Shown here: piece after piece, positions 1-64,000 of the stretch | Layout: the number at the start of each line of letters is the position of its first letter | Numbering within the stretch: position 1 is the stretch's first letter | Notes under the pieces: generated by a model | What the model saw: only the letters and a program-made list of their open reading frames with translations | Told to the model about the DNA's origin: nothing | The model's database searches: none | DNA from: Candidatus Falkowbacteria bacterium GW2011_GWF2_43_32 | GTDB taxonomy: Bacteria; Patescibacteriota; Patescibacteriia; Patescibacteriales; UBA12465 | Length of the DNA: 64,000 bases | Assembly (NCBI GenBank): GCA_000999715.1 | Contig: LCGL01000002.1 | Coordinates: forward strand, 26,136 to 90,135 | Direction: 5' to 3' | Made by a program: the position numbers and the translations under genes

Positions 1-295
1 TAATGGCGATCAAATAAGCGGCGCCGTATTGTTTTTTGATGGCCCAAATCAGCTCCAGGGCTTCTTCAAACAAACTTTGGTTGAAGATGCTTTGATAGAA
101 GACGATGGTTTTACCTTTGATTTCGGCGCCCAGGGGAATGCGCGCGTCGGATTCTTCATCCGGAAATTCGTCAAAATCAATATGGCTGAAATTAATGTGC
201 GGACCTAAGTATTCCTTGGCATGTTGAATGATTCTGGCGCCCAAGGGATGATTACCGTTACCGCTGTAGAACATGATGTTAAAGTTTTTTTCCAT
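1..295 (-). CDS. prs: ribose-phosphate pyrophosphokinase (PRPP synthetase), N-terminal part; gene runs off the left edge
   Basis: Manual reverse translation from the ATG at 295-293 gives MEKNFNIMFYSGNGNHPLGARIIQHAKEYLG...IKGKTIVFYQSIF...LELIWAIKKQYGAAYLIAI. This matches the Prs N-terminal domain layout, ending just before the expected IPY segment. It is absent from the ORF track because no stop lies inside the window. Confidence 0.55.
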   Translation of the reverse strand, partial: MEKNFNIMFYSGNGNHPLGARIIQHAKEYLGPHINFSHIDFDEFPDEESDARIPLGAEIKGKTIVFYQSIFNQSLFEEALELIWAIKKQYGAAYLIAI

Positions 296-490
296 GATTT
301 ATGTCCTTTCTTGTTTTATTTGTTGTTAAAGAATTTATTATCGGTTGACTGTTTATTTAATCATAAATCAAACATTTTGGCAATATTCGGACTTTACCCC
401 GAAACAAATAGACAAAATAGCGCTTTTTGTGCTATTTTTGTTATATAAAATCATGAAGAATTTAAATATTCGCAATATATCATTTGTATT

Positions 491-1999
491 ATGTTACTGA
501 CCAAAACCAACTATCTTTTATATCGGGAATGCCCGCAAAATACCTGGGTCAAGATTTTTGCGCCCGATATTTATCATGCTCAACCGTTGTCGGCTTTTGA
601 TCAAATGATTATGTCCACCGGCAGTGAAGTCGACGAATTGGCCAGGCAATTATTTCCCGGCGGCGTTTTGGTACAAAATCGGCGAGACGACGCGCTGACG
701 AAGAAGTTGATTAACGAGCGACAAGAGATTATTTATCAACCGGTTTTTTGGACCGACAAATTTGAAACCATCGCCGATATTATCGTTTGGAATAAAGAAA
801 AAAACGCTTATGACGTTTATGAAGCCAAATCCACCAATAGCGAAAGCGAAGGTCGGAACAAGAAAAAAAATAACGACCTTTACAGTCATGATTTGGCTTT
901 TCAGATCAATGTTTTAAAACAATTGGCGATTCCCGTGAATAAATATTATATCGTCCGGCTCAATTCCGAATATGTCCGGGCCGACAAGTTGAATATCAAA
1001 GAACTGTTTTCGATTGAAGACTTTACCGACCGGGTGACGGATTTATTGACTGACGTCCGGGCGGAAATGGATAATGCCTATGACTTGCTCAAGCCGGAAA
1101 ATAAGCCGCGCGGCTGTTCTTGTTTGACCAAGGGCCGAAGTGCGCATTGCACTTCTTTTCGCCATTTAAATCCGGAAGTGCCGGCCTATGGCGTGCATGA
1201 TATCGTCAGAATCGGCGCTTCGCCGAAAAAACTGGCGGAATTGGTGGACAGCCGGATTTATTCCTTGGATGACGTGCCCGAGGAATTTGAATTGACCGAG
1301 ATTCAAAGAAATCAAGTGGACGCCGCGCAATCGCAAAAAATACATTTAGATTTGCCCGGACTGGCGGAATTTTTGGACACCGTCAAATATCCGATATCTT
1401 TTTTGGATTATGAAACTTTTCCGGCGGCCGTACCGCGATTTGCCGGTTATCGCCCTTATGTCCATATTCCTTTTCAATTTTCTCTGCATGTTTTGGAAAC
1501 GCCGGCGGCGGAATTGCGACATTACGAGTTTCTTCATGCTCAAAATACCAAACCTGATTCGGCTTTCTTGGCAGCCTTGCAAAAAATGTTGCCCGACAAG
1601 GGTTCTGTGATAGTCTGGAACAAAACATTTGAAAGCGGCATTAACGAACAGTTGGCCAAAAGAAATGAAGCTTTTGAGTCTTTTATCGCGCAAGTGAATG
1701 GCCGGATTGTCGATTTGGAAGATCCGTTCAAGAAACAATTTTATGTTCATCCCGGATTTCACGGCAAAACCTCCATTAAATACGTTTTGCCCACTCTTTG
1801 TCCGGGATTTTCTTATAGCGCTTTGAATATCAGGGAAGGCGGCACGGCCTGCGAAACGTGGAATAAGACGGTGACCGGTGACGGCACCGATCAAGAAAAA
1901 ACCAAAAATATCCGCGACTTATTGGATTATTGCGAATTGGATACTTTGGCGATGTTTCAGATTTGGAAACATTGCCTGGCGCTTTTGCAGAATCAATAA
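491..1999 (+). CDS. DUF2779-type protein: N-terminal Cas4/RecB-like PD-(D/E)xK nuclease with Cys cluster plus C-terminal DnaQ-like exonuclease-type domain
   Basis: 502-aa ORF. The N-terminus (TKTNYLLYRECPQNTW) resembles DUF2779 starts. A D...DVYEAKS (D..ExK) motif is present. Cys residues at C14 plus CSCLTKGRSAHC resemble a Cas4-like 4-Cys cluster. The C-terminal half has ISFLDYET (DxE, ExoI-like). Confidence 0.6.
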   Translation: MLLTKTNYLLYRECPQNTWVKIFAPDIYHAQPLSAFDQMIMSTGSEVDELARQLFPGGVLVQNRRDDALTKKLINERQEIIYQPVFWTDKFETIADIIVWNKEKNAYDVYEAKSTNSESEGRNKKKNNDLYSHDLAFQINVLKQLAIPVNKYYIVRLNSEYVRADKLNIKELFSIEDFTDRVTDLLTDVRAEMDNAYDLLKPENKPRGCSCLTKGRSAHCTSFRHLNPEVPAYGVHDIVRIGASPKKLAELVDSRIYSLDDVPEEFELTEIQRNQVDAAQSQKIHLDLPGLAEFLDTVKYPISFLDYETFPAAVPRFAGYRPYVHIPFQFSLHVLETPAAELRHYEFLHAQNTKPDSAFLAALQKMLPDKGSVIVWNKTFESGINEQLAKRNEAFESFIAQVNGRIVDLEDPFKKQFYVHPGFHGKTSIKYVLPTLCPGFSYSALNIREGGTACETWNKTVTGDGTDQEKTKNIRDLLDYCELDTLAMFQIWKHCLALLQNQ

Positions 2000-2033
2000 C
2001 CGAATTGCCGTCGTTGACAAAAGCGGTTTATAA

Positions 2034-2519
2034 ATGATATGTTATTTTGACAGTTCTAAAAATCGTACTTTAAATCAAATAATTGAAATCATGGATTTAA
2101 CATTCTCAGTCAAGACCATTTGGGACACCAATTTTCACGGGGAATTGCTTTTCAGTATTCCCGGACGAAAAGTTTTCATTAATTATTTTTTGGGCGACGG
2201 TGCACGTGTCGAATTATTGACCACAGGCGGCTCGCTCGATATCACTTATGTAATCAATGGCGTGAAGTGCCTGATTCAAGGAGAATATCCGGATGTGATG
2301 CAAGGGGTTGGACCGCGCGCGCAATGCGTTTGGTCTTTCAGCTATCGCTTGATTTGCAGTAATGCTCTGGCGATGATTGCGGCCTCCGATAATGGAGAGT
2401 CGGTTATTAAGTCGGTTAAACAAAAATTCACCGGCAAGATAGCTGATTCGGCCGCAATAATTTTGTTTGATATTCCGTGTAAAAATGTAAATCTTGCAAA
2501 AAAAGGAGGTGTATCGTGA
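2034..2519 (+). CDS. hypothetical protein
   Basis: 161-aa ORF with no recognisable motifs. An alternative ATG lies at 2091. The stop overlaps the start of the next small ORF (GTGA). Confidence 0.4.
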   Translation: MICYFDSSKNRTLNQIIEIMDLTFSVKTIWDTNFHGELLFSIPGRKVFINYFLGDGARVELLTTGGSLDITYVINGVKCLIQGEYPDVMQGVGPRAQCVWSFSYRLICSNALAMIAASDNGESVIKSVKQKFTGKIADSAAIILFDIPCKNVNLAKKGGVS

Positions 2520-2683
2520 CAGACATTATTTTGACCGGGATTATTCTGACAGCGGCGAAAATCATTGCCCTTATTCTGACTATGGTCGGGATATATGCCA
2601 ATATTACTCTCAAGCTCAAAGTATCAACCGTCGCTTGGACTTTGGCCGCCATCATTCTATGGTTAATCGTACTTTTCGGTTGA
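2516..2683 (+). CDS. small hydrophobic protein (55 aa, two predicted TM helices)
   Basis: The GTG at 2516 overlaps the upstream stop (GTGA) and is preceded by AAAGGAGG at 2503-2510. Translation: VTDIILTGIILTAAKIIALILTMVGIYANITLKLKVSTVAWTLAAIILWLIVLFG. It is below the ORF-track size cutoff. Confidence 0.45.
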   Translation: MTDIILTGIILTAAKIIALILTMVGIYANITLKLKVSTVAWTLAAIILWLIVLFG

Positions 2684-2857
2684 AGATTATATTGATCTGC
2701 CGATCGATTGTTCGGACAATGTTCCGAAGCTTCAGTAACGTTTGAAACGCCAGTTTAATCGCCGGCGTTTTTTATTCTTGATAAAAATCAGCAATTGTGT
2801 TATCATTTTTTTTCTACCTTAAAAACTAATTATTCACTAAAAACAGGAGGGTTCATT

Positions 2858-3355
2858 ATGGACGTAATACATTTAGATCAGAAAATCACCGATATTACCA
2901 ACGCCGGACAAAAGTGGTTTGATAAAATAATCGCTTTGCCCGTCGAAGTGCGACAAGACACCAAATCGCGAACCGGTTTGCAAATTTTTGCCCGAGGAGT
3001 CGATGTCGCCAATTTTGCCATTGTGCAAATTCGTAATCCGTCATTGGACGACCAAGTGGAGGCCATAGAGCAGGCCGTCGTGGCGCGTCGTTTGATAAGC
3101 GATTATTCTAAAAATAACGCTAGCATCAAAGCCATGGAACTTCGAGATAACGTCATGGCCAGATTTGACGACGTTGTTATACAAGTTTCCGTAGCCGGAT
3201 TGCAGTCCGATGAAAATGTTTTGGTGGGGGTGGCGGTGCTGGCCGATATTTTCAAGAAAACGATTCCGGAGATATGTTTGAACATTGATTTTTATCGGGG
3301 TCGTTTGCCGGCTTTCACCAACCAGCGGCATTACCTTTACTCGCTTGTTTTTTAA
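2858..3355 (+). CDS. hypothetical protein
   Basis: The ORF track starts at 2795, but the ATG at 2858 follows a strong AGGAGG (2845-2850). 165 aa, no recognisable motif. Confidence 0.5.
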   Translation: MDVIHLDQKITDITNAGQKWFDKIIALPVEVRQDTKSRTGLQIFARGVDVANFAIVQIRNPSLDDQVEAIEQAVVARRLISDYSKNNASIKAMELRDNVMARFDDVVIQVSVAGLQSDENVLVGVAVLADIFKKTIPEICLNIDFYRGRLPAFTNQRHYLYSLVF

Positions 3356-3401
3356 GAAAATTCAGCGTTTTGTTCTTTAAATCGTTTAAAACATCGCAGA
3401 A

Positions 3402-3920
3402 ATGAAAAAAAGTCGTATTTTTATTCTGTTTATGGCCGCGGCGATAAGTTTGACCGCGTGTTATAAGAACTGGACAACGGAAACTAAGCAAGCTTATGAA
3501 TTTTCCCGTCTGGAAAGAGAATTGATTTGTCATCCGGAAAAATTGGTCCGGGTGCAAATTATCGTGCAAGAGGAATGGAATAGCGAACCGCTGTTGATTG
3601 TTCCGCAAAAAATCAGCCGCTTATTCGGTTATCCGCCTCTGTACAGTATAGAGATTACCGTGCCCTTGGAAGAGTACGGGCCGGAGTACTCCTTATCTTT
3701 AATCAGCTGTGAAAACAGAATTACGGCGCTGATTAATTATTTCGGCAATAATTTTCGGCAATCTTATCCTTATGCCCAGGGGAAACTACCGGAGATTTCC
3801 CATCTTCGGGAAATTTCCGATCACGGAAATAAAAATGGGGGCAACGAGGAAGAAGAAGATGAAGAAAAAAAGAAATTGGAAGCGCTTTGCTTGGCTTATA
3901 AAATCGTCAAGCGAATTTAA
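3402..3920 (+). CDS. putative lipoprotein with acidic C-terminal tail
   Basis: The N-terminus MKKSRIFILFMAAAISLTAC has a signal peptide plus a lipobox-like LTAC. Confidence 0.55.
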   Translation: MKKSRIFILFMAAAISLTACYKNWTTETKQAYEFSRLERELICHPEKLVRVQIIVQEEWNSEPLLIVPQKISRLFGYPPLYSIEITVPLEEYGPEYSLSLISCENRITALINYFGNNFRQSYPYAQGKLPEISHLREISDHGNKNGGNEEEEDEEKKKLEALCLAYKIVKRI

Positions 3921-3931
3921 CCCGTCCGACG

Positions 3932-3955
3932 AAACCCGTTACGGCGGGTTTTTCA
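3932..3955 (+). terminator. rho-independent terminator
   Basis: Hairpin AACCCG / CGGGTT with a 6-nt loop, followed by a T-run. Confidence 0.5.
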
Positions 3956-4049
3956 TTATTTCTAAATTTTACGTTTTTAAGATATAATATAAATAAGATA
4001 TTAAGATATCGTGTTTAAACGAACGAATTTTATTTTTAGCGATTAAATT

Positions 4050-5006
4050 ATGCTGTTTGTCACAGTTACCGTAGTAGTTTTATTAGCCTTGTTTTATCTA
4101 TTGGGAGAGGCGGCCGATTTGGTGATTCGCAATTTGCGCGCCATCGGAGAAAAAATGGGCGTCAGTCTTTTTTTTCTCGGTTTGCTGATGGGGATTTTTA
4201 CTTCTTTTCCCGAAATGGCTATCGGCGTCAACGCTATTATCGACGGTGTTCCCAATATTTCCTTGGGCAATTTATTCGGCGGCATCATGGTTTTGTTCGG
4301 TTTGATTTTGGGCGCGAGCGTCTTTTGGCAGAGGAATATTGAATCTAAGCAGGCCAATTGGCAATTCGGTTTGATTTTGTTATTTTTGTTTTTTCCCGTC
4401 TTGCTGGGCTTGGACGGAAATCTGGGCTTATTGGACGGCCTGATTATGATTATCGGTTATTTTGCTTTGTTGTTCGTGTTATATCGCCAACAACGGTCCT
4501 TGGTTGACGTTCCCCGTTTGACGAGCCGAAGAAATTTGATCAAGCACGCCTTCTTATCTTTGTTGGGCATGGTTTTGGTGCTGTTGATAGCCAGTTTGAC
4601 GATTGATTTCGCGACCGGTCTTTTATATAAACTGCCTTTGAGCAAATTCGTGATCGGTATCGTTATTTTTGCCGTCGGAACGAATTTTCCGGAAATTACC
4701 ATTGCCGTCAGATCTTGGAAGCATCGCGTCAATGAATTATCAATCAGCAATCTTTTGGGGTCCGGCCTCAGCAATATTTTACTGATAGGAATATTTTCGG
4801 CGACGCGCCCTTTTAAAATCAATATCGACGCCTCCTATTATCTGTTGATTGTCGGTTTGGCGCTGCTTTTGTCTCTGCTGTTTATTTTCTATCGCAGTGG
4901 CCGTGCCCTGAAAAGAGCGGAGGGGCTGGTGTTGATGGCCATTTATTTGACTTTCATTGCTTCTCAAATTATTTTAGAAACGTCGCCGTTGTTTAACGGC
5001 GCTTAA
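4050..5006 (+). CDS. Ca2+/cation antiporter (CaCA family, YrbG-like)
   Basis: 318-aa polytopic membrane protein with two alpha-repeat signatures, FTSFPEMAIGV and GTNFPEITIAV (GTSxPE-like). Confidence 0.8.
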   Translation: MLFVTVTVVVLLALFYLLGEAADLVIRNLRAIGEKMGVSLFFLGLLMGIFTSFPEMAIGVNAIIDGVPNISLGNLFGGIMVLFGLILGASVFWQRNIESKQANWQFGLILLFLFFPVLLGLDGNLGLLDGLIMIIGYFALLFVLYRQQRSLVDVPRLTSRRNLIKHAFLSLLGMVLVLLIASLTIDFATGLLYKLPLSKFVIGIVIFAVGTNFPEITIAVRSWKHRVNELSISNLLGSGLSNILLIGIFSATRPFKINIDASYYLLIVGLALLLSLLFIFYRSGRALKRAEGLVLMAIYLTFIASQIILETSPLFNGA

Positions 5007-5143
5007 ATCTGTTGTTTTACCGGTTCGCCGGATAATATTAAAAAATCGCCCGAGCGGCGTTTTTTGTTGGATTAAAGCTAAGCGATTAGGTCGGAATAAG
5101 GCGATTAAGACGATTAAACCGACAACAGATGATTAAACCGATA

Positions 5144-5644
5144 TCAAGCGATTTTGAGAATTTTATAAGTCAATTCTTTGTCCGGCAATTGAACGGTCAC
5201 AATTTCGCCGACACATTTGCCGATCAAGGCTTGACCGAGCGGGGAATGGTGGGAAATGACGCCGGCGGTCGGGTCGGTTTCCGTCGATCCGAGAATCAGA
5301 TAAGTTTTTTCTTGTCCCCGGCTTCTTAAAGTGACGCGATGACCGAGCTCGATTGTTCGGGTATTTTTATTCGGCTTGATGATTAAAGCGTTTTTCAATT
5401 GATATTCCAAATCCAAAATTCTTTGGTTGAGTCCGCGTAAGCGTCCTTTGGCTAGTTGATAGCCGGCATTTTCCGAAAAATCGCCCATCTCCGCCAAACG
5501 TTTGACTTCTTGAGCCGCCACCGGTCGGCGTTCTTGCATTTTTTTTAATTTGTTTCGGAGTAGCGCAAATTTTTCCTCGGTCAGATAAGGGTCAAAAGGA
5601 CTTTTTTTATTATGTTGCTCCGATTTTCTGGTGGGGACTTGCAT
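5144..5644 (-). CDS. greA: transcription elongation factor GreA
   Basis: 166 aa. A coiled-coil N-terminal domain carries MGDFSENAGY, and the C-terminal part carries SHHSPLGQALIGKCVGE, both typical of GreA. TATAAT (complement of 5651-5656) lies 6 nt upstream of the ATG, suggesting a leaderless mRNA. Confidence 0.9.
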   Translation of the reverse strand: MQVPTRKSEQHNKKSPFDPYLTEEKFALLRNKLKKMQERRPVAAQEVKRLAEMGDFSENAGYQLAKGRLRGLNQRILDLEYQLKNALIIKPNKNTRTIELGHRVTLRSRGQEKTYLILGSTETDPTAGVISHHSPLGQALIGKCVGEIVTVQLPDKELTYKILKIA

Positions 5645-5876
5645 GCGTTTATTATATGGATATTTGAATTTTTTAACAAGCCGGTTCGGATTTTTTCGGT
5701 TATTTTGCTATAATAATACTACAATCGGTTGACGGGAAAAAAGTTTGTCGGCTTATCGAGCGATTACGTAAGATAGTTTAAAACAAACTTGGCCGCAGGC
5801 GTACCGCTTGGGATGACAATAGGGATTTATTTTATCAAATCGCCGCCAGTTTTCAAATAAAATAATCGTTTAAATT

Positions 5877-8414
5877 ATGGATTTTCTCAAAACAAACGGT
5901 TTAGCCGGATTGACGGCCGAACAAGCGCGAGGGAGGTTGGCGGCCGAAGGTTATAATGAATTGCCGCAAGAAAAACGGCAAGGCTTTTTATCGGTTGCCA
6001 AAAGCGTGGTTAAGGAACCGATGCTGGCCTTGTTGTTGGCCTGCGTATCAATTTATTTGGTTTTGGGCGATCGGCAAGAAGCTTTAGTATTGTTGGGTTC
6101 CATTCTGTTGATTATTGCCATCACCATTTTTCAGGAAAATAAGACCGAGAAAGCGTTAGCGGCCCTGAAAAGTCTTTCCAGTCCGCGCGCTTTAGTTTGG
6201 CGCGACAGTCAGTATCAAAAGATTCCGGGACGGGAAGTGGTTCGCGGCGACATTATTCTCCTTAACGAAGGCGATCGGGTGCCGGCCGACGGGGTCGTAC
6301 TGGAAAATAATAATTTGATGGTCGACGAATCGCTTTTGACCGGCGAATCTTTGGCCGTCAAGAAAATTACCGGACAAGCGAAAGACGCCTTGGACAAACC
6401 GGGCGGCAGGGAAAGCGCCTTTGTTTATTCCGGCACTTTGGTGATTTCCGGTCAGGCGGTATTTTTCGTCAAAACAACCGGGTTGTCTACGGAAATGGGG
6501 CGGATCGGTGGTTTGCTGGGAGGGATAGAAGAAGAGAAGACGCCTTTGCAAAAAGATTTTACCAGAGCGGTTAAAGTTATTTTTTACATCAGTTTATTTC
6601 TTTGTTTGTCGGCCTTGGTGTTGACCGGCTTGTCTTCCGGAAATTGGTTGGCCGGTTTTCTGGCCGGCTTGACTCTGGCGATGGCCATCTTGCCGGAAGA
6701 GTTTCCGGTGGTCTTGGCAATTTTCACTTCCATCGGCGCGTGGCGTTTGTCCAAAAGAAAGATCTTGGTGCGTCATTTGAGCGCCGTAGAAAATTTGGGA
6801 GCGGCCACGGTACTTTGCGTCGACAAGACCGGTACTTTGACCATGAACGAAATGGAAATTCAAGAGATTATGCCGTTCAAAGAAGAAACGATTACGCTGG
6901 CCGCGGCGACAAAACAGGCCGGCGATAAGATTCGTTCTTTAATAAAAATGGCCGCCTGGGCCTCGCGGCGGGAAACTTTCGATCCTTTGGAAAAGGCCAT
7001 CAGAAAAATGAGAAGAAAATTTTGTCGCGGCGAAAATATTTATCGCGGTTTGACTTATCGTCAGGAGTATCCTTTGTCCGCCGGCTTGTTTGCCGTCGCT
7101 CACGCTTGGGAGAAGAAGGATGGCCGTTCGGTCGCCTATTCCAAGGGTGCGCCGGAAGCGATGGCGGAATTATGCCATTTGTCGGAAAAAGCCAAACATG
7201 ATTTGGAGGAACAAACGAAACAAATGGCCGGCCGAGGTTTGCGTCTTTTGGGCTTGGCTCAGGTGGAATTTTCCGGCGCTTTGCCGGAGAACATCCGAGA
7301 CTTTAAATGGAAGTTTGTCGGCTTGTTGGGTTTTCACGATCCGGTTCGTCCCGGCGTCGCCGAGGCCATTCAGGAATGTTATGACGCCGGCATCGCCGTT
7401 AAGGTCATTACCGGCGATTATCAGGAGACCGGTTTGAATATCGCCCAACAAGTCGGTTTGAGAAATTCTCAAGAAGCTTTGACCGGTTTTGATTTGGAGC
7501 GCTTGGCGGTCGCTTCTTTGCCGGAAGAAATCAAGCGGATTGACGTGTTTGCGCGCATGATTCCGGAAAATAAATTGCAAATTATTCGGGCCTTGAAAAG
7601 TGCCGGTGAATTGGTGGCCATGACCGGCGACGGCGTCAATGACGGTCCGGCTTTGAAGGCGGCCGATATCGGCGTGGCCATGGGCAAGCGCGGTACGGAT
7701 GTGGCGCGCGAAACTTCCGACATCGTTTTGATGAACGATGATTTTCCTTCCTTGGTCAAAGGCATTAAAGAGGGCCGCCGCATTTTTGATAATTTGAAAC
7801 GGGTGGCGGTTTATCTGGTGGCCATCCATATTCCGATCGCCGGCATGGTTTTTATTCCTTTACTCTTGGGCTGGCCGATTTTATTTTTTCCGGTTCATAT
7901 CATGTTCATGGAATTGATTTTCGATCCGATTTGTTCCGTGGTGTTTGAAGCCGAGGGGGCCGACAAAAATATCATGAAGCGTCCGCCACGCCGCATCGGG
8001 CAGTCTATTTTGAACAAGCATACCTTATTGGTGGCGGGAATTCAGGGAGCAACGGTTTTGGCCATTACCGTCCTCGTTTATAAATACGTTTTGACGGCCG
8101 GTTGGACGGAGAGTGCCGCACGGACGGTTACTTTCGCCACTTTGATTTTTGCCAACTTGTTGCTGGTCCTGGCCAACCGCTCTTGGTCGCTGGGTTTTTT
8201 CCAATCCTTTTTCAAAAAGAATAAAGTCCTCTGGCCGGTTATCGCCGCCGCTTTTTTGTTCTTGGGATTGGTCATTTATATCCCCGCTCTGCAAAATATG
8301 TTTGGCTTCGTCGGTCTGAACGGGAAGGTCCTGGTGTCTTCCTTCGGTACGGCCGCCATTTCCGTGTTGGTCTTTGAAATTTTGAAGTTTTGGCAAAGGA
8401 AGAAAATAGCTTGA
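5877..8414 (+). CDS. cation-translocating P-type ATPase (P2-type, Ca2+-ATPase-like)
   Basis: 845 aa with the motifs LTGES, CVDKTGTLT, TGDGVNDGPALK and PEEFP, plus a Cation_ATPase_N-like start (GLTAEQARGRLAAEGYNELP). Confidence 0.9.
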   Translation: MDFLKTNGLAGLTAEQARGRLAAEGYNELPQEKRQGFLSVAKSVVKEPMLALLLACVSIYLVLGDRQEALVLLGSILLIIAITIFQENKTEKALAALKSLSSPRALVWRDSQYQKIPGREVVRGDIILLNEGDRVPADGVVLENNNLMVDESLLTGESLAVKKITGQAKDALDKPGGRESAFVYSGTLVISGQAVFFVKTTGLSTEMGRIGGLLGGIEEEKTPLQKDFTRAVKVIFYISLFLCLSALVLTGLSSGNWLAGFLAGLTLAMAILPEEFPVVLAIFTSIGAWRLSKRKILVRHLSAVENLGAATVLCVDKTGTLTMNEMEIQEIMPFKEETITLAAATKQAGDKIRSLIKMAAWASRRETFDPLEKAIRKMRRKFCRGENIYRGLTYRQEYPLSAGLFAVAHAWEKKDGRSVAYSKGAPEAMAELCHLSEKAKHDLEEQTKQMAGRGLRLLGLAQVEFSGALPENIRDFKWKFVGLLGFHDPVRPGVAEAIQECYDAGIAVKVITGDYQETGLNIAQQVGLRNSQEALTGFDLERLAVASLPEEIKRIDVFARMIPENKLQIIRALKSAGELVAMTGDGVNDGPALKAADIGVAMGKRGTDVARETSDIVLMNDDFPSLVKGIKEGRRIFDNLKRVAVYLVAIHIPIAGMVFIPLLLGWPILFFPVHIMFMELIFDPICSVVFEAEGADKNIMKRPPRRIGQSILNKHTLLVAGIQGATVLAITVLVYKYVLTAGWTESAARTVTFATLIFANLLLVLANRSWSLGFFQSFFKKNKVLWPVIAAAFLFLGLVIYIPALQNMFGFVGLNGKVLVSSFGTAAISVLVFEILKFWQRKKIA

Positions 8415-8439
8415 CTTGTTTTTACTTATATGTTATACT
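8411..8439 (+). promoter_or_regulatory. sigma70-type promoter of the cold-shock gene (TTGACT-17-TATACT), implying a ~150-nt 5' UTR
   Basis: TTGACT at 8411-8416, a 17-nt spacer, then TATACT at 8434-8439. Long leaders are typical of csp genes. Confidence 0.5.
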
Positions 8440-8598
8440 AATAACTGTGCAAAAATAGTGATTAGAAAAGTAGTCGATTTTCAATTAGTCATATCTGGGG
8501 TCTGTCATCGTGTACCGTTTTCGGGCCGAATTTCGGAAAGAGTATCCGATGACAGATCCCTGCAATTTGCCACTTTATTTACTCAAGTTTTAAAGACC

Positions 8599-8796
8599 AT
8601 GAATGGTACTATTAAAACTCTGACTGACAGAGGTTTTGGCTTCATCGCCGCCGAAGGTCAAGAAAAGGATTTATTCTTCCACAGCAATGCTTTGGTTGAT
8701 GTCCAATTCAATGAACTTCGCGAAGGTGACGCGGTTACTTTTGACACAGAGAACTCTCCGAAGGGAATGAACGCGGTTAACGTTAAACGCGCTTAA
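8599..8796 (+). CDS. cold-shock protein (CspA family)
   Basis: 65 aa: MNGTIKTLTDRGFGFIAAEGQEKDLFFHSN... with RNP1 (GFGFI) and an RNP2-like motif (LFFHS). The ORF-track start at 8416 is an upstream extension. Confidence 0.9.
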   Translation: MNGTIKTLTDRGFGFIAAEGQEKDLFFHSNALVDVQFNELREGDAVTFDTENSPKGMNAVNVKRA

Positions 8797-8806
8797 TATC
8801 CTTCTC

Positions 8807-8841
8807 AAAAACACGCTCGGTTAACTCCGGGCGTGTTTTTT
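8807..8841 (+). terminator. rho-independent terminator
   Basis: ACACGCTCGG / CCGGGCGTGT stem (one mismatch) flanked by an A-run and a T-run. Confidence 0.7.
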
Positions 8842-8924
8842 GTATCGTGGCCGTGGCGCCGGCGCAATAACGACGCGGCTTATCGTTTATCGGCTCGGTC
8901 GCTTTTTAATTGATTATTTTCGGC

Positions 8925-8953
8925 TTGACAAAGTGTCGTTCGAATTGTAAAAT
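8925..8953 (+). promoter_or_regulatory. sigma70-type promoter (TTGACA-17-TAAAAT)
   Basis: TTGACA at 8925-8930, a 17-nt spacer, then TAAAAT at 8948-8953, upstream of the PurM-like gene. Confidence 0.45.
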
Positions 8954-9031
8954 AAATTATTCTTTGAAAATTAAATCAATTAATCGTCAAAATAAATTCA
9001 ATTAATCACCCACTAAAATCGGAGGTATATA

Positions 9032-10285
9032 ATGGACAAGAAAACAATTGACAAGCCCAGCTTGTATGCTTTATTAGGCGTTGATGCCCAGAAAACAGAC
9101 GTGCGAAATACTTTTCGGGAAATCATCGATAATGATTTTCCCGGCTCGTTTGTAAACATCGTTTATGACCCCAATGTTTCCGGAATTACCAATTTTTTAC
9201 AGGTACTGCTTCGTTGCCGGGATCGTCGCGTGCTTACTCAGCATGCCGACGGCGACGGCAGTAAATCGGTACAACGAGTCTTGCATTATTTGATAACTGG
9301 CGAGACCGAACAATTGGGATATATGTTGGACGACGCTTTCTCCATGAATACGTCCGATATCGCCGCCAGCGGCTTTGTTTCCGGCCCCTTGATTGTCACT
9401 CAATTATTGAACTCCAATCTCAATAGTTTAAAAAACGGTTTGAAGCATATTGTGATGGAAGAATTGAAAAATCGTTGGTTGGAATTGCGGTCTCTTTACG
9501 AAAGTCACGGTTTTAAAATCAAATTTCTCGGCGGCGAAACGGCCGATTTGCCTCAACAGATTTGGTCGTCGGTTTTTGACATGACGGTCACTTCTTTTAC
9601 GCGCGCCAGCCGCATCATCAAAGGCGATGTTGTCCCGGGCGATAAGATTTGGGGCTTGTCCAGTACCGGTTGCGCCGTTTGGGAACAGGTCGACAATTCC
9701 GGTTTGATGTCCAAAGGTTTGACTTTGGCGCGGACAGCCTTGGTGAGCAGAGAATATAACAGCATCAGTCCAAGACTGAGACAACCGGCGGATTTTTATC
9801 GCGGACATTTTTTGTTGGACACTCGTCCGGAAATTTTGCAAGGCCTGAGCATCAGCGAGACGTTAATGTCTCCGACCAGACAGTGGGCGATTGTAATCAA
9901 GAAATTGCTAGACCGATTGCGTATGTGGGGTCTTCTGCATTTGGTGCACGGTATCAGTATCAACACCGGCGGCGGCGCCACCAAAATCAGGCACATCGGC
10001 CAGGGAGGAATCGTTTATTATAAAGAGATGCCTTTACCGGCGCCGATTTTTCAATTGATTCAACAAGAGTCGGGCGAAAATTGGAAGTATATGTTTGAAA
10101 CCTTTAATTGCGGTATCGGGATTGATATTGTCGGTAAAAACGATTCTTTGTTGGAGATGATATTGATGGAAGTCGCTAGCGACTGCGGTATTGACTGCCA
10201 TACTCTTGGCGAATGTCTTCCTCATGCCAATCCGCAGGAAAATCGGGTGGTGTTAAACACCTTGGACGGAAATTTTGTTTATTGA
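9032..10285 (+). CDS. AIR synthase-related protein (PurM-like fold)
   Basis: 417 aa with AGGAGG-like GGAGG 9 nt upstream. The start, YALLGVDAQKTDV, resembles the PurM Y..AGVD segment. A GGETADLP-like segment is present. It is longer than canonical PurM, so the exact function is uncertain. Confidence 0.55.
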   Translation: MDKKTIDKPSLYALLGVDAQKTDVRNTFREIIDNDFPGSFVNIVYDPNVSGITNFLQVLLRCRDRRVLTQHADGDGSKSVQRVLHYLITGETEQLGYMLDDAFSMNTSDIAASGFVSGPLIVTQLLNSNLNSLKNGLKHIVMEELKNRWLELRSLYESHGFKIKFLGGETADLPQQIWSSVFDMTVTSFTRASRIIKGDVVPGDKIWGLSSTGCAVWEQVDNSGLMSKGLTLARTALVSREYNSISPRLRQPADFYRGHFLLDTRPEILQGLSISETLMSPTRQWAIVIKKLLDRLRMWGLLHLVHGISINTGGGATKIRHIGQGGIVYYKEMPLPAPIFQLIQQESGENWKYMFETFNCGIGIDIVGKNDSLLEMILMEVASDCGIDCHTLGECLPHANPQENRVVLNTLDGNFVY

Positions 10286-10316
10286 GAAAACTTGTTAATC
10301 GGCAAAAATTTTGCCG

Positions 10317-10352
10317 AAAACCCGCGCCTAAAATCAGGTTGCGGGTTTTTTA
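10317..10352 (+). terminator. rho-independent terminator
   Basis: AACCCGC / GCGGGTT stem followed by T6. It is preceded by a GGCAAAA/TTTTGCC palindrome at 10301-10315. Confidence 0.65.
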
Positions 10353-10373
10353 TTGCCGACCGGGCAAACGATC

Positions 10374-10443
10374 CGCCAAATCAATTAAGCTTGAGAAGAG
10401 AATTGAAGCCGCTTGGCTTGACTATTTTCATAAAAAGAAGTAA
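10374..10443 (+). pseudogene. relic of an XRE/HigA-like antitoxin 3' part (dispersed ~80-bp element, copy 1)
   Basis: 10374-10408 matches 35724-35758 at 31/35 nt. In frame it reads AKSIKLEKRIEAAWLDYFHKKK*. There is no upstream HTH-coding part. Confidence 0.35.
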
Positions 10444-10548
10444 GATATGAAAGACTTAACGAAAGATTACGTCAAACTGCGTAATTTTTTTATTTACGGG
10501 AAAATACAGATTTTTATTCGGGATTTTAAAACTATTTATTTTTAAAAT

Positions 10549-12333
10549 ATGGAAATTCGCAATATCGCCATCATCGCTCACGTCGATCATGGCAAAACAA
10601 CTTTAACCGACGCTTTGATGCGCCAGACCGGCATGTCCGATGACAGCGTCAGCATGGACTCCAACGATTTGGAAAAGGAGCGGGGAATCACGATTTATTC
10701 CAAAAATACTTCGGTCTTTTATCGCGACACGAAAATCAATATCGTGGACACTCCCGGCCACGCCGATTTTAGTTCGGAGGTGGAGCGGATTTTGCGTTCC
10801 ATCGATTGTGTGCTCTTGCTTGTTGACGCGCAAGAAGGCCCGATGCCGCAAACCAAGTTCGTCTTAAAAAAATCTTTGGAACTCGGTTTGAAACCGATTG
10901 TCATTATCAATAAAATCGACAAACCGGCGGCTCGTCCGGAAGCGGTTAATGAAATGGTTTATGAATTGTTTTTGGATTTGGGAGCGAGTGACGAACAATT
11001 GAATTTTCCGGTTATTTTCGCCGCCTCCAAACAGGGCATCGCCAAGCGCCAATTGGCCGACGAATCGGATAATTTGAATCCTTTGTTGGATCTTATTTTG
11101 GAACATGTTCCGGCCGCCTCTTCCGCCTTATCCGAGGGCAAACAATTATTGGCCCAGCCCTTTAATTTGGCTTATGATAATTTCTTGGGACGCTTGGCCA
11201 TTTGCCGCGTTTACGAAGGCAAAATCAAGGCGGGACAACCGGTTCATGTGCGGGAATTAAACGGAGAAACGCGTCAGAGAAACATCACCAAGCTTTTTAC
11301 TTTTCACGGTTTGGTTAGAAAAGAAATCAACGAAGCGGCCGCCGGAGATATTATTATGATTGCCGGTTTGCCGAATATCTATATCGGGGAAACGATCGCG
11401 GAAACGGCGGAGCAAGGGGCTTTGCCGGCGATTAAAATCGACGAGCCGACCATTTCGCTCAGTTTCCTGGTCAATAATTCGCCTTTTGCCGGACGCGAAG
11501 GAAAATTTGTCACCAATCGTCAGATTAAAGAGCGTTTGGAAAAAGAATTGGAAGTGAACGTCGGTTTAAAAATAGATTTTTCCGACGCCAGTTATTATAA
11601 AGTTTTCGGCCGCGGCGAATTGCACATTGCGATTCTGCTGGAAAATTTGCGCCGCGAGGGTTATGAATTGCAAGTCTCTCAGCCGCAAGTGATTATCAAA
11701 GAAGAAAACGGCGAAAAAATGGAGCCGTTTGAAGAATTGACTATTGATATTCCGGAAGCGATGACCGGCGTGGTCATCGACAAGATTTCCCGCCGCAAAG
11801 GACGGATGAGCGATTTGAAAACGCATAACGGCCAATCGCGTTTATTGTTTGAAATTCCCACGCGCGGGCTTTTGGGCTATCGCAACGAATTTGTCGTGGA
11901 TACGCGCGGCGAAGGAATTTTATGTTCGCATTTTTTGGGCTTCCGGCCTCATGTCGGCGAAATTGAAAGAAACCAGCTGGGTTCCATGGTTTCCATGATA
12001 ACCGGCAAGGCGCTCGCTTTTTCTTTATGGAATTTGCAGGATCGGGGCACTTTATATATTTCTCCGAATACCGAAGTTTATGAAGGCATGGTCATCGGCA
12101 ATACCGCCAAAGGCAACGATATGGCCGTCAATCCGGTCAAAGGCAAGCAATTGACTAATGTCCGCGCTTCCGGCACCGATGAAGCGATTATTTTGACGCC
12201 GCCTTGGGAGTTATCCTTGGAACGGGCTTTGAGCGTCATGAACGGGGACGAGTATTTGGAAATCACTCCGAAAAATATTCGTTTGCGCAAGCAGTTTTTA
12301 ACCGAAAACGAACGAGCGAAGGCCAAGAGATAA
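10549..12333 (+). CDS. typA: translational GTPase TypA/BipA
   Basis: 594 aa with AHVDHGKTT, DTPGHADF and NKIDK G-motifs and a TypA-type C-terminal domain. Confidence 0.95.
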   Translation: MEIRNIAIIAHVDHGKTTLTDALMRQTGMSDDSVSMDSNDLEKERGITIYSKNTSVFYRDTKINIVDTPGHADFSSEVERILRSIDCVLLLVDAQEGPMPQTKFVLKKSLELGLKPIVIINKIDKPAARPEAVNEMVYELFLDLGASDEQLNFPVIFAASKQGIAKRQLADESDNLNPLLDLILEHVPAASSALSEGKQLLAQPFNLAYDNFLGRLAICRVYEGKIKAGQPVHVRELNGETRQRNITKLFTFHGLVRKEINEAAAGDIIMIAGLPNIYIGETIAETAEQGALPAIKIDEPTISLSFLVNNSPFAGREGKFVTNRQIKERLEKELEVNVGLKIDFSDASYYKVFGRGELHIAILLENLRREGYELQVSQPQVIIKEENGEKMEPFEELTIDIPEAMTGVVIDKISRRKGRMSDLKTHNGQSRLLFEIPTRGLLGYRNEFVVDTRGEGILCSHFLGFRPHVGEIERNQLGSMVSMITGKALAFSLWNLQDRGTLYISPNTEVYEGMVIGNTAKGNDMAVNPVKGKQLTNVRASGTDEAIILTPPWELSLERALSVMNGDEYLEITPKNIRLRKQFLTENERAKAKR

Positions 12334-12472
12334 GCGGTTGTGTTTGTTTATCCGGATCGCTATTTGTTTTAATTTTATCATCCGCCGCCGAATTTCGGTT
12401 TCAGGCGGATTTTGTTTTTCGGATTTTTATGATATAATTTGGAGGGATTAATTTATAAATTTTTAAAAACTT

Positions 12473-13036
12473 ATGAAAAAGAAAACTGGGCTGATTATTT
12501 TGGCCGTGGTTATCGTTATCGGCGGTTGGTTATGGTCGTCTTACAATAAACTGGTGACCACCAACGAATCGGTGGATAATCAATGGGCGCAGGTGGAAAC
12601 TCAATATCAACGGCGTTTTGATTTGATTCCCAATTTGGTCGCCTCGGTGCAAGGCACCATGACTCAAGAGCAGGAGGTTTTCGGCACTTTGGCCGAAGCC
12701 CGAACGCGTTATAGCGGCGCGCAATCCGTGAATGACAAGGTGGCGGCCGCGACCGGCGTGGAGAGCGCTTTGGGACGCTTGTTGGTGGTGATGGAAAATT
12801 ATCCGGAATTGAAATCGGTGGAAGCCACTCAAGCCCTGATGGTACAACTGGAAGGAACGGAAAACCGGATCAGCGTGGAGCGCAGCCGATTTAACGACAG
12901 TGTTAAAAGTTTCAACATTATGATTAAGCGCGTGCCGACCAATTTGGTAGCCACTTGGTTCGGTTTTACGGAAAAAAATTATTTTGCCGCCGTAGCGGCG
13001 GCGGCGGAAGTGCCGGGGGTGGAGTTTAACAATTAA
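12473..13036 (+). CDS. lemA: LemA family protein
   Basis: 187 aa with an N-terminal TM helix followed by YNKLV...W.QVE.QYQRRFDLIPNLV, the LemA signature. Confidence 0.85.
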   Translation: MKKKTGLIILAVVIVIGGWLWSSYNKLVTTNESVDNQWAQVETQYQRRFDLIPNLVASVQGTMTQEQEVFGTLAEARTRYSGAQSVNDKVAAATGVESALGRLLVVMENYPELKSVEATQALMVQLEGTENRISVERSRFNDSVKSFNIMIKRVPTNLVATWFGFTEKNYFAAVAAAAEVPGVEFNN

Positions 13037-13045
13037 TTATCTCCC

Positions 13046-13954
13046 ATGTTCCGTCGTTTATTTATTGTCTTTAGTTTGGTTTTATTTTTGGCGGTCGGCT
13101 TTTCCGCTCGGGCTTATGTTAGCCCCGGGAAGCCGACCGGTTTTGTTAACGACTATGCCAACATTTTGCCGGCGACCGAACAACAAGCCTTGGAGGACAA
13201 ATTAACCGCTTTCAGTCGAGAATCCGGCAACGAAATTTCCCTGGTCATTGTCTCGGATTTGGGAGGCGAGACGATTGAAAATTTTGCGGTCCGGCTATTT
13301 GAGGAATGGGGAATCGGCCGAGAGAAACAGGATAACGGCGTTTTATTGGTAGTGGCTTTAGCCGAAAGGCAGATGCGTTTGGAAGTCGGCTACGGCCTGG
13401 AAGGCGCTTTGCCGGATCTTTTGAGTTATCAAATCATCACCGCCACTTTGCGGCCGGCTTTTCAAAGCGAGGATTATTATGGCGGCCTGGACCGAGCGAT
13501 TGAGCAAATAATGACCGCGACGCGCGGCGAATATCCGATCGGCTTGGATAGCGACCGCCAAGCGGGGAATATCGGTTTTGAAAATTGGTTTTGGTTATTA
13601 TTTTTTGTTTTTTATTTATTGTCCGCTCTGCGTCGGCATTTGGCCAAGAGCCGCAGCTGGTGGCAGGGCGGCGCGTTCGGCGCGGTCATCGGTTTGCTAA
13701 TCGCTTTGATTTTTCTTCGCACCCTTCTGTTCTTGTTGATTTTGCCGGCGGTGTTTATTGTCCTCGGATTGATTTTTGATTTTTTAGTGTCCCGTGTCCT
13801 GCCTCAACCGAAACCGGGGAGCGGCAGAAATAACTTGTGGTGGTTTCTGGGCGGCGGTTCGGGCGGTTCGGGCGGTTTCGGCGGTTCGGGCGGGGGCTTC
13901 GGAGGTTCCGGCGGCGGCCGTTCCGGCGGCGGCGGCAGTAGCGGCGGGTGGTAG
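13046..13954 (+). CDS. TPM domain-containing protein (YgcG-like) with TM segments and Gly-rich tail
   Basis: 302 aa. A signal/TM segment is followed by a TPM-type core (VNDYANIL...NEISLVIVSDLGGETIENFAVRLFEEWGIG...DNGVLLVVA...RLEVGYGLEG). The protein has a GGSGG-rich C-terminus and forms the usual pairing with lemA. Confidence 0.8.
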   Translation: MFRRLFIVFSLVLFLAVGFSARAYVSPGKPTGFVNDYANILPATEQQALEDKLTAFSRESGNEISLVIVSDLGGETIENFAVRLFEEWGIGREKQDNGVLLVVALAERQMRLEVGYGLEGALPDLLSYQIITATLRPAFQSEDYYGGLDRAIEQIMTATRGEYPIGLDSDRQAGNIGFENWFWLLFFVFYLLSALRRHLAKSRSWWQGGAFGAVIGLLIALIFLRTLLFLLILPAVFIVLGLIFDFLVSRVLPQPKPGSGRNNLWWFLGGGSGGSGGFGGSGGGFGGSGGGRSGGGGSSGGW

Positions 13955-14024
13955 CGCCGGGTAAAGATCAGCGGTATTTTAAAAGTTGAGCATTTTGTTG
14001 TTTGTTTGATGATTTGATAAATAG

Positions 14025-14051
14025 AAAAGCCCGATTGGTTCGGGCTTTTTG
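14025..14051. terminator. bidirectional rho-independent terminator
   Basis: AAAAGCCCGA ttggt TCGGGCTTTTT lies between convergent genes. Confidence 0.7.
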
Positions 14052-14097
14052 TCGATTAAGTTTAGCAAGTACGGATAATTGAATATTCCGACGGCAC

Positions 14098-14544
14098 TTA
14101 GTAGCTTAAGATTTCTTCCAGTTGGGACATAATGCCGGGGAACAGATCGTAGAAATAAGTTTTTTTTCTGGTGGACTGGGTCTCCGTTGAAAAATTTTCC
14201 GGTTCAAAAATTTCCGCTAAAGCCAATTCTATTTCGGTTTTTTTAAGGTGACAGCTTTGACAATTAGCTATCTTATCGCGCTTTTTGGCCATTAATTCCT
14301 GAAATTTTTGTTCAAAGTTTTTGGCCTCCGCCAGTTGCGTCAAATCCAGCGACCAGGCCAGATGGGTGATAAACATTAGTGCTTGGCAAAGAGCATCTTC
14401 CCGACGTTCTTCTTTTTTGTCTACGAGTTCATTGATTTTTTTAAAAAAAAGATCGGTGTTCGTGATAATTTTACATTCTTTTTTCAGTTCGCGCGTTATT
14501 TCTTGAACTCCGCGATGATGAGCGTTTTTTTCTTTATTGATCAT
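14098..14544 (-). CDS. hypothetical protein
   Basis: 148-aa ORF with GGAGGA 8 nt upstream on the minus strand. No recognisable motifs. Confidence 0.5.
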   Translation of the reverse strand: MINKEKNAHHRGVQEITRELKKECKIITNTDLFFKKINELVDKKEERREDALCQALMFITHLAWSLDLTQLAEAKNFEQKFQELMAKKRDKIANCQSCHLKKTEIELALAEIFEPENFSTETQSTRKKTYFYDLFPGIMSQLEEILSY

Positions 14545-14713
14545 TTTTGTTCCTCCTGATTATAGTTTATTTAAGTTGTTAAAGATTAGAAATTGTTACA
14601 ATAGATTTCGTTTCATATTACCGCTTATTCTTATTTTTGTCAATTGTCCGAAAAGCTCCCGAAAATAAGAGTTTTTTCGATTTTTATGTTATAATAAAAG
14701 CGTTTATCAGTTG

Positions 14714-15472
14714 ATGATTAATAATATGTTCAAAAATATGTTTAAAAGTAAAAAATTGTCGTCGGAAAGTCAAACTTTTCAGCGGAAACATTTTTTAATC
14801 GGGGCGGTTATTCTGGTGGAAACTTTGGTGCTGTTATTTTTATTTTTGAAACTGACCATGATTAACATCGCGGTTCTGACTTCGCCCGTCTCGTCTTGGC
14901 GGCCGACGGAATTTTCTTTCGTGGAGCCGATGGTCGGCGGCGAAGCCGGGGCCAGCGAGATTTTATCTTTGCCCGACGATCAAATCAATAACATCGATAT
15001 CAGCTTTCAAACTTCGCCGGACGGCGCCAGTTTCGCTTATATCGTAAAAACCGACGCCGGCCAGGCAGTGGTTCTGAACGGTCAGAGCGGCCGGTTTTAC
15101 CCGGAAATCACTTTTATGACTTTCAGCCCCGACAGCCGGCGCTTCGCTTATGGCGCGAAAAGCCGGGACGGCGAACGGGTGGTTTTGGACGGCCAAGAAG
15201 GGAAATTGTATGATTGGATTTTCACGCCGCGATTTTTTACGCCCGACAGCGGCTATTTCGTTTATAAGACGCGGACGGATAAGGGCGATGTGCTGGTTTT
15301 CAATACCAGCGAAACTCAGCCCTACGACCAGATTTATGAACCTTTATTGAGCGCCGATCAAGTGTATAATCCTTTGATCAAATCGGATAAGATTCGGTTG
15401 ATTTATTACGGTCGTCGCGGTTCTACGCTTTGGCAAGGAGTTTTGGAATCGGGTGGCGCCGCCGTTAAATAA
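14714..15472 (+). CDS. membrane-anchored protein with repeated SPDx..FAY..(V/L)(V/L).(N/D)G beta-propeller-like units
   Basis: An N-terminal TM helix is followed by three similar units: SPDGASFAYIVKTDAGQAVVLNG, SPDSRRFAYGAKSRDGERVVLDG and TPDSGYFVYKTRTDKGDVLVF. The ATG is at 14714 (the ORF track uses the TTG at 14711). An extended -10 TGTTATAAT lies at 14687-14695. Confidence 0.55.
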   Translation: MINNMFKNMFKSKKLSSESQTFQRKHFLIGAVILVETLVLLFLFLKLTMINIAVLTSPVSSWRPTEFSFVEPMVGGEAGASEILSLPDDQINNIDISFQTSPDGASFAYIVKTDAGQAVVLNGQSGRFYPEITFMTFSPDSRRFAYGAKSRDGERVVLDGQEGKLYDWIFTPRFFTPDSGYFVYKTRTDKGDVLVFNTSETQPYDQIYEPLLSADQVYNPLIKSDKIRLIYYGRRGSTLWQGVLESGGAAVK

Positions 15473-15498
15473 AAAATATTATTCATTCAAATAAAGAT

Positions 15499-15954
15499 AT
15501 GAATTCTCACTTTGAAAACAACGATAAAAGTCGTTATGATTTAAAGCAAGAAAGGACGGAAAATCAATTTTATAAGAAAATAGAGCAGGAAATTTTAAAC
15601 AGCGATTACTGCTTGAATGACAAAGCGCGCGTTTTAATTAATCAATATGCCTTTGGAATGAATCAGAACGAGACGGAAGCTACTTTATCTTTTTTGGAGC
15701 ATTTTAACGACGAACAGGGGGCTTTGCCCGATGAATTGGGCGAAGAGTATGTTCGCTTGTTTTTTAGCGCCGATAATATTCAAAGACGAATGGAGACCGG
15801 ATTGGATTTCCATCAAGCCGTGGCCGCTTTGGCCGTGGCCGCCAAAGAGAAGCAGGTTATTCTGGACGAAAGATTAATCAACAAGGCGGTCAAGATTGCG
15901 GCTGATGCTTTGGAGGCCGTGGAGGCGGAGACGGAAGGGAAAGCGGCGGTATAA
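15499..15954 (+). CDS. hypothetical acidic protein
   Basis: 151-aa ORF packed tightly between neighbouring genes (26-nt and 23-nt gaps). No motifs recognised. Confidence 0.5.
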   Translation: MNSHFENNDKSRYDLKQERTENQFYKKIEQEILNSDYCLNDKARVLINQYAFGMNQNETEATLSFLEHFNDEQGALPDELGEEYVRLFFSADNIQRRMETGLDFHQAVAALAVAAKEKQVILDERLINKAVKIAADALEAVEAETEGKAAV

Positions 15955-15977
15955 ATAAAATTTAATATCATCAATAT

Positions 15978-18446
15978 ATGAACGGGAACGGTCAGTCGGG
16001 TTTCGGTCGCGGTTCGTTAGCGGGCAAGACAGTTTTAATCGTCAATACGGCGGGCGCCAACGACCCGTTGCATTCCAAGAAGTTTTTTATTAAAAAAATC
16101 AAAAGTTTTGGAGTTAAGGTTTTGGTGTTGAGCCAAGAAGCCAATTCTTTTCAGCCTTACGTCGACTATTGTTTGACGGCCAATACGACCGATTATTTAG
16201 AAGCTTTGACCGCTTTGGATAATTTCTTTAAAGACAAGCCCGAACTTAAGTTGGACGGCGCCATCACTTTTTTGGAAGATGACGTCTTGTTGACCGCCAA
16301 AATCGTCGATAAATACAAACTGGTCGGCACTCCCTATAAAGTCGCCAGTCGTACCCGCAATAAATATTTGTTGCGGGAATTTTGCGCGGCCAATAATCTG
16401 CCGGTCGTTAAATTTTTGGCCTTGAAGCATCATAGAGATTTGGAGGAGGTAATCAAAACTTTTCGTTTTCCGCTGGTAGTCAAGCCGGCCTACGGTGCCA
16501 GTAGCGCCTTTGTGATGAAAGTTAATAATGAAGAGGAACTGCGGGAAAGCTACAGCTACATCAAGCGAGAAATTTCTCCGAAAATAGAATCGGCTTTGGC
16601 TGACGGTCTGGAGGTTTTTGTGGAGGAATATATTGACGGCGATGAGGTGGATTTGGACATTTTGGTACAAAACGGCAAGATTAAATTTTGCGCCATTTCG
16701 GATAACGCCAAAACCAAGGAGCCGTTTTTCATTGAGACTGTCAGAACGACCCCTTCCAACTTGCCGCCCAAGAATCAGGCGGAATTGGTGGCCATGGCCG
16801 ACGAAACGCTGGAGAAACTCGGTATTTTGAACGGTTGCGTCCATTTTGAAGCCAAATCCACGTTGGCCGGTCCGATGCCGATAGAAATTAACCTGCGCCT
16901 GGGCGGCGACGAGGTTTATCCGAGCATCAAGGGCGCCTGGCGCGTGGATTTGGTGGAAAATCTGCTGAAAATCGCCTGCGGAATATATATCCCGAAATTT
17001 AATTTTCCCAACGGACCTTATGAATACTTGGCGGCGGAAACTTTCTCTTCCGCTTATTCGGGCATTATCGTCAATTTGGAAATTGACGCGGATTTGAAGC
17101 GCTGGCCTTTTGTCAAAGAATTCGCTTTTGAAAAAAAGATCGGCGATTCGGTGCTGTCCCCGCCCGACGGCTATGAGTATTTGGGCTGGATTTTGGTTTC
17201 GGGTTTGAACGCCTTGGACGCTTCCGATAATTTGCGTCAGGTGGAAAAAGTCATCAATTATGAAGTGGCCAAATTCCATCCCGCCTCTTTCATCGGTAAA
17301 ACCAGTCGTCGGTCGCCTTTTGCCGCTTCCATGATTAATGTCGATCTTTTGAAGGGGCGCAGTAAGATTGAAAAGATTCGGCGCATGACCATTTCCAACC
17401 AGCGCAATCTGCATATCGGCATTGCCGGTAATTTGTATGAAGAAAGCGGTGCCGACCAGGAAACGGTGGTAGAACAGGATTTGACGGTCATCGGCCGGGA
17501 TATCGCTAAAACTTTGCAGGCGCGAGGCTATAAAATCAGTTTTTTTGATTTTAACGATTTGCCCAAAGCTTTCAACGATTTGAAAAACAGCGATGTTGAT
17601 TTGGTTTTTAACGTTTGCGAACGGGTCAACAATTCCAGTTTGTTGGAGCCGCATGTCGCCGCCATCTTTGATATGTTGCAGATTCCCTATACCGGCTCCA
17701 ATCCCTTTACTTTGGGGTTGTGCATTGATAAGATTCGGGTCAAAAAATTATTGAGTTATCATAAGATTCCCACGCCGGAATGGGACTATGTCTATTCTTT
17801 GGATGATGACATCCGCGAGGATTTGCGTTATCCCTTGATAGTCAAGCCGGCCAACACCGACAATTCCATCGGTATCACCAATGATTCCGTGGTGCGCAAT
17901 AAAGCGGAGTTGGCTCGTCAGTTGGAAAAAGTGATCAAAGAAATCGGCCGGCCGGCTTTGATTGAAGAGTATATTGACGGCGATGAATATGACGTTCCGA
18001 TTATCGGCTCCGAAGAGGATGATTTGCGGATTTTGCCCTTGGCGCGCTCTATTTTTGACGCTCTGCCGTCGGATTTATGGCATATTTATCCTTTTGAAGC
18101 CAAATATACCGAGAGCGAGGCTTATAAAAAAATCGTGGTTCAGCGCCCGCCGAAAAATATCGGCAAGAAACTGGAAACTCTGTTGGGCGAAATCGCTTTG
18201 GATACTTACAATATTTTGGATTGTCATGATTACGGACGGGTGGAAATCAGAGTGGATAAACATAATAATCCTTATGTTTTGGAGTTGAATCCCAATCCGT
18301 CCATTGATGCGGAAGGAACGACGGTCGCCTCAGCAGAAGTGATCGGGATGGATTACGGAGATTTTTTGGAAGAGATTATCCGTTTGGCCATCAAACGTTA
18401 TAAAGACAATCCGCCTTATTATCATCTTCAGCCGAATATTCTTTAA
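15978..18446 (+). CDS. fused double ATP-grasp ligase (N-terminal L-amino-acid-ligase-like module + C-terminal D-Ala-D-Ala-ligase-like module)
   Basis: 822 aa with two complete ATP-grasp signatures. Module 1: FPLVVKPAYGASS...VFVEEYIDGDEVDLDILV...PIEINLRLGGD. Module 2: YPLIVKPANTDNSIGI...ALIEEYIDGDEYDVPIIG...YGRVEIRVDKHNNPYVLELNPNPSI. Confidence 0.75.
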   Translation: MNGNGQSGFGRGSLAGKTVLIVNTAGANDPLHSKKFFIKKIKSFGVKVLVLSQEANSFQPYVDYCLTANTTDYLEALTALDNFFKDKPELKLDGAITFLEDDVLLTAKIVDKYKLVGTPYKVASRTRNKYLLREFCAANNLPVVKFLALKHHRDLEEVIKTFRFPLVVKPAYGASSAFVMKVNNEEELRESYSYIKREISPKIESALADGLEVFVEEYIDGDEVDLDILVQNGKIKFCAISDNAKTKEPFFIETVRTTPSNLPPKNQAELVAMADETLEKLGILNGCVHFEAKSTLAGPMPIEINLRLGGDEVYPSIKGAWRVDLVENLLKIACGIYIPKFNFPNGPYEYLAAETFSSAYSGIIVNLEIDADLKRWPFVKEFAFEKKIGDSVLSPPDGYEYLGWILVSGLNALDASDNLRQVEKVINYEVAKFHPASFIGKTSRRSPFAASMINVDLLKGRSKIEKIRRMTISNQRNLHIGIAGNLYEESGADQETVVEQDLTVIGRDIAKTLQARGYKISFFDFNDLPKAFNDLKNSDVDLVFNVCERVNNSSLLEPHVAAIFDMLQIPYTGSNPFTLGLCIDKIRVKKLLSYHKIPTPEWDYVYSLDDDIREDLRYPLIVKPANTDNSIGITNDSVVRNKAELARQLEKVIKEIGRPALIEEYIDGDEYDVPIIGSEEDDLRILPLARSIFDALPSDLWHIYPFEAKYTESEAYKKIVVQRPPKNIGKKLETLLGEIALDTYNILDCHDYGRVEIRVDKHNNPYVLELNPNPSIDAEGTTVASAEVIGMDYGDFLEEIIRLAIKRYKDNPPYYHLQPNIL

Positions 18447-18451
18447 CGCTT

Positions 18452-19360
18452 ATGAACGAGATGAAAGTCATCAGCGATCCGGCGGCGGCGCGCGACATTT
18501 GGGAAAAGTTATCGCCTCAAGAAACGATTTACGATTCTTGGGATTTTCGCGCTTGTTTTTATCGCCACGATCCTCAGCCCTTGCATTTCTATGTTTATTA
18601 CGAACAGGATGAAGCGGTGGCTTTGTTGCCCCTGCAGTACAATCGGGAATTGAATTGCCTGGAATTTTTGGCCGAGAATTTCATGGAAAATAATCGGCCC
18701 TTTTTCAAGGCCGGTTATGAATATTTATTGCCTCGGCTGTTCAATCAAGACTTTGAACAGGCGGTCAAAATTTATGATTTGGACGGGATAGACGACTTTA
18801 CGCGATCCTTGCCCTTGGAAGATTACGTTTATTTTATTTCTTTATCCGGCTTGACCGGCTTTGAAGATTATTTGACGAGAGATTTTTCCGACCGTAAGAA
18901 GCGGATTAAATTTCGTCGCCTCGCCGCGCGCTTGGAGGAGGAGCACGCGGTGAAAATTATCATTAATGATTTGGCCGATTTGGATTTGATTATGGATTTG
19001 AATGCCGCCAGTTTCGGGACGGAGTCGTATTTGAAAAAGGAGCGGGAGCGACAACCTTTCCATGATTTGTTGAAACTGCCTTGGGATTGGCAACTGGTGA
19101 CGATTAGCGTGGACGGAGTAAAAGTGGCCGGCTCTTTATCCGTTAATTATCGCGGCACTTATTTTTATATGATTGCCGGGGCGGATACCGGTGCGGTGCC
19201 CGATGTTTTTAAATATTTGACTAAAGTTAATTTGGAGTTGGCGATTAAAATCGGCGCGAAAATTTTTAATTCTTCTCTGGGAGATTGCAATTGGAAAAGT
19301 CATTGGCATATGGATAAATTGCCGCAGTATAAGTTTATCAAACTGAAGGAAAAGGTTTAG
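18452..19360 (+). CDS. GNAT-fold acyltransferase of the CelD/BcsL / FemAB-like (Acetyltransf_6) type
   Basis: 302 aa starting 5 nt after the ATP-grasp gene. The overall pattern (W..L......YDSWDF...; C-terminal GAD.G...FKYL...LAI..G...F..S) resembles Acetyltransf_6 proteins. The assignment is by eye only. Confidence 0.45.
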   Translation: MNEMKVISDPAAARDIWEKLSPQETIYDSWDFRACFYRHDPQPLHFYVYYEQDEAVALLPLQYNRELNCLEFLAENFMENNRPFFKAGYEYLLPRLFNQDFEQAVKIYDLDGIDDFTRSLPLEDYVYFISLSGLTGFEDYLTRDFSDRKKRIKFRRLAARLEEEHAVKIIINDLADLDLIMDLNAASFGTESYLKKERERQPFHDLLKLPWDWQLVTISVDGVKVAGSLSVNYRGTYFYMIAGADTGAVPDVFKYLTKVNLELAIKIGAKIFNSSLGDCNWKSHWHMDKLPQYKFIKLKEKV

Positions 19361-19381
19361 GGAAGTAAAAACCCCCGTTTA

Positions 19382-19411
19382 TTGGCGTATTTTTTAAGGA
19401 CATGCTATAAT
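19382..19411 (+). promoter_or_regulatory. promoter with extended -10 (TGCTATAAT) for the HU gene
   Basis: TTGGCG at 19382-19387, an 18-nt spacer, TG at 19403-19404 and TATAAT at 19406-19411. This implies a ~130-nt leader. Confidence 0.45.
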
Positions 19412-19548
19412 ACTCTAGTAAATATTGGGTTTTCAACAGGTGGTCTTTGATAATTGCGATAAACATTAATTAAATTTATATATTATCTTAAAAGGGTTTT
19501 AATATTGAGCTGTCTTGCATAGCTTATTATTGGCACCCCCAAAAAATT

Positions 19549-19830
19549 ATGTCAAAAATGACAAAATCACAGATGATCGCCTCCTTGGCGGAAGCGACCG
19601 GTTTAAGCAAGAAAGACACGGTGGCTTTTATGGATAAACTGGCCGACTTCGTCTACAAGGAAGTGAAGAAGTCCGGTGAATGCATTGTTCCGGGCTTCGG
19701 CAAGTTGGTGAAAGCGCATCGCAAAGCCAGAGAAGGCCGTAATCCGGCGACCGGCGAAACCATCAAGATAGCGGCTAAAACCGTGGTCAAATTCCGCTTA
19801 GCCAAAGCGGTTAAAGATGCCATTCTTTAG
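19549..19830 (+). CDS. hup: DNA-binding protein HU
   Basis: 93 aa with MTKSQMIASLAE...GFGKL...REGRNPATGETIKI, the HU/IHF signature. Confidence 0.9.
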   Translation: MSKMTKSQMIASLAEATGLSKKDTVAFMDKLADFVYKEVKKSGECIVPGFGKLVKAHRKAREGRNPATGETIKIAAKTVVKFRLAKAVKDAIL

Positions 19831-19863
19831 TCGTTGGCAGTAAGAATTCGGTTTCTCACATAC

Positions 19864-19897
19864 AAAAACCGTCCTAACGGAATCTAGGACGGTTTTT
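19864..19897. terminator. bidirectional rho-independent terminator
   Basis: AAAAACCGTCCTA...TAGGACGGTTTTT lies between the convergent hup and HTH genes. Confidence 0.75.
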
Positions 19898-19921
19898 ATT
19901 ATTCGGTTTAACGGATGACGA

Positions 19922-20185
19922 TCATAGCCACTCGGCGACATATTGGCCCAGGCCGAAATCCTTCAGTTTATTCTTCAGCTTGGTATTTTTATGAAGATAC
20001 ATCAACAGGGAACCGAATTCAATCTGGTAGCGGTTCTTGACGATCCGATAACGCAGATTCTGGTCGGTTTTAATGGCCCGCCTGATGGTTTTTCCTTGAA
20101 CCCCGCCTAAATTGGCGGCCTCGGAAACTGACACCCAAAGAGGCGATTTGATTTCTTTAGTTGGCAAAATTATTTGTGGCAACAT
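19922..20185 (-). CDS. small helix-turn-helix DNA-binding protein (MerR/excisionase-like HTH_17 type)
   Basis: 87 aa. WVSVSEAANLGGVQGKTIRRAIK looks like an HTH_17-type helix-turn-helix. The first of three 28-bp palindromes sits in its promoter region. Confidence 0.55.
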   Translation of the reverse strand: MLPQIILPTKEIKSPLWVSVSEAANLGGVQGKTIRRAIKTDQNLRYRIVKNRYQIEFGSLLMYLHKNTKLKNKLKDFGLGQYVAEWL

Positions 20186-20203
20186 TTTAAGGTTTTTATA
20201 GTA

Positions 20204-20231
20204 TTTAAGTCTACAATATTCTAGACTTAAA
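20204..20231. promoter_or_regulatory. 28-bp palindrome copy 1 (TTTAAGTCTA-N8-TAGACTTAAA), putative operator
   Basis: Perfect 10-bp arms with an 8-bp spacer. It lies directly upstream of a TATAAA -10-like element of the HTH gene (minus strand). Confidence 0.6.
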
Positions 20232-20265
20232 CAAGGGAATTGGCTAATAAAAAATTAAAAATATA

Positions 20266-20293
20266 TTTAAGTCTACTATAGCTTAGACTTAAA
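20266..20293. promoter_or_regulatory. 28-bp palindrome copy 2 (TTTAAGTCTA-N8-TAGACTTAAA)
   Basis: Arms are identical to copy 1, with the same 8-bp spacer length. It lies 62 bp from copy 1. Confidence 0.6.
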
Positions 20294-20372
20294 CACGATT
20301 ATTTTATTTAAAAATGTCAAAATTAAAGCGGTTTATAAATTAGAGCGGCTAGAAATGGAAAAATATTTTGAA

Positions 20373-20400
20373 CTTAAGTCCATACTGAATTAGACTTAAG
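20373..20400. promoter_or_regulatory. 28-bp palindrome copy 3 (CTTAAGTCCA-N8-TAGACTTAAG)
   Basis: Same architecture as copies 1 and 2. It shares the TTAAGTC half-site core, with one arm mismatch. Confidence 0.5.
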
Positions 20401-20729
20401 TTATATTATTTTAAACCTTTTGCCCGGAGAAAGTCAATAAGGGGGCTTAGGTCAGTTTGTTTGGATTAGCTTGTTTAAGACATCTTCGGGTATTAGAGAA
20501 ATGATCAAGCGATAACAAAGGGATAGTCAGGCAAGCATAAAGCGATAATCAGGCAAGAGTAAAACGGCAATAAAGAGCGAATAAAAAGCGTAATAAATTT
20601 AGGATAGACTGTTAATAATTAATTTGCTTTTCAATATTTCTTGTGATAAAATAATCTACGAGAATTAAAAATGATTTATTGGCGGCGGGGCTTATTTCCC
20701 GTTATTTTTTGTTAAAAACATTTCTTAAA

Positions 20730-21311
20730 ATGTCCATCAATTTGGTGCAAAAATTTAAAGACAAACAAGCTTTGACTAAGCTGAAAAACCGCGATAAAGA
20801 GGCGTTTATTGAGGTTTATGACAATAATGTCAAGGAAATAAACCGTTTCGTTTATTTTAAAATCGGCAAGCGGGAGGAGGCCAATGACCTGACTTCCGTG
20901 ATTTTTTTAAAGGCTTGGAATCACATTCAAAATAAAACCTTGGAAGATGCCAATACTTTACGGTCTTTGCTTTATAAAATCGCTCGGAATTCCATCATTG
21001 ATTACTATCGGGAAACCGGCAATAAGTTGACCGTTTCCATTGATGACGAAGATCATCGGGTTGATGTCGTTGACGAAAAAACGAATTCCCTGGAAATGAT
21101 GGAGCAAAATGATGATATAAAATTGATTAAAAGTCAACTGCCATTTTTAAAAGAAGAGTATCGGGAAATTATTATCATGAGGTTTATCAATGATTTATCT
21201 TTGGAGGAAATCGCGGAAATTAGCGGAAAAACCAAGGGAAATATCAGGGTATTGATTCATCGCGCTCTGAATGCCTTGCGGGAATTGGTGGAAAAAACGC
21301 AAAAATCTTGA
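20730..21311 (+). CDS. RNA polymerase sigma factor, sigma-70 family (ECF-like, regions 2 and 4)
   Basis: Region 2-like FVYFKIGKREEANDLTSVIFLKAW and region 4 HTH YREIIIMRFINDLSLEEIAEISGKTKGNIRVLIHRALNALR. The ATG at 20730 is preferred over the ORF-track start at 20679. An extended -10 TGATAAAAT lies at 20644-20652. Confidence 0.8.
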   Translation: MSINLVQKFKDKQALTKLKNRDKEAFIEVYDNNVKEINRFVYFKIGKREEANDLTSVIFLKAWNHIQNKTLEDANTLRSLLYKIARNSIIDYYRETGNKLTVSIDDEDHRVDVVDEKTNSLEMMEQNDDIKLIKSQLPFLKEEYREIIIMRFINDLSLEEIAEISGKTKGNIRVLIHRALNALRELVEKTQKS

Positions 21312-21374
21312 TTTTACTGTAACTTTTGTGGAGTTTATCCGTATATTATAGTGTGAGATACTCATCATAAAAAA

Positions 21375-22244
21375 ATGACCAATAAAGATATTCTCGCCAA
21401 ATTGAATAATTTGAAAAACGTCAATCCCGATGCCGCTTGGTTAACAAGCAATCGGGAATTGTTGTTGACTCAGATTTCCAATTCCGGCGCCGCGGACTTA
21501 TCGTCCGGCAGAATTATCTTAATTAACTTTCAGAGTGTTTTACAAGCTATTTCTCGCCCGGCCTTTGCTTTGGGCGTTTTTGTTTTTGTTTTGGTTTCCG
21601 TCAGTCTGTTCAGTCACGAATTGTTTAATAAAACCAAGCCGAATAATTCCTTATATATCGCTCGGGTGATTTCGGAAAGATTGAAGTTGAATACTACTTT
21701 CAATTCCGTGGAACGCGACAAGTTGGAAGTTCGTTTTGCTTCCAATCATGCTCAGGAAATTTCCGCGATTTTAGCCGATCCGGAATTCAATACCGAGGCC
21801 AATAAAGATCAGGTAGCCAAGTTAAGCAATGATTTCAATAAAGAAGTCGTTACGGTTAAGAGTCGGATAAATCGTATCAGCCGCGTTAACGCGGTGACGC
21901 CGGTAACCGTTCCGGCCGATGAAGTGATTATCGCCGATAGTGCCAAAGAAGAAGCCGGCATCCAATTGGCGGAGGGTCGGTCTGCCGAGGAAACGACAAT
22001 AACGACACCGATTATCGTTGAAGAAGCGGTGACGACCGTACCGGAAACGGCGGCGACGTCGGCGGCGACGTCGGCGGCGGAAGTGGCGGAAGTGGTGGAA
22101 GAAGTTGCCACCAGTACCGCCGTGACGGTTGAAGCGCCGACCGAGGCCGACAAAATATTAGATGAAGCGCAACAGCTGTTTGATCAAAAAGATTACGGCA
22201 AGGCTTTGGATAAGCTCAAAGAAGTTGACGAAATTATCAAATAA
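21375..22244 (+). CDS. single-pass membrane protein downstream of sigma factor (possible anti-sigma / DUF5667-like)
   Basis: 289 aa with one central TM helix (PAFALGVFVFVLVSVSLF) and an Ala/Thr/Glu-rich extracytoplasmic part. The call rests on position after the sigma gene. Confidence 0.4.
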   Translation: MTNKDILAKLNNLKNVNPDAAWLTSNRELLLTQISNSGAADLSSGRIILINFQSVLQAISRPAFALGVFVFVLVSVSLFSHELFNKTKPNNSLYIARVISERLKLNTTFNSVERDKLEVRFASNHAQEISAILADPEFNTEANKDQVAKLSNDFNKEVVTVKSRINRISRVNAVTPVTVPADEVIIADSAKEEAGIQLAEGRSAEETTITTPIIVEEAVTTVPETAATSAATSAAEVAEVVEEVATSTAVTVEAPTEADKILDEAQQLFDQKDYGKALDKLKEVDEIIK

Positions 22245-22738
22245 AGATCGGTCAAGCAAAAAAATCGTAATTAAAATTTTAAAGTGATTGGCGCGCGTTT
22301 GTTAGTTTATCTCTTTCATCCTTAATCCCAGTTGAAGATTCGTCCTCTGCTTCGGATGCGGCCGGAGATAAATTAACAAATTCGCGTCTGCGAATTGGCG
22401 AACCGCGTAAAGGTCGTACTCGGATTTTCCGGGTCGGTTTGTCCCTTACTAACCTTATTATTTTCAATTCCAAGCTCTGACGATTTATCTGTCTGAAGAT
22501 GGTAAATCGGTTAAGCTTTTCTCCAGTCGGCGGGCAACACGCGCTTGACTGGCAGAACTTTTATGAAGATCAGTCAGTCATCGCCTTAAGCTTTCAGCCG
22601 AGTGGCGGAGCGGGATTCCGACTGATTTACAATCTGAAAGATTATTTATCCGACAGAGCGGCGAATTGAATGATTGTCATTGTTAATTTGTTCAAGCTAC
22701 CATTGTTTGGACAATTAACATGATCCTAATTATTACTT

Positions 22739-25700
22739 ATGAAAAAATTACGCAAATTCTTAGTCAGCAGCGTAATGGTATTAACGGTTGTCGCCATGAG
22801 TGGCGTAGTCGTTCCTTCTGTCAATGCGGCCGCTTCGGCGGGCGACTTGATTAAGATGGAAGGCAACTCTTCCGTTTATTACCTGGGCGCTGATGCTAAG
22901 AGATACGTTTTCCCTAACGAAGCTACCTACATGTCCTGGTACTCCGATTTCAGCGGTGTGGTCACTATTCCCGCGGCTGAATTGCAGAGCTATGCCTTAG
23001 GAGGCAATGTTACCATGAGACCGGGTACCAAGTTAGTGAAAATCACTACGGATCCTTCCGTATATGCCGTTGAAACCAATGGCACATTAAGAAAGATTCA
23101 GAGCGAAGCCCAGGCGGCTGCCTTATACGGCACCAACTGGAACACGAAGATTGTTGACGTTCCGGATGCTTTCTTCACGAACTACAATGTCGGTTCGGTT
23201 TTACCGAGCGGTCAATATTCTATTGGCAGTTTAATAAAAAATGCCGGCGCGTCCGAAATTTTTTATTATGACGGCACCAGTTATCGGAAGATTACCAACG
23301 AAGCGGCTTTCAATGCCAATCGGTTCAACATGGCTAACGTCTTAACGGCGTCAACCACAGTTTCCGGTACCGGCACGGAAATTTCCGCAGTTGAAACCGG
23401 ATTAGTCAATGTTTCTCAGGGTGCTTCCACTCCGGATGCGGTTATTACCGGTTCCGGTTTGATGGTTTCCTTGAGCTCCATGACTCCGGCGGGCACCGGT
23501 ATTCCGGCGGCCTCTCCGATGGATTTCTTGAAAGTTAACTTAACGGCGGCCAACGATGGCGCGGTCAATGTTTCCGCGATCACCTTAACCGCTTATGATT
23601 TAGGTACTTCTACCTTTATTGATGAAGTTACTTTCTATGATAACGGCGTTAAAGTCGGAACTTCCAAGAACTTTACTTCCGATCGCGTCGCTTCCTTTAG
23701 TTTCGCGACTCCGATTGTCGTTAATGCGGGTACGACCAAAACTTTAACCGTCAAAGCGACGATTGAAGCCAGTCAGACCGGTAATTTCGCCATCGGTATT
23801 GCCAAGGCGGCCGATGTTACAGCCACCGCTTCTGCGGTTACCGGTTCTTTCCCGGTGGTCAGCAACACCATGTCCATCGTTTCCGGTGCGACTATCGGTA
23901 CGGTTGGCTTGACCAACGCGGTTACTACCGATACGACCAACAAATTCGGCGAAGACAATGTCTTATTGGCGGAATTTGATTTGACGGCCAATAACGAGCC
24001 GGTTCTTATCCAGTCCATCAAATTACGGAATGGCGGAACCGACACGACCGGCATCGTCGATAACTTGAAGTTATTCGTTGATGGCACGGAAGTGGCTTCC
24101 GGCACCTATGCCGACAAATATGTGACCTTCTCTCTTAACAATTATAAAATTGCCAAGAGCGATACGGTTCAGCTTGAAGTCAGAGGTGATTTGGGTGTAA
24201 CCAACAACAACGATACTTTTGTTTTGTATATCAAAGACGTTAACGATTTCGGTTTTATCGGTCAGGATTATGGTTTCGGCGTACAGCTTACTACGGCCGG
24301 TTTAGCCAATCTTGACACCACGACCGAAGGCATCACCGTGACTTTGACCACCGGTCAATTCACGATTGATATGGATAAGAGCGCCACTCCGGCCAAGGAT
24401 GTCAAAGCCGGCGATAATGACGTTGTCTTAGCGACTTTGGTGATGAAATCCAATGGCGAAGACGCTTTATTGGAGCAGATTGTGGATAGCGGTGGCAATG
24501 ATTTTGAAATCAACGGCACCGGCTTAGAGGCTGACGAAATTGAGAACGTGGAAATGCGCGATGTCGCCACCGGCGCCGTCTATGACATTACCGCGACTCG
24601 CGTTGGCAGTACGCAATGGACTTTGTCTATGACCGATGAGATTACTTTGCTCAAAGGCGTAGCCAAGACCTTCCAGATTCGTGCCGATATGAGCGACAGC
24701 GTAGCTGTTGGTGGAAATGGCGGTCCGATTGACGATGGCGATACTTTATATGTTGTGTTAGATGGCGCGGCGATGACTATCACCGGCGAAACCTCTAACG
24801 CTTCCATTACTGATATTACCCCGTCTTCCGTTACTTCCGCGACTGTGACTGTTAAGGACGCTTCCTTGACTTGGACTCCGACCGCTTTATCAACCCAGAC
24901 GGTTGTCGGCGGTGCCCAGGATGTCGTGGTTTATCAGGCTTCCTTGAAAGCCGGTACGGCCGATGGTATTAAATTGTCTTCAGTGACGATTTCTACCGAC
25001 GGTGCTGATACGGCCTTCACCGATGACGATATTACCAAGTTAGATTTATATTTGAACGGGAAACTGCTCAAATCCGTTTCTAACAGCATTGTGGAAACCA
25101 CTGGCGGAGCTGACGGTTATATTACTTTCAATTCCTTTAGCAGTGAAGCCGACGCGACTATCGCGGCCGGTGCCACGGTTAATTTAATGGTTAAGGCGTC
25201 TTTTGCCTCCACCGTTACTGCGGCCGGTACCTTTGATTTGGAATTAGAATCCGCTGACGATGCTACTTCTCGCGCGGTTTCCTCCAATGACTCGGTTACC
25301 GAGACTGGTACTATTTCCGGCGTTTCCGGTAATATTACCACTACCGCTAAAGGTACTTTGAAGGTTGAATTATTGGTAACTGATGTTAAAGCCGACGAAG
25401 ATACTCATATCTTAGCCGGTTCCGCGGTGGCGGCCGATCGTTACTTGGCTGAATTGAAATTCACCACGGAAAACGAACCGATCAAGGTTACCAGATTGAG
25501 ATTGGAAAATAGCGGTACTTCCGCTTCTGACGATGTGGCTTCGGTGAGATTAGTTACCGGTAGCGGCACTATCGTAGCGGAAGAAATTCCGGAAGCGGAT
25601 GGCGACGTCTTGTTTGATCCGTTTGACTATGTCTTAGCGGCCGATCAGACGACCAGCTTGTTTATCGCTCCGGTGGTCAGAGGATTGAATGTCTTAAACG

Positions 25701-26413
25701 ACCCGACTTCCACGGCTGACTACAACGAAACCATGATCTACAACATTGATGATATTGCGACCGGAGTTGTCGCCACAGGCGTAAACTCCAGCGCCAGCAT
25801 CACTTTAGTTGTCGATCCGGACGCCGATACAGTAGCGACCGGTCAATGGGCCGCGGCTTCCATTACTTCCAACACCGCGACTATTGTCGGTTCTGCTTTG
25901 ACTACCATTACCAACGCTATGAGTGACGCGACTTTGACCGGCGGTACCGCCAAAATCTTAGGCAAATACACGTTTGTCTTTGACAACGGCAGTAACAGAA
26001 ACGCTTCCAATGAAGAATTGAAAGCTTATCTGGATGCTCTCAAGGTAACTGTCAACAAGAGCACGGCGGTGGTTATTACCAATGTTAATGCTCAGATTGA
26101 TGGCACCGCTACCAAGGTAGCCGGCGACATCACCACTTTGGGCAATGGTAATACTTCCGGTTCGGTTGACTGGTTGACGACCGAATTGCAAGGTTTGGCG
26201 GATGGTGGTAAATTAGACGGTACAGTGACTTTGGTCATCACCGGCGATGTTACTACCACTGACGCGACCAGCGAATACGTTCAGACTTCATTGGCTGATG
26301 TCTATGGCGCTGGCGATGTCGATTACATCGGTAACGGTGCGACTGATGGCACGATTTTGACTGCCACCTATCTGCCGGTTGCCGAAGTTATCGGCGGTAC
26401 CTTGTCCGAGTAG
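22739..26413 (+). CDS. large secreted cell-surface protein (S-layer-like)
   Basis: 1224 aa with a Sec signal (MKKLRKFLVSSVMVLTVVAMSGVVVPSVNAAAS). The composition is Cys-free and rich in Thr/Val/Ala/Gly/Asp, with many beta-rich repeats (...VTLT.., ...LKVNLTA..). The N-terminus has tandem ~80-aa modules. Confidence 0.6.
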   Translation: MKKLRKFLVSSVMVLTVVAMSGVVVPSVNAAASAGDLIKMEGNSSVYYLGADAKRYVFPNEATYMSWYSDFSGVVTIPAAELQSYALGGNVTMRPGTKLVKITTDPSVYAVETNGTLRKIQSEAQAAALYGTNWNTKIVDVPDAFFTNYNVGSVLPSGQYSIGSLIKNAGASEIFYYDGTSYRKITNEAAFNANRFNMANVLTASTTVSGTGTEISAVETGLVNVSQGASTPDAVITGSGLMVSLSSMTPAGTGIPAASPMDFLKVNLTAANDGAVNVSAITLTAYDLGTSTFIDEVTFYDNGVKVGTSKNFTSDRVASFSFATPIVVNAGTTKTLTVKATIEASQTGNFAIGIAKAADVTATASAVTGSFPVVSNTMSIVSGATIGTVGLTNAVTTDTTNKFGEDNVLLAEFDLTANNEPVLIQSIKLRNGGTDTTGIVDNLKLFVDGTEVASGTYADKYVTFSLNNYKIAKSDTVQLEVRGDLGVTNNNDTFVLYIKDVNDFGFIGQDYGFGVQLTTAGLANLDTTTEGITVTLTTGQFTIDMDKSATPAKDVKAGDNDVVLATLVMKSNGEDALLEQIVDSGGNDFEINGTGLEADEIENVEMRDVATGAVYDITATRVGSTQWTLSMTDEITLLKGVAKTFQIRADMSDSVAVGGNGGPIDDGDTLYVVLDGAAMTITGETSNASITDITPSSVTSATVTVKDASLTWTPTALSTQTVVGGAQDVVVYQASLKAGTADGIKLSSVTISTDGADTAFTDDDITKLDLYLNGKLLKSVSNSIVETTGGADGYITFNSFSSEADATIAAGATVNLMVKASFASTVTAAGTFDLELESADDATSRAVSSNDSVTETGTISGVSGNITTTAKGTLKVELLVTDVKADEDTHILAGSAVAADRYLAELKFTTENEPIKVTRLRLENSGTSASDDVASVRLVTGSGTIVAEEIPEADGDVLFDPFDYVLAADQTTSLFIAPVVRGLNVLNDPTSTADYNETMIYNIDDIATGVVATGVNSSASITLVVDPDADTVATGQWAAASITSNTATIVGSALTTITNAMSDATLTGGTAKILGKYTFVFDNGSNRNASNEELKAYLDALKVTVNKSTAVVITNVNAQIDGTATKVAGDITTLGNGNTSGSVDWLTTELQGLADGGKLDGTVTLVITGDVTTTDATSEYVQTSLADVYGAGDVDYIGNGATDGTILTATYLPVAEVIGGTLSE

Positions 26414-26427
26414 TTCCAGAAATTCTT

Positions 26428-26460
26428 GAATAGTTTTCCCGATTTCCTTATTCAATAAAT
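26428..26460 (+). repeat. 33-bp direct repeat, copy 1 (GAATAGTTTTCCCGATTTCCTTATTCAATAAAT)
   Basis: 31/33 nt identical to 27308-27340. Together the two copies bracket the NYN gene cassette. Confidence 0.85.
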
Positions 26461-26469
26461 CGGAACAGC

Positions 26470-26520
26470 AAAAGAGCCCTCCGTTATCCGCCAGTTGGCG
26501 GAGGCGGATGGGCTCTTTTC
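26470..26520 (+). terminator. long-stem rho-independent terminator
   Basis: AGAGCCC/TCCG/TCCGCC pairs with GGCGGA/CGGA/GGGCTCT around an AGTT loop, followed by TTTT. Confidence 0.65.
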
Positions 26521-26636
26521 TGTTGGGGGAGGGAGGGGTGGTTTTATCGGGTTCTGGTTATGAGGGACCAATTTCTTTATTTTTTCTTTAGAAAAAATTT
26601 ATCTCGGCTTCATCGGGGTTGTATTATAATAGTTGA

Positions 26637-27188
26637 ATGAAAAATGTAATATATATGTTTATCGACGCATCCAATCTCTGGCAGGCTCAAAAAGCCAAGG
26701 GTAGATTTTTTAATTATAAAAAAATCGTTGAATACGTAAAGGGAAAGTTTCTGACCAAACAGGTCGAAGTCTTTTACTATTCCGCTTATCCCGCCAACGG
26801 AACGCGTCCTTATGATTTAGATGATCGGCATCAATTTTTTACTTTTTTAAAAAAGGGTTTAAAATTCAAGGTTAGAAAAAAGGAATTAAAAAGAATCAGG
26901 GTTGCCGATGAACATGGCAAATATCTCCGAGAAAAGGGAAATATGGATGTAGAAATAACTATTGATGCCATGTATTATTTTGAAAAGTATGATATAGCCG
27001 CTTTATTTACTGGCGATTCTGATTTTTTAGCTTTAGTCGCTCATTTGCGTATGGGTGGCAAGAAAGTGTACATATTTTCTTCAAAGAATAACATTTCCGA
27101 AGAATTGAGGACGGGTGCCGATGCTTATTTTGATATTTTGAAAATAAATGATGATATTTGGGGGCGAGAGTTAAGATATCGGGAATAA
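26637..27188 (+). CDS. NYN domain (LabA/DUF88-like) protein, putative RNase
   Basis: 183 aa with MFIDASNLW...GNMDVEITIDAM...FTGDSDFLALV, the Asp-containing motifs of NYN/LabA proteins. TATAAT at 26625-26630 lies 6 nt before the ATG, suggesting a leaderless mRNA. Confidence 0.75.
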   Translation: MKNVIYMFIDASNLWQAQKAKGRFFNYKKIVEYVKGKFLTKQVEVFYYSAYPANGTRPYDLDDRHQFFTFLKKGLKFKVRKKELKRIRVADEHGKYLREKGNMDVEITIDAMYYFEKYDIAALFTGDSDFLALVAHLRMGGKKVYIFSSKNNISEELRTGADAYFDILKINDDIWGRELRYRE

Positions 27189-27307
27189 AAAAATCACCCT
27201 CCGCCTGGAGGATGACCCTTGGATGTAAAACCCTTCCGGTTAATATAAACCGAAAGACACTATTATTATATATCGTTTTATTTTGATTGTCAATCCGAAT
27301 TTTGTCA

Positions 27308-27340
27308 GAACAGTTTTCCCGATTTCTTTATTCAATAAAT
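27308..27340 (+). repeat. 33-bp direct repeat, copy 2
   Basis: GAACAGTTTTCCCGATTTCTTTATTCAATAAAT; see copy 1. Confidence 0.85.
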
Positions 27341-27357
27341 GGGACAATTTTATTCAT

Positions 27358-27386
27358 TTGACTACATATCATATATGATATATAAT
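27358..27386 (+). promoter_or_regulatory. TA-operon promoter (TTGACT-17-TATAAT) with embedded perfect 16-bp palindrome ATATCATATATGATAT (27366-27381)
   Basis: Near-consensus hexamers with a 17-nt spacer. A palindrome filling the spacer is the classic arrangement of an antitoxin operator. Confidence 0.6.
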
Positions 27387-27398
27387 GAAAAATATAAA

Positions 27399-27746
27399 GT
27401 GAAGTTCTATCGGGATAGTCGAACGGGGAGGAGTCGGGTTTACGATTATATTGAAAGTTTAGACGAAAAATGTAATTCCAAGATTTATAAATATATAAAT
27501 TATTTGGTGGAAAATGGTGGCTATTTAGACGAGCCTTATAGTCGCCATATTCAAGGAAAAATTCGAGAATTAAGAGTCGATTTTTCTAATAATCATTACC
27601 GGATTTTTTATTTCACTTTTATCGGAAAGACCATTATTTTATTACATGCTTTTTTGAAGAAGACAGATAAAACTCCGATTAAAGAAATGAATATGGCTCT
27701 TAGTAATTATAATAAAATCATTAATAATCCTGAACTATATGAATAA
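27399..27746 (+). CDS. type II toxin, RelE/ParE superfamily (HigB / phage Gp49-like)
   Basis: (V)KFYRDSRTGRSRVYDYIESLDEK...IQGKIRELRVDFSNNHYRIFYFTFIGKTIILLHAFLKKTDKTPIKE matches the Gp49/HigB pattern. The GTG at 27399 was chosen because the ATGs at 27339 and 27375 lie upstream of or inside the promoter, so the start is uncertain. Confidence 0.65.
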   Translation: MKFYRDSRTGRSRVYDYIESLDEKCNSKIYKYINYLVENGGYLDEPYSRHIQGKIRELRVDFSNNHYRIFYFTFIGKTIILLHAFLKKTDKTPIKEMNMALSNYNKIINNPELYE

Positions 27747-28038
27747 TAAAAAGGATATAGGAAGAGCTATTGATTTCCATGAGGTTTTGGTTGAAAAATT
27801 AAAAAATCCAAGATTCAAGAAGCTTTACGATAAACATGGTCGTCAGCTGGAATTAGCTTATAGTCTTTTGCAATTGCGCAAAAAAAAGAAAATAAGCCAG
27901 GCTGCTTTAGCCGCTAAAATCGGTACGACGCAGAGCAATATCGCCCGCCTGGAAAGCGGTCGACAGAATTTTACTATTAGCTTTGTCAGTAAAGTGGCCG
28001 AGGCTCTGGGCTCGAGTTTGAAAATCAGTTTTCTTTGA
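27739..28038 (+). CDS. XRE-family HTH antitoxin (HigA-like)
   Basis: 99 aa overlapping the toxin gene by 8 nt. The HTH reads ISQAALAAKIGTTQSNIARLESGRQN. Confidence 0.75.
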   Translation: MNNKKDIGRAIDFHEVLVEKLKNPRFKKLYDKHGRQLELAYSLLQLRKKKKISQAALAAKIGTTQSNIARLESGRQNFTISFVSKVAEALGSSLKISFL

Positions 28039-28047
28039 TAAAGGGGT
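27997..28047 (+). repeat. 51-bp direct repeat, copy 1 (3' end of higA-like gene plus 9 nt)
   Basis: 48/51 nt identical to 35760-35810. Confidence 0.9.
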
Positions 28048-28107
28048 TATGTTATAATATTTTATAGCAGTTGTGATAGTATTTATAAACAAATTAACCG
28101 CACAATT

Positions 28108-31100
28108 ATGTTTAAAATCAACGCTCGTTACTTCAAAAAGCCAATGGTTTCGTTATTGGTTTTTTTATTTATTTTGAGCCCGCTTACTTCGGTTTTTGCC
28201 GAGAATGCTGTTATTTTAGTTGATCAGAATTTAGATATAACCGCTGTCGAAGTTTCCGTTTCGACCGTTAATGAAAAAAATGATGTTATAGCGATTGATG
28301 ATTCTGTAATTAACGAGGAGATAAAAGAATCGGTCGTGGAATTAACAATGGAAGCTGATGATTCGGCGCAGTCTGAATTTTTAACAAGTGAATCGCCTGT
28401 AGATACTAATGTTGTGATTAATCCCAGTACGGCTAAGCAATTATTGCCTAGCTCCGATCAAGTGAGCGGCGCGCTTATTTATGAATATTTAGTTTCTGTG
28501 CCGCCGGGTCGCAATGGACTGCAGCCGGATATTAAATTGACTTATAATAACCAAACCTCAGAAGAGGGCACGGAATTCGGCTTCGGTTGGGACATCAATA
28601 TTCCCTATATCCAAAGAGTGAATAAAAATGGTGTTGAAAAACTATATACTCAAAATTATTTCAATTCTTCTTTGGACGGTGAACTAGTATCCGCTGACAC
28701 AAATACCTGGATGGCTAAGACGGAAAATGGAGATTTTAGAACTTATATTTTTTCTAATAATCAATGGATAATGAAGGATAAAAACGGCACGCAGTATAAA
28801 TTCGGTTATACAGCGATTGCCAGACAAGATGATTCAAGCGATACTTCAAAAGTCTATAAATGGCTTTTAGAGGAAGTCCGGGATACGAACGATAATTATA
28901 TCAAATACGAATATTATAAAAATGCCGGCCAAATATACCCTTATCGGATTACTTATACTGGCAACGGCACGACAGATGGTATATTTCAAATTGAATTTTT
29001 AAAAGAAAGCCGTGATGACGCAATTACCAATAATCGTCCAGGATTCAGTGTAACGACATTTTATCGTATTTACGAGATTGACATAAAAGTCAACGGTAGC
29101 TTAACTCATAGATATGGTCTAGATTATAGCGATAATAATGGTTCTCGCTCTTTGCTGTTTTCAATTACTGAAACTGGCATTGATGATCTCGGGAATTCCG
29201 TTATTTTACCCGATACTACTTTTGAATATCAGGAAGAAACCCCGGGCTGGACTTTTGCCTGGACAACCCCTGTTTATCCGGTAAGTCCTTTTGTGATAGA
29301 TTACGCTAATGATAGAATAGTGGATGTAAATGGTGATGGTTTTCTTGATATGTTATCTACTAGAGACGACACGACCAGAACTTATATAAACAACGGTGAC
29401 AGTTGGGTTTTTAATAATGATTGGGAGGTCCCTAATTTTCGTCCCGATCAGGGGAGAATTAAATTGAGTAGCGGTAATAGTTTTGTAGTTGATATTAATG
29501 GTGATGCTTTAGCTGACATTATTTATGGAGGAGAGTCGATATATATTAATCAGGGATTGGGTTGGGTTTATGACGATTCTTGGGAAATACCGGCACTAAT
29601 GAATGTTATGGATTATAATTTGGATAAGTTAGCCGATGTTAATGGCGACGGATTAATTGATATTGTTTCTACTCGACATGGATATACTAACGATTACACT
29701 ACCTTTTATATTAATAATGGTTCAGGTTGGGATTATGATCAACAACTGGAAACTCCTTTTGTAGAGGGCGTAGGGCATTTTTCGGTAGGAGGGGTTAATG
29801 CTCAACTAGTTGATATTAATGGTGATAGCTTAGTGGATATAGTTTATAATTCTGACATTTTTATCAATCAGGGTCATAGTTGGATTTATGATGATTCTTG
29901 GGAAATACCGGCGCTAATGAATGGCGTATATTATAATCTTGATAGATTTATTGATGTTAATGGTGACGGATTGATTGATATTGTTTCTACTCGACATGGA
30001 TATACTAACGATTATACTAGCTTTTATATTAATAACGGTTCAGGCTGGGATTATGATGATTCTTGGCAAACACCCAGTCAAATAGCTCTAAGCAATAGCT
30101 ATTTTAATGGGTTAGTTGATGTTAATGGCGATGGAATAACTGATTTAATTTATAGTTCTTCCGTTTATGTTAATAACGGAGATAAGGTTGATTTATTAAC
30201 CACTATTAACAACAACAAAGGCGGCTTTACCGACATAATCTATAAAACTACGCCTCAATATCGCTCCGGCTCCACACAGTTGAATCCGAAACTGCCGTTT
30301 GTTTTAGATACTGTTTATCAATTAGTAACTAATGACGGTGCAAACAATATTGTTACTAAAACCTATAGTTACGAAGGTGGCCAATATTATTTTAATACGT
30401 ATATTGATCGTAAGTTTGCCGGATTCAATAAAGTGATAACGACTGATGCGGTCGGCAATACTACTAAATTATTTTTTCATCAAGGAGATGCCTCAGATTC
30501 CTCTCAGGGCGAATATAACGATGATGCTTTTAAGATCGGCAAGATTTATCGCACGGAAGTGGCCGATAGCACCGGTAATATTTACAGTAAAAGTATCAAT
30601 AAATGGGATGACTATGATTTAGGAAATGGTAATAAATTCGTTAAGTTGGCGCAGACCTTGGAGATGACTTATGACGGAAATTCCACCCACAAGGATAAAG
30701 CGGAAACCTATAGTTATGATAACGCCAATGGTAATTTAACTCAAAAAATAGAACTAGGCGAAGTTATTGGCAATAATGACGGTGTTTATACCGATATCGG
30801 CACGGATGATTTTATGACCACGATTTCCTATGTTTCTAATACCGGTGCCAATATTTTAGGCCTGCCTTCGCAACAAACAGTCGTCGATCATAATTTTAAT
30901 AAAGTTAAAGAAACAAAATATTATTATGACGCCCAAGCTTTGGGTGGTGTCATAAAAGGCAATCTGACCAAACAAGAAGACTGGAAATCGGGAACCGCCT
31001 ATGTTAATGCCCGGAAGACCTATGATGGCGTTTATGGCCTGGTAACGATGGCTACTGATCCGAGGGGCAAGACTACGCGCTATATTTATGATTCATATCA

Positions 31101-34014
31101 TCTATATCCGGCGACGATTACAAATGCGTTAAATCAATCAACGCAATACACTTATGACTATTCGTCGGGCAAGGTTAAGCGAATAACCGACCCCAATAGT
31201 CGTATTTTTGAAAATGTTTATGATGGTCTAGATCGTTTGATTATTGAAAAACAGCCTGATATTACCGATCCCGCAACGCTTGTTGCCAAGACTGAATATA
31301 TTTATACCGATACCCCTAATGCCGTAAATATTCATAGAACCGATAATTTGGATTCTTTGATTTCTCGCGAGACGTACCAATATTTTGATGGTTTGAGTCG
31401 TTTGATACAAGAAAGAAGAGAGGCGGAGGGGAGTAATTATCAAATAAAAGATATTATTTATAATAACCGCGATTTAGTAAGTAAAGAATCCTTGGATTAT
31501 TTTTCCGTCGGTTCCGGTAAAACGACTCCGACAACGGCAACGGCGCTTTATAATAATTACACTTATGATCCCTTGTCTAGAATTGTTTCAACCGCGAATG
31601 CGGTCGGTACGACAATCAACGTTTATGACGATTGGAAATTAAGCATTACAGACGTTAATGGTAAAATTAAAGATTTATATCGAGATGCTTATAATAATCT
31701 CGTTCGGGTCGGCGAGCATCATAGCGCCAGTATTTACACTACCATTTATCAGTATAATTATTTAGGAAATCTTGTAAAAATTACCGATGCTTCTAACAAT
31801 ATTCGTAACTTTACCTATGATGGTTTGGGGCGAAGATTGACGGCTCAAGATTTGCATAGTGTTCCGGATGTTACTTTCGGGACATGGGGTTATAGTTATG
31901 ACGATGCCGGCAATTTAATATCATCCACGAATCCCAATGGTCAGACCGTTGCTTACACCTACGATAATCTCAATCGGCGTTTTATGGAGGATTATATCAC
32001 TCAAGTCGGAACGGAAATATATTACATTTATGATTCCGGCGTTGACGGTATCGGTCAATTAACCGGCGTCATCACCGGCGGATTAACGCAAACTAATATA
32101 TATAACCCGTTAGGTTTATTAAAGCATGAAATAAAAACCATCAATTCTACGAGTTATCAAACGGATTATGAATATGATCGTCAGGGAAATCAGACTATCA
32201 TTACCGATCCAAGCGGGTTTAAGGTTAAATATAATTATAATTCTGCCGGTTTATTAAATTCTATACAGAAAAAAGAGGTTAATGATAGCATTTATCTTAA
32301 TGTCATTCATAATTTTAATTATTCTCCGTTAGAACAACCGACGACTATTTATTATGCAAATGGCGCCGTGACCGCGAACACTTATGATGCGACCAAACTT
32401 TATCGGATGAGCAACAAGGTAACGACTGTCGGCGGCGGCTCTTATGCTCAGCGGTTAGCTTATACCTTTGACAATATCGGCAACATTACTCGTATTGTAG
32501 ACAGTTCGGCAAGCAGTACGGCTAAGACCGCTAATTATGTTTATGATGATTTACATCGCCTGACTCAGGCGGCAATAACCAATGTCGCTGTCGGACAGGC
32601 TCCTTATACCGAAAATTATTCCTATAATCCTATTGGTAATATTATATTCAAAACTGGTCAAAATCTTTATGTCTATGCCGGCAATCAGGGAACCAGTTAT
32701 GCCAATCCGCACGCGGTGACCAACATAGATAATATTAACTATACTTACGATCGCAACGGTAATTTAATATTCGATTCGTTTTGGGCATACTCTTGGGATT
32801 ATCGTAATCGTTTAATCCAAGCCACTAAGGGCACAACCACTATCAGATACGGCTATGATCAGAATGATAACCGAATTTGGGTTAATAACGGTTTAACCAT
32901 AACTACTTATCCCACCAAATACTATAATATTACCTCTACCGGGACGACCACAAAGCATATTTTCGCCGGTAGCGAGTTAATGGCCACTATTGAAGGAACG
33001 GGAGCGACTGCCACAAAACATTATATTCACTCCGATCATTTGGGCGGTTCCGGCGTTGTTACCAATTCCGCCAATGCCGTAGAAGAGTTGATTGATTATT
33101 ATCCTTTCGGTGATATTCGTTTTGACCGAAAAATCGGCTCTTTTAACGAACAACGGAAATTTACGGGGCATGAATATGACGTCGAGACAGGACTTAATTA
33201 TATGATGGCGAGATATCAGAATGGAACTATTGGAAGATTTTTGAGTCAGGATCCGGGTACACGAGATAATCCGACGTCGTTTTTGAAGGACCCACAACAA
33301 TTGAATTATTATAGTTATGCGAGAAATAATCCGCTAATCGCTAAAGATCCGAACGGAAAATGGATTCAGTATGTTGTTGGACAAAATAATGCAGTTTCCT
33401 TAGGAAACTGGGCAAACAATCAATATCAAAATAGTTCCGCAGCAAGATTTACTATGGATCATCCATATGTCCCAGCAATAGCTGGCGCAGCTCCTTTGGC
33501 CATATATGGAGTTGGTAGTTTATCTGCAGAAGCGTTAACTCCACTTGTCGGATCAACTTTGGCCAGCAAAGCTTCTCTTGGAGGGACTGCCGGTGCTGCC
33601 GGAGGAATTATATCCCAATTCTTTAATGATATCTCTAAGCAGCAAGTTTCTAGCCCGAACGAGTACGCCGCGAGTGCAGCTAAAGGCGCGATAATTGGAG
33701 CTGGTAGTGAATTTGGCCCTTTCGCGGCCGGGGCCGCTGGGACATTGTCATATATTGCGGAAACCGTTGCTAAGGGCGAATCATTGAACGCTGGAGAGGC
33801 AATATATGAAGGCGGGTTAAGCGCACTGGCAACAACAGCTGTTAAGAATGGAGCTAAAGTCATGGGTATTAATTCAGTCCCAGGCCGATATCCCCAACCT
33901 TTCTCCACTTCGTTTATTACAGGTAGCCATGCGATACAAAATTACGGGAAAGAGGCAGCTTCAAGTGTCTTCCAGGGAGCAATCAATGCTGTAAAAAATA
34001 TGGTTACAAAATAA
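28108..34014 (+). CDS. RHS/YD-repeat polymorphic toxin with Sec signal, SpvB-like N-domain, FG-GAP/VCBS repeats, RHS shell and Gly/Ala-zipper C-terminal toxin tip
   Basis: 1968 aa. A signal peptide (PMVSLLVFLFILSPLTSVFAENA) is followed by an SpvB-type segment (VSVPPGRNGLQPDIKLTYNNQ...FGFGWDINIPYIQR). D(V/I)NGDG repeats and many YD repeats (YxYDxxGNL/RL) follow. The core ends with YYSYARNNPLIAKDPNGKW (D at 33346). The last ~217 aa are Gly/Ala-rich and hydrophobic. An extended -10 TGTTATAAT lies at 28050-28058. Confidence 0.9.
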   Translation: MFKINARYFKKPMVSLLVFLFILSPLTSVFAENAVILVDQNLDITAVEVSVSTVNEKNDVIAIDDSVINEEIKESVVELTMEADDSAQSEFLTSESPVDTNVVINPSTAKQLLPSSDQVSGALIYEYLVSVPPGRNGLQPDIKLTYNNQTSEEGTEFGFGWDINIPYIQRVNKNGVEKLYTQNYFNSSLDGELVSADTNTWMAKTENGDFRTYIFSNNQWIMKDKNGTQYKFGYTAIARQDDSSDTSKVYKWLLEEVRDTNDNYIKYEYYKNAGQIYPYRITYTGNGTTDGIFQIEFLKESRDDAITNNRPGFSVTTFYRIYEIDIKVNGSLTHRYGLDYSDNNGSRSLLFSITETGIDDLGNSVILPDTTFEYQEETPGWTFAWTTPVYPVSPFVIDYANDRIVDVNGDGFLDMLSTRDDTTRTYINNGDSWVFNNDWEVPNFRPDQGRIKLSSGNSFVVDINGDALADIIYGGESIYINQGLGWVYDDSWEIPALMNVMDYNLDKLADVNGDGLIDIVSTRHGYTNDYTTFYINNGSGWDYDQQLETPFVEGVGHFSVGGVNAQLVDINGDSLVDIVYNSDIFINQGHSWIYDDSWEIPALMNGVYYNLDRFIDVNGDGLIDIVSTRHGYTNDYTSFYINNGSGWDYDDSWQTPSQIALSNSYFNGLVDVNGDGITDLIYSSSVYVNNGDKVDLLTTINNNKGGFTDIIYKTTPQYRSGSTQLNPKLPFVLDTVYQLVTNDGANNIVTKTYSYEGGQYYFNTYIDRKFAGFNKVITTDAVGNTTKLFFHQGDASDSSQGEYNDDAFKIGKIYRTEVADSTGNIYSKSINKWDDYDLGNGNKFVKLAQTLEMTYDGNSTHKDKAETYSYDNANGNLTQKIELGEVIGNNDGVYTDIGTDDFMTTISYVSNTGANILGLPSQQTVVDHNFNKVKETKYYYDAQALGGVIKGNLTKQEDWKSGTAYVNARKTYDGVYGLVTMATDPRGKTTRYIYDSYHLYPATITNALNQSTQYTYDYSSGKVKRITDPNSRIFENVYDGLDRLIIEKQPDITDPATLVAKTEYIYTDTPNAVNIHRTDNLDSLISRETYQYFDGLSRLIQERREAEGSNYQIKDIIYNNRDLVSKESLDYFSVGSGKTTPTTATALYNNYTYDPLSRIVSTANAVGTTINVYDDWKLSITDVNGKIKDLYRDAYNNLVRVGEHHSASIYTTIYQYNYLGNLVKITDASNNIRNFTYDGLGRRLTAQDLHSVPDVTFGTWGYSYDDAGNLISSTNPNGQTVAYTYDNLNRRFMEDYITQVGTEIYYIYDSGVDGIGQLTGVITGGLTQTNIYNPLGLLKHEIKTINSTSYQTDYEYDRQGNQTIITDPSGFKVKYNYNSAGLLNSIQKKEVNDSIYLNVIHNFNYSPLEQPTTIYYANGAVTANTYDATKLYRMSNKVTTVGGGSYAQRLAYTFDNIGNITRIVDSSASSTAKTANYVYDDLHRLTQAAITNVAVGQAPYTENYSYNPIGNIIFKTGQNLYVYAGNQGTSYANPHAVTNIDNINYTYDRNGNLIFDSFWAYSWDYRNRLIQATKGTTTIRYGYDQNDNRIWVNNGLTITTYPTKYYNITSTGTTTKHIFAGSELMATIEGTGATATKHYIHSDHLGGSGVVTNSANAVEELIDYYPFGDIRFDRKIGSFNEQRKFTGHEYDVETGLNYMMARYQNGTIGRFLSQDPGTRDNPTSFLKDPQQLNYYSYARNNPLIAKDPNGKWIQYVVGQNNAVSLGNWANNQYQNSSAARFTMDHPYVPAIAGAAPLAIYGVGSLSAEALTPLVGSTLASKASLGGTAGAAGGIISQFFNDISKQQVSSPNEYAASAAKGAIIGAGSEFGPFAAGAAGTLSYIAETVAKGESLNAGEAIYEGGLSALATTAVKNGAKVMGINSVPGRYPQPFSTSFITGSHAIQNYGKEAASSVFQGAINAVKNMVTK
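29545..30180 (+). repeat. 318-bp in-frame tandem duplication inside the RHS gene (FG-GAP/VCBS region)
   Basis: INQGLGWVYDDSWEIPALMN..DVNGDGLIDIVSTRHGYTNDYTTFYINNGSGWDYD (from 29545) is repeated from 29863 with few changes at both the nt and aa level. Confidence 0.8.
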
Positions 34015-34019
34015 AATCT

Positions 34020-34469
34020 ATGACAACCTATCATGTAAATAGAAAAATGTTATTTGCTATTTGGTTCGTGGTTAGTCTTGGAATAATAGGTTTATCTTTA
34101 TTTTCGTATTTTGGTAATTTAAGCGGAGACATCTCTTCTCTTTTTAAAGCAATATTGCTAGGATCAGGTGGCTGGCTAATATTTTCATTATTGATATATA
34201 TTTTTGTGAATATAAAAATTGATAATGACATTTTAGTTTATAAAACCGTATGGACAAAAAAGATAAAGATTAAAGAGATAACTCATATTTGTAGGACATC
34301 ACGTCCGAAACCCTTTGATAAAATGTACGAATCTTTAACTGTGTTTGTTCAAAAAAATGACCAAATAAAAGAATATGAAATTAATTTGAACTATTTCGAT
34401 AAAAAAGATATTGAGGACCTATTAAAAAGGTTGAAAAAATTGAATCATAATATTCATTTTGAAATATAA
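34020..34469 (+). CDS. putative cognate immunity protein (two TM helices plus soluble C-terminal domain)
   Basis: 149 aa starting 5 nt after the RHS stop. It has two hydrophobic helices (LFAIWFVVSLGIIGLSLF, GWLIFSLLIYIFV). The role is assigned by position. Confidence 0.5.
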   Translation: MTTYHVNRKMLFAIWFVVSLGIIGLSLFSYFGNLSGDISSLFKAILLGSGGWLIFSLLIYIFVNIKIDNDILVYKTVWTKKIKIKEITHICRTSRPKPFDKMYESLTVFVQKNDQIKEYEINLNYFDKKDIEDLLKRLKKLNHNIHFEI

Positions 34470-34541
34470 TCATAGCAATAATCCAAGTTGGAAAATAATA
34501 AAAGATAATGTGCAGAAATTTAAAATAGGAGTCTATAAAAC

Positions 34542-34811
34542 ATGGAGAAGTTTTTAGTGTTGGCTGAATTTGGTTGGACTGGGTATTTATATGCTGTTGT
34601 TATAAGACATAATAATTTATTTGATTATACTGTCTTTGGAAATTTGTTAGTATTATTATTTCCATTCATAGGACCATTTATTCGATATTTTCTTTATTAC
34701 GAAGTAGGGGAGGGTAATCTTATTTTTAACTACTTTTTTATAAAAATAGTACTCCCATTAAAAAGCTTGTATTCTTGTCTTATGAACAGCGTCCAGAGAA
34801 ATTCTATTTGA
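34542..34811 (+). CDS. small membrane protein (possible orphan immunity gene)
   Basis: 89 aa and hydrophobic, with AGGAG 10 nt upstream. It lies in the AT-rich immunity array. Confidence 0.4.
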   Translation: MEKFLVLAEFGWTGYLYAVVIRHNNLFDYTVFGNLLVLLFPFIGPFIRYFLYYEVGEGNLIFNYFFIKIVLPLKSLYSCLMNSVQRNSI

Positions 34812-34951
34812 CAATAAATTTAAGATTTTTATAGAGAAGCAAAAAAATCTCCATAAAAAAGCGCCTAGTACTATTTTGGGTTGGGTTTGGTTTACTATTC
34901 GTTGGTGCGGTGTAACTGCGATGTTGAATATTGGTGTGCTTGAATTAATTA

Positions 34952-34960
34952 GGGGGGGGG
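34952..34960 (+). repeat. G9 homopolymer tract
   Basis: Nine consecutive G in an otherwise very AT-rich intergenic stretch, 6 nt upstream of a short ATG-initiated ORF (34967). Confidence 0.9.
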
Positions 34961-35002
34961 ATAGCATGATTGATACACAAATAAAAATAAAACTCTGGGA
35001 CG

Positions 35003-35494
35003 ATGACGATATGTGGTATAATGGAAATGATAAAAAATAATATGAAGAAAATTAAATATAACGAAGGTGATTGGTTTGAAATTAAATTAAAAAGTGGTAA
35101 ATATTTTTTGGGCCGCATTGCTAGAACAAGCAAAAAACCAGGAGAAATTTTAGGATATTTTTTTGGTCCCAGTAAAATCAGCTATACAAATAAGAATTTA
35201 AAGGGGTTTAATGCTTCAAATACCCGTGCAATATATATACATGGGCATTTGAATATAATAAATGGAAAATGGAAATTAATTAAAAATAATGATAACTGGA
35301 AAAGGAATGAGTGGCCAATATCGGTCTTTGTTCGTCATGAAGATTTCACTGAAAGATATTGGAGAGTAGAATATACTGATGATATTTATAGTCCATCATC
35401 TGAAACTAGGATATCTAAAAAAGAAGCTGAAGGATTACAAGATAATTCACTTTATGGAGTAGACGCAGTGGAGGTAGTGCTTGAAAAAATTTAA
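35003..35494 (+). CDS. cytoplasmic protein, possible orphan immunity protein
   Basis: 163-aa ORF with ambiguous start (ATGs at 35003, 35021 and 35042). The sequence KYNEGDWFEIKLKSGKYFLGRIA..ILGYFF is reminiscent of small immunity families in polymorphic-toxin loci. The call is by context only. Confidence 0.4.
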   Translation: MTICGIMEMIKNNMKKIKYNEGDWFEIKLKSGKYFLGRIARTSKKPGEILGYFFGPSKISYTNKNLKGFNASNTRAIYIHGHLNIINGKWKLIKNNDNWKRNEWPISVFVRHEDFTERYWRVEYTDDIYSPSSETRISKKEAEGLQDNSLYGVDAVEVVLEKI

Positions 35495-35531
35495 TTAGCA
35501 TCTTTGATAGATTAAATCTCTTGAATAATCT

Positions 35532-35651
35532 ATGGTGAAAAACAAAATAATTGCTAATAAAAAATTATCAACCTTTTTGGAAGAGTACGATTTTATTAAA
35601 AAAGGAAGCACTTGGTGCTTGAGGAAAAATAGTATGACCCCCGAAATTTAG
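35532..35651 (+). pseudogene. truncated immunity-type gene fragment (39 codons)
   Basis: MVKNKIIANKKLSTFLEEYDFIKKGSTWCLRKNSMTPEI* looks like the N-terminus of small ..L...GFKKKG.tW.r.. proteins (DUF4304-like pattern) cut short by a stop. Confidence 0.35.
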
Positions 35652-35723
35652 ACTCAATATTCGGCATAAAACAAACTAGGCGCAGAAAATTCTAAGTGCG
35701 AAATGTTTGGCGGCAAAATAATT

Positions 35724-35810
35724 CGCCAAATTAATTAAGCTTTGGAATAGAATTGAAGGGCCGAAGCTTTAGGCTCGAGTTTGAAAATCAGTTTTCTTTG
35801 ATAAAGGGGT
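35724..35810 (+). pseudogene. relic of a second HigA-like antitoxin gene (dispersed element copy 2 fused to 51-bp repeat copy 2)
   Basis: 35724-35758 matches 10374-10408 (31/35 nt). 35760-35810 matches 27997-28047 (48/51 nt) and still encodes AEALGSSLKISFL*. Stops and frameshifts lie upstream. Confidence 0.6.
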
Positions 35811-35851
35811 ACTAAAGTGCCTATTTTGTTGATATTTCGCGGTTTTTATTC

Positions 35852-35895
35852 CCTGTAGAGCGTATATTGACACAAACACGCTCTACAGGTAAACT
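35852..35895 (+). promoter_or_regulatory. promoter TTGACA-17-TAAACT enclosed by a perfect 12-bp inverted repeat (CCTGTAGAGCGT / ACGCTCTACAGG); leaderless start
   Basis: Inverted-repeat arms at 35852-35863 and 35878-35889. TTGACA at 35867-35872, TAAACT at 35890-35895, ATG at 35902 (6 nt after the -10). Confidence 0.55.
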
Positions 35896-35901
35896 ATCAA
35901 T

Positions 35902-36873
35902 ATGAAAGCGACATTATCCAATTCAGATTATTTACGCAATTTTGACCGCTTTATTGGTAGTCTGGATTTTTCTGATTCCGATACTCTTCATATTTATTCT
36001 CATCCAAAATGGATCAATGTACATCCGGCTGTTTTAGCTATAGTTGTAGCCATGGCAATGCGGGCAGGTAAGCAGAACGTTACATTTGAAAATCTCACGG
36101 CAACTTCCGGTTCCTATCTTGATCGTATGGGACTTTTTGAATTTACGCATCAAAAGTCACCATATACTATTCATAAGAAAGAAGAATCGGGAAGATTTAT
36201 ACCCGTTACCATTATCAAAAATTCTACCGAACAGTCAAAATTTATTACAGATATGATTCCTCTTCTGCATTTACCTGCCGATAAAACGGATGCTATTAAA
36301 TATACCATCGGGGAACTGCTTCGTAATGTATTGGAACACGCAGGAAGTGCGGCCGGAGCTATTGTTGCGGCTCAATACTATAAAAAATCAAACACAATTC
36401 GTATTGGTATTTGCGATGGCGGCATTGGTATCAGAAAGAGCCTGCAACGCTATTGGGCTACCCGATCAAAGACGGATATAGAAGCAATCAAATGGGCAAT
36501 GGTTCCCGGTATTTCGGGAACGACGCGAAAAGAAGGAGGAACGGAAGACAATGCCGGCGCCGGATTATTTTTTATCAAATCCATTGCGCAAGTAGCCCGT
36601 AATTATTTTATGATTTACAGCGGCTCCGGTATATATAAACTGCTACTTCATGATAAGAGAATAGAAAAACCGCGGCTCCATTCGGATCCGGATGACGATC
36701 GTCATTCTGAACGTAATGACGTCCCTTATTTTCAAGGTACGCTGGTGGCGATAGATCTATCTCTTGAAAATAAATCTGAATTTACTCATCTGCTCTCCGC
36801 TATACGAGAGGTTTACGGCAAAGCGGTTAGAGATCGCAAACGAAAGAAGTACAAAGAACCAAAATTTATATGA
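35902..36873 (+). CDS. GHKL-superfamily ATPase (RsbW/SpoIIAB-like HATPase_c core) with uncharacterised ~130-aa N-terminal domain
   Basis: 323 aa with an N-box (GELLRNVLEH), G1 (CDGGIGI), G2 (DNAGAGLFFIKS) and a G3-like motif (FQGTLVAIDL). No DHp/His-phosphotransfer domain, no TM segment and no receiver domain. Confidence 0.65.
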   Translation: MKATLSNSDYLRNFDRFIGSLDFSDSDTLHIYSHPKWINVHPAVLAIVVAMAMRAGKQNVTFENLTATSGSYLDRMGLFEFTHQKSPYTIHKKEESGRFIPVTIIKNSTEQSKFITDMIPLLHLPADKTDAIKYTIGELLRNVLEHAGSAAGAIVAAQYYKKSNTIRIGICDGGIGIRKSLQRYWATRSKTDIEAIKWAMVPGISGTTRKEGGTEDNAGAGLFFIKSIAQVARNYFMIYSGSGIYKLLLHDKRIEKPRLHSDPDDDRHSERNDVPYFQGTLVAIDLSLENKSEFTHLLSAIREVYGKAVRDRKRKKYKEPKFI

Positions 36874-37184
36874 GTATGATAATTAAAATCAAGAATCTTG
36901 TCGGTGATTTTGCGGAAAATAAAGATGTGGCAAAAAGCTTACGTATCAACAAGATTATGCCGATCTTGGCAGAGAGTAAGGAGCTTGTATTGGATTTTTC
37001 CGGAGTTAGCGGTACGACTCAATCGTTTATTCACGCCTTAATCTCCGAACCGATTCGGCGGTTTCGTGATGTGGCTTTAGAAAAGATACACTACAAAAAT
37101 TGCTCTGATGTTGTAAAAGAAGTTATCAAAACCGTGTCTGAATATATGCAGGAAAGTCTTGATTCGGAAAATTATGAAGAATAA
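36870..37184 (+). CDS. STAS-like protein (DUF4325-type)
   Basis: 104 aa with an ATGA start/stop overlap with the ATPase gene. LVLDFSGVSGTTQSFIHALI matches the LDF.GV....sF..el core I associate with DUF4325/STAS-like domains. Confidence 0.55.
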   Translation: MSMIIKIKNLVGDFAENKDVAKSLRINKIMPILAESKELVLDFSGVSGTTQSFIHALISEPIRRFRDVALEKIHYKNCSDVVKEVIKTVSEYMQESLDSENYEE

Positions 37185-37272
37185 TAATAGCTGTGTAAAA
37201 TATTTAATGTTATAATGATAAAAAATAACGTTTAATGTTGTTGCTATTTTTTAAAGGTAGCCTATAAGATTT

Positions 37273-39522
37273 ATGAACAAAAAAATTTATTTGCGACTTC
37301 TCCAAGGCGGTTTGATCGCCTCGCTTTTTATTGTTTTTGCGGTCTTCAAGCATTTGCTGTTTCCCTATATCACCTCCAAACAATTGCCTTTTAATATTCT
37401 GATGGAAATTTTATTCGTTTTTTGGCTGGTGTTTATTTTGCGCTATCCCGAATATCGGCCGAAGCGTAACTACATCACCACCGGTCTGATCGTGTATTTC
37501 ATGGCGATTTTGGCTTCCTGTGCCGTGAGCGTGGATATCGGTTTGAGCTTTTGGGGCGACGCCGAACGCATGTTGGGCTTTTTTCATCTTCTGCATTTCC
37601 TGATTTTCTATCTGATTCTGATTACGGTTTTTCGGTCTTGGCGCGAATGGCGGGTGTTACTGCTTTTTTCGGTGATGATTGCGACGGCGGTGAGTTTGAT
37701 CGGTTTGCGCGGCGCGAATGTTTATAGCACCATCGGCAATACCACCTATGTCAGCGGTTATCTGATTTTTAATCTTTTTTTCTGTTTAATTTTGTTTCTG
37801 CGGGATAAACGTCAACTCCGGCGCTGGCTTTATTTGGCGCCGGCCCTGGTGATGTTGCGGGAATTTTGGGCCTGTCACACCTCCGGAGCGATTATCGGTT
37901 TATTTTTCAGCGTGTTGTTGTTATTTTTCCTCCTGGGTTTATTTCATAAAAACCGGGCCTTGCGTCGAGTATCTTTGACCGTTTTTATCATTGCCGTCAT
38001 CGGGACGGTGGGCATATTTTCTCAATATCGCGCCGCTTGGTTTCAAAACAGTTTCCTGCGTAATCTTACTTTTCAGAAAGCCACTTTCCAAACCCGGCTG
38101 ATTTCCTGGCAGGGAGCGGCCAAGGATTTTAAGAATCATGTTTTGTTCGGCACCGGCTTTGGCAATTATGCGATTATTTTTGATAAGCATTTTGACTCCG
38201 AATTTTTTGATTATGCCCGAACCGAAACTTATTTTGATCGGGCGCATAATAATTTGGTGGATATTGTTTCCACCACCGGCCTGGTCGGCCTCTTGGCTTA
38301 TTTGAGTATTTTTATCGCCGTTTTATATTATTTGTTTAAAAGATTTCGGCAGAACGGCGGACGAGCCGGTCGGAGCGAAGAGGGGGCACGCCGTAATTTG
38401 GAAATAATCGTGGTCGTCTCTTTGCTGGCCGCTTATTTCATCCAAAATCTGGCGGTGTTTGATTCTTTGGTGACTTATATCGGTTTGATGATGACTCTCG
38501 GCTTTATTTATTATTTGCTGAATGAATCGGCGCCGGGAATCGATCGGGACAAGGAGGAGGACGCCGATGAATCGACGGTATCGCGACCCTTGCTAGATTC
38601 GCAATGGGAATTGTTGGTTTTAGTGATTTTGCTCGCCTTGGCGCTTTTATTGGCCAATCGCTACAACCTCAAGCCTTGGCGGATGTTTAAGGGAACGATT
38701 GTCGCCTATAATCAAGTTTTGCGCGGTGATTTGCCGGGCGGCGTGGCATTATATAAAGAAGTTTTGAGTGACGCGGCCTTGGATCATGACGCTCGCGCTA
38801 CCTTGGTTAATTTCATTTTGGCCAATCCCGGCATTTTGAATACCGTGCCGCGCGAAGAAGCCAATGCTCATCTGGAATACACTATCGGTTTAGCCAAGAC
38901 GAATGTTGCCATGAATCCGCAAGACAGCTTGAAGCAAATGCAGTTGGCGCAAGTATTGGATACGGCCGCTCGCTTTAATTATCAAGATTTGATTAAATTT
39001 AATTATTATTCCCGGCAAGCCTTGGAAGCGATGGATTTGTCCATTGAGTCCAGTCCGGGACGTGCGCCGGTCTATTTGGTTAAAGCGCAGATGCTATTGG
39101 CGCGCGGTGAAAAAGAGGCGGCGATTGAAAATGTGGAGTATGCCATTAGCCTAAATCCGAATTATGCCGAAGGTCATTGTCGCTTGGCGCAATTTTATCT
39201 CTTTTTGGAACAAGAAGCGGAATTCGGCGCGTCTCTGAAACGTTGCGTTGATTTGGACGGTGTTTCATATATCAACTCCGGTTCGCTCTTGTCGGCGGCG
39301 GCCAATTATTTTACCGCGGCCGGAGATTATGAGCGCGCCTTGAAAATGGCGGAACGCTTGGCTTTTCTGTCGCCCGATACCGCGGAAATATGGTTTAATT
39401 TGGCTAAACTTTATTTGATTACCGAGGAACAAACGAAAGCCGATTTCGCGGCCGCGCAGGCGATTCGCCTCAAGGCCGAGTTGAAAACCGAGTGGCTGGA
39501 GCTGGTAAAGGGAATGGAATAA
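37273..39522 (+). CDS. O-antigen ligase-like (Wzy_C) polytopic membrane protein with C-terminal TPR repeats
   Basis: 749 aa with ~10 TM helices. It has FGTGFGNY...FDRAHNNLVDIVSTTGLVGLLAY (Wzy_C signature) and a C-terminal TPR-like region (AISLNPNYAEGHCRLAQFY...). An extended -10 TGTTATAAT lies at 37208-37216. Confidence 0.8.
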   Translation: MNKKIYLRLLQGGLIASLFIVFAVFKHLLFPYITSKQLPFNILMEILFVFWLVFILRYPEYRPKRNYITTGLIVYFMAILASCAVSVDIGLSFWGDAERMLGFFHLLHFLIFYLILITVFRSWREWRVLLLFSVMIATAVSLIGLRGANVYSTIGNTTYVSGYLIFNLFFCLILFLRDKRQLRRWLYLAPALVMLREFWACHTSGAIIGLFFSVLLLFFLLGLFHKNRALRRVSLTVFIIAVIGTVGIFSQYRAAWFQNSFLRNLTFQKATFQTRLISWQGAAKDFKNHVLFGTGFGNYAIIFDKHFDSEFFDYARTETYFDRAHNNLVDIVSTTGLVGLLAYLSIFIAVLYYLFKRFRQNGGRAGRSEEGARRNLEIIVVVSLLAAYFIQNLAVFDSLVTYIGLMMTLGFIYYLLNESAPGIDRDKEEDADESTVSRPLLDSQWELLVLVILLALALLLANRYNLKPWRMFKGTIVAYNQVLRGDLPGGVALYKEVLSDAALDHDARATLVNFILANPGILNTVPREEANAHLEYTIGLAKTNVAMNPQDSLKQMQLAQVLDTAARFNYQDLIKFNYYSRQALEAMDLSIESSPGRAPVYLVKAQMLLARGEKEAAIENVEYAISLNPNYAEGHCRLAQFYLFLEQEAEFGASLKRCVDLDGVSYINSGSLLSAAANYFTAAGDYERALKMAERLAFLSPDTAEIWFNLAKLYLITEEQTKADFAAAQAIRLKAELKTEWLELVKGME

Positions 39523-39583
39523 GAAAAAATCGATTGGCCGCCAGACCCTTGAAACGAAAAAAAATTCTTAAAATAATTTTGTT

Positions 39584-39611
39584 AAAAATCAGACCGTCGG
39601 GTCTGATTTTT
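39584..39611 (+). terminator. rho-independent terminator
   Basis: AAAAATCAGACC gtcg GGTCTGATTTTT. Confidence 0.8.
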
Positions 39612-39742
39612 GTTTGCCCGCTCTTTCGTCCGGTTAAGGGACTTTTTTTGTTTTTTGGGGCGAGCCAATCTTTAAATTGATTTTAAGGTCTCGTCATGGT
39701 CGGTTTGTTATAGTGCTTAGGCAGATTAATTATTAATTCGTC

Positions 39743-40618
39743 ATGACTAATTTTATGAACAAACTAAAAAATCGTTTGCGAAGCGGGCTTGCCTATTTGC
39801 GGACCAGTTGGCAAAAATGTTCTTTAAAACAAAAAATCTGGTGGCTGGCGGGCGGTTTGGCCGCGCCGCTTGTCGTTTATTTGTTGATCGCCTTGTCGTC
39901 CGTCAGTGCCGGGGAAGTTCGTTTGGCGGAGCTGGCCGGTTCATGGACCAAAGAAAAGGTTTGCCATGAAGCTTGTGCCTCCAATAGGCGCGCGCTTGAA
40001 GAAGCCATTATTGATGAATTGACCGGGTCAACTCGTTCCGCTCGACGAACGGCGCGACGTCTGGAAATTTATTTCTTGGACGAAGACTCGGACGCGGCTT
40101 TCAGACAGAGATTGGTGAGTATTTTAGGCCGGGCTTTCGGTCCCGATGATTTGCCGCCTTATTTGTCGGATTATTTGGCGCGGGAGGACGGACAAGCGGA
40201 CGTTCGGGCGGCGATTATCGATGTTTACGGTACCGCTTTTTCGCCCGATTATTATTTGACCGTGGTGAAGGGAAGCGGCGAGACGAGCTTGAAACAAGCG
40301 GCCGTTCGGGCGCTGAGCGTTTATCCGGATAAAGTGTTCAATTTTTCCGCCGCGCAGTTAGCGACTATCGGCGAATCGGTGTTTGATAAAACTTTGCCTC
40401 AAAGTCTGCGCGCCGCCTTAGTTTTGTTGTTGAGCGATTATTATTCTTTGTTTCCGACAGAGACGGATAAGCTGTTGCGAACGATTTACGGAGCGGACAA
40501 AGAGGTTGATGTCATCAGTCGGGCGTTTGCGGCCGACATCCTGAATCGTCATGGTCAAAAAACTTGGTTGTTGCCGGACATCAGCGAAGCGCAATGGGCC
40601 GAATATTATAATAATTAA
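39743..40618 (+). CDS. membrane-anchored hypothetical protein (alpha-helical repeat, HEAT-like)
   Basis: 291 aa with an N-terminal TM helix (IWWLAGGLAAPLVVYLLIAL) and a Leu/Ala-rich helical remainder. Confidence 0.45.
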   Translation: MTNFMNKLKNRLRSGLAYLRTSWQKCSLKQKIWWLAGGLAAPLVVYLLIALSSVSAGEVRLAELAGSWTKEKVCHEACASNRRALEEAIIDELTGSTRSARRTARRLEIYFLDEDSDAAFRQRLVSILGRAFGPDDLPPYLSDYLAREDGQADVRAAIIDVYGTAFSPDYYLTVVKGSGETSLKQAAVRALSVYPDKVFNFSAAQLATIGESVFDKTLPQSLRAALVLLLSDYYSLFPTETDKLLRTIYGADKEVDVISRAFAADILNRHGQKTWLLPDISEAQWAEYYNN

Positions 40619-40634
40619 TTAAAGATATAAATTT

Positions 40635-43600
40635 ATGAACAAAAAATTACTGATGAGATTGTTGGTTTTTGCCTGCCTGGCTTTAACGCCCTTATTTTGT
40701 CGGGCGATGGCTCCCGGTACGCTCTTATACCGCACCACCGACGACGGCAAGGCCTATGGTTATAGTGGCGATCCCTTGATTGAAGTCGAGGGCGGAATAA
40801 TCAAAAGTATCAATCCCGGTCATGTCGGTATTTATATCGGCCGGGAAAACGGCGAGGATTATGTCGTGGAAGCTTCGGCCAACGGTTTGGTCAAAACGCC
40901 GGCCAAATATTTTGTGAATTTGGCCGCTAACGAGAAATTTCTGGGTGCGAAAATTCCGCTGGCCGCCGATGCTTTGGAACGCGCCAAAGTTGTGCTTTTG
41001 GCCAAAAGTTTGGCCGGCAAAAGCTTGGCTTACGATTTTGATTTTAAATATCAGAAAGGACCGGAGAGCGGACAATGGACTTGCGTGGGTTTGACGGAAA
41101 AAATTTATGAAAGCGCCGCCATTTCCAATCCCAACAATTTGGCCGCCTTGGAGTATGATCCGGCTTATTATGCCGTGGACATCACGCCGGACGGTTTTGA
41201 CAATTACAGCGTTATCAACGAAAACGGCGATTGCTTTTCCCGCGATTATGAATTTTCCAAAATTGCTCGACACCGGGATTTTCTTTTGCCCGCGCCGGAG
41301 TTGATCGGCTTTGACGCCGGACGGGAATATAAGGGCGAGCGCTATATTTTTCTGCCTTATACTCAATTTCTACAACCGACTTTAGGGGACGTGCCGGTGG
41401 ATATTGTCATCGCTTCTTCGTTTGACGCCGAGGAAATTCGCGGGCGAGTCAATGTGCCGGCGCTGATATTGCGGTGGAGTTTGCTTAACAATCCGGTATC
41501 CTCCGTGAAACAGTTGGCCGGACGTCTGGGCGACTTGGCGGTTAAAACCGCAGACAAAACCAAAGAGGTGGCGAAAATTATCGGTGAAAAAATATTTGGC
41601 GCCAAAAACGGCACGGAAATAGTTTTAAACGATCAGGAATTGAAGAAATCGACCGGTGTCGGTAAAACGACAGTTAAAGCCGCCACGGCAAAAACGACGA
41701 TCAATAAGACCCCTTTGATTACGGTAAATAAAGCGACGTCTAAATTAACGACGCCTGTTTCGTCGACGTCTAAAACCGCTTCGGCGATTTTGAACGGCTC
41801 CAAAGTTGCCGCGGTTCCCGTTTCTTCGTCCGCCGGCGCCGCCTCGCTTGCCCCTGTTCCCACTTCCGCCGCTTCGACCGCGGCCGCTCTGGCCGCTTAT
41901 TATTCGCCGCCGGCCGTGCAACGGGCAGTCGACCAACCGGCCTCGGAAACCGAAAATTCTGCCGTTGTACAAAATGTTAATTCCACTATCAATGCGGAGG
42001 CAAATTCTTCTGCCGCTTCCGCTTCCGCCTCGATTCCGACTTCTTCTTCTTCTTCTTCTTCTTCCGCTTCGACGGCGACAACGGCTGATTTTCCGACATT
42101 GGCGATAATCAATAAAATTTATGCCACCGGCGATAATGACTGGGTGGAATTATTCAATCCGACCGATCATGATTTTGATTTGGCCGTTGCCGGTTATCGT
42201 CTAGAAAAAGCTAAAACCGCCGAAGATCCGAGTTTAATGATACGTCTCGGCAATGCTGCTGATGGCGCTTATCCCGGCGGCACTGTAGTTTCGGCGCACG
42301 GCACTTATTTGATTGTTCGCGACGACGCCAACGATTACTATCGCGCCCGCGCTGACGCTATTGCCACGCGCGACGAATTCGCTTGGACCGCCTCTGGCTA
42401 TACTTTATATTTGGGTACCGATGCCATCAGTTCCAGCGCCGATCTTGATTTGACCGATGCCGTCGGTTTCGGTTCGGACGCTACCTATTTTCAGGGCAGT
42501 GGACCGGCACCGGCCGTCGGCGATAATTATATTTTGAATCGGCTGGCTAATAACGGAAATAATCAAACCGATTTTATTTTAATCGTTTCCGACGATCCGG
42601 CCGCGCTTATTCCGGTTATTGAGGGAAATTCGGCCACGTCTACGGAAGAAACAATTCCGCCGCTTGAAGACACGGCCACGTCCACCGAGGAAATAATTCC
42701 GCCGCTTGAAGATTCGGCCACGTCCACCGAAGAAATAATCCCGCCGGCTGAAGACACGGCCACGTCCACGGAAGAAATTGTTGAAGAAGAAATTTCCGCA
42801 GAAGAAAACGGGGAAGAAAATTTCCTTAAATTGGCTTTGATTAATAAAATTTATGCCACCGGCGATAATGACTGGGTGGAACTATTTAATCCCACCGATC
42901 ATGATTTTGATTTGGCTACTGCCGGTTATCGTTTGGAAAAAGCTAAAACCGCCGAAGATCCGAGTTTGATGATGCGTATCGGCAACACCGAGGACGGTTC
43001 TTATCCGCAGGGGACGGTTATCGCGGCCGGGGAATCTTATTTGATTGTTCGCGATGACGCCAACGAGTATTATAAAAGCCGGGCCGACGCTATTGCCACG
43101 CGCGACGAATTTGTTTGGACCGGTTCCGGTTATACTTTATATTTGGGTACCGACGCCATCAGTTCCAGCACGGATTCGGATATTATTGAAGCGGTCGGCT
43201 TCGGTCCGGACGCCACTTATTTTCAAGGCAGCGGACCGGCGCCGGCTATCAATGACAATTATATTTTACAGCGGACGGCAAAAAGCGGCGACAATATTTG
43301 GGATTTTGCTTTAATTCCTTCCGACGATCCCGGGGTCGTCGCCGCCGCGACCGAAATCGCGACGACCACGGTGGCCACCGCCGGTTTATTTGTTCCGCCG
43401 GTACCTTTGGAATCGTTCGGTTTAACCGATTTATGGCATTTTGACGAATGCTACGGAGAGGGAAGTTGGACAGTCGGGAAGTGGGATTGCGCTCGGGAGG
43501 TCGGACATACTAACGATGAATTGACGGCCTCCTTGACTCCGGCCGTTGATTTGAGCAGTTTTTCCGTAGCTTTTTATTATAAAAAGCAGGCGTCGGATTC

Positions 43601-44621
43601 GCCGCGCCTGGATTGGCGCTTGGCTAATGACGACGGAGACTATTTGCGTTTTGTTTTGGAGCCCGGCTTGATTACCGTGGAAGGATTGCCCGAATCGGAG
43701 GGGCGGTATTATTTGGATGTTCCCTGGGGAGAAGTTTGGCATCAAGCGGTTTTAGTGGTTGATCAGGCGGCCGATTATTGGGCGGTTTATTTGGACGGTC
43801 AAGAAGTGATTAAAGAAACTTTTTTGGCGCGCTTGCCTTTGTTGACTGATATGACTGTCGGCGGCGACGGCGGTTCGGTGCTAATTGATGAGTTGGCCAT
43901 TTGGAATCGGCCTTTGGCCGCCGCGGAAATTTCCGTCAATTATACGGCGGCAGTTCCTTTCAGTCCTTTGACGACGCGTTCGTCGCAATTGCCGGCGGAG
44001 TTAAAATATCTTTGGGATTTTGAAGAGGCGGATGGCGACTTGGCCGAGGATAGCGTCGGCAGTTCCACACTGCAGGTTTTGCCGACAGCTTGGACGGCGC
44101 GAAGTCACGATAACTATGCTTTAAAGACTTTATATAATAAAACTTTCACGGCCGATTTTCCGGAATCGCTGATTTCGCAAGATTTATCCTTGACATTTTG
44201 GTGGCGTAACGTCGCTTATCCCAAAGAAGGACGCGCCAATATTTATTTGACGGGCAACAGGGCGGGGAACGAGGACGAGGAAACTAATCTTTTCGCCTTG
44301 TTGGCCAACTATTATCGTCAAGGATTTTGGTTTAACGGCGTTGACGGAATTCTGTCTCAAGGGATAGATAAAACGATTCCCAACGACGATCTATGGCATC
44401 ATTTGGCCTTGGTGTACGACTCCTATCGCTATCGCTTAACTCTTTATGTGGATGGCGAAGAAACGGTCAGTTGGTCATTGATTTGGATGTTGCCGACGAC
44501 CGAGATTACGGGGTTAAAAATATCCAGCGACGGTCAGAGTGCCGCCCTTGATAGTCTGGGCATTTGGCAGGGAGCCCTGAGTCCGAGTCAGATTAGAGAG
44601 ATTTACAGTAATATTCAATAA
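40635..44621 (+). CDS. giant secreted protein: permuted-papain (YiiX/NlpC-P60-like) amidase + low-complexity linker + 2 lamin-tail domains + LamG/ConA-like lectin domains
   Basis: 1328 aa with a signal peptide. It has GHVGIYIG...YVVEASANGLV...GQWTCVGLTEKIYE (His-before-Cys permuted papain pattern). There are two LTDs (INKIYATGDNDWVELFNPTDHDFDL..GYRLEK). C-terminal LamG-like ends are LIDELAIWNRPLAAAEISVNY and LDSLGIWQGALSPSQIREIY. Confidence 0.7.
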   Translation: MNKKLLMRLLVFACLALTPLFCRAMAPGTLLYRTTDDGKAYGYSGDPLIEVEGGIIKSINPGHVGIYIGRENGEDYVVEASANGLVKTPAKYFVNLAANEKFLGAKIPLAADALERAKVVLLAKSLAGKSLAYDFDFKYQKGPESGQWTCVGLTEKIYESAAISNPNNLAALEYDPAYYAVDITPDGFDNYSVINENGDCFSRDYEFSKIARHRDFLLPAPELIGFDAGREYKGERYIFLPYTQFLQPTLGDVPVDIVIASSFDAEEIRGRVNVPALILRWSLLNNPVSSVKQLAGRLGDLAVKTADKTKEVAKIIGEKIFGAKNGTEIVLNDQELKKSTGVGKTTVKAATAKTTINKTPLITVNKATSKLTTPVSSTSKTASAILNGSKVAAVPVSSSAGAASLAPVPTSAASTAAALAAYYSPPAVQRAVDQPASETENSAVVQNVNSTINAEANSSAASASASIPTSSSSSSSSASTATTADFPTLAIINKIYATGDNDWVELFNPTDHDFDLAVAGYRLEKAKTAEDPSLMIRLGNAADGAYPGGTVVSAHGTYLIVRDDANDYYRARADAIATRDEFAWTASGYTLYLGTDAISSSADLDLTDAVGFGSDATYFQGSGPAPAVGDNYILNRLANNGNNQTDFILIVSDDPAALIPVIEGNSATSTEETIPPLEDTATSTEEIIPPLEDSATSTEEIIPPAEDTATSTEEIVEEEISAEENGEENFLKLALINKIYATGDNDWVELFNPTDHDFDLATAGYRLEKAKTAEDPSLMMRIGNTEDGSYPQGTVIAAGESYLIVRDDANEYYKSRADAIATRDEFVWTGSGYTLYLGTDAISSSTDSDIIEAVGFGPDATYFQGSGPAPAINDNYILQRTAKSGDNIWDFALIPSDDPGVVAAATEIATTTVATAGLFVPPVPLESFGLTDLWHFDECYGEGSWTVGKWDCAREVGHTNDELTASLTPAVDLSSFSVAFYYKKQASDSPRLDWRLANDDGDYLRFVLEPGLITVEGLPESEGRYYLDVPWGEVWHQAVLVVDQAADYWAVYLDGQEVIKETFLARLPLLTDMTVGGDGGSVLIDELAIWNRPLAAAEISVNYTAAVPFSPLTTRSSQLPAELKYLWDFEEADGDLAEDSVGSSTLQVLPTAWTARSHDNYALKTLYNKTFTADFPESLISQDLSLTFWWRNVAYPKEGRANIYLTGNRAGNEDEETNLFALLANYYRQGFWFNGVDGILSQGIDKTIPNDDLWHHLALVYDSYRYRLTLYVDGEETVSWSLIWMLPTTEITGLKISSDGQSAALDSLGIWQGALSPSQIREIYSNIQ
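42099..43275 (+). repeat. ~450-bp segment (LTD module) duplicated with 732-bp period at high nucleotide identity
   Basis: 42099-42545 versus 42831-43275. Long runs are identical, for example AATAAAATTTATGCCACCGGCGATAATGACTGGGTGGAA. Confidence 0.8.
42633..42783 (+). repeat. 42-bp (14-aa) tandem repeat, 3.6 copies (ATSTEE(I/T)IPP(L/A)ED(T/S))
   Basis: Units start at 42633, 42675, 42717 and 42759. The repeat lies in the linker between the two LTD modules. Confidence 0.9.
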
Positions 44622-44648
44622 AAAAAGCCACCTACGGGTGGTTTTTTA
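44622..44648 (+). terminator. rho-independent terminator
   Basis: AAAAAAGCCACC tacg GGTGGTTTTTT lies immediately after the stop. Confidence 0.85.
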
Positions 44649-44688
44649 TTTGCTTTTTTTTAGCTTTTATTGTATTATCTAAGACGTT

Positions 44689-45071
44689 ATTGGGGTAAGC
44701 GGGCGATTACTCTATTTTTAAGTATTTTTACTTAAAATGGAGAGGAAAGTCCGGACTTCACAAAAAACGATAGTGGGTAACGCCCACCGGGCCGTTTCGG
44801 CGGCTTAGGGATTAAAGTGCCACAGAGACAATACTAATTCCGCAATTTTAACGGAATCAAAGGTGAAAAGTGGTCGGATGCCTTTCGGGGCTACCGACTT
44901 CGGCCTCCGGTGACGGAGATGCCGTGGTAAACCCTATCGGAAGCAAGAGCAAACTGGTCGTTGCCGTTTAGACGGAAGCGTCCAAGACAAGTAGCTCGCT
45001 TGAGCTCCTTAGTAATAAGGGGCCCAGATAAATGATCGCTAGAACAGAATCCGGCTTACGGCTGTCCCAAT
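44689..45071 (+). ncRNA. rnpB: RNase P RNA (bacterial type A)
   Basis: Universal conserved regions are present: GAGGAAAGTCCGG (CR-I), GGTAACGCC, AGTGCCACAGAGA, GGTAAACCC, AGCAAG and ACAGAATCCGGCTTA (CR-V). P1 pairing: ATTGGG (44689-) with CCCAAT (-45071). The ends are accurate to about +/-5 nt. Confidence 0.9.
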
Positions 45072-45097
45072 AATTTTCGTTTATTATTATTTGACAT

Positions 45098-46519
45098 ATG
45101 AAAATGAAAAAAATTGAAGCTTTTTTTTCGGTTTTATTTGTTCCGCTGGATTTTCTGTTATTGATTTTGGCCGGCATCTCCGCTTATCATGTCAGATTTT
45201 CCCAATGGTCCGACAGTATTCGGCCGGTGATTTTTAATTTGCCCTTTTCTTCGTATTTTCGTTCCGTTCTGATTATGGCGGCGTTGTGGACTTTTATTTT
45301 TGTCATCGCCGGCCTGTATCAGACGCGCAGTGCCCGCCAGTTGGCGCAAGAATTAAAAAAGATTTTTTTGGCTTGTTCCACCGGTTTGGCCTTGGTGGCG
45401 ATTGTCATTTTTTTTCAGCGCGAATTGTTTGATTCGCGTTTTATCGTTTTGGCCGCTTGGTTTTTCGCGGTTTTATATCTCAGTGTCGCGCATATTTTGA
45501 TTCGCTGGTTGGAACACAGCTTATTGGCTTTCGGCGTCGGTGTTCATAAAGTTATCCTGGTCGGCAATTCCAAAACCACGGACAGCTTGATCGCCGAATT
45601 TTCCGGCAATCGGAAAGCCGGTTTTCGGGTTTTAAAGCGTGTTCGCGATTTTTCCATCACCACCGCCCAAGAGTTGGCGGAATTTATCAAAGATCAGGAA
45701 GTGGACGAGATTATTCAAAGCGATCCGAATTTGACCAAAGCCGAAACTTTGCGACTTTACGACTTTGCCAATGAAAACCACATCACCTTTAAATACGTGG
45801 CCGATTTGTTGGAGGTCAAGGTCTTGCGCACGGAAGTGACGGAAATTATCGGCATTCCCATCGTGGAGGTGAAGCGGACGACGCTGGAGGGCTGGGGTCG
45901 AGTTTTTAAGCGCCTTTTTGATATTGTCGTTTCCGGTCTTTTGATTATCATTTTTTCGCCGGTGATTATTTTGACGATCTTGATAATTAAATTGGATTCG
46001 CCCGGGCCGATTTTCTTTTCGCGTCGCGATGACGGCGCGCCGGTAACGCGGGTCGGCGAAGGCGGCCGGCCGTTTCGTTATTTTAAGTTCCGTTCCATGA
46101 TTCCCAACAGCGACAGCATGCGCTATAAAGAATTGTCCGATCGTAATTTGCGCACCGACGGTCCGATGGTGAAAATCAAAGACGATCCGCGCGTTACCCG
46201 TTTCGGACGAACTATTCGTCGTTGGTCAATCGATGAATTGCCGGAATTGTTTTTGGTCTTTATCGGTCGCATGAGTTTGGTCGGACCGCGTCCGCATTTG
46301 CCGGAGGAAGTGGCTAAATATGAAAATTATCATAAGAAGACTTTGACCATCAAGCCGGGGATCACCGGCTTGGCGCAAGTCTCCGGTCGCAGTGATTTGT
46401 TGTTTGAAGAAGAAGCCAAGCTGGATATTTACTATATTGAAAATTGGAATATGTTGTTGGATTTGTCCATTCTCTTAAGAACTCCTTTGGCGGTATTTAA
46501 ACACCGTCAGGCCGAATAA
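45098..46519 (+). CDS. polyprenyl-phosphate sugar phosphotransferase (WbaP/exopolysaccharide initiating enzyme family)
   Basis: 473 aa with N-terminal TM helices and a C-terminal Bac_transf signature (KRLFDIV...SPGPIFF...KFRSM...DELPQL-like DELPELF...GPRP...KPGITGLAQVSGRSDL). Confidence 0.9.
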   Translation: MKMKKIEAFFSVLFVPLDFLLLILAGISAYHVRFSQWSDSIRPVIFNLPFSSYFRSVLIMAALWTFIFVIAGLYQTRSARQLAQELKKIFLACSTGLALVAIVIFFQRELFDSRFIVLAAWFFAVLYLSVAHILIRWLEHSLLAFGVGVHKVILVGNSKTTDSLIAEFSGNRKAGFRVLKRVRDFSITTAQELAEFIKDQEVDEIIQSDPNLTKAETLRLYDFANENHITFKYVADLLEVKVLRTEVTEIIGIPIVEVKRTTLEGWGRVFKRLFDIVVSGLLIIIFSPVIILTILIIKLDSPGPIFFSRRDDGAPVTRVGEGGRPFRYFKFRSMIPNSDSMRYKELSDRNLRTDGPMVKIKDDPRVTRFGRTIRRWSIDELPELFLVFIGRMSLVGPRPHLPEEVAKYENYHKKTLTIKPGITGLAQVSGRSDLLFEEEAKLDIYYIENWNMLLDLSILLRTPLAVFKHRQAE

Positions 46520-46520
46520 T

Positions 46521-47675
46521 ATGAAAGTTGCTCTGATACACGATCATTTGGCTCAAGACGGCGGCGCGGAAAGAGTTTTGCGCGTGCTGACGGAAATGTT
46601 TCCCGAGGCGCCGATTTATACTTTGCTGTATGATCAAAAACACGTTGACCAATATTTGACGGGCCGACGAATAGAGACTTCGGTAATTCAAAAATTGCCC
46701 GGCGGCGTCAAACATTATCAATGGTATTTGTTTTTCATGCCGATGGCGGTGGAATTTTTTGATTTACGCGGTTTTGATTTGGTGATTTCCGATTCCAGTT
46801 CTTTCGCCAAAGGAGTGATTACTCGGCCGGATTGCCTGCATATCGATTATTGCCACACGCCGACGCGATATTTGTGGAGCGATAGCCATCAATATCTCAA
46901 TGAATTGAAATACAATAAGTGGATTAAAAAAATCATTTCCTTAGTTTTGAATCGGATTCGTCTTTGGGACCGCGTCGCGGCCGATCGGCCGGATTTGTTC
47001 ATCGCCAATTCCCGTACTGTACAACGGCGCATCGCCAAATATTATCGGCGCGAATCCGTAGTGATTTATCCGCCGGTGGAAATCGACAAATTTTCCATTG
47101 CCGCGCCGGCAGAGCATTCGGACGGCCAAGGAGAAAAATATTTTTTGGCCGGTTGCCGTTTAGCGCCGTACAAGCGAATTGATTTGGTGGTGGAAGCTTT
47201 CAAACAATTGGGCGGCGAATATAAATTGAAAATTTTCGGCGACGGCGTGGATATGGGCAGATTAAAAAAAATAGCCGCCGGGGCGACCAATATTGAATTT
47301 CTCGGTTGGGTGAACGAAACTGCCAAGGCCGCTTTGTTTTCCCGCGCTCAGGCTTTTATCAATCCGCAAGAAGAGGATTTCGGCATTACCGCCGTGGAAT
47401 CAATGGCGGCCGGCCGGCCGGTAATCGCTTATCGGAAGGGCGGCGCGACCGAAACTGTCGTGGCCGGAAAAACCGGAATATTTTTTGACGAAGCGAGTGC
47501 CGCGGCTTTGGCCGCGGCCGTTAAAAATTTTCGGTCGGCCGATTTTAATCCCGGGGAAATTCGTCGTTACGCCGAGCAATTTTCCGCGGATAATTTCAAA
47601 AAGAAAATCAGCGATTTTATCGCCGATAATTTAGAGAGGAAGATGAAAGAAGAAAATAAATTATTTGAACGATAA
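46521..47675 (+). CDS. glycosyltransferase (GT4/GT-B fold)
   Basis: 384 aa with HDHLAQDGGAERV near the N-terminus and the E-x7-E region EDFGITAVESMAAGRPVIA. Confidence 0.85.
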   Translation: MKVALIHDHLAQDGGAERVLRVLTEMFPEAPIYTLLYDQKHVDQYLTGRRIETSVIQKLPGGVKHYQWYLFFMPMAVEFFDLRGFDLVISDSSSFAKGVITRPDCLHIDYCHTPTRYLWSDSHQYLNELKYNKWIKKIISLVLNRIRLWDRVAADRPDLFIANSRTVQRRIAKYYRRESVVIYPPVEIDKFSIAAPAEHSDGQGEKYFLAGCRLAPYKRIDLVVEAFKQLGGEYKLKIFGDGVDMGRLKKIAAGATNIEFLGWVNETAKAALFSRAQAFINPQEEDFGITAVESMAAGRPVIAYRKGGATETVVAGKTGIFFDEASAAALAAAVKNFRSADFNPGEIRRYAEQFSADNFKKKISDFIADNLERKMKEENKLFER

Positions 47676-47993
47676 GAAAAAAGGGACTGGTTCAATCATG
47701 AATGATTTTGAACAAGTCCCTGAAACGCGGGCTGGAGCTCGTAGCACCTTTTTGAAAGTTGTATCCGTTTTGCTTGATAGAGCCGCTTAGTCAGCTATTG
47801 TGGGCGTCTTAATCGCCGACAAGATTCATATATTTTCTATAGAATCACTCATCAATTTATTTCGGATTTTTTTCTTGTTTTTTTCGCACTCGTTCCCAAT
47901 CGACGCGTTTTACTTTTTACTATTTACTAACCACTTACTAATACAGCCACTTTACTCTTCCCATATTTTTTTGTCAATACTTTTTCCACAACT

Positions 47994-49247
47994 ATGAAAA
48001 TCGGCGTTGATATCAGAGTGCTAATGGATAAATATTACAGCGGAGTATCCGAATATGCCGCCAATTTATTATTGGCTATTTTTCGCCAAGATAAGCGAAA
48101 TAATTATCGGTTATTTTATAATTCTTATCGCAATTTGCGGGATTGCCTCGACTCTTGGAATAGCGACCAATCCCGGGTTGTCGGCACCCATTTTCCCAAT
48201 AAAATTTTTAATTATTTTTTGCAAAAAATTTTTTCTTGGCCGAAATTGGATAAAGTGCTCGGCGGAGTGGATATCTTTTGGTCGCCGCATTTTAACTTTA
48301 GCGCCTTGAGCGCATCCGCTTCCGGCTTGAAAAAAATCATTACCGTTCATGACTTGTCCTTTCTCCGTTATCCGGAATTTTTTTCCGCCCGCAAGAATTT
48401 TTGGCATCGGGCTTTAAAGGTCAAGCAATCTTTGCGAGCGGCCGATCGGATTATCGCCGTGTCCGAAAACACCAAACATGATATCGTGGAATTGGTCGGT
48501 ATCGCGCCGGAAAAGATTCGCGTCATTTATCCCGGGAATAATATGAGGCGCCGGGAAGTCGGCGAAGCGGAAAAAAAGCGATTTTTTGTCGATCGCGGTT
48601 GTCGGGACGGACATCGGGGCCTTGGTGCGATTACTAGTGATTCTGCCGTTGTGACGAACGAACCGGCGCCTTTCATTTTATATTTGGGGACGATTGAGCC
48701 GCGTAAAAATATTGACGGCTTGATTGAAGCCTACAACATGTTTCGGGCCGACGACGAGGCGAGCGGCGGTAAGTTTAAAAACATCAAATTGATTTTGGCC
48801 GGCGGCGATGGTTGGCGAAATCGCCGCATTTATTCCGTCTGGAAAAAATCGTCGTATAAAGCGGATATCAAATTTTTAGGTTACGTCAGTCAAACCGAGA
48901 AGGAAATATTGTACAGTGCGGCTGCGGTTTTCGCTTACCCTTCTTATTACGAGGGCTTCGGTTTTCCGCCCTTGGAGGCGCTGACCTACGGTTTGCCGGT
49001 CGTTTGTTCCAATGTATCCAGTTTGCCGGAAGTCGTCGGTGAGGCGGCTTTGACGGTCAACCCTTTCGCGACCGCGGAAATTGCCGACGCTCTGCGCACG
49101 GTTTTAAATGAAGAAAAAGTTCGCGCCGTTTTGATCGCCAAGGGTTATGAGCGCGCGCGCCGCTTTTCTTGGGATAAAGCGGCCGGGGAATATTTAGAAT
49201 TATTTCAAGAAGTTTATGAAGAAAATAAACGGTCAATCTCCGCGTAA
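47994..49247 (+). CDS. glycosyltransferase (GT4/GT-B fold)
   Basis: 417 aa with LGTIEPRKN and EGFGFPPLEALTYGLPVVCS motifs. Confidence 0.85.
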   Translation: MKIGVDIRVLMDKYYSGVSEYAANLLLAIFRQDKRNNYRLFYNSYRNLRDCLDSWNSDQSRVVGTHFPNKIFNYFLQKIFSWPKLDKVLGGVDIFWSPHFNFSALSASASGLKKIITVHDLSFLRYPEFFSARKNFWHRALKVKQSLRAADRIIAVSENTKHDIVELVGIAPEKIRVIYPGNNMRRREVGEAEKKRFFVDRGCRDGHRGLGAITSDSAVVTNEPAPFILYLGTIEPRKNIDGLIEAYNMFRADDEASGGKFKNIKLILAGGDGWRNRRIYSVWKKSSYKADIKFLGYVSQTEKEILYSAAAVFAYPSYYEGFGFPPLEALTYGLPVVCSNVSSLPEVVGEAALTVNPFATAEIADALRTVLNEEKVRAVLIAKGYERARRFSWDKAAGEYLELFQEVYEENKRSISA

Positions 49248-50376
49248 AAAATCTCGGCAAAAATCTCCTCGGGTGCTGGTGGCCATGTCCGGCGGAGTGG
49301 ACTCTTCGGTGGCGGCGCAATTGTTGAAAGAACAAGGCTATAAAGTCGCCGGAGTTTTTTTACATTTTTGGAAAGACGAGACGGCCGGCGGGCAAAAGGA
49401 AAATCGCTGTTGTTCGGCGGAATCTTTGCTGGACGCGCGCGCCGTGGCCGCCAAATTGGAAATTCCTTTGTATACTTTTAATTTTTCCCGGCAATTCAAA
49501 AAAACGGTGGTGGATGATTTCTTGGGCCAATATGACGCCGGCCGGACGCCGAATCCTTGCGTGGTTTGCAATAAACAAATTAAAATCGGTTTATTGTTGA
49601 AATATGCGCGCCAATTGGGTTTTGACTATGTGGCGACCGGGCATTACTTGAATTTGGAGCGCGTCGGTCGGGAAGTCCGTCTGTTCAAGGCCAAAGACCG
49701 GAACAAAGATCAATCTTATTTTTTGTATACTTTCACGCCCGACGAATTGAAGCATTTGTTGTTTCCGCTCGGCCCTTATACCAAACCGCAGGTGCGCAAA
49801 TTGGCAAAAAAATTCAGTTTGAAAGTAGCCGCCAAGCCGGAGAGCCAGGATATTTGTTTTTTATCCGGCGACCATAACAATTTTTTAAAAAGATATTTGA
49901 CTTTGCGTCCGGGCGATATTCGGATATTGGACAGCGACGAAAAAATCGGCGAACATGCCGGTTTGCCGCTGTATACTGTTGGACAACGACGAGGATTGGT
50001 CGGCGGAACCGGACCTTATTACGTCGCCAAGTTCGATTATCGTCGCAATATTTTATATGTCGTCAAGAATTGGAATGAAGATATCCTTTACGAATCCGAC
50101 TTAGTCGCCAAAAAAGTAAATTGGCTTTCCGGTCGCGCGCCGCGCCGCGCTTTTTCTTGCGGGGCGGTTATTCGTTATGGCCATCCGGCGGTCGCGTGTA
50201 TTGTCAGTCCTTTGGCCGGAAAGAAAAAAACCGACCGGAAACGAGGCCGCAGCGCGTCCGGTGATGCTGAAAGTTATCAAGTGAAATTTTCCAAACCCCA
50301 ACGTGCCGTCACTCCCGGGCAGAGCGTGGTTTTTTACGATCGGGATAGAGTTCTGGGCGGCGGAATCATTGCTTGA
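49216..50376 (+). CDS. mnmA: tRNA 2-thiouridine(34) synthase MnmA
   Basis: PP-loop AMSGGVDSS, C..C catalytic region (NPCVVCN), and a typical length. The start is uncertain: the ATG at 49216 overlaps the upstream gene by 32 nt. Confidence 0.9.
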   Translation: MKKINGQSPRKKSRQKSPRVLVAMSGGVDSSVAAQLLKEQGYKVAGVFLHFWKDETAGGQKENRCCSAESLLDARAVAAKLEIPLYTFNFSRQFKKTVVDDFLGQYDAGRTPNPCVVCNKQIKIGLLLKYARQLGFDYVATGHYLNLERVGREVRLFKAKDRNKDQSYFLYTFTPDELKHLLFPLGPYTKPQVRKLAKKFSLKVAAKPESQDICFLSGDHNNFLKRYLTLRPGDIRILDSDEKIGEHAGLPLYTVGQRRGLVGGTGPYYVAKFDYRRNILYVVKNWNEDILYESDLVAKKVNWLSGRAPRRAFSCGAVIRYGHPAVACIVSPLAGKKKTDRKRGRSASGDAESYQVKFSKPQRAVTPGQSVVFYDRDRVLGGGIIA

Positions 50377-50400
50377 AAATTTTTGAAAAGGCGCAATTTA

Positions 50401-50433
50401 AAAAACAGACTCAATTTAAGAGCCTGTTTTTTT
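50401..50433. terminator. bidirectional rho-independent terminator
   Basis: AAAAACAGACTC aatttaa GAGCCTGTTTTTTT lies between mnmA (+) and tRNA-Leu (-). Confidence 0.7.
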
Positions 50434-50434
50434 G

Positions 50435-50518
50435 TGCCCAAGGCGGGAATCGAACCCGCATGGAGTCGCCTCCGCACGATTTTGAGTCGTGTGCGTCTGC
50501 CAGTTCCGCCACTCGGGC
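50435..50518 (-). tRNA. tRNA-Leu (anticodon CAA), class II with long variable arm; CCA not encoded
   Basis: Manual fold. Acceptor GCCCGAG/CTTGGGC. Anticodon stem CACGA/TCGTG with loop CTCAAAA. Variable arm GGAG-GCGA-CTCC. T-arm GCGGG-TTCGATT-CCCGC. Discriminator A. Confidence 0.9.
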
Positions 50519-50629
50519 CAAATTATTACCGTTTCCAGTATAATAAATAAATTTTTGATTGTCAAAGATTTTTCTTTAATATATAATGAACTTATCGGAG
50601 TCCGGTAATTTATGTTTTTCGTATAATAT

Positions 50630-51394
50630 ATGGGAAAAATAATCGCCATTGTCAATCAAAAGGGCGGCGTCGGCAAAACGACTACGGCCGTCAATTTGGG
50701 CGCTTATCTGGCTTATTTGGGTCGGCAGGTTTTATTGATTGATACCGATCCGCAAGCCAATGCCACTTCTGGTTTGGGTTTGGATCACCGCAATTTGGAA
50801 GGCGGTATTTATGAAGCCTTGATCGGCGACAAGCAACTTTTTCAAATAATAAAACGGACAATCCAATCCGGCTTGAAAATCGCTCCGGCCACCTTGTCTT
50901 TAGCCGGCGCCGGCGTGGAGCTGGTCGGCATGGATAATCGTGAATTCCGTTTGGCCAATATCTTGGAAGAAGCAAAAAAAGATTTTGATTATATCATCAT
51001 TGACGGTCCGCCTTCTTTGGGATTATTGACGGTTAACAGTTTGGTCGCGGCCGATGAAGTCTTGATTCCCATCCAGAGCGAATATTTTGCCTTGGAAGGT
51101 TTGAGCCAATTATTGGAAACCATCAGTTTGGTTCAAAATAATTTGAAACCGGAATTGGGAATTATGGGGGCCGTCATTACCATGTTTGATCGCCGAAATA
51201 AATTGTCCGGATCGGTCATGGAAGAGTTGTACCGTTATTTTCCGAATCGCATTTTTCGATCGGTTATTCCGCGCAGTGTCCGCTTGGCCGAAGCGCCGAG
51301 TTATGGCCGATCCATTTTACATTATGATCCGAAATCTCGAGGCGGCAAAGCCTATGAAGGTTTGGCTCGGGAAGTTTTGAGTTTGGAAAAATAG
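50630..51394 (+). CDS. parA: chromosome-partitioning ATPase ParA/Soj
   Basis: 254 aa with the deviant Walker A motif NQKGGVGKTTT. Confidence 0.9.
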   Translation: MGKIIAIVNQKGGVGKTTTAVNLGAYLAYLGRQVLLIDTDPQANATSGLGLDHRNLEGGIYEALIGDKQLFQIIKRTIQSGLKIAPATLSLAGAGVELVGMDNREFRLANILEEAKKDFDYIIIDGPPSLGLLTVNSLVAADEVLIPIQSEYFALEGLSQLLETISLVQNNLKPELGIMGAVITMFDRRNKLSGSVMEELYRYFPNRIFRSVIPRSVRLAEAPSYGRSILHYDPKSRGGKAYEGLAREVLSLEK

Positions 51395-51446
51395 GTTTAA
51401 GTTTCATTTTGAAAAGATTTTTAATTTAATTGTAATCAGTAACCAT

Positions 51447-52325
51447 ATGCCGCAAGGTTTAGGCCGAGGACTCGGCTCGTTAATTCCCAAAAAAACCGTG
51501 GCTTACGGTCAAAATCCGTTTAAGTCGGACATCGCCGAAGAAGAGGTTATGGTTTTGCGCGACGGCGATCGGATTTTGAAAATCAGTCCGGCTAAAATTA
51601 TCATCAATCCGCAACAACCGCGGACAAATTTTTCCGACAACGCTTTGAATGATTTGGCGGAATCCATCAGACAACACGGCATTATTCAGCCTTTGATCGT
51701 GACGCGTCAAGGCGATCGTTTTGAATTGATCGCCGGCGAGCGTCGTTGGCGAGCGGCGCAGATTGTCGGTTTGTCGGAAGTGCCGGTAATCGTTCGCGAA
51801 GAAAAAGAGCAGAAGAAATTGGAACTGGCTTTGATTGAAAATTTACAGCGTGAAGATTTGAATCCTTTGGAAACGGCGCGCGCTTATCAAAAATTGATGG
51901 ATGAATTCAATATCACTCAAGAAGAGGTGGCCAAAAAAGTCGGCAAAGCCCGTTCCAGCGTCGCCAATGCTTTGCGTCTGCTGTCTTTGCCGCCGGCCGT
52001 TCAGGAAGCCTTGGCCGCCGGAAAAATCACCGAGGCCCATGCCAAATATTTATTGGGATTGGAAGACGCCGCCAAACAGTTGAACATGTTAAAAAAGATT
52101 CTCCGACAGAATTTGACCGTAGCGCAGACGGACCGGGAAATCAAAAAAATCGGCGGCACCAAGGCGGCCAAAACCAAGGATTATTTTGACCGGGCGAAAG
52201 AAGAAGAATTAAGCGGATTTTTAAGCACGAAAGTGGAAATCAAACGACAGGGCCGGGGCGGTCAGATTATGATTGATTTTTACAGCGAAGAGGAGTTAAA
52301 TGAAATTGTAAAGAAAATCAAATAA
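51447..52325 (+). CDS. parB: chromosome-partitioning protein ParB/Spo0J
   Basis: 292 aa with the ParB box GERRWRAA and the HTH region ITQEEVAKKVGKARSSVANALRLL. Confidence 0.9.
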   Translation: MPQGLGRGLGSLIPKKTVAYGQNPFKSDIAEEEVMVLRDGDRILKISPAKIIINPQQPRTNFSDNALNDLAESIRQHGIIQPLIVTRQGDRFELIAGERRWRAAQIVGLSEVPVIVREEKEQKKLELALIENLQREDLNPLETARAYQKLMDEFNITQEEVAKKVGKARSSVANALRLLSLPPAVQEALAAGKITEAHAKYLLGLEDAAKQLNMLKKILRQNLTVAQTDREIKKIGGTKAAKTKDYFDRAKEEELSGFLSTKVEIKRQGRGGQIMIDFYSEEELNEIVKKIK

Positions 52326-52328
52326 GCC

Positions 52329-55300
52329 ATGTCTTTTGTCCATCTCCACAATCATAGTCATTATTCTTTGCTTGACGGTTTGACCAAAATCGACGAGATG
52401 GTTAATTACGCCAAAGAGCAGGGATCGCCGGCGATCGCTTTGACCGATCACGGCAATATGTACGGGGCCATAGAATTTTATCAGAAAGCCAAGAAAGCCG
52501 GACTCAAGCCCATCATCGGTGTGGAGGCTTATCTGGCGCCCGGCTCGCGTTTTGACAAAAATACGCGGGAAGACGGTCGAAGCTATCATCTGCTTCTGCT
52601 GGCCAAAAATCTGACCGGTTACAATAATTTGATTAAGCTCGTTTCCGCCGCGCATATTGAAGGTTTTTATTATAAACCGCGAATTGATTGGGAGCTGTTG
52701 ACGGCTCATCATGACGGCTTGATCGCTTTCACGGCTTGTTTGGCGGGCGAAATTCCGCGTTTAATCGTCGCCGACAGACTGCCAGAAGCGGAAAAAAGAA
52801 TTTTGGAATATAACGATTTATTCGGTCAGGATAACTTTTATTTGGAATTGATGGATCATCCGGAATTGGGAGAAGATCAACTTAAAGTGCGGGCGCAATT
52901 GATTGAATTTTCCCGTAAGCTCGGTATCCCTTTGGTGGCGACTAACGATGTCCATTATTTGAATAAAGAAGACGCCGAAGCGCAAGATATTTTGTTGTGT
53001 TTGCAGAACAAGAAAAAACTTGAAGACACCGATCGTTTGAAAATGCTGGGTTGGGGTGATTATTCTTTGCGACCGAATTCGGAAATGATTGCCGCTTTCC
53101 GCGACGTGCCGGAAGCGGTGGCCAATACTTTGAAGATTGCCGACAAATGCGATTTGGAAATTGAATTGGGCAATATTCAATTGCCTTATTTTGAGGTGCC
53201 GGACGGACATGACGGCGATTCTTATTTGCGCGCATGGTGCGAGCGGGGAATTGCCAAGCGTTATCCGCAAATCGGCGCGGTCGAAAGCGAGAAAATCAAA
53301 GAACGTTTAGATTACGAATTGGCGGTTATTGCCAAGATGGGCTGGCCCTCTTATTTTTTGATTGTGGCCGATTTCATCAACTGGGCCAAGGACAATAAAA
53401 TCGTCGTCGGTCCCGGACGGGGCAGTGCCGCCGGCTCTTTGGTTTGTTATCTGACCGGCATTACCAATCTCGATCCTTTGAAATATGATTTGTTGTTTGA
53501 ACGTTTTTTGAATCCCGATCGTATTTCCATGCCGGATATTGATATGGATTTTGCCGATATCCGACGCGGCGAAGTCATCAATTACGTGGAAGAAAAATAC
53601 GGTCAGGATCATGTCGCGCAAATCATCACTTTCGGCACGATGGCGGCGCGGGCCGCGGTGCGCGATGTCGGCCGTGTCTTGAATCAGCCTTATGATTACT
53701 GCGACCGGATTTCCAAAAGTATTCCGATGTTCATGAAATTGAAAGAAGCTCTCAAGGTCGTGCCGGAGTTGCGGGAAATGTACAATAACGAACCGGAAGC
53801 TAAGCGAATTTTGGATTATGCCAAACGTTTGGAAGGGGTGGCCCGTCATGCCTCCACGCATGCCTGCGGCGTTTTGATTACCAAAAATCCGCTGACGGAA
53901 TATGTGCCGATTCAATACGCTTCCTCCGCCGATCGCAGTATCATTTCCCAATATTCGCTTCACCCGATTGAAGATCTCGGTTTGTTGAAAATGGATTTTC
54001 TGGGTTTGAAAAATTTGACGATTATAGAGTCGGCTTTGAAAATCATTAAAAATACGCGCGATTTGGAAATAAATATTGACGATATTCCTTTGGACGACGA
54101 GGCAACTTACAGTTTATTCCAGGCCGGCGAAACGACGGGCGTCTTTCAATTTGAATCGTCCGGCATGAAAAGATATTTGCGCGAACTGAAGCCGACTGTT
54201 TTTGAGGATATTATCGCCATGGTCGCCCTTTATCGTCCCGGACCGATGGAATGGATTCCCGATTATATCGCCGGCAAGCATAAAGTGAAAAAAGTTTCTT
54301 ATTTGCATCCCAAATTGGCGCCGATTTTGGAAAAAACTTACGGGGTGGCCATTTACCAAGAACAAGTGATGCAAATCGCCCGTGATTTGTCCGGTTTTAC
54401 GATGGGGCAGGCCGATATTTTACGCAAAGCGATGGGCAAAAAAATCGCTTCTTTGCTGGCCGAACAGAAAGAAAAGTTTATTGAAGGCGGCGTTAAAAAC
54501 GGCGTGCCCAAAGAGTTGGCGGAAAAAATCTTTTCTTTTATCGAGCCCTTCGCCGGTTACGGGTTTAATCGTTCGCATGCCGCTTGCTACGCTTTGATCG
54601 GTTATCAAACCGCTTATCTGAAAGCGCATTGGCCGGTGGAATTTATGGCCGCTCTGTTGACCTCCGATCAGGGCGATACCGATCGGACGGCGATTGAAAT
54701 AGAAGAATGTCGCAATATGGGTTTGAAAATTATGGCGCCGGATATCAATGAATCTTTCGCCACTTTTACGGTTGTCACCGGTGGCACCAAAGAAAATCGG
54801 GCGGTTGGCGGCAACGAGAAGGTAAATACCATCCGCTTCGGATTGAAAGCCATCAAAAATGTCGGCGAACATATCGTGGAAGAAATCATCCGAGAAAAAA
54901 AACAGGCCGGACCTTATCGGGATATCGTGGATTTGTTGGAGCGGGTGACCGATAAGGATTTGAATAAAAAATCTTTGGAGAGTTTGATTAAAAGCGGCGC
55001 GCTGGATTCTTTCGGCGAGCGCGGCGAATTGTTGGGCAACATGGAACGATTGTTGAATTTCAATAAAGAGTTGGCCAAATTAAAAGACAGCAAACAAGGC
55101 AATTTATTTTCCAATTTACCGACCGCCGCCGCGCCTCGTTTCAGTTTGCATCCCTATCCGGCCGCCGTCCAGAGCGAAAAATTGAATTGGGAAAAAGAAT
55201 TGTTGGGTTTATATATCAGCGAACATCCGATTAACGTTTTTCGTCCCTATTTGGTCGATTACGCTTTGCCTTTGGCGAGTTTAAAAAGTCATCGCGACGA

Positions 55301-55976
55301 TGATCGGGTAATTACGGCCGGCATTATTTCCACTATCAAAAAAATCATTACCAGAAAAGGGGAGTCTATGCTATTTGTTAAGGTTGAAGACGCTTCCAAT
55401 TCCGTGGAATTGTTGATTTTTCCGCGCTTATTGAAAGAAGCGCCGGAGTTGTGGCGGGAAAGGGCGGCGATTATCATTGACGGCAAAGTGTCCGAAAAGG
55501 ATAAAGAAATCAAAGTGTTGGTCAATCGGGCGGCCGCGCTTGATCCGAATTCTCCGCAAAAATCGGTTGATGATTTCAAGAAATTGATTATGGCCGCCGG
55601 GCCGATAAAAACTTTCCGTTATCGTCAGGGAAACGGCGCCGGGAACGAAATAAAAAAAGCTAATGAAATAAAAAAAGTTAATGAGGCGACCGTCGTCAAA
55701 AAAACAATTGTTCCGCCGGTCGCTCCGCCGCTTAAGCCGCGCCCTTCGTCATTGCCGCCTTTGCGCCTTATTTTTGTCAAAAATCCGGGACCGGAAGATC
55801 TTGAAGAATTGCGTCGCTTATTTTCGCTTTACCCCGGCGAGAGTGAAGTTTATTTCAAAATTACGGAAGCCGGAAAAGCGCAAGTGATCAAAACGGCTTT
55901 TCGCGTCGCCGACAGCGAAGAATTGCGCGCCGAACTTAAAAATAAATTTTTGGAAGCGATTAAAATCGCGGAGTAA
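52329..55976 (+). CDS. dnaE: DNA polymerase III alpha subunit
   Basis: 1215 aa with a PHP domain start (FVHLHNHSHYSLLDG), a polymerase core and an OB fold. A ~150-aa C-terminal extension contains a short NEIKK(A/V) repeat. Confidence 0.95.
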   Translation: MSFVHLHNHSHYSLLDGLTKIDEMVNYAKEQGSPAIALTDHGNMYGAIEFYQKAKKAGLKPIIGVEAYLAPGSRFDKNTREDGRSYHLLLLAKNLTGYNNLIKLVSAAHIEGFYYKPRIDWELLTAHHDGLIAFTACLAGEIPRLIVADRLPEAEKRILEYNDLFGQDNFYLELMDHPELGEDQLKVRAQLIEFSRKLGIPLVATNDVHYLNKEDAEAQDILLCLQNKKKLEDTDRLKMLGWGDYSLRPNSEMIAAFRDVPEAVANTLKIADKCDLEIELGNIQLPYFEVPDGHDGDSYLRAWCERGIAKRYPQIGAVESEKIKERLDYELAVIAKMGWPSYFLIVADFINWAKDNKIVVGPGRGSAAGSLVCYLTGITNLDPLKYDLLFERFLNPDRISMPDIDMDFADIRRGEVINYVEEKYGQDHVAQIITFGTMAARAAVRDVGRVLNQPYDYCDRISKSIPMFMKLKEALKVVPELREMYNNEPEAKRILDYAKRLEGVARHASTHACGVLITKNPLTEYVPIQYASSADRSIISQYSLHPIEDLGLLKMDFLGLKNLTIIESALKIIKNTRDLEINIDDIPLDDEATYSLFQAGETTGVFQFESSGMKRYLRELKPTVFEDIIAMVALYRPGPMEWIPDYIAGKHKVKKVSYLHPKLAPILEKTYGVAIYQEQVMQIARDLSGFTMGQADILRKAMGKKIASLLAEQKEKFIEGGVKNGVPKELAEKIFSFIEPFAGYGFNRSHAACYALIGYQTAYLKAHWPVEFMAALLTSDQGDTDRTAIEIEECRNMGLKIMAPDINESFATFTVVTGGTKENRAVGGNEKVNTIRFGLKAIKNVGEHIVEEIIREKKQAGPYRDIVDLLERVTDKDLNKKSLESLIKSGALDSFGERGELLGNMERLLNFNKELAKLKDSKQGNLFSNLPTAAAPRFSLHPYPAAVQSEKLNWEKELLGLYISEHPINVFRPYLVDYALPLASLKSHRDDDRVITAGIISTIKKIITRKGESMLFVKVEDASNSVELLIFPRLLKEAPELWRERAAIIIDGKVSEKDKEIKVLVNRAAALDPNSPQKSVDDFKKLIMAAGPIKTFRYRQGNGAGNEIKKANEIKKVNEATVVKKTIVPPVAPPLKPRPSSLPPLRLIFVKNPGPEDLEELRRLFSLYPGESEVYFKITEAGKAQVIKTAFRVADSEELRAELKNKFLEAIKIAE

Positions 55977-55993
55977 TCCGATCGTCACCTTTT

Positions 55994-56299
55994 ATGGTCA
56001 ATCTTAATTCGTCACGTAAATTTCAACGCCGCCGGGAGAATTTCATCTGTCGGAATTGCGGCGCGTCCGTGCAGGGAAACGGTTATACCAATCATTGTCC
56101 GGTTTGTCTGTGGAGTCGGCATGTGGATATTAATCCCGGTGATCGTCGGGCCGCTTGCCGGGGAATGATGGAACCGATCGGGGCGGAAATAAAAGCGCAA
56201 AAATATATCATTATTCATCGTTGCCGGCAGTGCGGTCACGAGAAAAAAAATAAAGTCGCGGAAAATGACAATCCGGCAGTCCTCTCGTCTCTGTTTTAG
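55994..56299 (+). CDS. RNHCP domain-containing zinc-ribbon protein
   Basis: 101 aa with CRNCG...GYTNHCPVCLWSRHVD...CRQCGHE, the signature of the RNHCP domain. Confidence 0.7.
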   Translation: MVNLNSSRKFQRRRENFICRNCGASVQGNGYTNHCPVCLWSRHVDINPGDRRAACRGMMEPIGAEIKAQKYIIIHRCRQCGHEKKNKVAENDNPAVLSSLF

Positions 56300-56388
56300 A
56301 TTGTCGTCGTTAAAAAAATATGTTATACTGGAGCTAGTTATCGGTATTGGCTTTTTTATATTTTTTTAAATTTTTTTTATTTTTCTTT

Positions 56389-57783
56389 ATGCCCAGAACC
56401 ATCGTCAAGAAAAAATCCGTTTCTCGGACAACTCGTCCTAAAAAGAGAACCAAGGCCGTTTTGGTGGACGTGATTGAAGACGAGCCGATTAAAAAAACCT
56501 CTTTGCGGACTCGCGCCGACGAGATGCCTTGGGAAAAGGCGGATCGAGGACCGGCGCCGGAAGAATTGGATCAGCAAAAGAAATTTTTTTCCGATTTGGC
56601 CTCCGAAAAAAAAGACAAAAAGAACGCCGCCGCGCCGGCCGCTTCCCGAACCAATCATCGTCTCGGACTTTATCGCCGTTTCGTGTGGAAATTTGTAATT
56701 ATCGTGGCGATATTGGCGTCGATCGTCGCTTATTTTTCTTTTTCCAGATTGGTCATCGTTCTTGATCTCAAAGGTGAAACAATCAATGACAGTTTATTGT
56801 TGAAAGTGTCCGGCGACGAGGCGGTCAACGATGAAACCATCCTTGATCCTCGCGAAGCCGTCGGCGGAATCATCAAAAAAATTGATGCCGCCGCGGAAAA
56901 AAATTATCTTTCCGGCGGCGAGGAGTTTGTCGGCGAAGAAATTGTCGGCCGAGTGAGAATTATCAATAATTATACCCGCAATCAGCCCTTGGTAGCGACC
57001 ACGCGCCTTTTGAGTCCGGACAATAAATTGTTTCGCATCAAAAATGCGGTTGACGTGCCGGCCGGCGGAGAAGAGTTCGTAGACATTTATGTGGAGAAAC
57101 CGACAGCCGATTTGGCCATCGGTCCGACCACTTTTACCATTCCCGGATTATGGTTGGGCTTGCAGGATAAAATTTATGCCAAAAGCGACGTCGCTTTCAC
57201 CTTTCGGCAAAAAGTGCAGAAATACGTGAAGCCCAGTGATTTGGAACGAGCCACGCAAGATATCAATGAAGTATTGTTGTCTCTGGTGCGGGAAAAATCC
57301 GGGGCGGCTTTTTCTAAAAACGACGGCTGGTTATATAGCGTCAGCAAACCGGCTACCGTAGCGATTAACGCCAAAGCGGGGGAGCAAAAAGCCGAATTTC
57401 AAGCAAAAGCTTCCGGCACGATGATTGCCGTGTCCTTTTCCCGCGAGCAAGCCGCTCGCCTGGCGACCGCCAAACTTAATCTGCTGATTCCCGATGACAA
57501 AGAATTAACGGAATTCAAACCGGAAAATATCGTTTATAGTTTGGAAAGTTATGATGCGGAGACCGATACGGCGACCCTTAAAGCCTCTTTTACCGGCACA
57601 ATGATTCTCAAAAGCGATGTGGAAATCGTCAATCGGCGCCAATTGGTCAATTTGACGGCGGATCAAATCAGCAATTATTTGCGGAGTAAGCCGGAAGTTA
57701 GGGATTATGAATTGAAATTCTATCCATCGTTTATCAGAAAAGCGCCCAGTTTGGTGGATCGTATCAGCATTAAAATCAATTAA
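56389..57783 (+). CDS. membrane-anchored hypothetical protein
   Basis: The ATG at 56389 is preferred over the TTG-type ORF-track start at 56347. A basic N-terminus is followed by one TM helix (FVWKFVIIVAILASIVAYFSF) and a large extracytoplasmic domain. Confidence 0.5.
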   Translation: MPRTIVKKKSVSRTTRPKKRTKAVLVDVIEDEPIKKTSLRTRADEMPWEKADRGPAPEELDQQKKFFSDLASEKKDKKNAAAPAASRTNHRLGLYRRFVWKFVIIVAILASIVAYFSFSRLVIVLDLKGETINDSLLLKVSGDEAVNDETILDPREAVGGIIKKIDAAAEKNYLSGGEEFVGEEIVGRVRIINNYTRNQPLVATTRLLSPDNKLFRIKNAVDVPAGGEEFVDIYVEKPTADLAIGPTTFTIPGLWLGLQDKIYAKSDVAFTFRQKVQKYVKPSDLERATQDINEVLLSLVREKSGAAFSKNDGWLYSVSKPATVAINAKAGEQKAEFQAKASGTMIAVSFSREQAARLATAKLNLLIPDDKELTEFKPENIVYSLESYDAETDTATLKASFTGTMILKSDVEIVNRRQLVNLTADQISNYLRSKPEVRDYELKFYPSFIRKAPSLVDRISIKIN

Positions 57784-57808
57784 ACCCGATTAAATAAAAT
57801 GAATTAAT

Positions 57809-57836
57809 AAAAAATAGGCGATTAGCCTATTTTTTG
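57809..57836. terminator. bidirectional rho-independent terminator
   Basis: AAAAAATAGGC gatta GCCTATTTTTT lies between convergent genes. Confidence 0.7.
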
Positions 57837-57876
57837 GTTTCTATCGACGAATGATTCAAATTTTATTGATTTGATT

Positions 57877-58824
57877 TTAGAATAAGCCCAGAAATTTGCC
57901 GGCGGATTTACGAAGAGGTTTTTTCTTGTGATTATATATTTTCAGCGCTTCGGCCGCGCTTTGATCGTGAAAAATGACGGCGCTCAAGGCGTCACTCAGT
58001 TGTCGGGCTTCCGTCAAAGATCGTTGATGCAGATTGCGACCGATGGCCAGTCCGGCGGTACCGGAAATTTTGATTTGTTTGGCCAGTTCTTCCAGAAAAG
58101 TTTTAATCGGTTTTTTTGAACCGCCGACACAGATGATTTTTGTCCGTCCGGCCGCCGCGGTCACTTCTTGAAATTGTTGAGCCACGTTTTTGTTTTTGGA
58201 ATCGTAAGGATATTTGAGTTTGACGAAGTCGGCGTCCAGACTGGCCGCTACGCCCGCGGCGCCGGCAATGGTATGAACATCCTCTTCTTTGACATTTTTA
58301 CCGCGCGGATATATCCAGAGCACTGCCGTCAAACCGGCTTGATGCGCGTCGTAAACCGCTTTGGCCGCCGTGGCCAGCATTTCGGCTTCATAGCGGCCGC
58401 CCAAATAAATCGTATAACCGATGCCCACGATCGACAGGCCGCTTTGTTTTTTGAATTTGACGATATCTTCAACTGTCCACCATAGACGGCTGGAATTTTT
58501 ATCCTCGGCGCCCAGATTGGTTTTGCCGTTGATTTTTATCACATAGGGCACGCGGGGATAATCGCGACCGTAACGCGCCGCCAGACCCAAATGGACGGCC
58601 AAAGCGCCGCCGGACGAGTGAGCGGCTATCTTGAATAAATGTTCCGGATTATTGTCTTCCGGAGTGATACCCGCACCGAAAAAATCGTCGTTAAGATGTT
58701 CCACTTTTTGATCGCCGGCAATCAACAGCAATCGGCCGCGCCGATTGGTGAGAGCGAAGTAATTCTTCCGATATTCATCGCGACGCGAGCCCGGGACACT
58801 GGCGGGAATTTTGAAATTCGTCAT
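57877..58824 (-). CDS. class I fructose-bisphosphate aldolase (archaeal-type FbaB/DhnA, DeoC/LacD family)
   Basis: 315 aa with LLLIAGDQKVEH...VIKINGKTNL...DFVKLKYP, typical of class IA aldolases. Confidence 0.75.
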   Translation of the reverse strand: MTNFKIPASVPGSRRDEYRKNYFALTNRRGRLLLIAGDQKVEHLNDDFFGAGITPEDNNPEHLFKIAAHSSGGALAVHLGLAARYGRDYPRVPYVIKINGKTNLGAEDKNSSRLWWTVEDIVKFKKQSGLSIVGIGYTIYLGGRYEAEMLATAAKAVYDAHQAGLTAVLWIYPRGKNVKEEDVHTIAGAAGVAASLDADFVKLKYPYDSKNKNVAQQFQEVTAAAGRTKIICVGGSKKPIKTFLEELAKQIKISGTAGLAIGRNLHQRSLTEARQLSDALSAVIFHDQSAAEALKIYNHKKKPLRKSAGKFLGLF

Positions 58825-58903
58825 AGCGTTCGTTTATTTATAAATTTTAAATAATATGTTATGCTTAAAATATAAAGAGGCTTAGAGATATTATATCACA
58901 AAT

Positions 58904-59803
58904 ATGTCCAAAGATAAAAATCTTGATAAAGATATTGATTTAAAAAGATACCGCGACTCCGGCGGCATCAGTTTAAGCAGTTTGAATCTGGGCTTATGGT
59001 TGGCGGAAAATCGGCGCAAGCTGATCAGGACCTTGATCGTTTTTTTGATTGCCGTGTCCGCTTTCTTTTTTATTTATTCCTCTTATCATTACATCGTTTA
59101 TTTTCTGACCGACGATCTCAGCCAACAATTGGACAGCAACAATCTTTTGCTTTCTCCCCGTAAAGTGACGACCGATTTGGAGTTGGGCGCGCCTTTGGTG
59201 TTCTCGAGCAACGGTGCTTATGATTTGGCCGTTAAACTCAAAAATCCCAATGATAAATTCATGGCCACTTTCAATTATTGTTTTCGGCAAGCGGAAACGG
59301 ATATTGCTTGTGCTGCCGGTTTTATTTTGCCGGGAGAGGAAAAGTATATTTTGGCTTTGGGTCGGGAATTGATCGACAGTCAGGCAGGCGTTTCCTTGGA
59401 AATCACCGACTTCTTTTGGCGGCGCATCAATGTTCATAATATTCCCGATTGGCAGAAATTTTTTGCCGAACGATTGGGGTTTGTAGTTTCCGGTCTTAAA
59501 TTTACGCCGGCGCCGACAAGCGGCGACGCGGCTAAAGTCGCCTTGAATACTTTGGAATTTTCCGTGCGAAACGCCACTTCTTATGCTTACTATGAAGTGC
59601 CTTTGCGGATTGAATTTTATAACGATCAGGAATTGCGCGGTGTCAATCGTTATTTGTTGGCGGATTTCTTGAGCGGCGAAGAACGCGCCGTCAAGATCAG
59701 TTGGCCCGGGGATTTGCGCGGCGTCAACCGCACGGAGATTAAGCCGGATGTTAACATCATCGACGAAACGGTCTACTTGAAATATCAGGGCACCAAGCAA
59801 TAA
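58904..59803 (+). CDS. membrane-anchored hypothetical protein
   Basis: 299 aa with one TM helix (LIRTLIVFLIAVSAFFFIY). It was chosen over the fully overlapping antisense ORF 58994-59800 because of the TM/ectodomain architecture and the 3-nt gap to the SEDS gene. Confidence 0.5.
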   Translation: MSKDKNLDKDIDLKRYRDSGGISLSSLNLGLWLAENRRKLIRTLIVFLIAVSAFFFIYSSYHYIVYFLTDDLSQQLDSNNLLLSPRKVTTDLELGAPLVFSSNGAYDLAVKLKNPNDKFMATFNYCFRQAETDIACAAGFILPGEEKYILALGRELIDSQAGVSLEITDFFWRRINVHNIPDWQKFFAERLGFVVSGLKFTPAPTSGDAAKVALNTLEFSVRNATSYAYYEVPLRIEFYNDQELRGVNRYLLADFLSGEERAVKISWPGDLRGVNRTEIKPDVNIIDETVYLKYQGTKQ

Positions 59804-59806
59804 ATT

Positions 59807-60913
59807 ATGTTCAATCGGTTTAAAATCTATTTAAAAAATTTCGATTGGATTATTTTTGCCGCCGTGCTCTTGCTGGTCACCTTCGGATTGGTGGAAATTT
59901 ACAGCGTCGCCTTGGGCAGGGGAAATCTGGAGCCTTTGAATTTTCAAAAACAGATTATTTTCGCCGGCACGGGGTTTTTGCTTCTGTTCGCGTTCGCTTT
60001 TATAGATTCTTATTTCTTAAAAAGTTTGAGCCGCTATTGGTATGGTTTGGCCTTGTTGGTTTTGGCGGCGGTGTTGATTTTCGGTTCAACCATCCGCGGC
60101 ACCAAGGGCTGGTTCAGTCTCTCCGGCTTCAGTTTACAGCCGGTGGAATTCGTGAAGATTATTTTGATTTTGTTTTTGGCCGACTATTTTTCCCGTCTGG
60201 CGGTTAAGGTCAAGACAGCCCGTCATTTTTTGATTTCCGGATTGTTTACTTTAATCTTGATAGCCCTGGTTCTGCTCCAGCCGGATTTTGGATCGGCCTT
60301 GATTTTGGGAGCGATTTGGCTGATGATGTCTTTGGCGGCCGGTTTCAAAAGAAAATATTTTGTGATGGTGGCGGCAGTAGCTCTTATTTTATTGATTGTC
60401 GCTTGGTTTTTCTTGTTTAAAACTTATCAAAAAGAAAGAATCATCAATTTTTTGCAACCGCAAACGAATTCCTTGGAGTCCGGCTATCACGTTTCGCAAG
60501 CGATGATTGCCGTCGGTTCCGGCGGCTTGACCGGCAAGGGCGTCGGTTTCGGCTCGCAGTCTCAATTGAAATTTCTGCCGGAGGCGCAAAATGATTTCAT
60601 TTTTGCGGTTATCGCCGAGGAATTGGGATTTTTGGGCGTCATCTTGATTTTGGGCTTTTATTCCATCTTTTTTACCCGTTGTTTTCTGGTTTTAAGGAAA
60701 ATCAACAATGATTTCGGGATTTATTTCCTGATTGGCGCCGGCGGCTTGATTTTTATTCAAATCTTTATTAATATTGGTATGAACCTGGGGATTATGCCGA
60801 TTGTCGGTTTGTCCCTGCCGTATGTCAGTTATGGCGGCAGTTCCTTGATATCCTTGTTGGTTCTGACGGGAATCATGGAGAATATCATTATTAAATCAAA
60901 AATTAGTTATTAA
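59807..60913 (+). CDS. SEDS-family peptidoglycan glycosyltransferase (FtsW/RodA)
   Basis: 368 aa with 10 TM helices and QPVEFVKI, PDFGSALI and LPEAQNDFIFAVIAEELG motifs. Confidence 0.9.
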   Translation: MFNRFKIYLKNFDWIIFAAVLLLVTFGLVEIYSVALGRGNLEPLNFQKQIIFAGTGFLLLFAFAFIDSYFLKSLSRYWYGLALLVLAAVLIFGSTIRGTKGWFSLSGFSLQPVEFVKIILILFLADYFSRLAVKVKTARHFLISGLFTLILIALVLLQPDFGSALILGAIWLMMSLAAGFKRKYFVMVAAVALILLIVAWFFLFKTYQKERIINFLQPQTNSLESGYHVSQAMIAVGSGGLTGKGVGFGSQSQLKFLPEAQNDFIFAVIAEELGFLGVILILGFYSIFFTRCFLVLRKINNDFGIYFLIGAGGLIFIQIFINIGMNLGIMPIVGLSLPYVSYGGSSLISLLVLTGIMENIIIKSKISY

Positions 60914-60924
60914 TATCAAAAGGT

Positions 60925-61590
60925 ATGGAATTAAAATTATCAGCTGAAATGCGGATCAAGCAAGAAAAGTTGAGCAAAGACTTTATCTCCGCCATTTTAT
61001 ACGGCAAAGGCTTGGAAAGCAAAATGTTGAAAGTCAATAAGATTGAATTCGACAAGGTTTTTAAAGAGGCCGGTGAATCTAACTTGATTGACTTGAATAC
61101 CGGTGACGGGATCATCAAGGTTTTGGTCAAAGACATTCAACGCGATGTTTTGAAAAATTTTGTCACGCACATTGATTTTTATCAGGTTAACATGAAAGAA
61201 AAGATCACCACCGAAATTCCTTTGCATTTCGTGGGCGAATCCAAGGCTGTCAAAGAATTGGGCGGAGCCTTGATTAAAGATATCAGCGCTTTGGAAGTGG
61301 AATGTTTGCCGGGAGATTTGGTTGACCACATTGACGTCGATATTTCCGTGTTGAACACTTTTGACGACGCGATCAGAATTAACGACATCAATTTGCCGGC
61401 CGGCTTGACTCTCTTGCTCCATACCAATGAAATGGTGGCGGCGGTCAAAGAACCGAAAGTGGAAGCGGAACCGGTAGCGGAAGCGGCGGCGGAAGGAGCC
61501 GCGTCGAGCGCGGAAGCGACGGAAGCGGGCGCTGAAGCCAAGGGAGAAGATAAGGGCGAAGCCAAAAAAGACGGCGGCGACAAGAAATAA
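60925..61590 (+). CDS. rplY: 50S ribosomal protein L25 (Ctc form) with Ala/Glu/Lys-rich tail
   Basis: 221 aa with ISAILYGKG...VKDIQRDVLKNFVTHIDFYQV, typical of L25/Ctc. Confidence 0.85.
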   Translation: MELKLSAEMRIKQEKLSKDFISAILYGKGLESKMLKVNKIEFDKVFKEAGESNLIDLNTGDGIIKVLVKDIQRDVLKNFVTHIDFYQVNMKEKITTEIPLHFVGESKAVKELGGALIKDISALEVECLPGDLVDHIDVDISVLNTFDDAIRINDINLPAGLTLLLHTNEMVAAVKEPKVEAEPVAEAAAEGAASSAEATEAGAEAKGEDKGEAKKDGGDKK

Positions 61591-61630
61591 AATTATAGTT
61601 TATAGTTTAAGCGATAAATTGGCGATACTA

Positions 61631-61660
61631 AAAACTCCGGTTTCAACCGGAGTTTTTTTT
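61631..61660. terminator. bidirectional rho-independent terminator overlapping the last codons of prmC
   Basis: AAAAACTCCGG tttcaa CCGGAGTTTTTTTT. The prmC stop (61643-61645) lies in the loop. Confidence 0.75.
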
Positions 61661-62653
61661 GATGACGAGGAGACGATTTTTCTGCGCCAGATCTTTTTTC
61701 AGTTCTTGTTCGGCCGCGGGAAAATATTTTTTGGCCAGCGCGCGAATTTTTTTAGTTTGACCGGGGTCTATTTCGCATAAGACGGTATAAGCGATTTTGC
61801 TTAGGTCATAAGCGTTCAGCTGGCGAAACAGTTTTTCGTAACTGCGCAAGCCGTCTCGGCCTCCGTTTAAAGCCAGACGCGGTTCGCGGCGGATACTCGG
61901 AGAGTTTTTGATCTGCGCCGGCGTCAAATAGGGAAGATTGGCGCTGATAAGCAGGCGGCCGGCCGAGTCGTTTTTATCGTTGTCGGCTAAGTATTTTTTA
62001 AGTGTCGGTCGGAACGGGGCCAACAAATCGCCGCGATAAAATTTTATTTTGTCGGCCAGACGATGTCTGCGGGCGTTTTGAGCGGCGATTTTTAGAGCTG
62101 TCGGAGAAATGTCCGTCGCCCCGAAGACGCTTGTTTTGTAAACGGCGGGGAAGAGTCGCTTTAATTCTTGCGCCGCGGCGATAATAATTGCGCCGGAACC
62201 GGTGCCGATATCCACGATTATCAACCGTTTTCGACCTGGCCGAGTGCCGCTCGGTTTCTTTTGTTTTTCGGTTAACGCCACGTCGGCCAGAATTTCATCC
62301 ACTATCATCTCCGTTTCCGGACGCGGCACCAAAACGGCCGGGTCGACTCGGAAGTTTAAATTATAAAATTCCTTATTTCCGACGAGATAGGCAATCGGCC
62401 AAGCGGCCAAGCGCTTTTTCTCCAGAGCGCGAAATTTTTTGTAGAGAGAGCGGCTAAAAGCCGTTTCCGGATGAGTCAATAAAAATTCCCGGCTTTGGCC
62501 GGAGAGAAAGGCGAGCAAAATTTCAGTTTCCGGGCGCGGCAGGGCAGAGGAATGTAAAATCCGGGTTAAATCAAGCGACTGATGTGCCGAATTTGGCTGA
62601 CCCGGTGTATTTGTAGGGCGATATGTCGGCATTATTTTGTAATATTTTGGCAC
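61643..62653 (-). CDS. prmC: release-factor glutamine N5-methyltransferase PrmC (HemK)
   Basis: 336 aa with the SAM motif VDIGTGSGAIII and a catalytic tetrapeptide that reads NLPY instead of NPPY. It lies 3 nt downstream of prfA. Confidence 0.85.
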   Translation of the reverse strand: MPKYYKIMPTYRPTNTPGQPNSAHQSLDLTRILHSSALPRPETEILLAFLSGQSREFLLTHPETAFSRSLYKKFRALEKKRLAAWPIAYLVGNKEFYNLNFRVDPAVLVPRPETEMIVDEILADVALTEKQKKPSGTRPGRKRLIIVDIGTGSGAIIIAAAQELKRLFPAVYKTSVFGATDISPTALKIAAQNARRHRLADKIKFYRGDLLAPFRPTLKKYLADNDKNDSAGRLLISANLPYLTPAQIKNSPSIRREPRLALNGGRDGLRSYEKLFRQLNAYDLSKIAYTVLCEIDPGQTKKIRALAKKYFPAAEQELKKDLAQKNRLLVIKKNSG

Positions 62654-62656
62654 TTT

Positions 62657-63712
62657 TTATTTTTGTTCTTGCCTGGCCGCCCGGTCCGCTTTCCTTAATT
62701 CTCCGACGATTTCTTGAATTTCGCCGTCCATGAGACGACTGATGCTGTGCCAGGAAAGATTAAGACGATGATCGGTGACGCGATCTTGCGGAAAATTGTA
62801 AGTGCGGATTTTATCCGAACGGTCGCCGCCGCCGACCTGAATTTGGCGGGCGGACGATTCGCTTTGGCGCCGTTCTTCTTCTTGACGCGCCAAGAGACGA
62901 GAACGTAAAACCTGTAGAGCTTTTTCTTTGTTTTGATGTTGAGATTTTTGATCTTGGCAACTGACGGTCACTCCGGTCGGAAGATGGAAAATCCGGATAG
63001 CCGAGTAAGTCGTATTGACGCTCTGGCCGCCCGGACCGCTGGAACAAAAAGTGTCGATTCTGATGTCGCCGGGTTTGATTTCAATATCCACCTCTTCCGC
63101 TTCCGGCAACACCACGACAGTCGCCGTGGAAGTATGAACTCGGCCTTGTTTTTCGGTTTCCGGCACGCGTTGGACGCGATGTGTGCCCGCTTCAAATTTC
63201 AATAAGCCATAGGCGCCGTCGCCTTTCACTTCAAAAATGATTTCTTTGAAACCGCCGATGCCGATGACGTTGGAATCAATCAAGCTTAACTTCCAACCGC
63301 GCCGTTCGCAATAACGAGAATACATCCGAAACAGGTCGCCGGCGAACAAAGCCGCTTCGTCGCCGCCCGTACCGGCGCGGATTTCCAGAATGGCATTTTT
63401 TTTGTCGTTCGGACCGGCGGGATTGATTTCTTCTTCCACTTCTTCGGCCAGTTTGGCGGCTTGAGCGTTCAGCCCGATCAACTCTTCCTGAGCCATGGCC
63501 TGAAGTTCTCCTTCTTTTTCTTGAGCGATAATATCGTTATTTTCTTTGATTTGCAGATTTATTTTTTCCAATTGCAAAATCAGCGTCAGCGATTTTTTTA
63601 AAGCGGCGTGTTCTTGCGATATTTTTATCAATTCTTTTTGATTGCCGATTAAGGCCGGGTCCATCAATTTGTTTTCCAAATCGGCAAAATGTTTTTTGAG
63701 CTCTTCGTACAT
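62657..63712 (-). CDS. prfA: peptide chain release factor 1
   Basis: 351 aa with a GGQ motif (SGPGGQSVNTT) and a P-x-T tripeptide anticodon region (RVPETEKQGRVHTS). Confidence 0.95.
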   Translation of the reverse strand: MYEELKKHFADLENKLMDPALIGNQKELIKISQEHAALKKSLTLILQLEKINLQIKENNDIIAQEKEGELQAMAQEELIGLNAQAAKLAEEVEEEINPAGPNDKKNAILEIRAGTGGDEAALFAGDLFRMYSRYCERRGWKLSLIDSNVIGIGGFKEIIFEVKGDGAYGLLKFEAGTHRVQRVPETEKQGRVHTSTATVVVLPEAEEVDIEIKPGDIRIDTFCSSGPGGQSVNTTYSAIRIFHLPTGVTVSCQDQKSQHQNKEKALQVLRSRLLARQEEERRQSESSARQIQVGGGDRSDKIRTYNFPQDRVTDHRLNLSWHSISRLMDGEIQEIVGELRKADRAARQEQK

Positions 63713-63741
63713 ATGGATATGCTTTTTTATTTTTACCTATC

Positions 63742-63808
63742 AAAAAACAACCGGTTTACATAATCATTTTAGCATGAATAGGCCGAATGATTAAGTCGGT
63801 TGTTTTTT
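63742..63808 (-). terminator. compound hairpin terminator after rpmE (12-bp outer stem, 8-bp inner stem)
   Basis: AAAAAACAACCG (63742-63753) pairs perfectly with CGGTTGTTTTTT (63797-63808). The inner TAATCATT/AATGATTA stem is also perfect. T-runs occur on both strands. Confidence 0.6.
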
Positions 63809-63814
63809 AAGCGG

Positions 63815-64000
63815 CTATTTTTTGTTTAATTTCACTTGACTGATTCTTTTCAAATCTTTGGTTTTCACGACCACCTCTTTTTTGGCGCGAACTTCGGCTC
63901 GGGCGGCCCGTTTGACTTTTTTGCCTTTTTTATCGCCGGCGCCGGCTTTGGCTTGAACTTTCGCCTGGAATTTTTCTACACGACGGGCAGTGTCCACCAA
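63815..64000 (-). CDS. rpmE: 50S ribosomal protein L31, C-terminal part (gene runs off the right edge) with Lys/Ala-rich extension
   Basis: VDTARRVEKFQAK matches the conserved L31 C-terminal VDT.GRV.RF motif. A further ~48 aa KA-rich tail follows. Confidence 0.7.
   Translation of the reverse strand: MVDTARRVEKFQAKVQAKAGAGDKKGKKVKRAARAEVRAKKEVVVKTKDLKRISQVKLNKK

Follow-up and report, generated by a model that had tools for sequence, protein, structure and literature searches.

What would be made by a protein that carries two ATP-grasp ligase modules in one chain and whose gene directly precedes that of a GNAT-fold protein? A locus of Candidatus Falkowbacteria bacterium GW2011_GWF2_43_32 raises this question, and we analysed it within a window, the whole 64-kb stretch of DNA to which all positions refer (Table 1), together with the corresponding loci of relatives. 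The two proteins, termed here G3 and g4, probably build a short peptide without the ribosome. We describe the conserved part of the locus, the two modules of G3, the fold predicted for g4 and the genes that accompany G3 in other genomes, and we weigh the possible destinations of the peptide.

Table 1. Features of the locus, in positions of the window.
Feature	Positions	Strand	Description
TGTTATAAT	14687-14695	+	Extended -10-like motif upstream of g1; candidate promoter element
g1	14711-15472 (alternative start 14714)	+	Repeat protein with a membrane anchor (three repeats of ~33 aa); same orientation as G3, partnership not conserved
g2	15499-15954	+	Acidic protein of 151 aa (pI 4.67); neighbour within a single clade, partnership not conserved
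G3	15978-18446	+	822-aa fused double ATP-grasp protein, predicted amide ligase; core component; Pfam and NCBIfam matches
G3 N-module	15978-17297	+	Residues 1-440; L-amino-acid-ligase (LAL)-like ATP-grasp with LAL_C2 domain
G3 inter-module linker	17298-17408	+	Residues 441-477; conserved in sequence
G3 C-module	17409-18446	+	Residues 478-822; Ddl-like ATP-grasp of a non-canonical, E63/W216-type clade
g4	18452-19360	+	302-aa tandem GNAT, predicted Fem/MprF/Sbb17-like aminoacyl-tRNA-dependent transferase; core component

Conserved core of the locus

An earlier note on this DNA had described a four-gene operon behind a single extended -10 promoter. The four open reading frames are present, with gaps of 26, 23 and 5 nt, and so is the TGTTATAAT motif. 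The two-hexamer promoter scan does not list this motif because it has no acceptable -35, and since the AT-rich stretch holds 22 promoter-like sites where 9.4 are expected, a single promoter is unproven. No Shine-Dalgarno sequence was found upstream of any of the four genes. The first protein, g1, has a hydrophobic segment at about residues 28-58 and three copies, read from the translation, of a repeat of the type (F/T)(S/T)PD...F(A/V)Y...V(L/F)... Pfam searches with g1, and Pfam and NCBIfam searches with g2, gave no match.

The partnership of g1 and g2 with G3 was tested by tblastn and clustering over 85 loci. Homologues of g1 occurred in only 4-5 of them and did not adjoin G3 there; those of g2 occurred in about 11. 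All these loci belong to one syntenic clade, in which AlkD-like and SIMPL genes usually lie between these homologues and G3. Given these low counts, the single clade and the mostly non-adjacent positions, g1 and g2 were ruled out as functional partners. The four-gene operon therefore does not hold as a conserved unit, and the proposal that the anchored repeat protein is a target or scaffold finds no support. The HU, LemA/TPM and sigma/anti-sigma genes of the neighbourhood were likewise set aside as partners, as whole-block synteny within one clade.

The other two genes gave a different picture. Judged by conservation, G3 and g4 are real genes and not chance ORFs, because more than 120 full-length homologues of G3 (60-99 % identity) and 82 homologues of g4, some of which also carry PF04339, were found. 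At least 354 GTDB species encode a relative of G3, and most of them carry a Patescibacteria label. Of 80 species loci, 35 have g4 immediately after G3, in most cases with 2-12 nt between the two. On this gene order, the conserved core is G3 with a GNAT gene directly downstream, in many Patescibacteria; both the fusion and its GNAT neighbour are kept in relatives, as a joint pathway would predict. The combination turns up again in another form in one locus (L090), where a stand-alone LAL-like gene is followed by two PF13480 genes. A search for hidden divergent GNATs adjoining G3 in loci without g4 (hmmsearch, E up to 1) found none; comparison of 26 neighbouring ORFs with the g4 profile by hhalign also found none, the only marginal signal being at 8520-9416 of L072 (probability 7.9 %).

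G3 contains two intact ATP-grasp modules

Pfam matched G3 to ATP-grasp_4 at residues 163-311 (E 4.7e-31), LAL_C2 at residues 358-430 (34.7 bits, cut-off 29.4) and Dala_Dala_lig_C at residues 609-801 (E 3.3e-37). The AF2 model of the whole protein has a mean pLDDT of 79.6; pLDDT is low at residues 435-461 of the linker region, yet the sequence is kept there (SIGKT..R....KIEKIRRM). The earlier note had seen two complete ATP-grasp modules, LAL-like at the N-terminus and Ddl-like at the C-terminus, and both sequence and fold bear this out, with the catalytic residues intact in each.

For the N-module, the best match in a sequence search of the PDB was 3vot, the LAL BL00235 (E 4.9e-23), followed by BacD and RizA, and Foldseek also returned 3vot (target-normalised TM-score 0.82-0.87). 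The module shares with BL00235, BacD/YwfE and RizA the ATP-grasp fold, the LAL-specific C-terminal domain LAL_C2 and the catalytic Lys/Glu/Glu-x-Asn/Arg set, features that place it in the LAL family. All 39 sequences compared share K169, E216, E291, E303, N305 and R307, and E217 is at least 90 % conserved, so that the catalytic and ATP/Mg residues speak against an inactive N-module. Identity to these enzymes is only about 20-22 % in the Foldseek alignments and, unlike them, the module is covalently fused to a second ligase and lies outside any antibiotic cluster.

The C-module matched Ddl, both in the PDB sequence search (3r23, E 2.7e-24) and in Foldseek (Ddl entries, TM-score normalised to the target 0.83-0.85). 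It has in common with Ddl the fold, the Dala_Dala_lig_C domain and all the residues for ATP, Mg and phosphoryl transfer (K97, K144, E180, K215, R255, D257 as Glu, E270 and N272). Nevertheless, it falls below both curated Ddl cut-offs, scoring 192.8 bits against 243 for PRK01372 and 161.6 against 245.65 for TIGR01205, where the control, E. coli DdlB, scored 439.5 and 373.9. The D-Ala-binding signature, checked at E15, H63, S150, Y216, S281 and L282, is not kept: H63 corresponds to an alignment gap or E, S150 to an invariant N, Y216 to Y, W or F, and S281/L282 to a loop that varies between lineages, while the E15 equivalent is mostly acidic in a part of the alignment that is uncertain. The module thus lies in a separate, E63/W216-type clade, and its 78 nearest representative clusters are all of the non-canonical type. 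Across 84 aligned full-length homologues from several Patescibacteria lineages, the median identity to the window's copy is 74 %. The pocket residues were uninformative as a predictor of the type of partner; their pattern tracks lineage.

Two ATP-dependent steps in one chain have precedents. The large subunit of carbamoyl-phosphate synthetase contains two ATP-grasp modules, and bifunctional GshF carries out two sequential ATP-dependent steps with a Ddl-like second module; the classes of the modules and the chemistry differ from those of G3, and homology is limited to the ATP-grasp fold. Members of the G3 family are annotated as 'ATP-grasp domain-containing protein' or, by JGI pipelines, as 'D-alanine-D-alanine ligase', the latter likely a mis-annotation. 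The view that the fusion is not a standard annotated enzyme holds in that it is uncharacterised, but the family is large and already bears a generic annotation. Our literature search found nothing on the fusion family, although an earlier computational mention may exist, and what it returned on the pairing of PF13480 with ATP-grasp proteins and on the supply of wall D-amino acids in the candidate phyla radiation (Patescibacteria) did not concern the G3 family.

g4 is predicted to be a Fem/MprF-type tandem GNAT

Pfam assigned g4 to Acetyltransf_6 (PF13480, E 3e-8) only, with no match to the FemABX model PF02388, and a sequence search of the PDB gave zero matches. In the AF2 model (pLDDT 94.4) the chain is predicted to fold into two GNAT domains separated by a cleft, the arrangement typical of Fem/MprF-type enzymes. 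Foldseek placed Sba18/Sbb17, MprF, FemX and A-PGS first, at E about 1e-10 and query-normalised TM-scores of 0.58-0.69; with L-PGS included, E ranged from 1e-10 to 1e-8. These best matches are all tandem GNATs that depend on aminoacyl-tRNA. VipF and glucosamine N-acetyltransferase, acyl-CoA-dependent enzymes of the same fold, matched more poorly (TM-score 0.40-0.59). The pyrophosphate-binding motif for acetyl-CoA, [RQ]xxGx[GA], is missing in 28 of 29 family members, g4 included, and the family conserves LG(D)C(N/G)WKxxWH, with K282 invariant within the C-terminal WKxxWH. FemX, whose acceptor is UDP-MurNAc-pentapeptide, has a catalytic Lys near the C-terminus, K305. The earlier note had placed g4 in a type that includes CelD/BcsL and FemAB-like transferases; on its predicted fold, g4 is of the Fem/MprF tandem-GNAT type. 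A role as a CelD/BcsL acyltransferase of cellulose synthesis finds no support: PF13480 matched, but the neighbours are G3, HU, sigma/anti-sigma and LemA/TPM genes, with no cellulose synthase gene nearby. Together with MprF, the best structural matches are the aminoacyl-tRNA-dependent tandem GNATs of natural-product pathways, Sba18/Sbb17/Orf11, PacB, DhpH and VlmA (PMC12945691). Identity to them is 12-16 %, and g4 stands among Patescibacteria housekeeping genes, in contrast to the actinomycete biosynthetic clusters of the natural-product enzymes.

These likenesses bear on an alternative that we regard as rather unlikely, in which the peptide made by G3 and g4 is small, free and unattached to the wall. 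It could serve, for example, as a signal, an antimetabolite or a compatible solute, or be a tripeptide of the thiol type. In this case the N-module would form a dipeptide like BacD, RizA and BL00235, the C-module would add a third residue as in GshF, and g4 would add one from aminoacyl-tRNA like Orf11/Sbb17, PacB and DhpH. Among solved structures, the N-module is indeed closest to dipeptide-forming LALs of antibiotic pathways, and the best structural match of g4, Sba18/Sbb17, belongs to a streptothricin-type pathway (PMC12945691). Moreover, giant multidomain proteins of 1,100-5,900 aa contain N-module-like domains, and fusions link C-module-like domains to lysine-2,3-aminomutase or acetyl-CoA-type GNATs. 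The distribution of the family is patchy, and its lineage-variable partners (decarboxylase, methyltransferase, DegT-like, nucleotidyltransferase) resemble those of biosynthetic clusters. However, the conservation of the C-module would be unusual for secondary metabolism, the metabolism of Patescibacteria is minimal and no gene for transport or resistance shows consistent linkage; in addition, the partners of G3 come specifically from families known, through their characterised members, for acting on murein peptides, and G3 is linked to ftsW-murG, as described below.

Partners of G3 in relatives suggest a role at the cell wall

Where g4 is absent, a MurL-family protein is encoded in 13 of the 80 loci, and in 12 of these its gene directly adjoins G3; in L062 the two ORFs overlap by 4 nt. 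The NCBIfam MurL model matched 11 of 12 MurL-like members (best E 6.2e-10), with 31 bits where the equivalog cut-off is 700. Other partners in relatives without g4 are an enolase-superfamily protein like L-Ala-D/L-Glu epimerase (AEE; 213 bits), a LysA-like decarboxylase (165 bits) and a third ATP-grasp protein. With scores far below the curated cut-offs, the MurL, AEE and LysA matches give family membership only, not orthology. The MurL-like family had no match in a sequence search of the PDB, and Pfam matched nothing in the MurL-like protein, c103, c106 or c214. The gene logic of G3 with a MurL-like partner is that of the MurD2/MurL pathway of Xanthomonas, in which an L-residue is ligated and the C-terminus is then epimerised with ATP (PMC8788868), with an ATP-grasp enzyme in place of a Mur ligase; the MurL-family gene beside the ligase is seen in those 12 loci of relatives and not in the window. 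EpmA-like and radical-SAM genes beside G3 (L056, L060) are convergent and occur in two loci only, and we treated them as coincidence.

In three loci the neighbourhood extends to division and cell-wall (dcw) genes. The order in L083 is FtsW-like, MurG, Ddl-like, MurL-like, G3; L080 has MurG and a Ddl-like gene directly before the MurL-like gene and G3; and L082 has MurG and a Ddl-like gene upstream, with c103 and a SET gene preceding the MurL-like gene and G3. The window itself contains no other ddl and no alr, murI, mur ligase, MurL-like, SET, AEE-like, LysA-like decarboxylase or murG gene, the sole match among the wall genes sought being FtsW at 59807-60913.

The stand-alone Ddl-like genes matter for a further reading, in which the C-module serves as the housekeeping ligase for D-Ala-D-Ala (or D-Ala-D-X), the N-module is an accessory L-amino-acid ligase joined to it, and g4 is an unrelated neighbour or a Fem-type bridge enzyme. 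In dcw position in L082 and L083, this gene scores only 73-79 bits on the Ddl model, less than the 192.8 bits of the C-module, and has the same non-canonical signature, which therefore may be the Patescibacteria norm; the JGI label, the lack of another ddl in the window and the usually acidic E15 equivalent also agree with this reading. We nonetheless find it very improbable. The C-module stays below the curated cut-offs, with H63 absent, N at S150 and the S281/L282 loop replaced by a lineage-variable one, and its 78 nearest clusters include the GNAT and lysine aminomutase fusions, contexts that do not belong to a cell-wall Ddl. Furthermore, L080, L082 and L083 each have a distinct Ddl-like gene next to murG as well as G3, and the N-module is intact, not degenerate.

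SET-domain proteins accompany G3 in 20 of the 80 loci. L043, L082 and L084, whose contexts are unrelated, each have a SET gene within the G3 cluster, and a SET gene also follows g4 in most of the loci that are nearest to the window, several of which bear a Falkowbacteria label. Such partners would suit the tagging of a protein or ribosomal peptide after translation, in the manner of RimK, tubulin-tyrosine ligase (TTL) or L/F-transferase, with G3 extending the target carboxylate by two residues, g4 aminoacylating an amine and the SET partners methylating lysine. The very high conservation of G3 suits a conserved macromolecular substrate, an HU gene lies just downstream in the window's clade, and Fem-like GNATs include protein N-terminal transferases (PMC2922099). 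Tagging is still improbable in our judgement: both modules are closer to LAL and Ddl than to the RimK, TTL and LysX clades, no conserved gene for a small substrate or carrier accompanies G3 (g2 occurs in one clade only), the HU gene is linked only within a block of overall synteny, which makes its position uninformative, and the window has no SET gene.

A candidate route for peptidoglycan peptide assembly

Our inference covers the reaction at each step, aminoacyl-tRNA as the donor and peptidoglycan as the target. The N-module would carry out a first ATP-dependent amide ligation via an acyl-phosphate, the C-module would carry out a second of the same kind, and g4 would add a further amino acid from aminoacyl-tRNA. 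The product would most likely be part of a peptidoglycan peptide, as a side chain, a cross-bridge or a non-canonical stem position, and the acceptor would be carried as a UDP-MurNAc-peptide or a lipid-II-type precursor. Assembly of a peptidoglycan side chain or stem peptide by G3 and g4 is the reading that we prefer, tentatively and at somewhat less than an even chance. Two classes of enzyme are known to make peptidoglycan side chains, ATP-grasp ligases and Fem transferases. Gly and L-amino acids are added from aminoacyl-tRNA by Fem GNATs, and D-Asp and D-Glu via ATP-grasp ligases (PMC2655667, PMC2922099). The combination of Fem transferases with the ATP-grasp D-aspartate ligase Aslfm (PMC2655667) is the one predicted for G3 and g4, a likeness to Aslfm and FemABX that is one of enzyme class only, g4 matching PF13480 and not PF02388. 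The earlier note had left three products side by side, a short peptide, a cell-wall cross-bridge and a surface-polymer modification; the cell-wall option is favoured because relatives provide MurL-like and AEE-like epimerases, a LysA-like decarboxylase and an ftsW-murG-ddl-like neighbourhood.

Several observations weigh against assembly of a peptidoglycan peptide. Every link to peptidoglycan comes from relatives and none from the window, and 26 of the 80 loci have no recognisable partner within 5 kb. LAL-type enzymes normally use free amino acids, the tandem-GNAT fold is common to some acyl-CoA-dependent enzymes (the poorer matches above), and the SET partners would be easier to explain if the target were a protein or a peptide lysine than if it were a nucleotide-sugar precursor. 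On its distribution the G3 family is also accessory rather than core cell-wall machinery, because it was found in only about 354 species.

An unlikely but far-reaching extension is that G3 and its interchangeable partners constitute a Patescibacteria-specific D-amino-acid route to wall peptides without free-amino-acid racemases. The partners may be the MurL-like ATP-dependent epimerase, the AEE-like epimerase, the Fem-like transferase and the LysA-like decarboxylase. An ATP-grasp module would ligate L-residues, these would be epimerised or extended in place, and the Ddl-like module would follow, which would make the scheme an ATP-grasp counterpart of the MurD2/MurL pathway. If it is true, Patescibacteria would have an undescribed peptidoglycan chemotype, and calls of 'Ddl present' in metabolic reconstructions of these bacteria would rest partly on G3. 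A free peptide, if that is the product, would be among the few biosynthetic products predicted for Patescibacteria. These bacteria, which are tiny and almost all uncultured, account for much of bacterial diversity. Easily recognised and strongly conserved, with partners from murein-peptide families, G3 may offer a handle on the walls of minimal cells that can be tested in vitro.

Organization of the G3 locus

An earlier note had described four tightly packed genes as an operon with a single extended -10 promoter. All four ORFs were recovered on the forward strand with the intergenic gaps of 26, 23 and 5 nt that it reported: g1, encoding a membrane-anchored repeat protein; g2, encoding a 151-aa acidic protein; G3, encoding an 822-aa fused double ATP-grasp ligase; and g4, encoding a 302-aa tandem GNAT. 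As for the promoter, the sequence TGTTATAAT is indeed present upstream of g1, but it stands as a motif only, since it was not among the sites listed by a two-hexamer promoter scan. The AT-rich stretch around it contained 22 promoter-like sites against 9.4 expected. No Shine-Dalgarno sequence was found ahead of any of the four genes. ORFs antisense to G3, such as the one in the window, are also present in relatives (clusters c2, c3, c7 and c9); they were rejected as genes and are regarded as by-products of the strong conservation of the sense frame.

Features of the window and of selected G3-related loci in relatives
Feature	Position	Strand	Description
LemA-TPM pair	window 12473-13954		upstream of G3
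TGTTATAAT motif	window 14687-14695	+	upstream of g1
g1	window 14711/14714-15472	+	ORF; no Pfam match
g2	window 15499-15954	+	ORF; no Pfam match; pI 4.67
G3	window 15978-18446	+	ORF; ATP-grasp_4, LAL_C2, Dala_Dala_lig_C
antisense ORF	window 16197-17654	-	485 aa; entirely within G3
g4	window 18452-19360	+	ORF; Acetyltransf_6 / PF13480
HU gene	window 19549-19830		after g4
sigma-70-family / anti-sigma-like pair	window 20679-22244		downstream of G3
very large ORF	window 22739-26413		signal-peptide-like N-terminus; Thr/Ala/Val-rich repeats
very large ORF	window 28108-34014
very large ORF	window 40635-44621
RNase P RNA	window 44691-45073
tRNA-Leu(CAA)	window 50434-50518	-
ParA/ParB	window 50630-52325
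very large ORF	window 52329-55976
L062	4553-12938		tight five-gene operon
L083	861-8409		FtsW-like to G3
L086	6681-10612		three tandem LAL-like genes
L088	6746-9254		two tandem ATP-grasp genes directly 3' of IleRS
L090	8001-11096		stand-alone LAL-like gene, then two PF13480 genes

Neighbours of G3 were counted in the best 80 of 354 species loci, and homologues of g1 and g2 in 85 loci. A g4 gene on the same strand was located within 5 kb of G3 in 37 of the 80 loci and directly adjoined it in 35, with gaps mostly of 2-12 nt. Homologues of g1 were detected at 4-5 of the 85 loci and those of g2 at about 11, all within the syntenic clade to which the window belongs; there, they are usually separated from G3 by AlkD-like and SIMPL genes. 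The window lacks the RlmH, AlkD, SIMPL and SET genes of its syntenic relatives, and this is why g1 and g2 adjoin G3 there. Because g1 and g2 are restricted to one clade and usually stand apart from G3 within it, the four-gene arrangement is local and does not hold as a functional unit; gene order across relatives indicates that the conserved core is G3 plus g4. The LemA-TPM pair is syntenic with G3 across the window's clade, as is the sigma-70-family / anti-sigma-like pair. Unfused variants occur in other Patescibacteria, with gaps of 2 and 4 nt in L090, where the pairing of a ligase with PF13480 genes is retained, and with tandem ligase genes in L086 and L088.

Elsewhere in the window, nearly all genes lie on the forward strand and the cumulative GC skew climbs monotonically. 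The four very large ORFs (1,215-1,968 aa) probably encode surface proteins.

A large family of fused ligases

Pfam searches placed ATP-grasp_4 on G3 residues 163-311 (E 4.7e-31), LAL_C2 on residues 358-430 and Dala_Dala_lig_C on residues 609-801 (E 3.3e-37). Querying 5.8 billion proteins gave over 120 full-length homologues, about 805-845 aa long and 60-99 % identical; those with names come from Patescibacteria MAGs and are labelled 'ATP-grasp domain-containing protein' or 'D-alanine-D-alanine ligase'. The closest named relatives are 76-83 % identical, several being labelled Falkowbacteria. With each GTDB species represented by one genome, a motif scan revealed G3 relatives at 354 loci or more, the best 80 of which include records labelled Falkowbacteria, Peregrinibacteria, Roizmanbacteria, Komeilibacteria, Jacksonbacteria, Paceibacterota and Parcubacteria. 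Many loci with a Patescibacteria-type G3 have record titles reading 'uncultured Gammaproteobacteria bacterium', which are almost certainly placeholders or taxonomically wrong. When 1.84 billion cluster representatives were searched exhaustively with HMMER, about 17 clusters (50 % identity level) contained the fusion, down to 29 % identity, and many stand-alone N-like and C-like proteins were recovered as well. Among 84 aligned full-length homologues, median identity to the window's copy was 74 % for the C-module and 55 % for the N-module; at the closest loci, identity is 76-83 % for G3 and 37-71 % for g4. These comparisons indicate that the fusion constitutes a large, conserved family.

The kinds of enzyme involved (ATP-grasp ligase, Fem-type transferase) are known, and so is the presence of two ATP-grasp modules in one chain, which G3 shares with carbamoyl-phosphate synthetase. 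The LAL-Ddl-like fusion, its family size and its partner repertoire are uncharacterised; no description of the fusion was found in the literature searched, one likely source of an earlier prediction lying outside that coverage.

Residues of the two modules and fold of g4

The closest structure to the N-module (residues 1-440) by PDB sequence search was the Bacillus licheniformis L-amino-acid ligase BL00235 (3vot, E 4.9e-23), followed by BacD and RizA, and Foldseek of the AF2 model aligned it to 3vot with a target-normalised TM-score of 0.82-0.87. Across 39 sequences, K169, E216, E291, E303, N305 and R307 never vary, and E217 is conserved in at least 90 %. The C-module (residues 478-822) was nearest to Ddl structures both by sequence (3r23, E 2.7e-24) and by Foldseek (TM-score normalised to the target 0.83-0.85). 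With E. coli DdlB numbering, it retains K97, K144, E180, K215, R255, D257 (as Glu), E270 and N272. Both modules thus look active from their residues. The AF2 model of G3 has a mean pLDDT of 79.6 and a pTM of 0.56, so that inter-module geometry is not reliable.

On the substrate side of the C-module, H63 is missing or Glu, S150 is replaced by an invariant Asn, Y216 is Tyr, Trp or Phe, and a lineage-variable loop takes the place of the S281/L282 loop; the residue equivalent to E15 is acidic in most sequences, not all. The module scored 192.8 bits on NCBIfam PRK01372, below the cut-off of 243, and the E. coli DdlB control scored 439.5 bits. On these residue differences and this score, the C-module belongs to the Ddl family of ligases, yet does not qualify as a D-Ala-D-Ala ligase. 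The non-canonical 'E63/W216' signature is common to all 78 representative clusters nearest the C-module, which include fusions to lysine-2,3-aminomutase and to acetyl-CoA-type GNATs (Acetyltransf_3) and tandem C-C proteins (P0308, P0275, P0297, P0272). In some distant fused relatives (P0209, P0214, P0215 and P0227; 29-44 % identity), catalytic residues of the C-module (K144, R255, E270, N272) are seemingly lost; these may be pseudo-enzyme modules or an alignment artefact.

g4 matched Acetyltransf_6 / PF13480 (E 3e-8), and its AF2 model, built with 29 homologues, reached a pLDDT of 94.4 and a pTM of 0.90. In the PDB, it was matched best by Sba18/Sbb17, which are peptide synthases that depend on aminoacyl-tRNA, and by the synthase domain of MprF, FemX of Weissella and A-PGS/L-PGS, with E-values of 1e-10 to 1e-8 and query-normalised TM-scores of 0.58-0.69. 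Tandem GNATs that use acyl-CoA matched more weakly (TM 0.40-0.59). The acetyl-CoA motif [RQ]xxGx[GA] is absent from 28 of 29 family members. The motif LG(D)C(N/G)WKxxWH, conserved at the C-terminus, holds an invariant Lys, K282, whose position appears to resemble that of the catalytic Lys in FemX and DhpH (PMC12945691). The modelled fold identifies g4 as a putative Fem/MprF-type tandem GNAT.

Partner genes and proposed function

Where g4 is absent, G3 has other partners. A MurL-like gene lies within 5 kb of G3 at 13 of the 80 loci, directly adjoining it at 12, and in L062 (MurL-like gene at 4553-5989) the two ORFs overlap by 4 nt. Its product (~458 aa) carries SFGKDS and CxxCxxC motifs, and NCBIfam MurL matched 11 of 12 family members (best E 6.2e-10). 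At 7 loci the partner is a third ATP-grasp protein, at 7-8 loci a LysA-like PLP decarboxylase (165 bits on the lysA model, cut-off 298) and at 4 loci an enolase-superfamily protein nearest to L-Ala-D/L-Glu epimerase (213 bits, cut-off 500). All of these model matches, that to MurL included, fall far short of the curated cut-offs and so place the proteins in a family without showing orthology. Further partners are a methyltransferase, a nucleotidyltransferase and a DegT-like protein, as well as families c103, c106 and c214, which matched no known family; 26 of the 80 loci have no recognisable partner within 5 kb. The L062 operon comprises MurL-like, G3, third ATP-grasp, a 620-aa protein lacking a family match and LysA-like genes, with junctions that overlap or span 6-7 nt. 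In L056 and L060, two genes 3' of G3 are convergent to it, one for a truncated, EpmA-like paralogue of class II aaRSs (321 aa) and one for a 450-aa radical-SAM protein; upstream, L003, L041 and L068 carry a class A PBP as well as paired ATPgrasp_ST and 7TM_transglut genes. None of the SET, MurL-like, LysA-like, epimerase-like or other partner families occurs within the 64-kb window, and no ddl, alr, murI or mur ligase gene was detected among 28 scanned window ORFs.

SET-domain genes lie within 5 kb of G3 at 20 of the 80 loci, and in G3 clusters of three unrelated contexts (L043, L082, L084). It is mainly this association that speaks for protein or peptide tagging, which we consider quite improbable. 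Most loci nearest the window (L007-L039) have SET-domain genes after g4, often as two tandem copies, and L084 combines MurL-like, G3, SET and GNAT genes.

In L083, G3 follows FtsW-like (35 % identical to the window's FtsW), MurG, stand-alone Ddl-like and MurL-like genes. In L080, the genes immediately 5' of the MurL-like gene and G3 are MurG and Ddl-like; L082 also has these two on the upstream side, separated from the MurL-like gene and G3 by c103 and a SET gene. This stand-alone Ddl-like gene in the division and cell-wall cluster position scored only 73-79 bits on the Ddl model (L082/L083), and its signature is non-canonical (D63, G150, W216, G281). Because the C-module shares this odd signature, the residue argument against a Ddl is weakened; this likeness and the relatively high Ddl score of the C-module favour its being the housekeeping Ddl, an assignment that we nevertheless regard as very unlikely. 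That the product is a free peptide metabolite is less far-fetched, although on balance doubtful: the N-module and g4 both have natural-product relatives, and the partner sets are variable and cluster-like.

ATP-grasp enzymes ligate carboxylates to amines via acyl-phosphates. G3 would accordingly be capable of two such ligations, and an aminoacyl transfer alongside them would very probably complete a short peptide. Fem GNATs build Gly and L-residues into peptidoglycan side chains from aminoacyl-tRNA, and D-Asp and D-Glu are attached there by ATP-grasp ligases (PMC2655667, PMC2922099). Since the recurring partners of G3 belong to families in which the characterised proteins work on murein peptides, and since G3 is appended to ftsW-murG in one clade, we tentatively favour assembly of a peptidoglycan side chain or stem peptide. 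The general statement that a short peptide is made is much safer; under the favoured reading, that peptide would become a side chain or stem peptide of the cell wall.

Follow-up and report, generated by a model that had tools for sequence, protein, structure and literature searches.

How did the 3′ end of an antitoxin gene come to lie on both sides of a toxin/immunity block? We addressed this question in a window of 64,000 nucleotides (the whole stretch of DNA that was analysed, here also the 64-kb window) from a Patescibacteria metagenome-assembled genome (MAG), Candidatus Falkowbacteria bacterium GW2011_GWF2_43_32. The features of the locus are as follows.

22739 to 26413, + strand: 1224-aa host gene, forming the conserved flank to the left of the variable slot
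26428 to 26464, + strand: L37 copy 1, the native 3′-UTR hairpin of the 1224-aa host gene
26637 to 27188, + strand: NYN-domain gene, absent from 80/80 syntenic relatives
27308 to 27344, + strand: L37′ (copy 2), 34/37 identical to L37 copy 1 and abutting the higBA promoter
27399 to 27746, + strand: higB-like toxin gene (Gp49/RelE superfamily; Gp49 PF05973, E 7e-24)
27739 to 28038, + strand: higA-like antitoxin gene (Xre HTH_3, 99 aa; HTH_3 E 4e-14), overlapping higB by 8 nt
27996 to 28047, + strand: repeat copy 1 (R52), covering the final 13 codons and stop of the live higA and the next 9 nt; GAG...CTG
28048 to 35758, + strand: inserted block of 7,711 bp, lacking terminal inverted repeats and mobility genes
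28108 to 34014, + strand: secreted TcB/TcC-like Rhs polymorphic toxin, 1968 aa (SpvB, FG-GAP, TcdB_toxin_midN and RHS repeats)
34020 to 35494, + strand: three small genes 3′ of the toxin (149 aa, 34020-34469; 89 aa, 34542-34811; Imm26-family immunity protein, 35003-35494)
35495 to 35758, + strand: non-coding block tail, whose only ORF (39 aa, 35532-35651) has no family match; ends at the joint with copy 2
35759 to 35810, + strand: repeat copy 2 (R52′), the orphaned 3′ end of higA, which matches copy 1 at 49/52 positions; GAA...TTA
35811 to 37200, + strand: HATPase_c_2 (35902-36873) and DUF4325 (36870-37184) cassette, a separate unit
37273 to 39522, + strand: Wzy_C/TPR host gene, the conserved right flank, which adjoins higA in L111, L169 and L172

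The repeat, the block and the surrounding island

An earlier note had described a 51-bp repeat with 48/51 identity. The repeat is real and one base longer: 27996-28047 and 35759-35810 form a 52-nt direct repeat, with the second copy 7.7 kb downstream of the end of higA. The three differences, at positions 28002, 28006 and 28008, are all synonymous as previously noted (GAG>GAA and CTG>TTA), and both copies encode AEALGSSLKISFL followed by a stop. All three fall within the first 13 nt of the repeat (P = 0.013 under random positions); the 3′ part of both copies is an identical 39-nt core (28009-28047 and 35772-35810).

With up to three mismatches tolerated, the 64-kb window contains just two occurrences of the core, and none of 100 shuffled sequences contained any match. 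An exact 27-mer of the core gave no matches in metagenome and GTDB-representative contig collections, which do not include this organism. A frameshifted stump had also been reported upstream of copy 2. Sensitive blastn and tblastn searches with HigA and HigB found no significant match upstream of 35759 (best extra matches E 0.2–0.6), and there is a stop codon two codons 5′ of copy 2. Homology therefore stops sharply at both borders.

The block between the copies has a GC content of 0.26–0.41, compared with 0.44–0.53 in the flanks, and its only Pfam families are Rhs and Imm26. The C-terminal ∼170 aa of the Rhs toxin have no family match, and GC rises there to as much as 0.48. The block tail is decayed. 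No rhs-core repeat or orphan rhs tip was found downstream of 34014 in the window, and alignment of the two block ends scored no better than shuffled sequences (best alignment 8.0 versus 8.3 ± 1.2). The earlier observation that no integrase is present held for the whole window: no integrase or transposase domain was found in the scanned ORFs of at least 80 aa in the 64 kb, block included. We found no IntI integrase, and the window lacks the AGGTTCTAAC motif that L055 and L094 carry. Single-stranded DNA folds of both copies gave small local hairpins only, with no attC-like fold (copy 2 z = −0.3) and no hairpin or dyad at the repeat of the kind typical of recombinase sites. An integron/attC reading was rejected on the basis of these folds and the motif search. 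A search for the donor through Rhs homologues was uninformative in the contexts it returned; the nearest homologue outside this lineage was 52% identical.

Upstream of the block, the pair at 27399-28038 is a predicted type II toxin-antitoxin operon, higBA, with the toxin gene first. The mechanical ORF start of higB is at 27339, and a TTGACT-17-TATAAT promoter lies at 27358-27386, which makes the GTG at 27399 the likely start of the gene. The promoter palindrome, ATATCATATATGATAT, is kept across relatives. The HATPase/DUF4325 unit has a hairpin-promoter of its own at 35849-35895, which is conserved from ∼35826 in copies that lie inside type I restriction-modification (R-M) operons elsewhere. 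Both units, together with the NYN gene, lie in a low-GC island (∼26.5–37.3 kb) that is larger than the repeat-bracketed block and contains at least these three further units. Thus, the repeats do not form the boundaries of the island, as had been proposed; they delimit just one of the several events that built it. An Rfam scan of the island gave nothing relevant.

The L37 pair brackets an 843-bp unit consisting of a terminator, a promoter, the NYN gene and a candidate sRNA. The hairpin of L37 copy 1 is kept in 17 relatives, with compensatory changes. As a further clean case of the signature, however, this pair was rejected: set against relatives, L37 copy 1 proves native, as do the terminator and the promoter-like region, so the NYN indel is not cleanly bracketed. 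A single imported segment accounting for both repeat pairs was also dropped, since it requires a donor arrangement that was not observed.

As the source is a MAG, a chimeric assembly joined through the shared 39-nt sequence would be a concern. Logan contigs do break at the repeat, and the sister-strain contig L011 has a different, low-coverage junction. Against this, GCA_003489845.1 and an independent ANAN16 scaffold both match the window exactly, giving the same arrangement in three assemblies from two samples. The left junction is read through by contig L012 and the right junction by contig L008 (both with the assembler label k127), each with unique sequence on either side. The Logan contigs end at the very points where a repeat of 39 nt has to interrupt a k = 31 graph; these ends were therefore rejected as a sign of heterogeneity, on which they are uninformative. 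We regard a chimera as extremely improbable.

The locus in relatives and the origin of the copy differences

The syntenic relatives show which parts of the locus are old. A single higBA is found at the same place in 9 of them, and higA is single-copy in all 10 that have it; higA is a long-term resident of this locus in the lineage. The distance from the higA stop to the Wzy start is 78–95 nt in L111, L169 and L172 (the last also designated L016), where the flanks align on both sides and the block is absent. These are distant relatives, which also lack the HATPase cassette. L172 is 74% identical to the window at the nucleotide level in higA and 80–87% in Wzy, and its one higA 3′ end aligns to both repeat copies. 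Genes for Rhs, Imm26, HATPase, DUF4325 and NYN were found in none of the loci of 80 relatives, and the slot from the host hairpin to Wzy measures 106 nt–3.5 kb in relatives compared with 10.8 kb here. The earlier view that the repeats border an inserted Rhs/immunity block is therefore supported, both by the sharp borders and by the absence of the block from relatives.

Two observations weigh against this view. No isogenic empty site with higA, a single repeat and HATPase was found, and the empty relatives are 65–77% identical in HigA. Other cargo occupies the same slot in L109, L110, L123, L104 and L107, with no higA-3′ repeat beside it. In L011, where higA might appear to be followed by HATPase, there is a 7.8-kb deletion from 28184 to ∼35978 which does not coincide with the repeat borders, and L011 was rejected as an empty site. 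This deletion, which may be real or chimeric, is on a contig of 1.9x coverage that also diverges after 37557.

The sister strains L011 and L012 (99.2% identical) have an intact higA that carries the GAA/TTA states of copy 2. The copy 2 variant is therefore an allele of the same gene rather than a paralogue. This runs counter to the earlier suggestions that copy 2 derives from a paralogous antitoxin gene and that it diverged under purifying selection before truncation; all relatives that have higA have only one, and there is no trace of higB or higA upstream of copy 2. The higA genes of L011 and L012 have four differences within 10 nt, compared with 0.65% elsewhere, a cluster that marks a recombination patch rather than point mutation. 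L010 and L016 point to GAG as the earlier state in the live gene, whereas L011 and L012 carry GAA/TTA, and either copy could be the donor-derived one. In L010 the adjacent NYN, higBA and Rhs-upstream DNA is 99–100% identical to the window. The two repeat copies probably differed from birth.

We also asked what the synonymous bias itself can tell. Pooled across repeat pairs, the synonymous excess was 21:19, which fits either two functional alleles or a constrained live copy with a drifting orphan. Since the pooled test fails to separate these models, the bias was dropped as proof of a once-functional orphan. Synonymous-only differences are also expected if the changes fell in the live copy.

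Proposed route of insertion and alternative readings

The 52-bp repeat was, in our judgement, probably left by one insertion event of the type called insertion with long target duplication, anchored on higA homology. In the ancestral state, a higBA operon would long have been seated immediately 5′ of the Wzy gene. A foreign, low-GC block of 7.7 kb would then have entered by recombination on homology with the higA 3′ end, bringing its own copy of the last ∼50 nt of higA, so that the live higA would have stayed intact. The other copy of the 13 codons and 9 nt would have been left as a functionless orphan 7.7 kb downstream, now beside the HATPase/DUF4325 cassette, itself probably a separate acquisition. 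The copies would differ because they were taken from donor and recipient higA alleles and not through decay of a paralogue. Neither an integrase nor a transposase would be required.

Two routes could produce this outcome. A circularised fragment carrying ∼52 bp of higA could have integrated by a single crossover; a counterpoint is that 52 bp is short for a RecA-dependent crossover. Alternatively, one-sided homologous invasion could have been completed by an illegitimate second joint at GGCCGA, a GC-rich microhomology that lies 42 nt 5′ of the resident stop. The recombination route, the donor-derived copy and uptake by natural transformation are what we infer from the arrangement. Homologous recombination through the antitoxin 3′ end, one of two routes that had been put forward earlier, is upheld as the likeliest. 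The predicted empty-site junction is GTCAGTAAAGT + repeat + ACTAAAGTGCC and the predicted excised-circle junction is GAATTGAAG + repeat + TATGTTATAAT; only reads longer than 52 nt can reveal either.

The same signature was seen elsewhere in Patescibacteria. In L031, L034, L042, L058, L068, L069, L073, L088 and L089, the higBA pair lies between 34–122-nt duplicates of a host gene end or terminator, and NYN cassettes are bracketed in L086 and L059. In a test by gene unit, higBA was bracketed in 6/62 cases compared with 13/955 for other gene units (OR 7.8, p = 6e-4). The duplications involve housekeeping gene ends (class II aaRS, RarA-like AAA ATPase, AMMECR1 and SPFH). At 17 other loci the repeat pairs are unrelated in sequence, 22–122 nt in length, and have no conserved att core.

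These loci bear on the other explanations. The second of the earlier routes, deletion between tandem toxin-antitoxin cassettes, would make copy 2 the scar of a paralogous higBA that once lay between the Rhs block and HATPase and was deleted except for its last 52 nt. The all-synonymous differences would suit it, as would the 9 nt past the stop codon, which resemble a cassette end; and if the live higBA were wholly donor-derived, copy 2 would literally be the remainder of the resident cassette. We found no evidence for such a deletion and consider it unlikely: the sequence upstream of 35759 lacks higB/higA similarity, relatives with higA here carry one copy each, and in sister strains the variant states belong to an allele of higA itself. 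It also needs two events (tandem acquisition, then a deletion ending inside higA) where one is enough. Moreover, the ends of single-copy housekeeping genes are duplicated around cassettes elsewhere, so the signature needs no paralogous cassettes.

The repeats could instead be attL and attR of a non-autonomous element resembling a CIME, moved by a tyrosine or serine recombinase encoded elsewhere, with an att mimic restoring higA. The target is a gene 3′ end, and the insertion leaves that gene restored; a core of 39 identical nt beside one diverged arm is a classic att pattern, and site-specific recombination is allowed as a source of such repeats by Furuta et al. (PMC2853133). This reading is nevertheless improbable, given a 64-kb window without an integrase, a repeat without the typical recombinase-site hairpin or dyad, a core whose exact 27-mer is absent from the two large collections scanned (both without this organism), and the lack of any common core among the repeats at the 17 other loci. 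Long, variable target duplications are also produced by a few transposases, those of IS1634 and IS1549 among them. A transposase- or casposase-like enzyme acting in trans could have made staggered cuts ∼52 nt apart, with gap repair giving a true target-site duplication; a few such transposases are cited in PMC2853133, and the signature does recur at arbitrary target sequences. We think this very unlikely, because the block has neither terminal inverted repeats nor conserved ends, the repeats vary between 22 and 122 nt in length, and both haplotypes occur in live higA genes. The copies were probably unlike at birth, with 3 differences in 13 nt against the 99–100% identity of neighbouring DNA in L010. 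Finally, there is a slim chance that Patescibacteria have a dedicated, sequence-independent cassette-insertion process, its enzyme encoded elsewhere, that moves promoter-to-stop conflict cassettes (higBA, NYN and Rhs blocks) to arbitrary gene-end sites with 20–120-bp target duplications as a by-product; the 52-bp repeat would be one instance.

Relation to known insertion classes

Insertion with long target duplication, the reading we favour, is known for R-M gene complexes, mostly in competent species (Nobusato et al. 2000; Furuta et al. 2010, PMC2853133); in one H. influenzae example, 46-bp repeats overlap the 3′ end of a gene (PMC2853133). Furuta et al. 2010 defined such insertions as absent from a related genome with aligned flanks, shorter than 20 kb without a mobility gene, and bracketed by a repeat of more than 30 bp that is single at the empty site and not dispersed. 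Here, the block is absent where flanks align, it measures 7,711 bp without a mobility gene, and the 52-nt repeat is single in L172. The R-M cases likewise involve selfish or conflict cargo, slightly imperfect copies and overlap with a gene 3′ end. Their repeat is unique to the locus; the one here has two copies in the 64-kb window. In contrast to them, the cargo is an Rhs toxin/immunity block (higBA or NYN at related loci), the host is a Patescibacteria MAG, and the empty sites are in distant relatives rather than in the same species. The mechanism of the R-M class is itself unexplained in the literature.

Orphan 3′ fragments are also known from Rhs, CDI and T6SS effector-immunity loci (Koskiniemi 2014, PMC3967940; Kirchberger 2017, PMC5361080). 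There, as here, a live gene end is followed by an inserted module and a displaced 3′ fragment sharing homology with the live gene, and the proposed route is a homologous anchor with an illegitimate joint (HFIR). At our locus the anchor and orphan are the neighbouring higA rather than the rhs core, and the shared stretch is 52 nt; the classical orphan rhs-core pattern was seen in L098 and not in the window, where the repeat is higA sequence. Foreign DNA between direct duplications of a homologous segment, with no site-specific recombinase, also resembles a Campbell-type single crossover. In E. coli conjugation, constructs with one-sided homology integrate with 109–950-bp duplications (Amarir-Bouhram et al. 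2011, PMC3240628); unlike in that experimental system, the homology here spans 52 nt and a circular intermediate is hypothesised. CIMEs share with this locus a direct-repeat-flanked island at a gene 3′ end with no recombinase inside, but there is no known cognate integrase or element here and no att core in common with the other bracketed cassettes.

On the favoured reading, the locus is a further case of a known insertion class, extended to toxin-antitoxin, NYN and Rhs cassettes in Patescibacteria: long target duplication, described for R-M in competent bacteria, also brackets these cassettes. The antitoxin gene ‘ghost’ would be a dated, readable record of an interbacterial toxin island added to a minimal genome without mobile-element machinery, and the idea of a lost second toxin-antitoxin cassette is corrected. 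Gene flow in Patescibacteria is thought to rely on DNA uptake, and Saccharibacteria are naturally competent (PMC10633639). The direct repeats would make the block prone to recombination-driven loss or amplification, which bears on strain-level variation in competitive weaponry. For tests of gene capture through one-sided homology, Patescibacteria thus provide numerous replicates in nature, to which a transformable model has now been added.

Repeat pair and anatomy of the island

We noted a 52-nt direct repeat at 27996-28047 and 35759-35810, with 49/52 identical positions and a spacing of 7,763 nt (sequence reading and repeat finder, family D13). An earlier note had described a duplication of the higA 3′ end bracketing the Rhs block, and this repeat is that duplication. 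The 3′ 39 nt form a core identical in both copies; with up to 3 mismatches allowed, the core occurs twice in the window and in 0/100 shuffles. The differences between the copies, at 28002, 28006 and 28008 (GAG>GAA, CTG>TTA), all fall in the 5′-terminal 13 nt (P = 0.013 under random positions). As the note had stated, they are synonymous, both copies being translated as AEALGSSLKISFL*. The frameshifted stump that it had placed upstream of copy 2 was not recovered: sensitive blastn and tblastn searches with HigA and HigB queries gave no match there beyond the repeat, and two codons before copy 2 there is a stop codon. The higA homology ends sharply at both repeat borders.

The repeat lies in a low-GC island (∼26.5-37.3 kb, GC 0.26-0.41) within a core chromosomal region of GC 0.44-0.53 that encodes DnaE, ParAB, FtsW, RF-1, BipA and GreA.

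Features of the island and its flanks (window coordinates)
22739-26413: 1224-aa host gene, left flank
26428-26464: 37-nt hairpin L37, copy 1; a GC-rich terminator follows
26637-27188: NYN-domain gene
27308-27344: L37 copy 2, 34/37 identical to copy 1
27399-27746: higB, Gp49 family
27739-28038: higA, Xre HTH
27996-28047: repeat copy 1, overlapping the higA 3′ end
28108-34014: Rhs toxin gene, 1968 aa, TcB/TcC-like
34020-35494: three small genes, the last of the Imm26 family
35495-35758: non-coding tail, 264 nt
35759-35810: repeat copy 2
35902-37184: HATPase_c_2 and DUF4325 pair
from 37273: Wzy_C/TPR host gene (Wzy), right flank

No integrase or transposase domain was found in the scanned window ORFs of at least 80 aa, in agreement with the earlier note on integrases. 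The 7,711-bp block between the repeat copies has no terminal inverted repeats, the repeat contains no attC-like fold, and exact-sequence scans for it in two sequence collections, this organism not among them, gave 0 matches. Within the Rhs gene, GC rises from ∼0.38 to 0.48 over the last ∼500 nt (33500-34014), and the gene that follows has 0.26. Together with the absence of a Pfam or NCBIfam toxin-family match to this segment, the shift is consistent with a swapped C-terminal toxin tip of unclassified type. Outside the island, two tandem 62-nt units (20202-20325, 71% identical), each with an inverted repeat TTTAAGTCTA...TAGACTTAAA, lie upstream of an ECF-type sigma factor gene (20679-21311).

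The HATPase_c_2 and DUF4325 (STAS-like) pair is a separately mobile module, strongly conserved and spread widely by transfer. It has 2,227 homologues, with 75-92% identity across phyla (CPR, Nanoarchaeota, Proteobacteria), and three loci (L013-L015) have it between hsdM/S and hsdR of type I R-M operons. Its own upstream hairpin-promoter is conserved from ∼35826, so only ∼15 nt separate repeat copy 2 from the module. The −35 box of this promoter (hairpin-promoter at 35849-35895) is in the loop of a conserved 15-bp hairpin, and the HATPase weakly resembles the N-terminal region of PADLOC DrmA (E = 3e-13).

The window is identical to contig DNKM01000008.1 of GCA_003489845.1 (window position 1 being record position 26043) and to an independently assembled ANAN16 groundwater scaffold; a second sample, L009, has the same arrangement at 99.2% identity. 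The left junction is spanned by contig L012 and the right by L008, both labelled k127 by the assembler. There is next to no chance that the structure is an assembly artefact. Logan contigs end 30 nt into the 39-nt core and resume 30 nt before its end because a k=31 graph must break in this way at a 39-nt repeat; these breaks are no evidence of heterogeneity.

The locus and its higA alleles in relatives

A scan with the Wzy N-terminus gave 80 syntenic loci with the gene order sigma factor, DUF5667 protein, large surface protein, Wzy. Ten of the 80 have higA in the same position, as a single copy in every one; 78-95 nt lie between its stop codon and the start of Wzy in L111, L169 and L172 (L172 and L016 being one contig). 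From this, higBA is an old resident. None of the 80 loci carries the Rhs gene, its small genes, the HATPase/DUF4325 pair or the NYN gene, and the distance from the host-gene hairpin to Wzy, which runs from 106 nt (L132, L108) to 3.5 kb in relatives, is 10.8 kb in the window. By this comparison, all the DNA from the higA stop codon to the Wzy promoter in the window is a later addition.

The earlier note had suggested searching relatives for empty sites or for alternative cargo between the repeats. Empty sites (higA near Wzy) do occur, as does alternative cargo 3′ of higA (a 179-aa gene or 710-737-aa beta-helix proteins), but no higA-3′ repeat surrounds that cargo. The duplication is specific to the Rhs event. 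The empty sites are only in distant relatives; neither an isogenic genome in the pre-insertion state nor a donor came to light.

Several loci showed further variation. In L009, a 31-nt deletion (∼window 27925-27965) frameshifts higA to 83 aa and higB looks intact; in the more distant L104, L107 and L151, higB is reduced to its last ∼9 codons, leaving a solo higA. Compared with window 26005-29096, L010 is 54-90% identical over the 3′ part of the 1224-aa host gene, increasing towards the stop codon, and 99-100% identical past it (NYN, higBA, repeat, Rhs upstream region); this points either to hypervariability of the surface-protein gene or to exchange of the island between lineages. Contig L011 (ERZ6005329 NODE_3544, 1.9x coverage) fuses the first 76 nt of the Rhs gene to HATPase codon ∼27 (window 28183 / ∼35978), so that the Rhs block and repeat copy 2 are missing and the repeats were not used; it departs from the window sequence after 37557, inside Wzy, and is either a genuine deletion variant or a chimera.

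L011 and L012, from two other samples, match the window at 99.2% identity across NYN and higBA, and both have an intact higA that ends in GCC GAA GCT TTA GGT, with the GAA/TTA states of the window's orphan copy. Four differences from the window fall in 10 nt (28002-28011) and seven in the other ∼1,070 nt, a cluster that marks a recombination patch rather than scattered mutation. L009 and L010 have GAG/CTG, as in the window's live higA, and the more distant L016 has GAG/TTG/GGT; the polarity is therefore ambiguous. The GAG/CTG and GAA/TTA versions circulate as live alleles of one gene. The paralogue diverging under purifying selection that the earlier note had proposed is then unnecessary, the GAA/TTA states being found in the intact higA of sister strains. 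Synonymous-only differences would also be expected had the changes fallen in the live copy. For six coding-overlapping repeat pairs pooled, 21 synonymous and 19 non-synonymous differences reject randomness (p = 2e-4) and are compatible with a constrained live copy and a drifting orphan (p = 0.18).

Repeat-bracketed units at other loci and the L37 pair

A HigA-alignment scan gave 80 loci in other Patescibacteria MAGs. Self-searches of these loci revealed higBA bracketed by direct repeats of 34-122 nt (88-97% identity, enclosing 553-865 nt) in L031, L034, L042, L058, L068, L069, L073, L088 and L089. What is repeated is ordinary host DNA: an AMMECR1 (L034) or SPFH (L042) gene 3′ end, a terminator (L068, L073) or an entire small zinc-ribbon gene present twice (L031). 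The bracketing repeat in L087 is a 56-nt copy of a class II aminoacyl-tRNA synthetase gene 3′ end, on either side of higBA and more DNA (2.8-kb insert); in L086, 105 nt of a RarA-like gene 5′ end are duplicated around an NYN cassette adjoining higA, and L059 has another NYN cassette with a bracketing repeat. Repeat sequence and length are unlike at each locus, and a common recombination core is absent.

A second copy in the locus was found for 13/80 higA-stop windows, 8/67 windows upstream of higB and 22/720 random windows. By gene unit, 6/62 higBA pairs were bracketed compared with 13/955 other units (OR 7.8, p = 6e-4), and these 13 were mostly mobile or conflict genes (NYN, RhuM-Fic, IS200 transposase, GIY-YIG, GNAT gene). 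Units bracketed by 32-109-nt direct repeats in L067 (16436-17080), L050 (8302-9677) and L038 (1946-2941) code for GIY-YIG nucleases (tandem pair), an IS200-type Y1 transposase and a RhuM-Fic protein; the signature therefore tracks mobile/conflict genes generally. Separately, the motif A(A/T)ACAGGTTCTAAC follows consecutive small ORFs 7 times in L055 (1398-4994), which also carries tandemly duplicated higBA (period 1,222 nt), and recurs in L094 (10304-13497), from a different Patescibacteria class. The motif may mark where a cassette array recombines; it does not occur in the window and showed no strong hairpin fold.

The L37 pair (37 nt, 34/37) is a real duplication; the 843-bp unit that it encloses comprises a terminator, a promoter-like region, the NYN gene and a candidate sRNA. 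In 17 relatives, copy 1 is conserved as a 3′-UTR hairpin (TTCCCGATT...AATCGG) directly behind the stop codon of the 1224-like gene, with compensatory changes (CTGATT/AATCAG) in L122 and L110. Copy 2 adjoins the higBA promoter. Its opening 10 nt (GAACAGTTTT) fall in sequence that L121 has natively, an overlap suggestive of a microhomology joint. On the minus strand of 27185-27293, a perfect sigma-70 promoter (TTGACA-17-TATAAT, 27293..27265), in a region conserved in L121, precedes a two-hairpin unit of ∼75 nt with a terminal T-run (fold −30.8 kcal/mol, z = −5.4). The unit, a candidate small RNA that converges on the NYN gene, has no Rfam match. In L121 (9266-9727, against window 26576-27300), an unrelated 153-aa ORF with no Pfam match takes the place of NYN between homologous flanks (5′ promoter region, 3′ flank), which looks like gene replacement inside a conserved expression 'slot'.

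Possible routes of insertion and relation to known classes

The best-supported reading is an insertion anchored on higA homology that left a copy of the homologous segment flanking the insert on each side. One possible route is a single crossover of a circle with homology on one side; in E. coli, such events gave 109-950-bp homologous-segment duplications and were far commoner than true homology-facilitated illegitimate recombination (PMC3240628). In that second route, the upstream anchor would pair and the far end join at microhomology, possibly GGCCGA, the first six bases of the repeat; this route has been put forward where effector-immunity modules 'shift back' an old 3′ end (PMC5361080). 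DNA uptake is plausible, as Saccharibacteria are naturally competent (PMC10633639). Which copy came from the donor, the circularity of the intermediate and the enzymes involved are matters of inference.

Because the differences are clustered and both haplotypes exist as live alleles, we argue that the repeat copies already differed at birth, as donor and recipient alleles. Recombination is therefore favoured over staggered-cut duplication, and staggered-cut transposition, with a block free of terminal inverted repeats, is very improbable. A trans-acting integrase is a somewhat less remote candidate, albeit an unlikely one, given the empty domain scan of the window and bracketed loci that share no core. 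We consider it just as doubtful that copy 2 is the scar of a second higBA cassette. That idea comes near one version of the model, with the live higBA wholly donor-derived and the orphan the remainder of the resident gene; even so, this would be a single-event orthologous replacement, not a paralogue plus deletion.

Insertion anchored on higA homology resembles insertion with long target duplication, defined by Furuta et al. for R-M systems as an insert <20 kb without mobility genes between repeats >30 bp that are single in the empty genome; among their examples, 46-bp repeats share 15 bp with the 3′ end of a gene, and the cases are mostly in competent species, the mechanism being unknown (PMC2853133). 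On these points the window insertion fits the definition, with the caveat that its empty sites are in distant relatives. Tests for an integrase element, transposon, integron cassette and classical Rhs orphan were negative; the classical orphan pattern is present in L098, whereas in the window the duplicated gene is the neighbouring antitoxin instead. The insertion thus belongs to a known class, and what is new is the cargo type and host: Rhs toxin/immunity genes in Patescibacteria rather than R-M cargo.

Follow-up and report, generated by a model that had tools for sequence, protein, structure and literature searches.

An RHS polymorphic toxin, most likely Sec-exported, with an undescribed and probably membrane-damaging tip in a Candidatus Falkowbacteria genome

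The 1968-aa protein described here, from the groundwater genome of the CPR bacterium Candidatus Falkowbacteria GW2011_GWF2_43_32, is by its domain content an RHS polymorphic toxin with an intact core; the weapon is of a known type, the WapA-like Sec-exported RHS toxin, whereas its C-terminal tip is new. The toxin domain of the tip belongs to an undescribed, charge-poor helical family that is always accompanied, on its downstream side, by a small membrane protein; for this reason tip and downstream gene most likely form a pair in which the one damages membranes and the other, a membrane protein, confers immunity. A fuller reading, that of a toxin exported via Sec in the mode of WapA, built as a fused TcB-TcC-type cocoon, carrying a membrane-depolarising tip and neutralized by the product of the adjacent gene (ORF149), is probable, if by a modest degree. 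The features are collected in Table 1, with positions counted in the window, the whole 64,000-nucleotide stretch that was analysed. Those listed in a preliminary description of this DNA were all found in their places, and its designation of the organism as a probable episymbiont is borne out as far as CPR membership goes.

Table 1. Features of the RHS locus and their positions in the 64-kb window.
Feature	Position (nt)	Strand	Details
Left copy of 52-nt direct repeat	27996..28047	+	3' end of intact higA-like gene
RHS protein ORF	28108..34014	+	1968 aa
Sec-type signal peptide	28108..28200	+	aa 1-31, predicted cleavage VFA|EN
TcB-like half: SpvB, FG-GAP beta-propeller, TcdB_toxin_midN	28468..30465	+	aa 121-786, Pfam
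YD/RHS repeat shell	30466..33096	+	aa ~787-1663
Rhs-associated core ending DPNGK	33097..33360	+	aa 1664-1751, putative autoprotease
Tip	33361..34011	+	217 aa
Tip part 1, undescribed pre-toxin module	33361..33552	+	tip aa 1-64
Tip part 2, helical charge-poor toxin domain (putative)	33553..34011	+	tip aa 65-217, ~150 aa
Probable cognate immunity protein ORF149	34020..34469	+	149 aa, 2 TM + cytoplasmic C-terminal domain (predicted)
Aromatic-rich ORF, gene status uncertain	34542..34811	+	89 aa, one hydrophobic segment
Orphan Imm26-family immunity gene	35003..35494	+	163 aa, PF15428
39-codon ORF, status uncertain	35532..35651	+	no family or locus match
Right copy of 52-nt direct repeat	35759..35810	+	14-codon higA relic

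The N-terminus (MFKINARYFKKPMVSLLVFLFILSPLTSVFA|ENA) has the layout of the cleavable signal peptide that had been noticed before: a basic n-region (4 K/R), a hydrophobic 12-mer with a KD value of 2.83 and a VFA|E cleavage-type site, by a heuristic reading of the n, h and c regions. This layout recurs in 102 of 120 homologues. Since the signal is kept across homologues and the scanned ORFs of the window yielded none for a T6SS, a T7SS or TcA, export most likely proceeds via Sec, in agreement with the route first proposed; PAAR, VgrG and T6SS families are absent both from the RHS protein and from the scanned ORFs.

The domains following the signal, previously read as an SpvB-type N-domain, FG-GAP repeats, a YD/RHS shell and a canonical core end, are all matched by Pfam or NCBIfam models. 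In the TcB-like half Pfam places SpvB (from aa 121, 2.9e-13), three stretches of FG-GAP_3 (4.2e-14) and TcdB_toxin_midN (PF12256, aa 669-786, 5.2e-19), and residues 306-783 align to residues 307-800 of YenB. These are the only Pfam domains before the shell, with no cell-wall-binding domain among them, and no recognisable cell-wall anchor or receptor-binding domain was found in the protein; SLH or LysM is present in some of the shell homologues. The shell, with four stretches of RHS_repeat (7e-28) and YD_repeat_2x (5e-17) in Pfam and NCBIfam, matches the Rhs cage structures 8h8a and 7q97 and that of Tse5 (8cp6). It leads into the NCBIfam model Rhs_assc_core (TIGR03696, 2.1e-16, aa 1664-1750), with DPNGKW beginning at nt 33346; across 115 homologues the residues of the GRFLSQDP and DPNG aspartate motifs reach 95% conservation or more.

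Beyond this point the tip is, by the comparison of homologues, a swapped element, as seen from a drop in identity and from the variety of tips at the junction. Identity falls from 52% to 21%, and in the relatives the same DPNGKW junction, where alternative tips had been anticipated, is followed by VanY/M15, CHAP and NlpC/P60 peptidoglycan hydrolases or by RNase, HNH, REase, Ntox21, Ntox44, GHH and lipase-like alpha/beta hydrolase domains. Ten different Pfam toxin or hydrolase families occur on the sister tips, and several of the alternatives act on the envelope from outside. The preliminary description had also taken the GC content of the tip as a sign of replacement. The tip is indeed richer in GC (0.46-0.51, against 0.35-0.42 in the body), but the argument from it fails: GC3 is flat (0.33 in the tip, 0.27-0.40 in the body), the excess being confined to codon positions 1 and 2 and caused by Gly/Ala codons. 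After this codon-position analysis GC was rejected as evidence of replacement.

The Gly/Ala-rich character that had been ascribed to the tip holds on measurement, Gly and Ala making up 30% of its residues against 9-18% in body windows of the same size. Charged residues account for 9.7%, compared with 12.9-25.8% in any body window, and positions 34-89 of the tip hold only two of them. A point missed in the preliminary description is that the tip is bipartite, with a pre-toxin module preceding the toxin domain. The module consists of the sequence GNWANNxYxNSSAARFxMDHPYVPA and a hydrophobic Gly/Ala stretch; it is common to tips that end in unrelated toxins (HNH, Tox-REase-7, Ntox28) and is also found in two secreted proteins that are not RHS proteins. 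No Pfam match, whether to the known pre-toxin domains PT-TG, PT-HINT and PT-VENN or to any other family, was obtained for this region (residues 1-64) in 11 tips at E <= 1; one sister tip (P0092) carries PT-TG at the equivalent position.

The putative toxin domain is characterized by G74, G78, G82, Q86 and D90, which form a conserved GxxxGxxxGxxxQxxxD stripe, followed by S97, Y102, PGRxP and GxHA. Among the polar residues of the tip alignment, Q86, D90, S97 and Y102 are invariant and R176 and H190 nearly so; the tip of P0122 is without the latter two but retains the remainder of the domain, and its locus retains an immunity gene of type 1. The family was exposed by an exhaustive HMMER search and by comparing the tip locally with those of shell homologues: phmmer gave P0122, P0124, P0126, P0132, P0133 and P0136, and the local comparison added P0008, P0005, P0049 and P0025. 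Word-indexed homology searches returned essentially no relatives of the tip, because Gly/Ala-rich words swamp the index, and a back-translated genome scan with the tip alignment was unproductive, as no stretch is conserved enough. The profile searches that had been proposed as a check assigned the tip to no enzymatic toxin family in Pfam, NCBIfam or PDB, nor to any other family there; against PDB, the tip and its profile gave no match at E <= 10 except two chance matches. A description of this CPR RHS family or of its tip was not found in the literature searched, coverage of which was incomplete.

A Gly/Ala zipper like that of Tse5 had been suggested for the tip, and this stands as an analogy only. 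With zippers defined as (G/A/S)xxxGxxxG or GxxxGxxx(G/S/T), the tip holds two motifs where shuffled sequences give a mean of 1.8; an extended glycine zipper was therefore rejected, the motif number being that expected from shuffling. There is no PDB or Pfam match to carry the comparison and no homology of the tip to Tse5 was found. One zipper, G74-G78-G82, recurs at the same position in 8 of 11 members. The maximum 19-residue hydropathy of the tip is 1.41, under the classical TM threshold of 1.6. AF2 models of the tip are all-helical in both runs and of low confidence (pLDDT 45 with 7 sequences and 51 with 11), with values of 62-72 in the core. A Foldseek search of PDB with the model gave no significant match (best E = 0.4); the weak matches are mostly Gly-rich membrane proteins (NDUFA11, Tim22, AmtB, transporters) and were not counted as evidence.

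As had been noted, 5 nt separate the RHS stop codon from the next gene, which encodes a protein with two TM segments (ORF149). With the protein encoded 3' of the closest tip (locus L008) it shares 40% identity (E = 1e-29), and its architecture is repeated in four further loci (L004, L005, L007 and L011); its similarity to those type-1 immunity proteins that are more distant is weak (17-22% identity). In 10 of 10 loci the gene immediately 3' of a related tip encodes a small integral membrane protein; these proteins form two families, which track the tip subgroups, and L011 has both. This pairing and the identity at L008 make it very probable that the cognate immunity protein is ORF149, and probable that the tip acts at the membrane; the earlier proposal of a membrane-targeting toxin with a membrane immunity protein thus agrees with the predicted pairing. 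A weak Pfam match of ORF149 to bPH_4 (E = 0.014) is a single sub-threshold match, absent in other family members, and the assignment of a PH domain was put aside as a hint only. PADLOC gave no match for ORF149 or for the Imm26 gene further downstream.

The following sequence of events may be envisaged. The 1968-aa precursor, whose signal peptide is visible in the sequence, would pass through Sec and lose the signal, as in the Sec-dependent RHS delivery by WapA in monoderm bacteria (PMC12704120). SpvB, the beta-propeller and the YD shell would fold as a closed cage around the tip, and the aspartyl protease of the Rhs core would free the tip inside it near DPNGK|W; the motifs are intact in the sequence, and cleavage is expected from the Tc and Rhs structures. 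In the case of Tse5 it is the Rhs cage that keeps the producer safe (PMC12744356). On meeting a target cell, either a competing CPR bacterium or a host, the protein would then release the tip, whose pre-toxin module and hydrophobic stretch may engage the target cytoplasmic membrane; the helical domain, with its GxxxGxxxGxxxQxxxD face, would insert and oligomerise into an ion-conducting lesion and collapse the membrane potential. In CDI ionophores, too, an entry domain precedes the ionophore domain (PMC11630599). ORF149, with the N-terminus inside, two TM segments and a cytoplasmic C-terminal domain, would be co-transcribed and would protect the producer and its kin by blocking insertion or assembly within the membrane, a role suggested by the conserved gene pairing; the immunity proteins of channel-forming effectors are almost always polytopic membrane proteins (PMC12744356). 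The depolarising mechanism as a whole is what we infer for this tip. Counting against the scheme are the sub-threshold hydropathy and chance-level zipper number of the tip, the low confidence of its models, the missing wall anchor and receptor-binding domain of the protein, and the weak similarity of ORF149 to distant type-1 proteins.

The conserved polar residues (Q86, D90, S97, Y102, R176 and H190) would also suit an enzyme, and a different reading, which we regard as improbable but worth weighing, makes the tip an enzyme working at the outer face of the membrane through a Q/D/S/Y/R/H active site, on targets such as lipid II, undecaprenyl carriers or the head groups of phospholipids, with the membrane-anchored immunity protein neutralizing it at the surface as in TelC/TipC or colicin M/Cmi. 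The C-terminal PGRxP...FxTGxHA motif, the chance-level zippers, the hydropathy under the TM threshold and the envelope-directed enzymes among the sister tips of the same shell family all speak for it. Against this, neither the tip nor its profiles find an enzyme family in Pfam, NCBIfam or PDB, a soluble enzyme would not typically have 30% Gly+Ala and 10% charged residues, and the tip of P0122 retains the domain and its type-1 immunity gene despite having lost R176 and H190. A feeding device is a still less likely role: the tip would make a nutrient conduit or leak in the membrane of the host of an episymbiont, with the downstream protein merely guarding the membrane of the producer. The reduced, host-dependent lifestyle of CPR organisms (PMC13622651) and the very large shell family, whose named members are mostly from CPR, fit this; however, the hypervariable tip, the nuclease and peptidoglycan-hydrolase alternatives, the orphan immunity gene and the orphan RHS C-terminal arrays in relatives are hallmarks of competition, and the presence of lethal nuclease tips on this chassis speaks for killing, not for feeding.

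The resemblance of the N-terminal half to YenB and the presence of TcdB_toxin_midN raise the question of whether the protein is the BC component of a Tc (ABC) toxin aimed at eukaryotic targets, with the TcA pentamer encoded elsewhere in the genome; the length of the tip lies within the hypervariable range of TcC (201-400 aa; PMC7861908). This is very unlikely, as a TcA-like gene is absent from the 64-kb window, Tc subunits leave their producer through lysis and are not marked by a Sec signal peptide (PMC10847048), and the adjacent immunity gene and the tips directed at the bacterial envelope point to bacterial targets. A teneurin-like surface adhesin, in which the C-terminal region would be structural and the small downstream membrane proteins unrelated to it, is scarcely credible: there is a TEN_YD-shell Pfam match on record for the protein, and many shell homologues carry adhesion-type domains (LamG, Ig-like, PKD, SLH, LysM), but the autoprotease motifs are conserved, tip family and downstream membrane protein vary together over 10 loci and bona fide toxin domains occupy the equivalent position in homologues.

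The membrane-damaging toxin favoured here can be placed among systems already described. WapA-type toxins of B. subtilis and S. suis share with it the Sec signal, the YD/RHS shell, the Rhs core, a polymorphic toxin at the C-terminus with immunity genes and orphan modules behind it, and a monoderm-type producer (PMC12704120); at its N-terminus WapA carries domains that bind the cell wall (LysM and others), and it is helped by sortase, where the present protein has the TcB-like half, and the tip families differ. Tse5 of P. aeruginosa (PA2684) has a homologous Rhs cage (8cp6), a membrane-depolarising, pore-forming tip and, in Tsi5, a membrane-bound immunity protein (PMC12744356, PMC11630599), features whose counterparts are predicted here; the two tips have no sequence similarity, the present one has the extra pre-toxin module, and Tse5 is delivered by the T6SS via PAAR/VgrG, whereas the RHS locus has no T6SS genes. 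The Tc cocoons (YenB/YenC, TcdB2-TccC3) share SpvB, the beta-propeller, TcdB_mid, the RHS shell, the aspartyl-protease core and the size range of the cargo. The present protein, in contrast, is one fused polypeptide with a signal peptide and an adjacent immunity gene, the tips of its family are directed at bacteria, and its window holds no TcA, a translocator for which encoding within 10 kb has been used as a Tc criterion (PMC7861908).

Small-residue-rich helical toxins with membrane-protein immunity are also exported by the T7SS (EsxX, TelE and TspA, with ExiCD and TsaI as immunity proteins); they act on the cytoplasmic membrane from outside, as is proposed for the RHS tip, and here too one type of toxin is countered by two distinct families of immunity protein (PMC12744356). 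Their delivery is by LXG/T7SS rather than by Sec and an RHS shell, their zipper is extended where the tip has a single conserved zipper followed by Q and D, and no homology of the tip profile to them was detected in Pfam. The ionophoric CdiA-CT toxins of CDI share the two-part helical tip, a putative zipper helix and a membrane immunity protein, CdiI (PMC11630599). CDI relies on CdiA/CdiB two-partner secretion in diderm bacteria, and its entry domains use specific inner-membrane proteins, e.g. AcrB; the sequence comparison with this group is that made through Pfam and PDB.

To our knowledge, CPR/Patescibacteria lack the usual contact-dependent injection machines, and their means of fighting competitors or manipulating hosts are largely unknown. 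The more than 1000 shell homologues, of which the named ones are mostly from CPR, suggest that a Sec-exported RHS cocoon serves these ends. It is conceivable, and put forward tentatively, that Sec-exported single-chain TcB-TcC cocoons are the general chassis by which CPR/Patescibacteria deliver polymorphic toxins without TcA, T6SS or T7SS, in which the GNWANN...DHPY module and the Gly/Ala hydrophobic hairpin would be an autonomous membrane-entry device, bringing nucleases across the cytoplasmic membrane of the target or a new pore-forming domain into it, and the two immunity families would block entry. If the pre-toxin module were such a self-sufficient translocation element, it would also have a use in delivering proteins; a tip that is just one more pore-former would make the finding an unremarkable addition to a familiar class. 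The pre-toxin module, the ~150-aa helical toxin domain and the two membrane immunity families are in any case without a Pfam or NCBIfam model, and toxin and immunity gene together are compact enough for work in E. coli or Bacillus.

The trailing DNA, described at first as AT-rich, measures 24-30% GC. The soluble 163-aa protein encoded there, suspected to be of the immunity type, matches Imm26 (E = 9.1e-12, 45.6 bits against a cut-off of 23.3) over profile positions 2-105 of 107, and by this match the gene is an orphan immunity gene directed against another toxin; a tblastn search found neither a cognate toxin nor RHS-core remnants in 34015-35900. The second small membrane protein of the preliminary description exists as an ORF, but only one of its segments exceeds the TM threshold, it has no homologue in the related loci and it is not called in the NCBI record. 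The label of truncated immunity fragment given to the 39-codon ORF is unsupported, since that ORF matches no family. The RHS and immunity block is bracketed by the two copies of the 52-nt direct repeat, which differ at three positions, all synonymous; an in-frame TGA lies just 5' of the right copy. An exact search of genome and metagenome collections with the 39-nt core of the repeat gave zero matches. The low GC3 is not confined to the tail: the entire block, from 26.6 to 37.2 kb of the window, is a low-GC3 mosaic island, which had been missed before.

The RHS protein is a single-chain TcB-TcC-type cocoon with a predicted signal peptide, given its domain layout, its alignments in the PDB search and its N-terminus. 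The N-terminus (MFKINARYFKKPMVSLLVFLFILSPLTSVFA/ENA), read from the sequence, has the basic, hydrophobic and small-x-small arrangement of a Sec signal peptide, as the preliminary description had proposed; the same arrangement is present in 102 of the 120 best shell homologues, where the pattern ...LLVFLFILxPLxPVFA/EE recurs. Pfam and NCBIfam place all of the previously described modules (SpvB, FG-GAP, RHS shell and core). In the PDB search residues 306-783 align with the TcB subunit YenB, and the shell with the Rhs cages 8h8a, 7q97 and that of Tse5 (8cp6). There are more than 1000 shell homologues, the best non-identical one with 52% identity, and the named ones are mostly from Patescibacteria. 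Within the FG-GAP region a stretch of 201 nt is present twice (85% identical, period 318 nt), which points to a probable recent duplication of β-propeller blades. The source genome is a groundwater CPR genome; the window proteins are on record as KKT13377.1 and others, the contig matches DNKM01000008.1, and the window includes the housekeeping genes for GreA, BipA, DnaE and MnmA.

Features of the RHS locus, in window positions
Feature	Position	Strand	Size	Remarks
Secreted/surface-type protein	22739-26413		1224 aa	signal peptide; Thr/Ala/Val-rich; no Pfam match
37-nt repeat, first copy	26428-26464		37 nt	
Low-GC3 block	26637-37184			
NYN-domain gene	26637..27188			between the 37-nt repeats
37-nt repeat, second copy	27308-27344		37 nt	overlaps higB start codon
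52-nt repeat, left copy	27996-28047		52 nt	3' end of intact higA-like gene
RHS protein	28108..34014	+	1968 aa	
SpvB domain	from aa 121			Pfam/NCBIfam
FG-GAP_3				three stretches; Pfam/NCBIfam
FG-GAP duplication	29539-29739, 29857-30057		201 nt	
TcdB_toxin_midN	aa 669-786			Pfam/NCBIfam
RHS_repeat				four stretches; Pfam/NCBIfam
Rhs-associated core	aa 1664-1750			Pfam/NCBIfam
DPNGKW	from 33346			followed by tip
Antisense ORF	33459-33908	-	149 aa	Ala/Pro/Gly-rich; in tip-coding region
ORF149	34020..34469		149 aa	probable cognate immunity
ORF89	34542..34811		89 aa	
Imm26 gene	35003..35494		163 aa	
52-nt repeat, right copy	35759-35810		52 nt	14-codon higA relic
HATPase cassette	35811-37187		1.38 kb	
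Cassette promoter	35852-35895			TTGACA, 17 nt, TAAACT
Secreted/surface-type protein	40635-44621		1328 aa	Peptidase_C92, LTD, Laminin_G_3

The Rhs core ends in NPLIAKDPNGK, after which the 217-residue tip follows. Among 115 homologues, conservation reaches 95% or more at the key residues of the motifs DYYPFG, GRFxSQDP, NxYxYxxNNP and DPxG in the core, so that the autoprotease apparatus known from Tc/Rhs structures looks intact; cleavage of the core is predicted. Median identity to the window protein falls from 52% in the 110 residues before DPxG to 21% in the 110 residues after it. The sister tips at this junction are of many unrelated kinds: peptidoglycan hydrolases (VanY/Peptidase_M15_4, CHAP, NlpC/P60), a lipase-like PGAP1/α/β-hydrolase fold, nucleases and other toxins (barnase-type RNase, HNH, Tox-REase-7, Ntox44, Ntox21), and a Tox-GHH domain with PT-TG in front. 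Tip swapping at the core junction is thus shown directly, at the level of protein comparison, by the search for alternative tips that the preliminary description had called for. Several of the sister tips attack the envelope from its outer side, in keeping with extracellular delivery.

The tip itself has no match in Pfam or NCBIfam and only chance matches in the PDB, and no enzymatic toxin family was assigned to it. Its family was recovered by exhaustive HMMER search (28 relatives), not by word-indexed searches, and local comparison with the tips of shell homologues added more. These comparisons show that it is made up of two parts, residues ~1-64 and ~65-217. The first, GNWANNxYxNSSAARFxMDHPYVPA followed by a hydrophobic Gly/Ala stretch, has no Pfam model. 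It occurs in 16 of 116 sister tips by a strict motif, recurring between Rhs cores and C-terminal domains of unrelated kinds (Ntox28, Tox-REase-7, HNH and several others of unknown type), in the position that PT-TG has in another sister tip. It is not restricted to RHS cargo, since two short non-RHS proteins (P0129 and P0146) with their own signal peptides and TM-rich C-terminal parts also carry it. Some of the toxins behind it are nucleases, which have to get into the cytoplasm, and we therefore infer that this part serves as an element for membrane entry or as a pre-toxin element. The literature, covered incompletely, yielded no description of this CPR RHS family, the pre-toxin module or the tip domain.

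The second part is shared with P0008 (49% identity), P0005, P0049, P0025, P0122, P0124, P0126, P0132, P0133 and P0136; P0126 and P0133 lack the first part, and the domain is therefore autonomous. Residues G78, G81, G82, Q86, D90, S97, Y102, G175, P178 and G188 are invariant, and R176 and H190 nearly so. Both AlphaFold runs gave an all-helical fold, with a pLDDT of 62-72 only for the four-helix core; Foldseek gave no significant match. The tip had been described as a Gly/Ala zipper. The number of zipper motifs is not above that of shuffled sequences (two, against a mean of 1.8), but one zipper, G74xxxG78xxxG82, continued on the same helical face by Q86 and D90, keeps its position in 8 of 11 members.

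Each of the ten loci with a related tip has, directly after it, a gene for a small integral membrane protein. Type 1 proteins have two TM segments and a C-terminal domain of ~85 aa (ORF149 and loci L008, L004, L005, L007 and L011); type 2 proteins have three TM segments in 87-93 aa (L003, L012, L006, L010 and L011). The tip clade of L010, L012, L003 and P0132 (47-85% identity) always has type 2; type 1 is the kind present in the window and in its closest relative. ORF149 and the L008 gene are 40% identical over 131 aa (E = 1e-29). L011, the locus of P0049, has both types in tandem after one tip, a 144-aa 2-TM protein and then a 92-aa 3-TM protein (7931-8705). Two tyrosine-recombinase genes lie ~3 kb further downstream (11481-13752). 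ORF149 was found where a 2-TM protein had been reported, 5 nt past the RHS stop codon with no terminator in between; its charge distribution suggests that its N-terminus and C-terminal domain are cytoplasmic. Immunity proteins to channel-forming effectors are almost always polytopic membrane proteins, and two immunity families can exist for a single glycine-zipper toxin (PMC12744356). The conserved pairing of tip and membrane protein is the strongest argument that the membrane would be the site of action.

In the proposed model, the best supported of those considered, the protein would be exported by Sec, the cage would fold and cleave itself, and the tip would be released at the target cell, where it would insert into the membrane and depolarise it, with ORF149 protecting the membrane of the producer. 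We lean towards this model as a whole, membrane permeabilisation included, with slightly better than even confidence. The main alternative, that the tip is an enzyme acting at the membrane surface, appears unlikely. It would account for the conserved polar residues and for a hydropathy that nowhere reaches TM level (maximum 1.41), but the tip matches no enzyme and its composition is against it: charged residues make up 9.7%, compared with 12.9-25.8% in any 217-aa stretch of the body, and residues 34-89 include only two.

All tested features of an RHS polymorphic toxin are present, and the protein does not qualify as a T6SS Rhs effector; as previously stated for T6SS and T7SS, neither these genes nor TcA-like ones are among the window ORFs scanned. 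A TcA-dependent Tc toxin would explain the chassis, which is homologous to TcB-TcC (PMC7861908), but the TcA it requires is missing from the window; this reading is weaker, as are a host-feeding conduit and a pure adhesin. The closest working likeness is WapA, a Sec-exported RHS protein of monoderm bacteria (PMC12704120), although WapA has a cell-wall-binding domain and the present protein has none. The tip is likened to the membrane-active cargo of Tse5 and EsxX (PMC12744356, PMC11630599), but is not a sequence homologue of the Tse5 C-terminal domain, with which it had been compared.

Further downstream, the 163-aa protein placed earlier in an immunity array is a solid Pfam match to Imm26. 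No remnant of a cognate toxin was found near it, and it is therefore an orphan immunity gene. The 89-aa ORF and the 39-codon ORF, taken previously for a small membrane protein and a fragment of the same array, found no support as genes or fragments. The L003 contig (1-4995) has an orphan array, made up in order of a truncated C-terminus of an RHS protein, a pair of small 3-TM genes, a C-terminal RHS fragment whose tip, P0136, is related and is followed by its own 3-TM immunity gene, and lastly another C-terminal RHS fragment, with a Gly-rich tip of a different kind.

The tip is indeed richer in GC than the body (0.46 overall, peak 0.51, against 0.35-0.42), but this does not indicate tip replacement, as had been suggested. 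The excess is confined to codon positions 1 and 2 (0.53 and 0.52) and is due to the Gly (GGN) and Ala (GCN) codons, while GC3 is flat (0.33, within the body range of 0.27-0.40); a different origin on grounds of GC was rejected. The antisense ORF in this region most likely results from the richness of the sense strand in GCN and GGN codons and is not a gene. On a larger scale, the low-GC3 block (NYN, HigB, HigA, RHS, ORF149, ORF89, Imm26, HATPase and DUF4325) has a GC3 of 0.22-0.39, compared with 0.41-0.60 in nearly every other window ORF (a small ORF at 8416..8796, with 0.37, is the exception). It forms a compositional island of modules for conflict and defence, with a large protein of secreted or surface type on each side.

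A 52-nt direct repeat stands on either side of the RHS and immunity block of 7.76 kb. Its two copies are 94% identical and share an exact core of 39 nt; the number of such repeats expected by chance is 0. An in-frame stop lies just upstream of the right-hand higA relic, and the three differences between the copies are all synonymous and within the first 14 nt. The arrangement would be consistent with a circular element having inserted, in the Campbell manner, at the 3' end of higA, but the block contains no integrase. A search of the genome and metagenome collections gave no exact copy of the repeat. The shared DNA of the HATPase cassette, which encodes a HATPase_c_2-like (323 aa) and a DUF4325/STAS-like protein (104 aa), starts exactly at the end of the right repeat copy. 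The cassette is apparently a module associated with defence that has been mobile recently: it recurs with 93-95% protein and ~90% DNA identity in genomes labelled Saccharibacteria, Magasanikbacteria, Jacksonbacteria, Sungiibacteriota and WOR-1, and with 65-77% identity in many TM7 genomes of oral origin and even in bins that carry the label Gammaproteobacteria or Nanoarchaeota. At other sites its usual place is within what look like type I R-M operons, with an HsdR-like ORF downstream of it, and its two proteins resemble the N-terminal region of a PADLOC DrmA model. With the repeat-bounded RHS block beside this cassette, the locus is composed, mosaic-like, of mobile conflict modules.

Transcription of the cassette would start from a consensus promoter of its own. 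A perfect palindrome of 12 bp (CCTGTAGAGCGT / ACGCTCTACAGG), which looks like a putative operator for autoregulation, overlaps this promoter; both are kept in all related loci inspected. The NYN gene, flanked by a 37-nt direct repeat (92% identical), is probably a second insertion of the cassette kind, with a duplicated target at its ends. In L078, another locus with the HATPase cassette, a homologue of the NYN gene is likewise found close to it.
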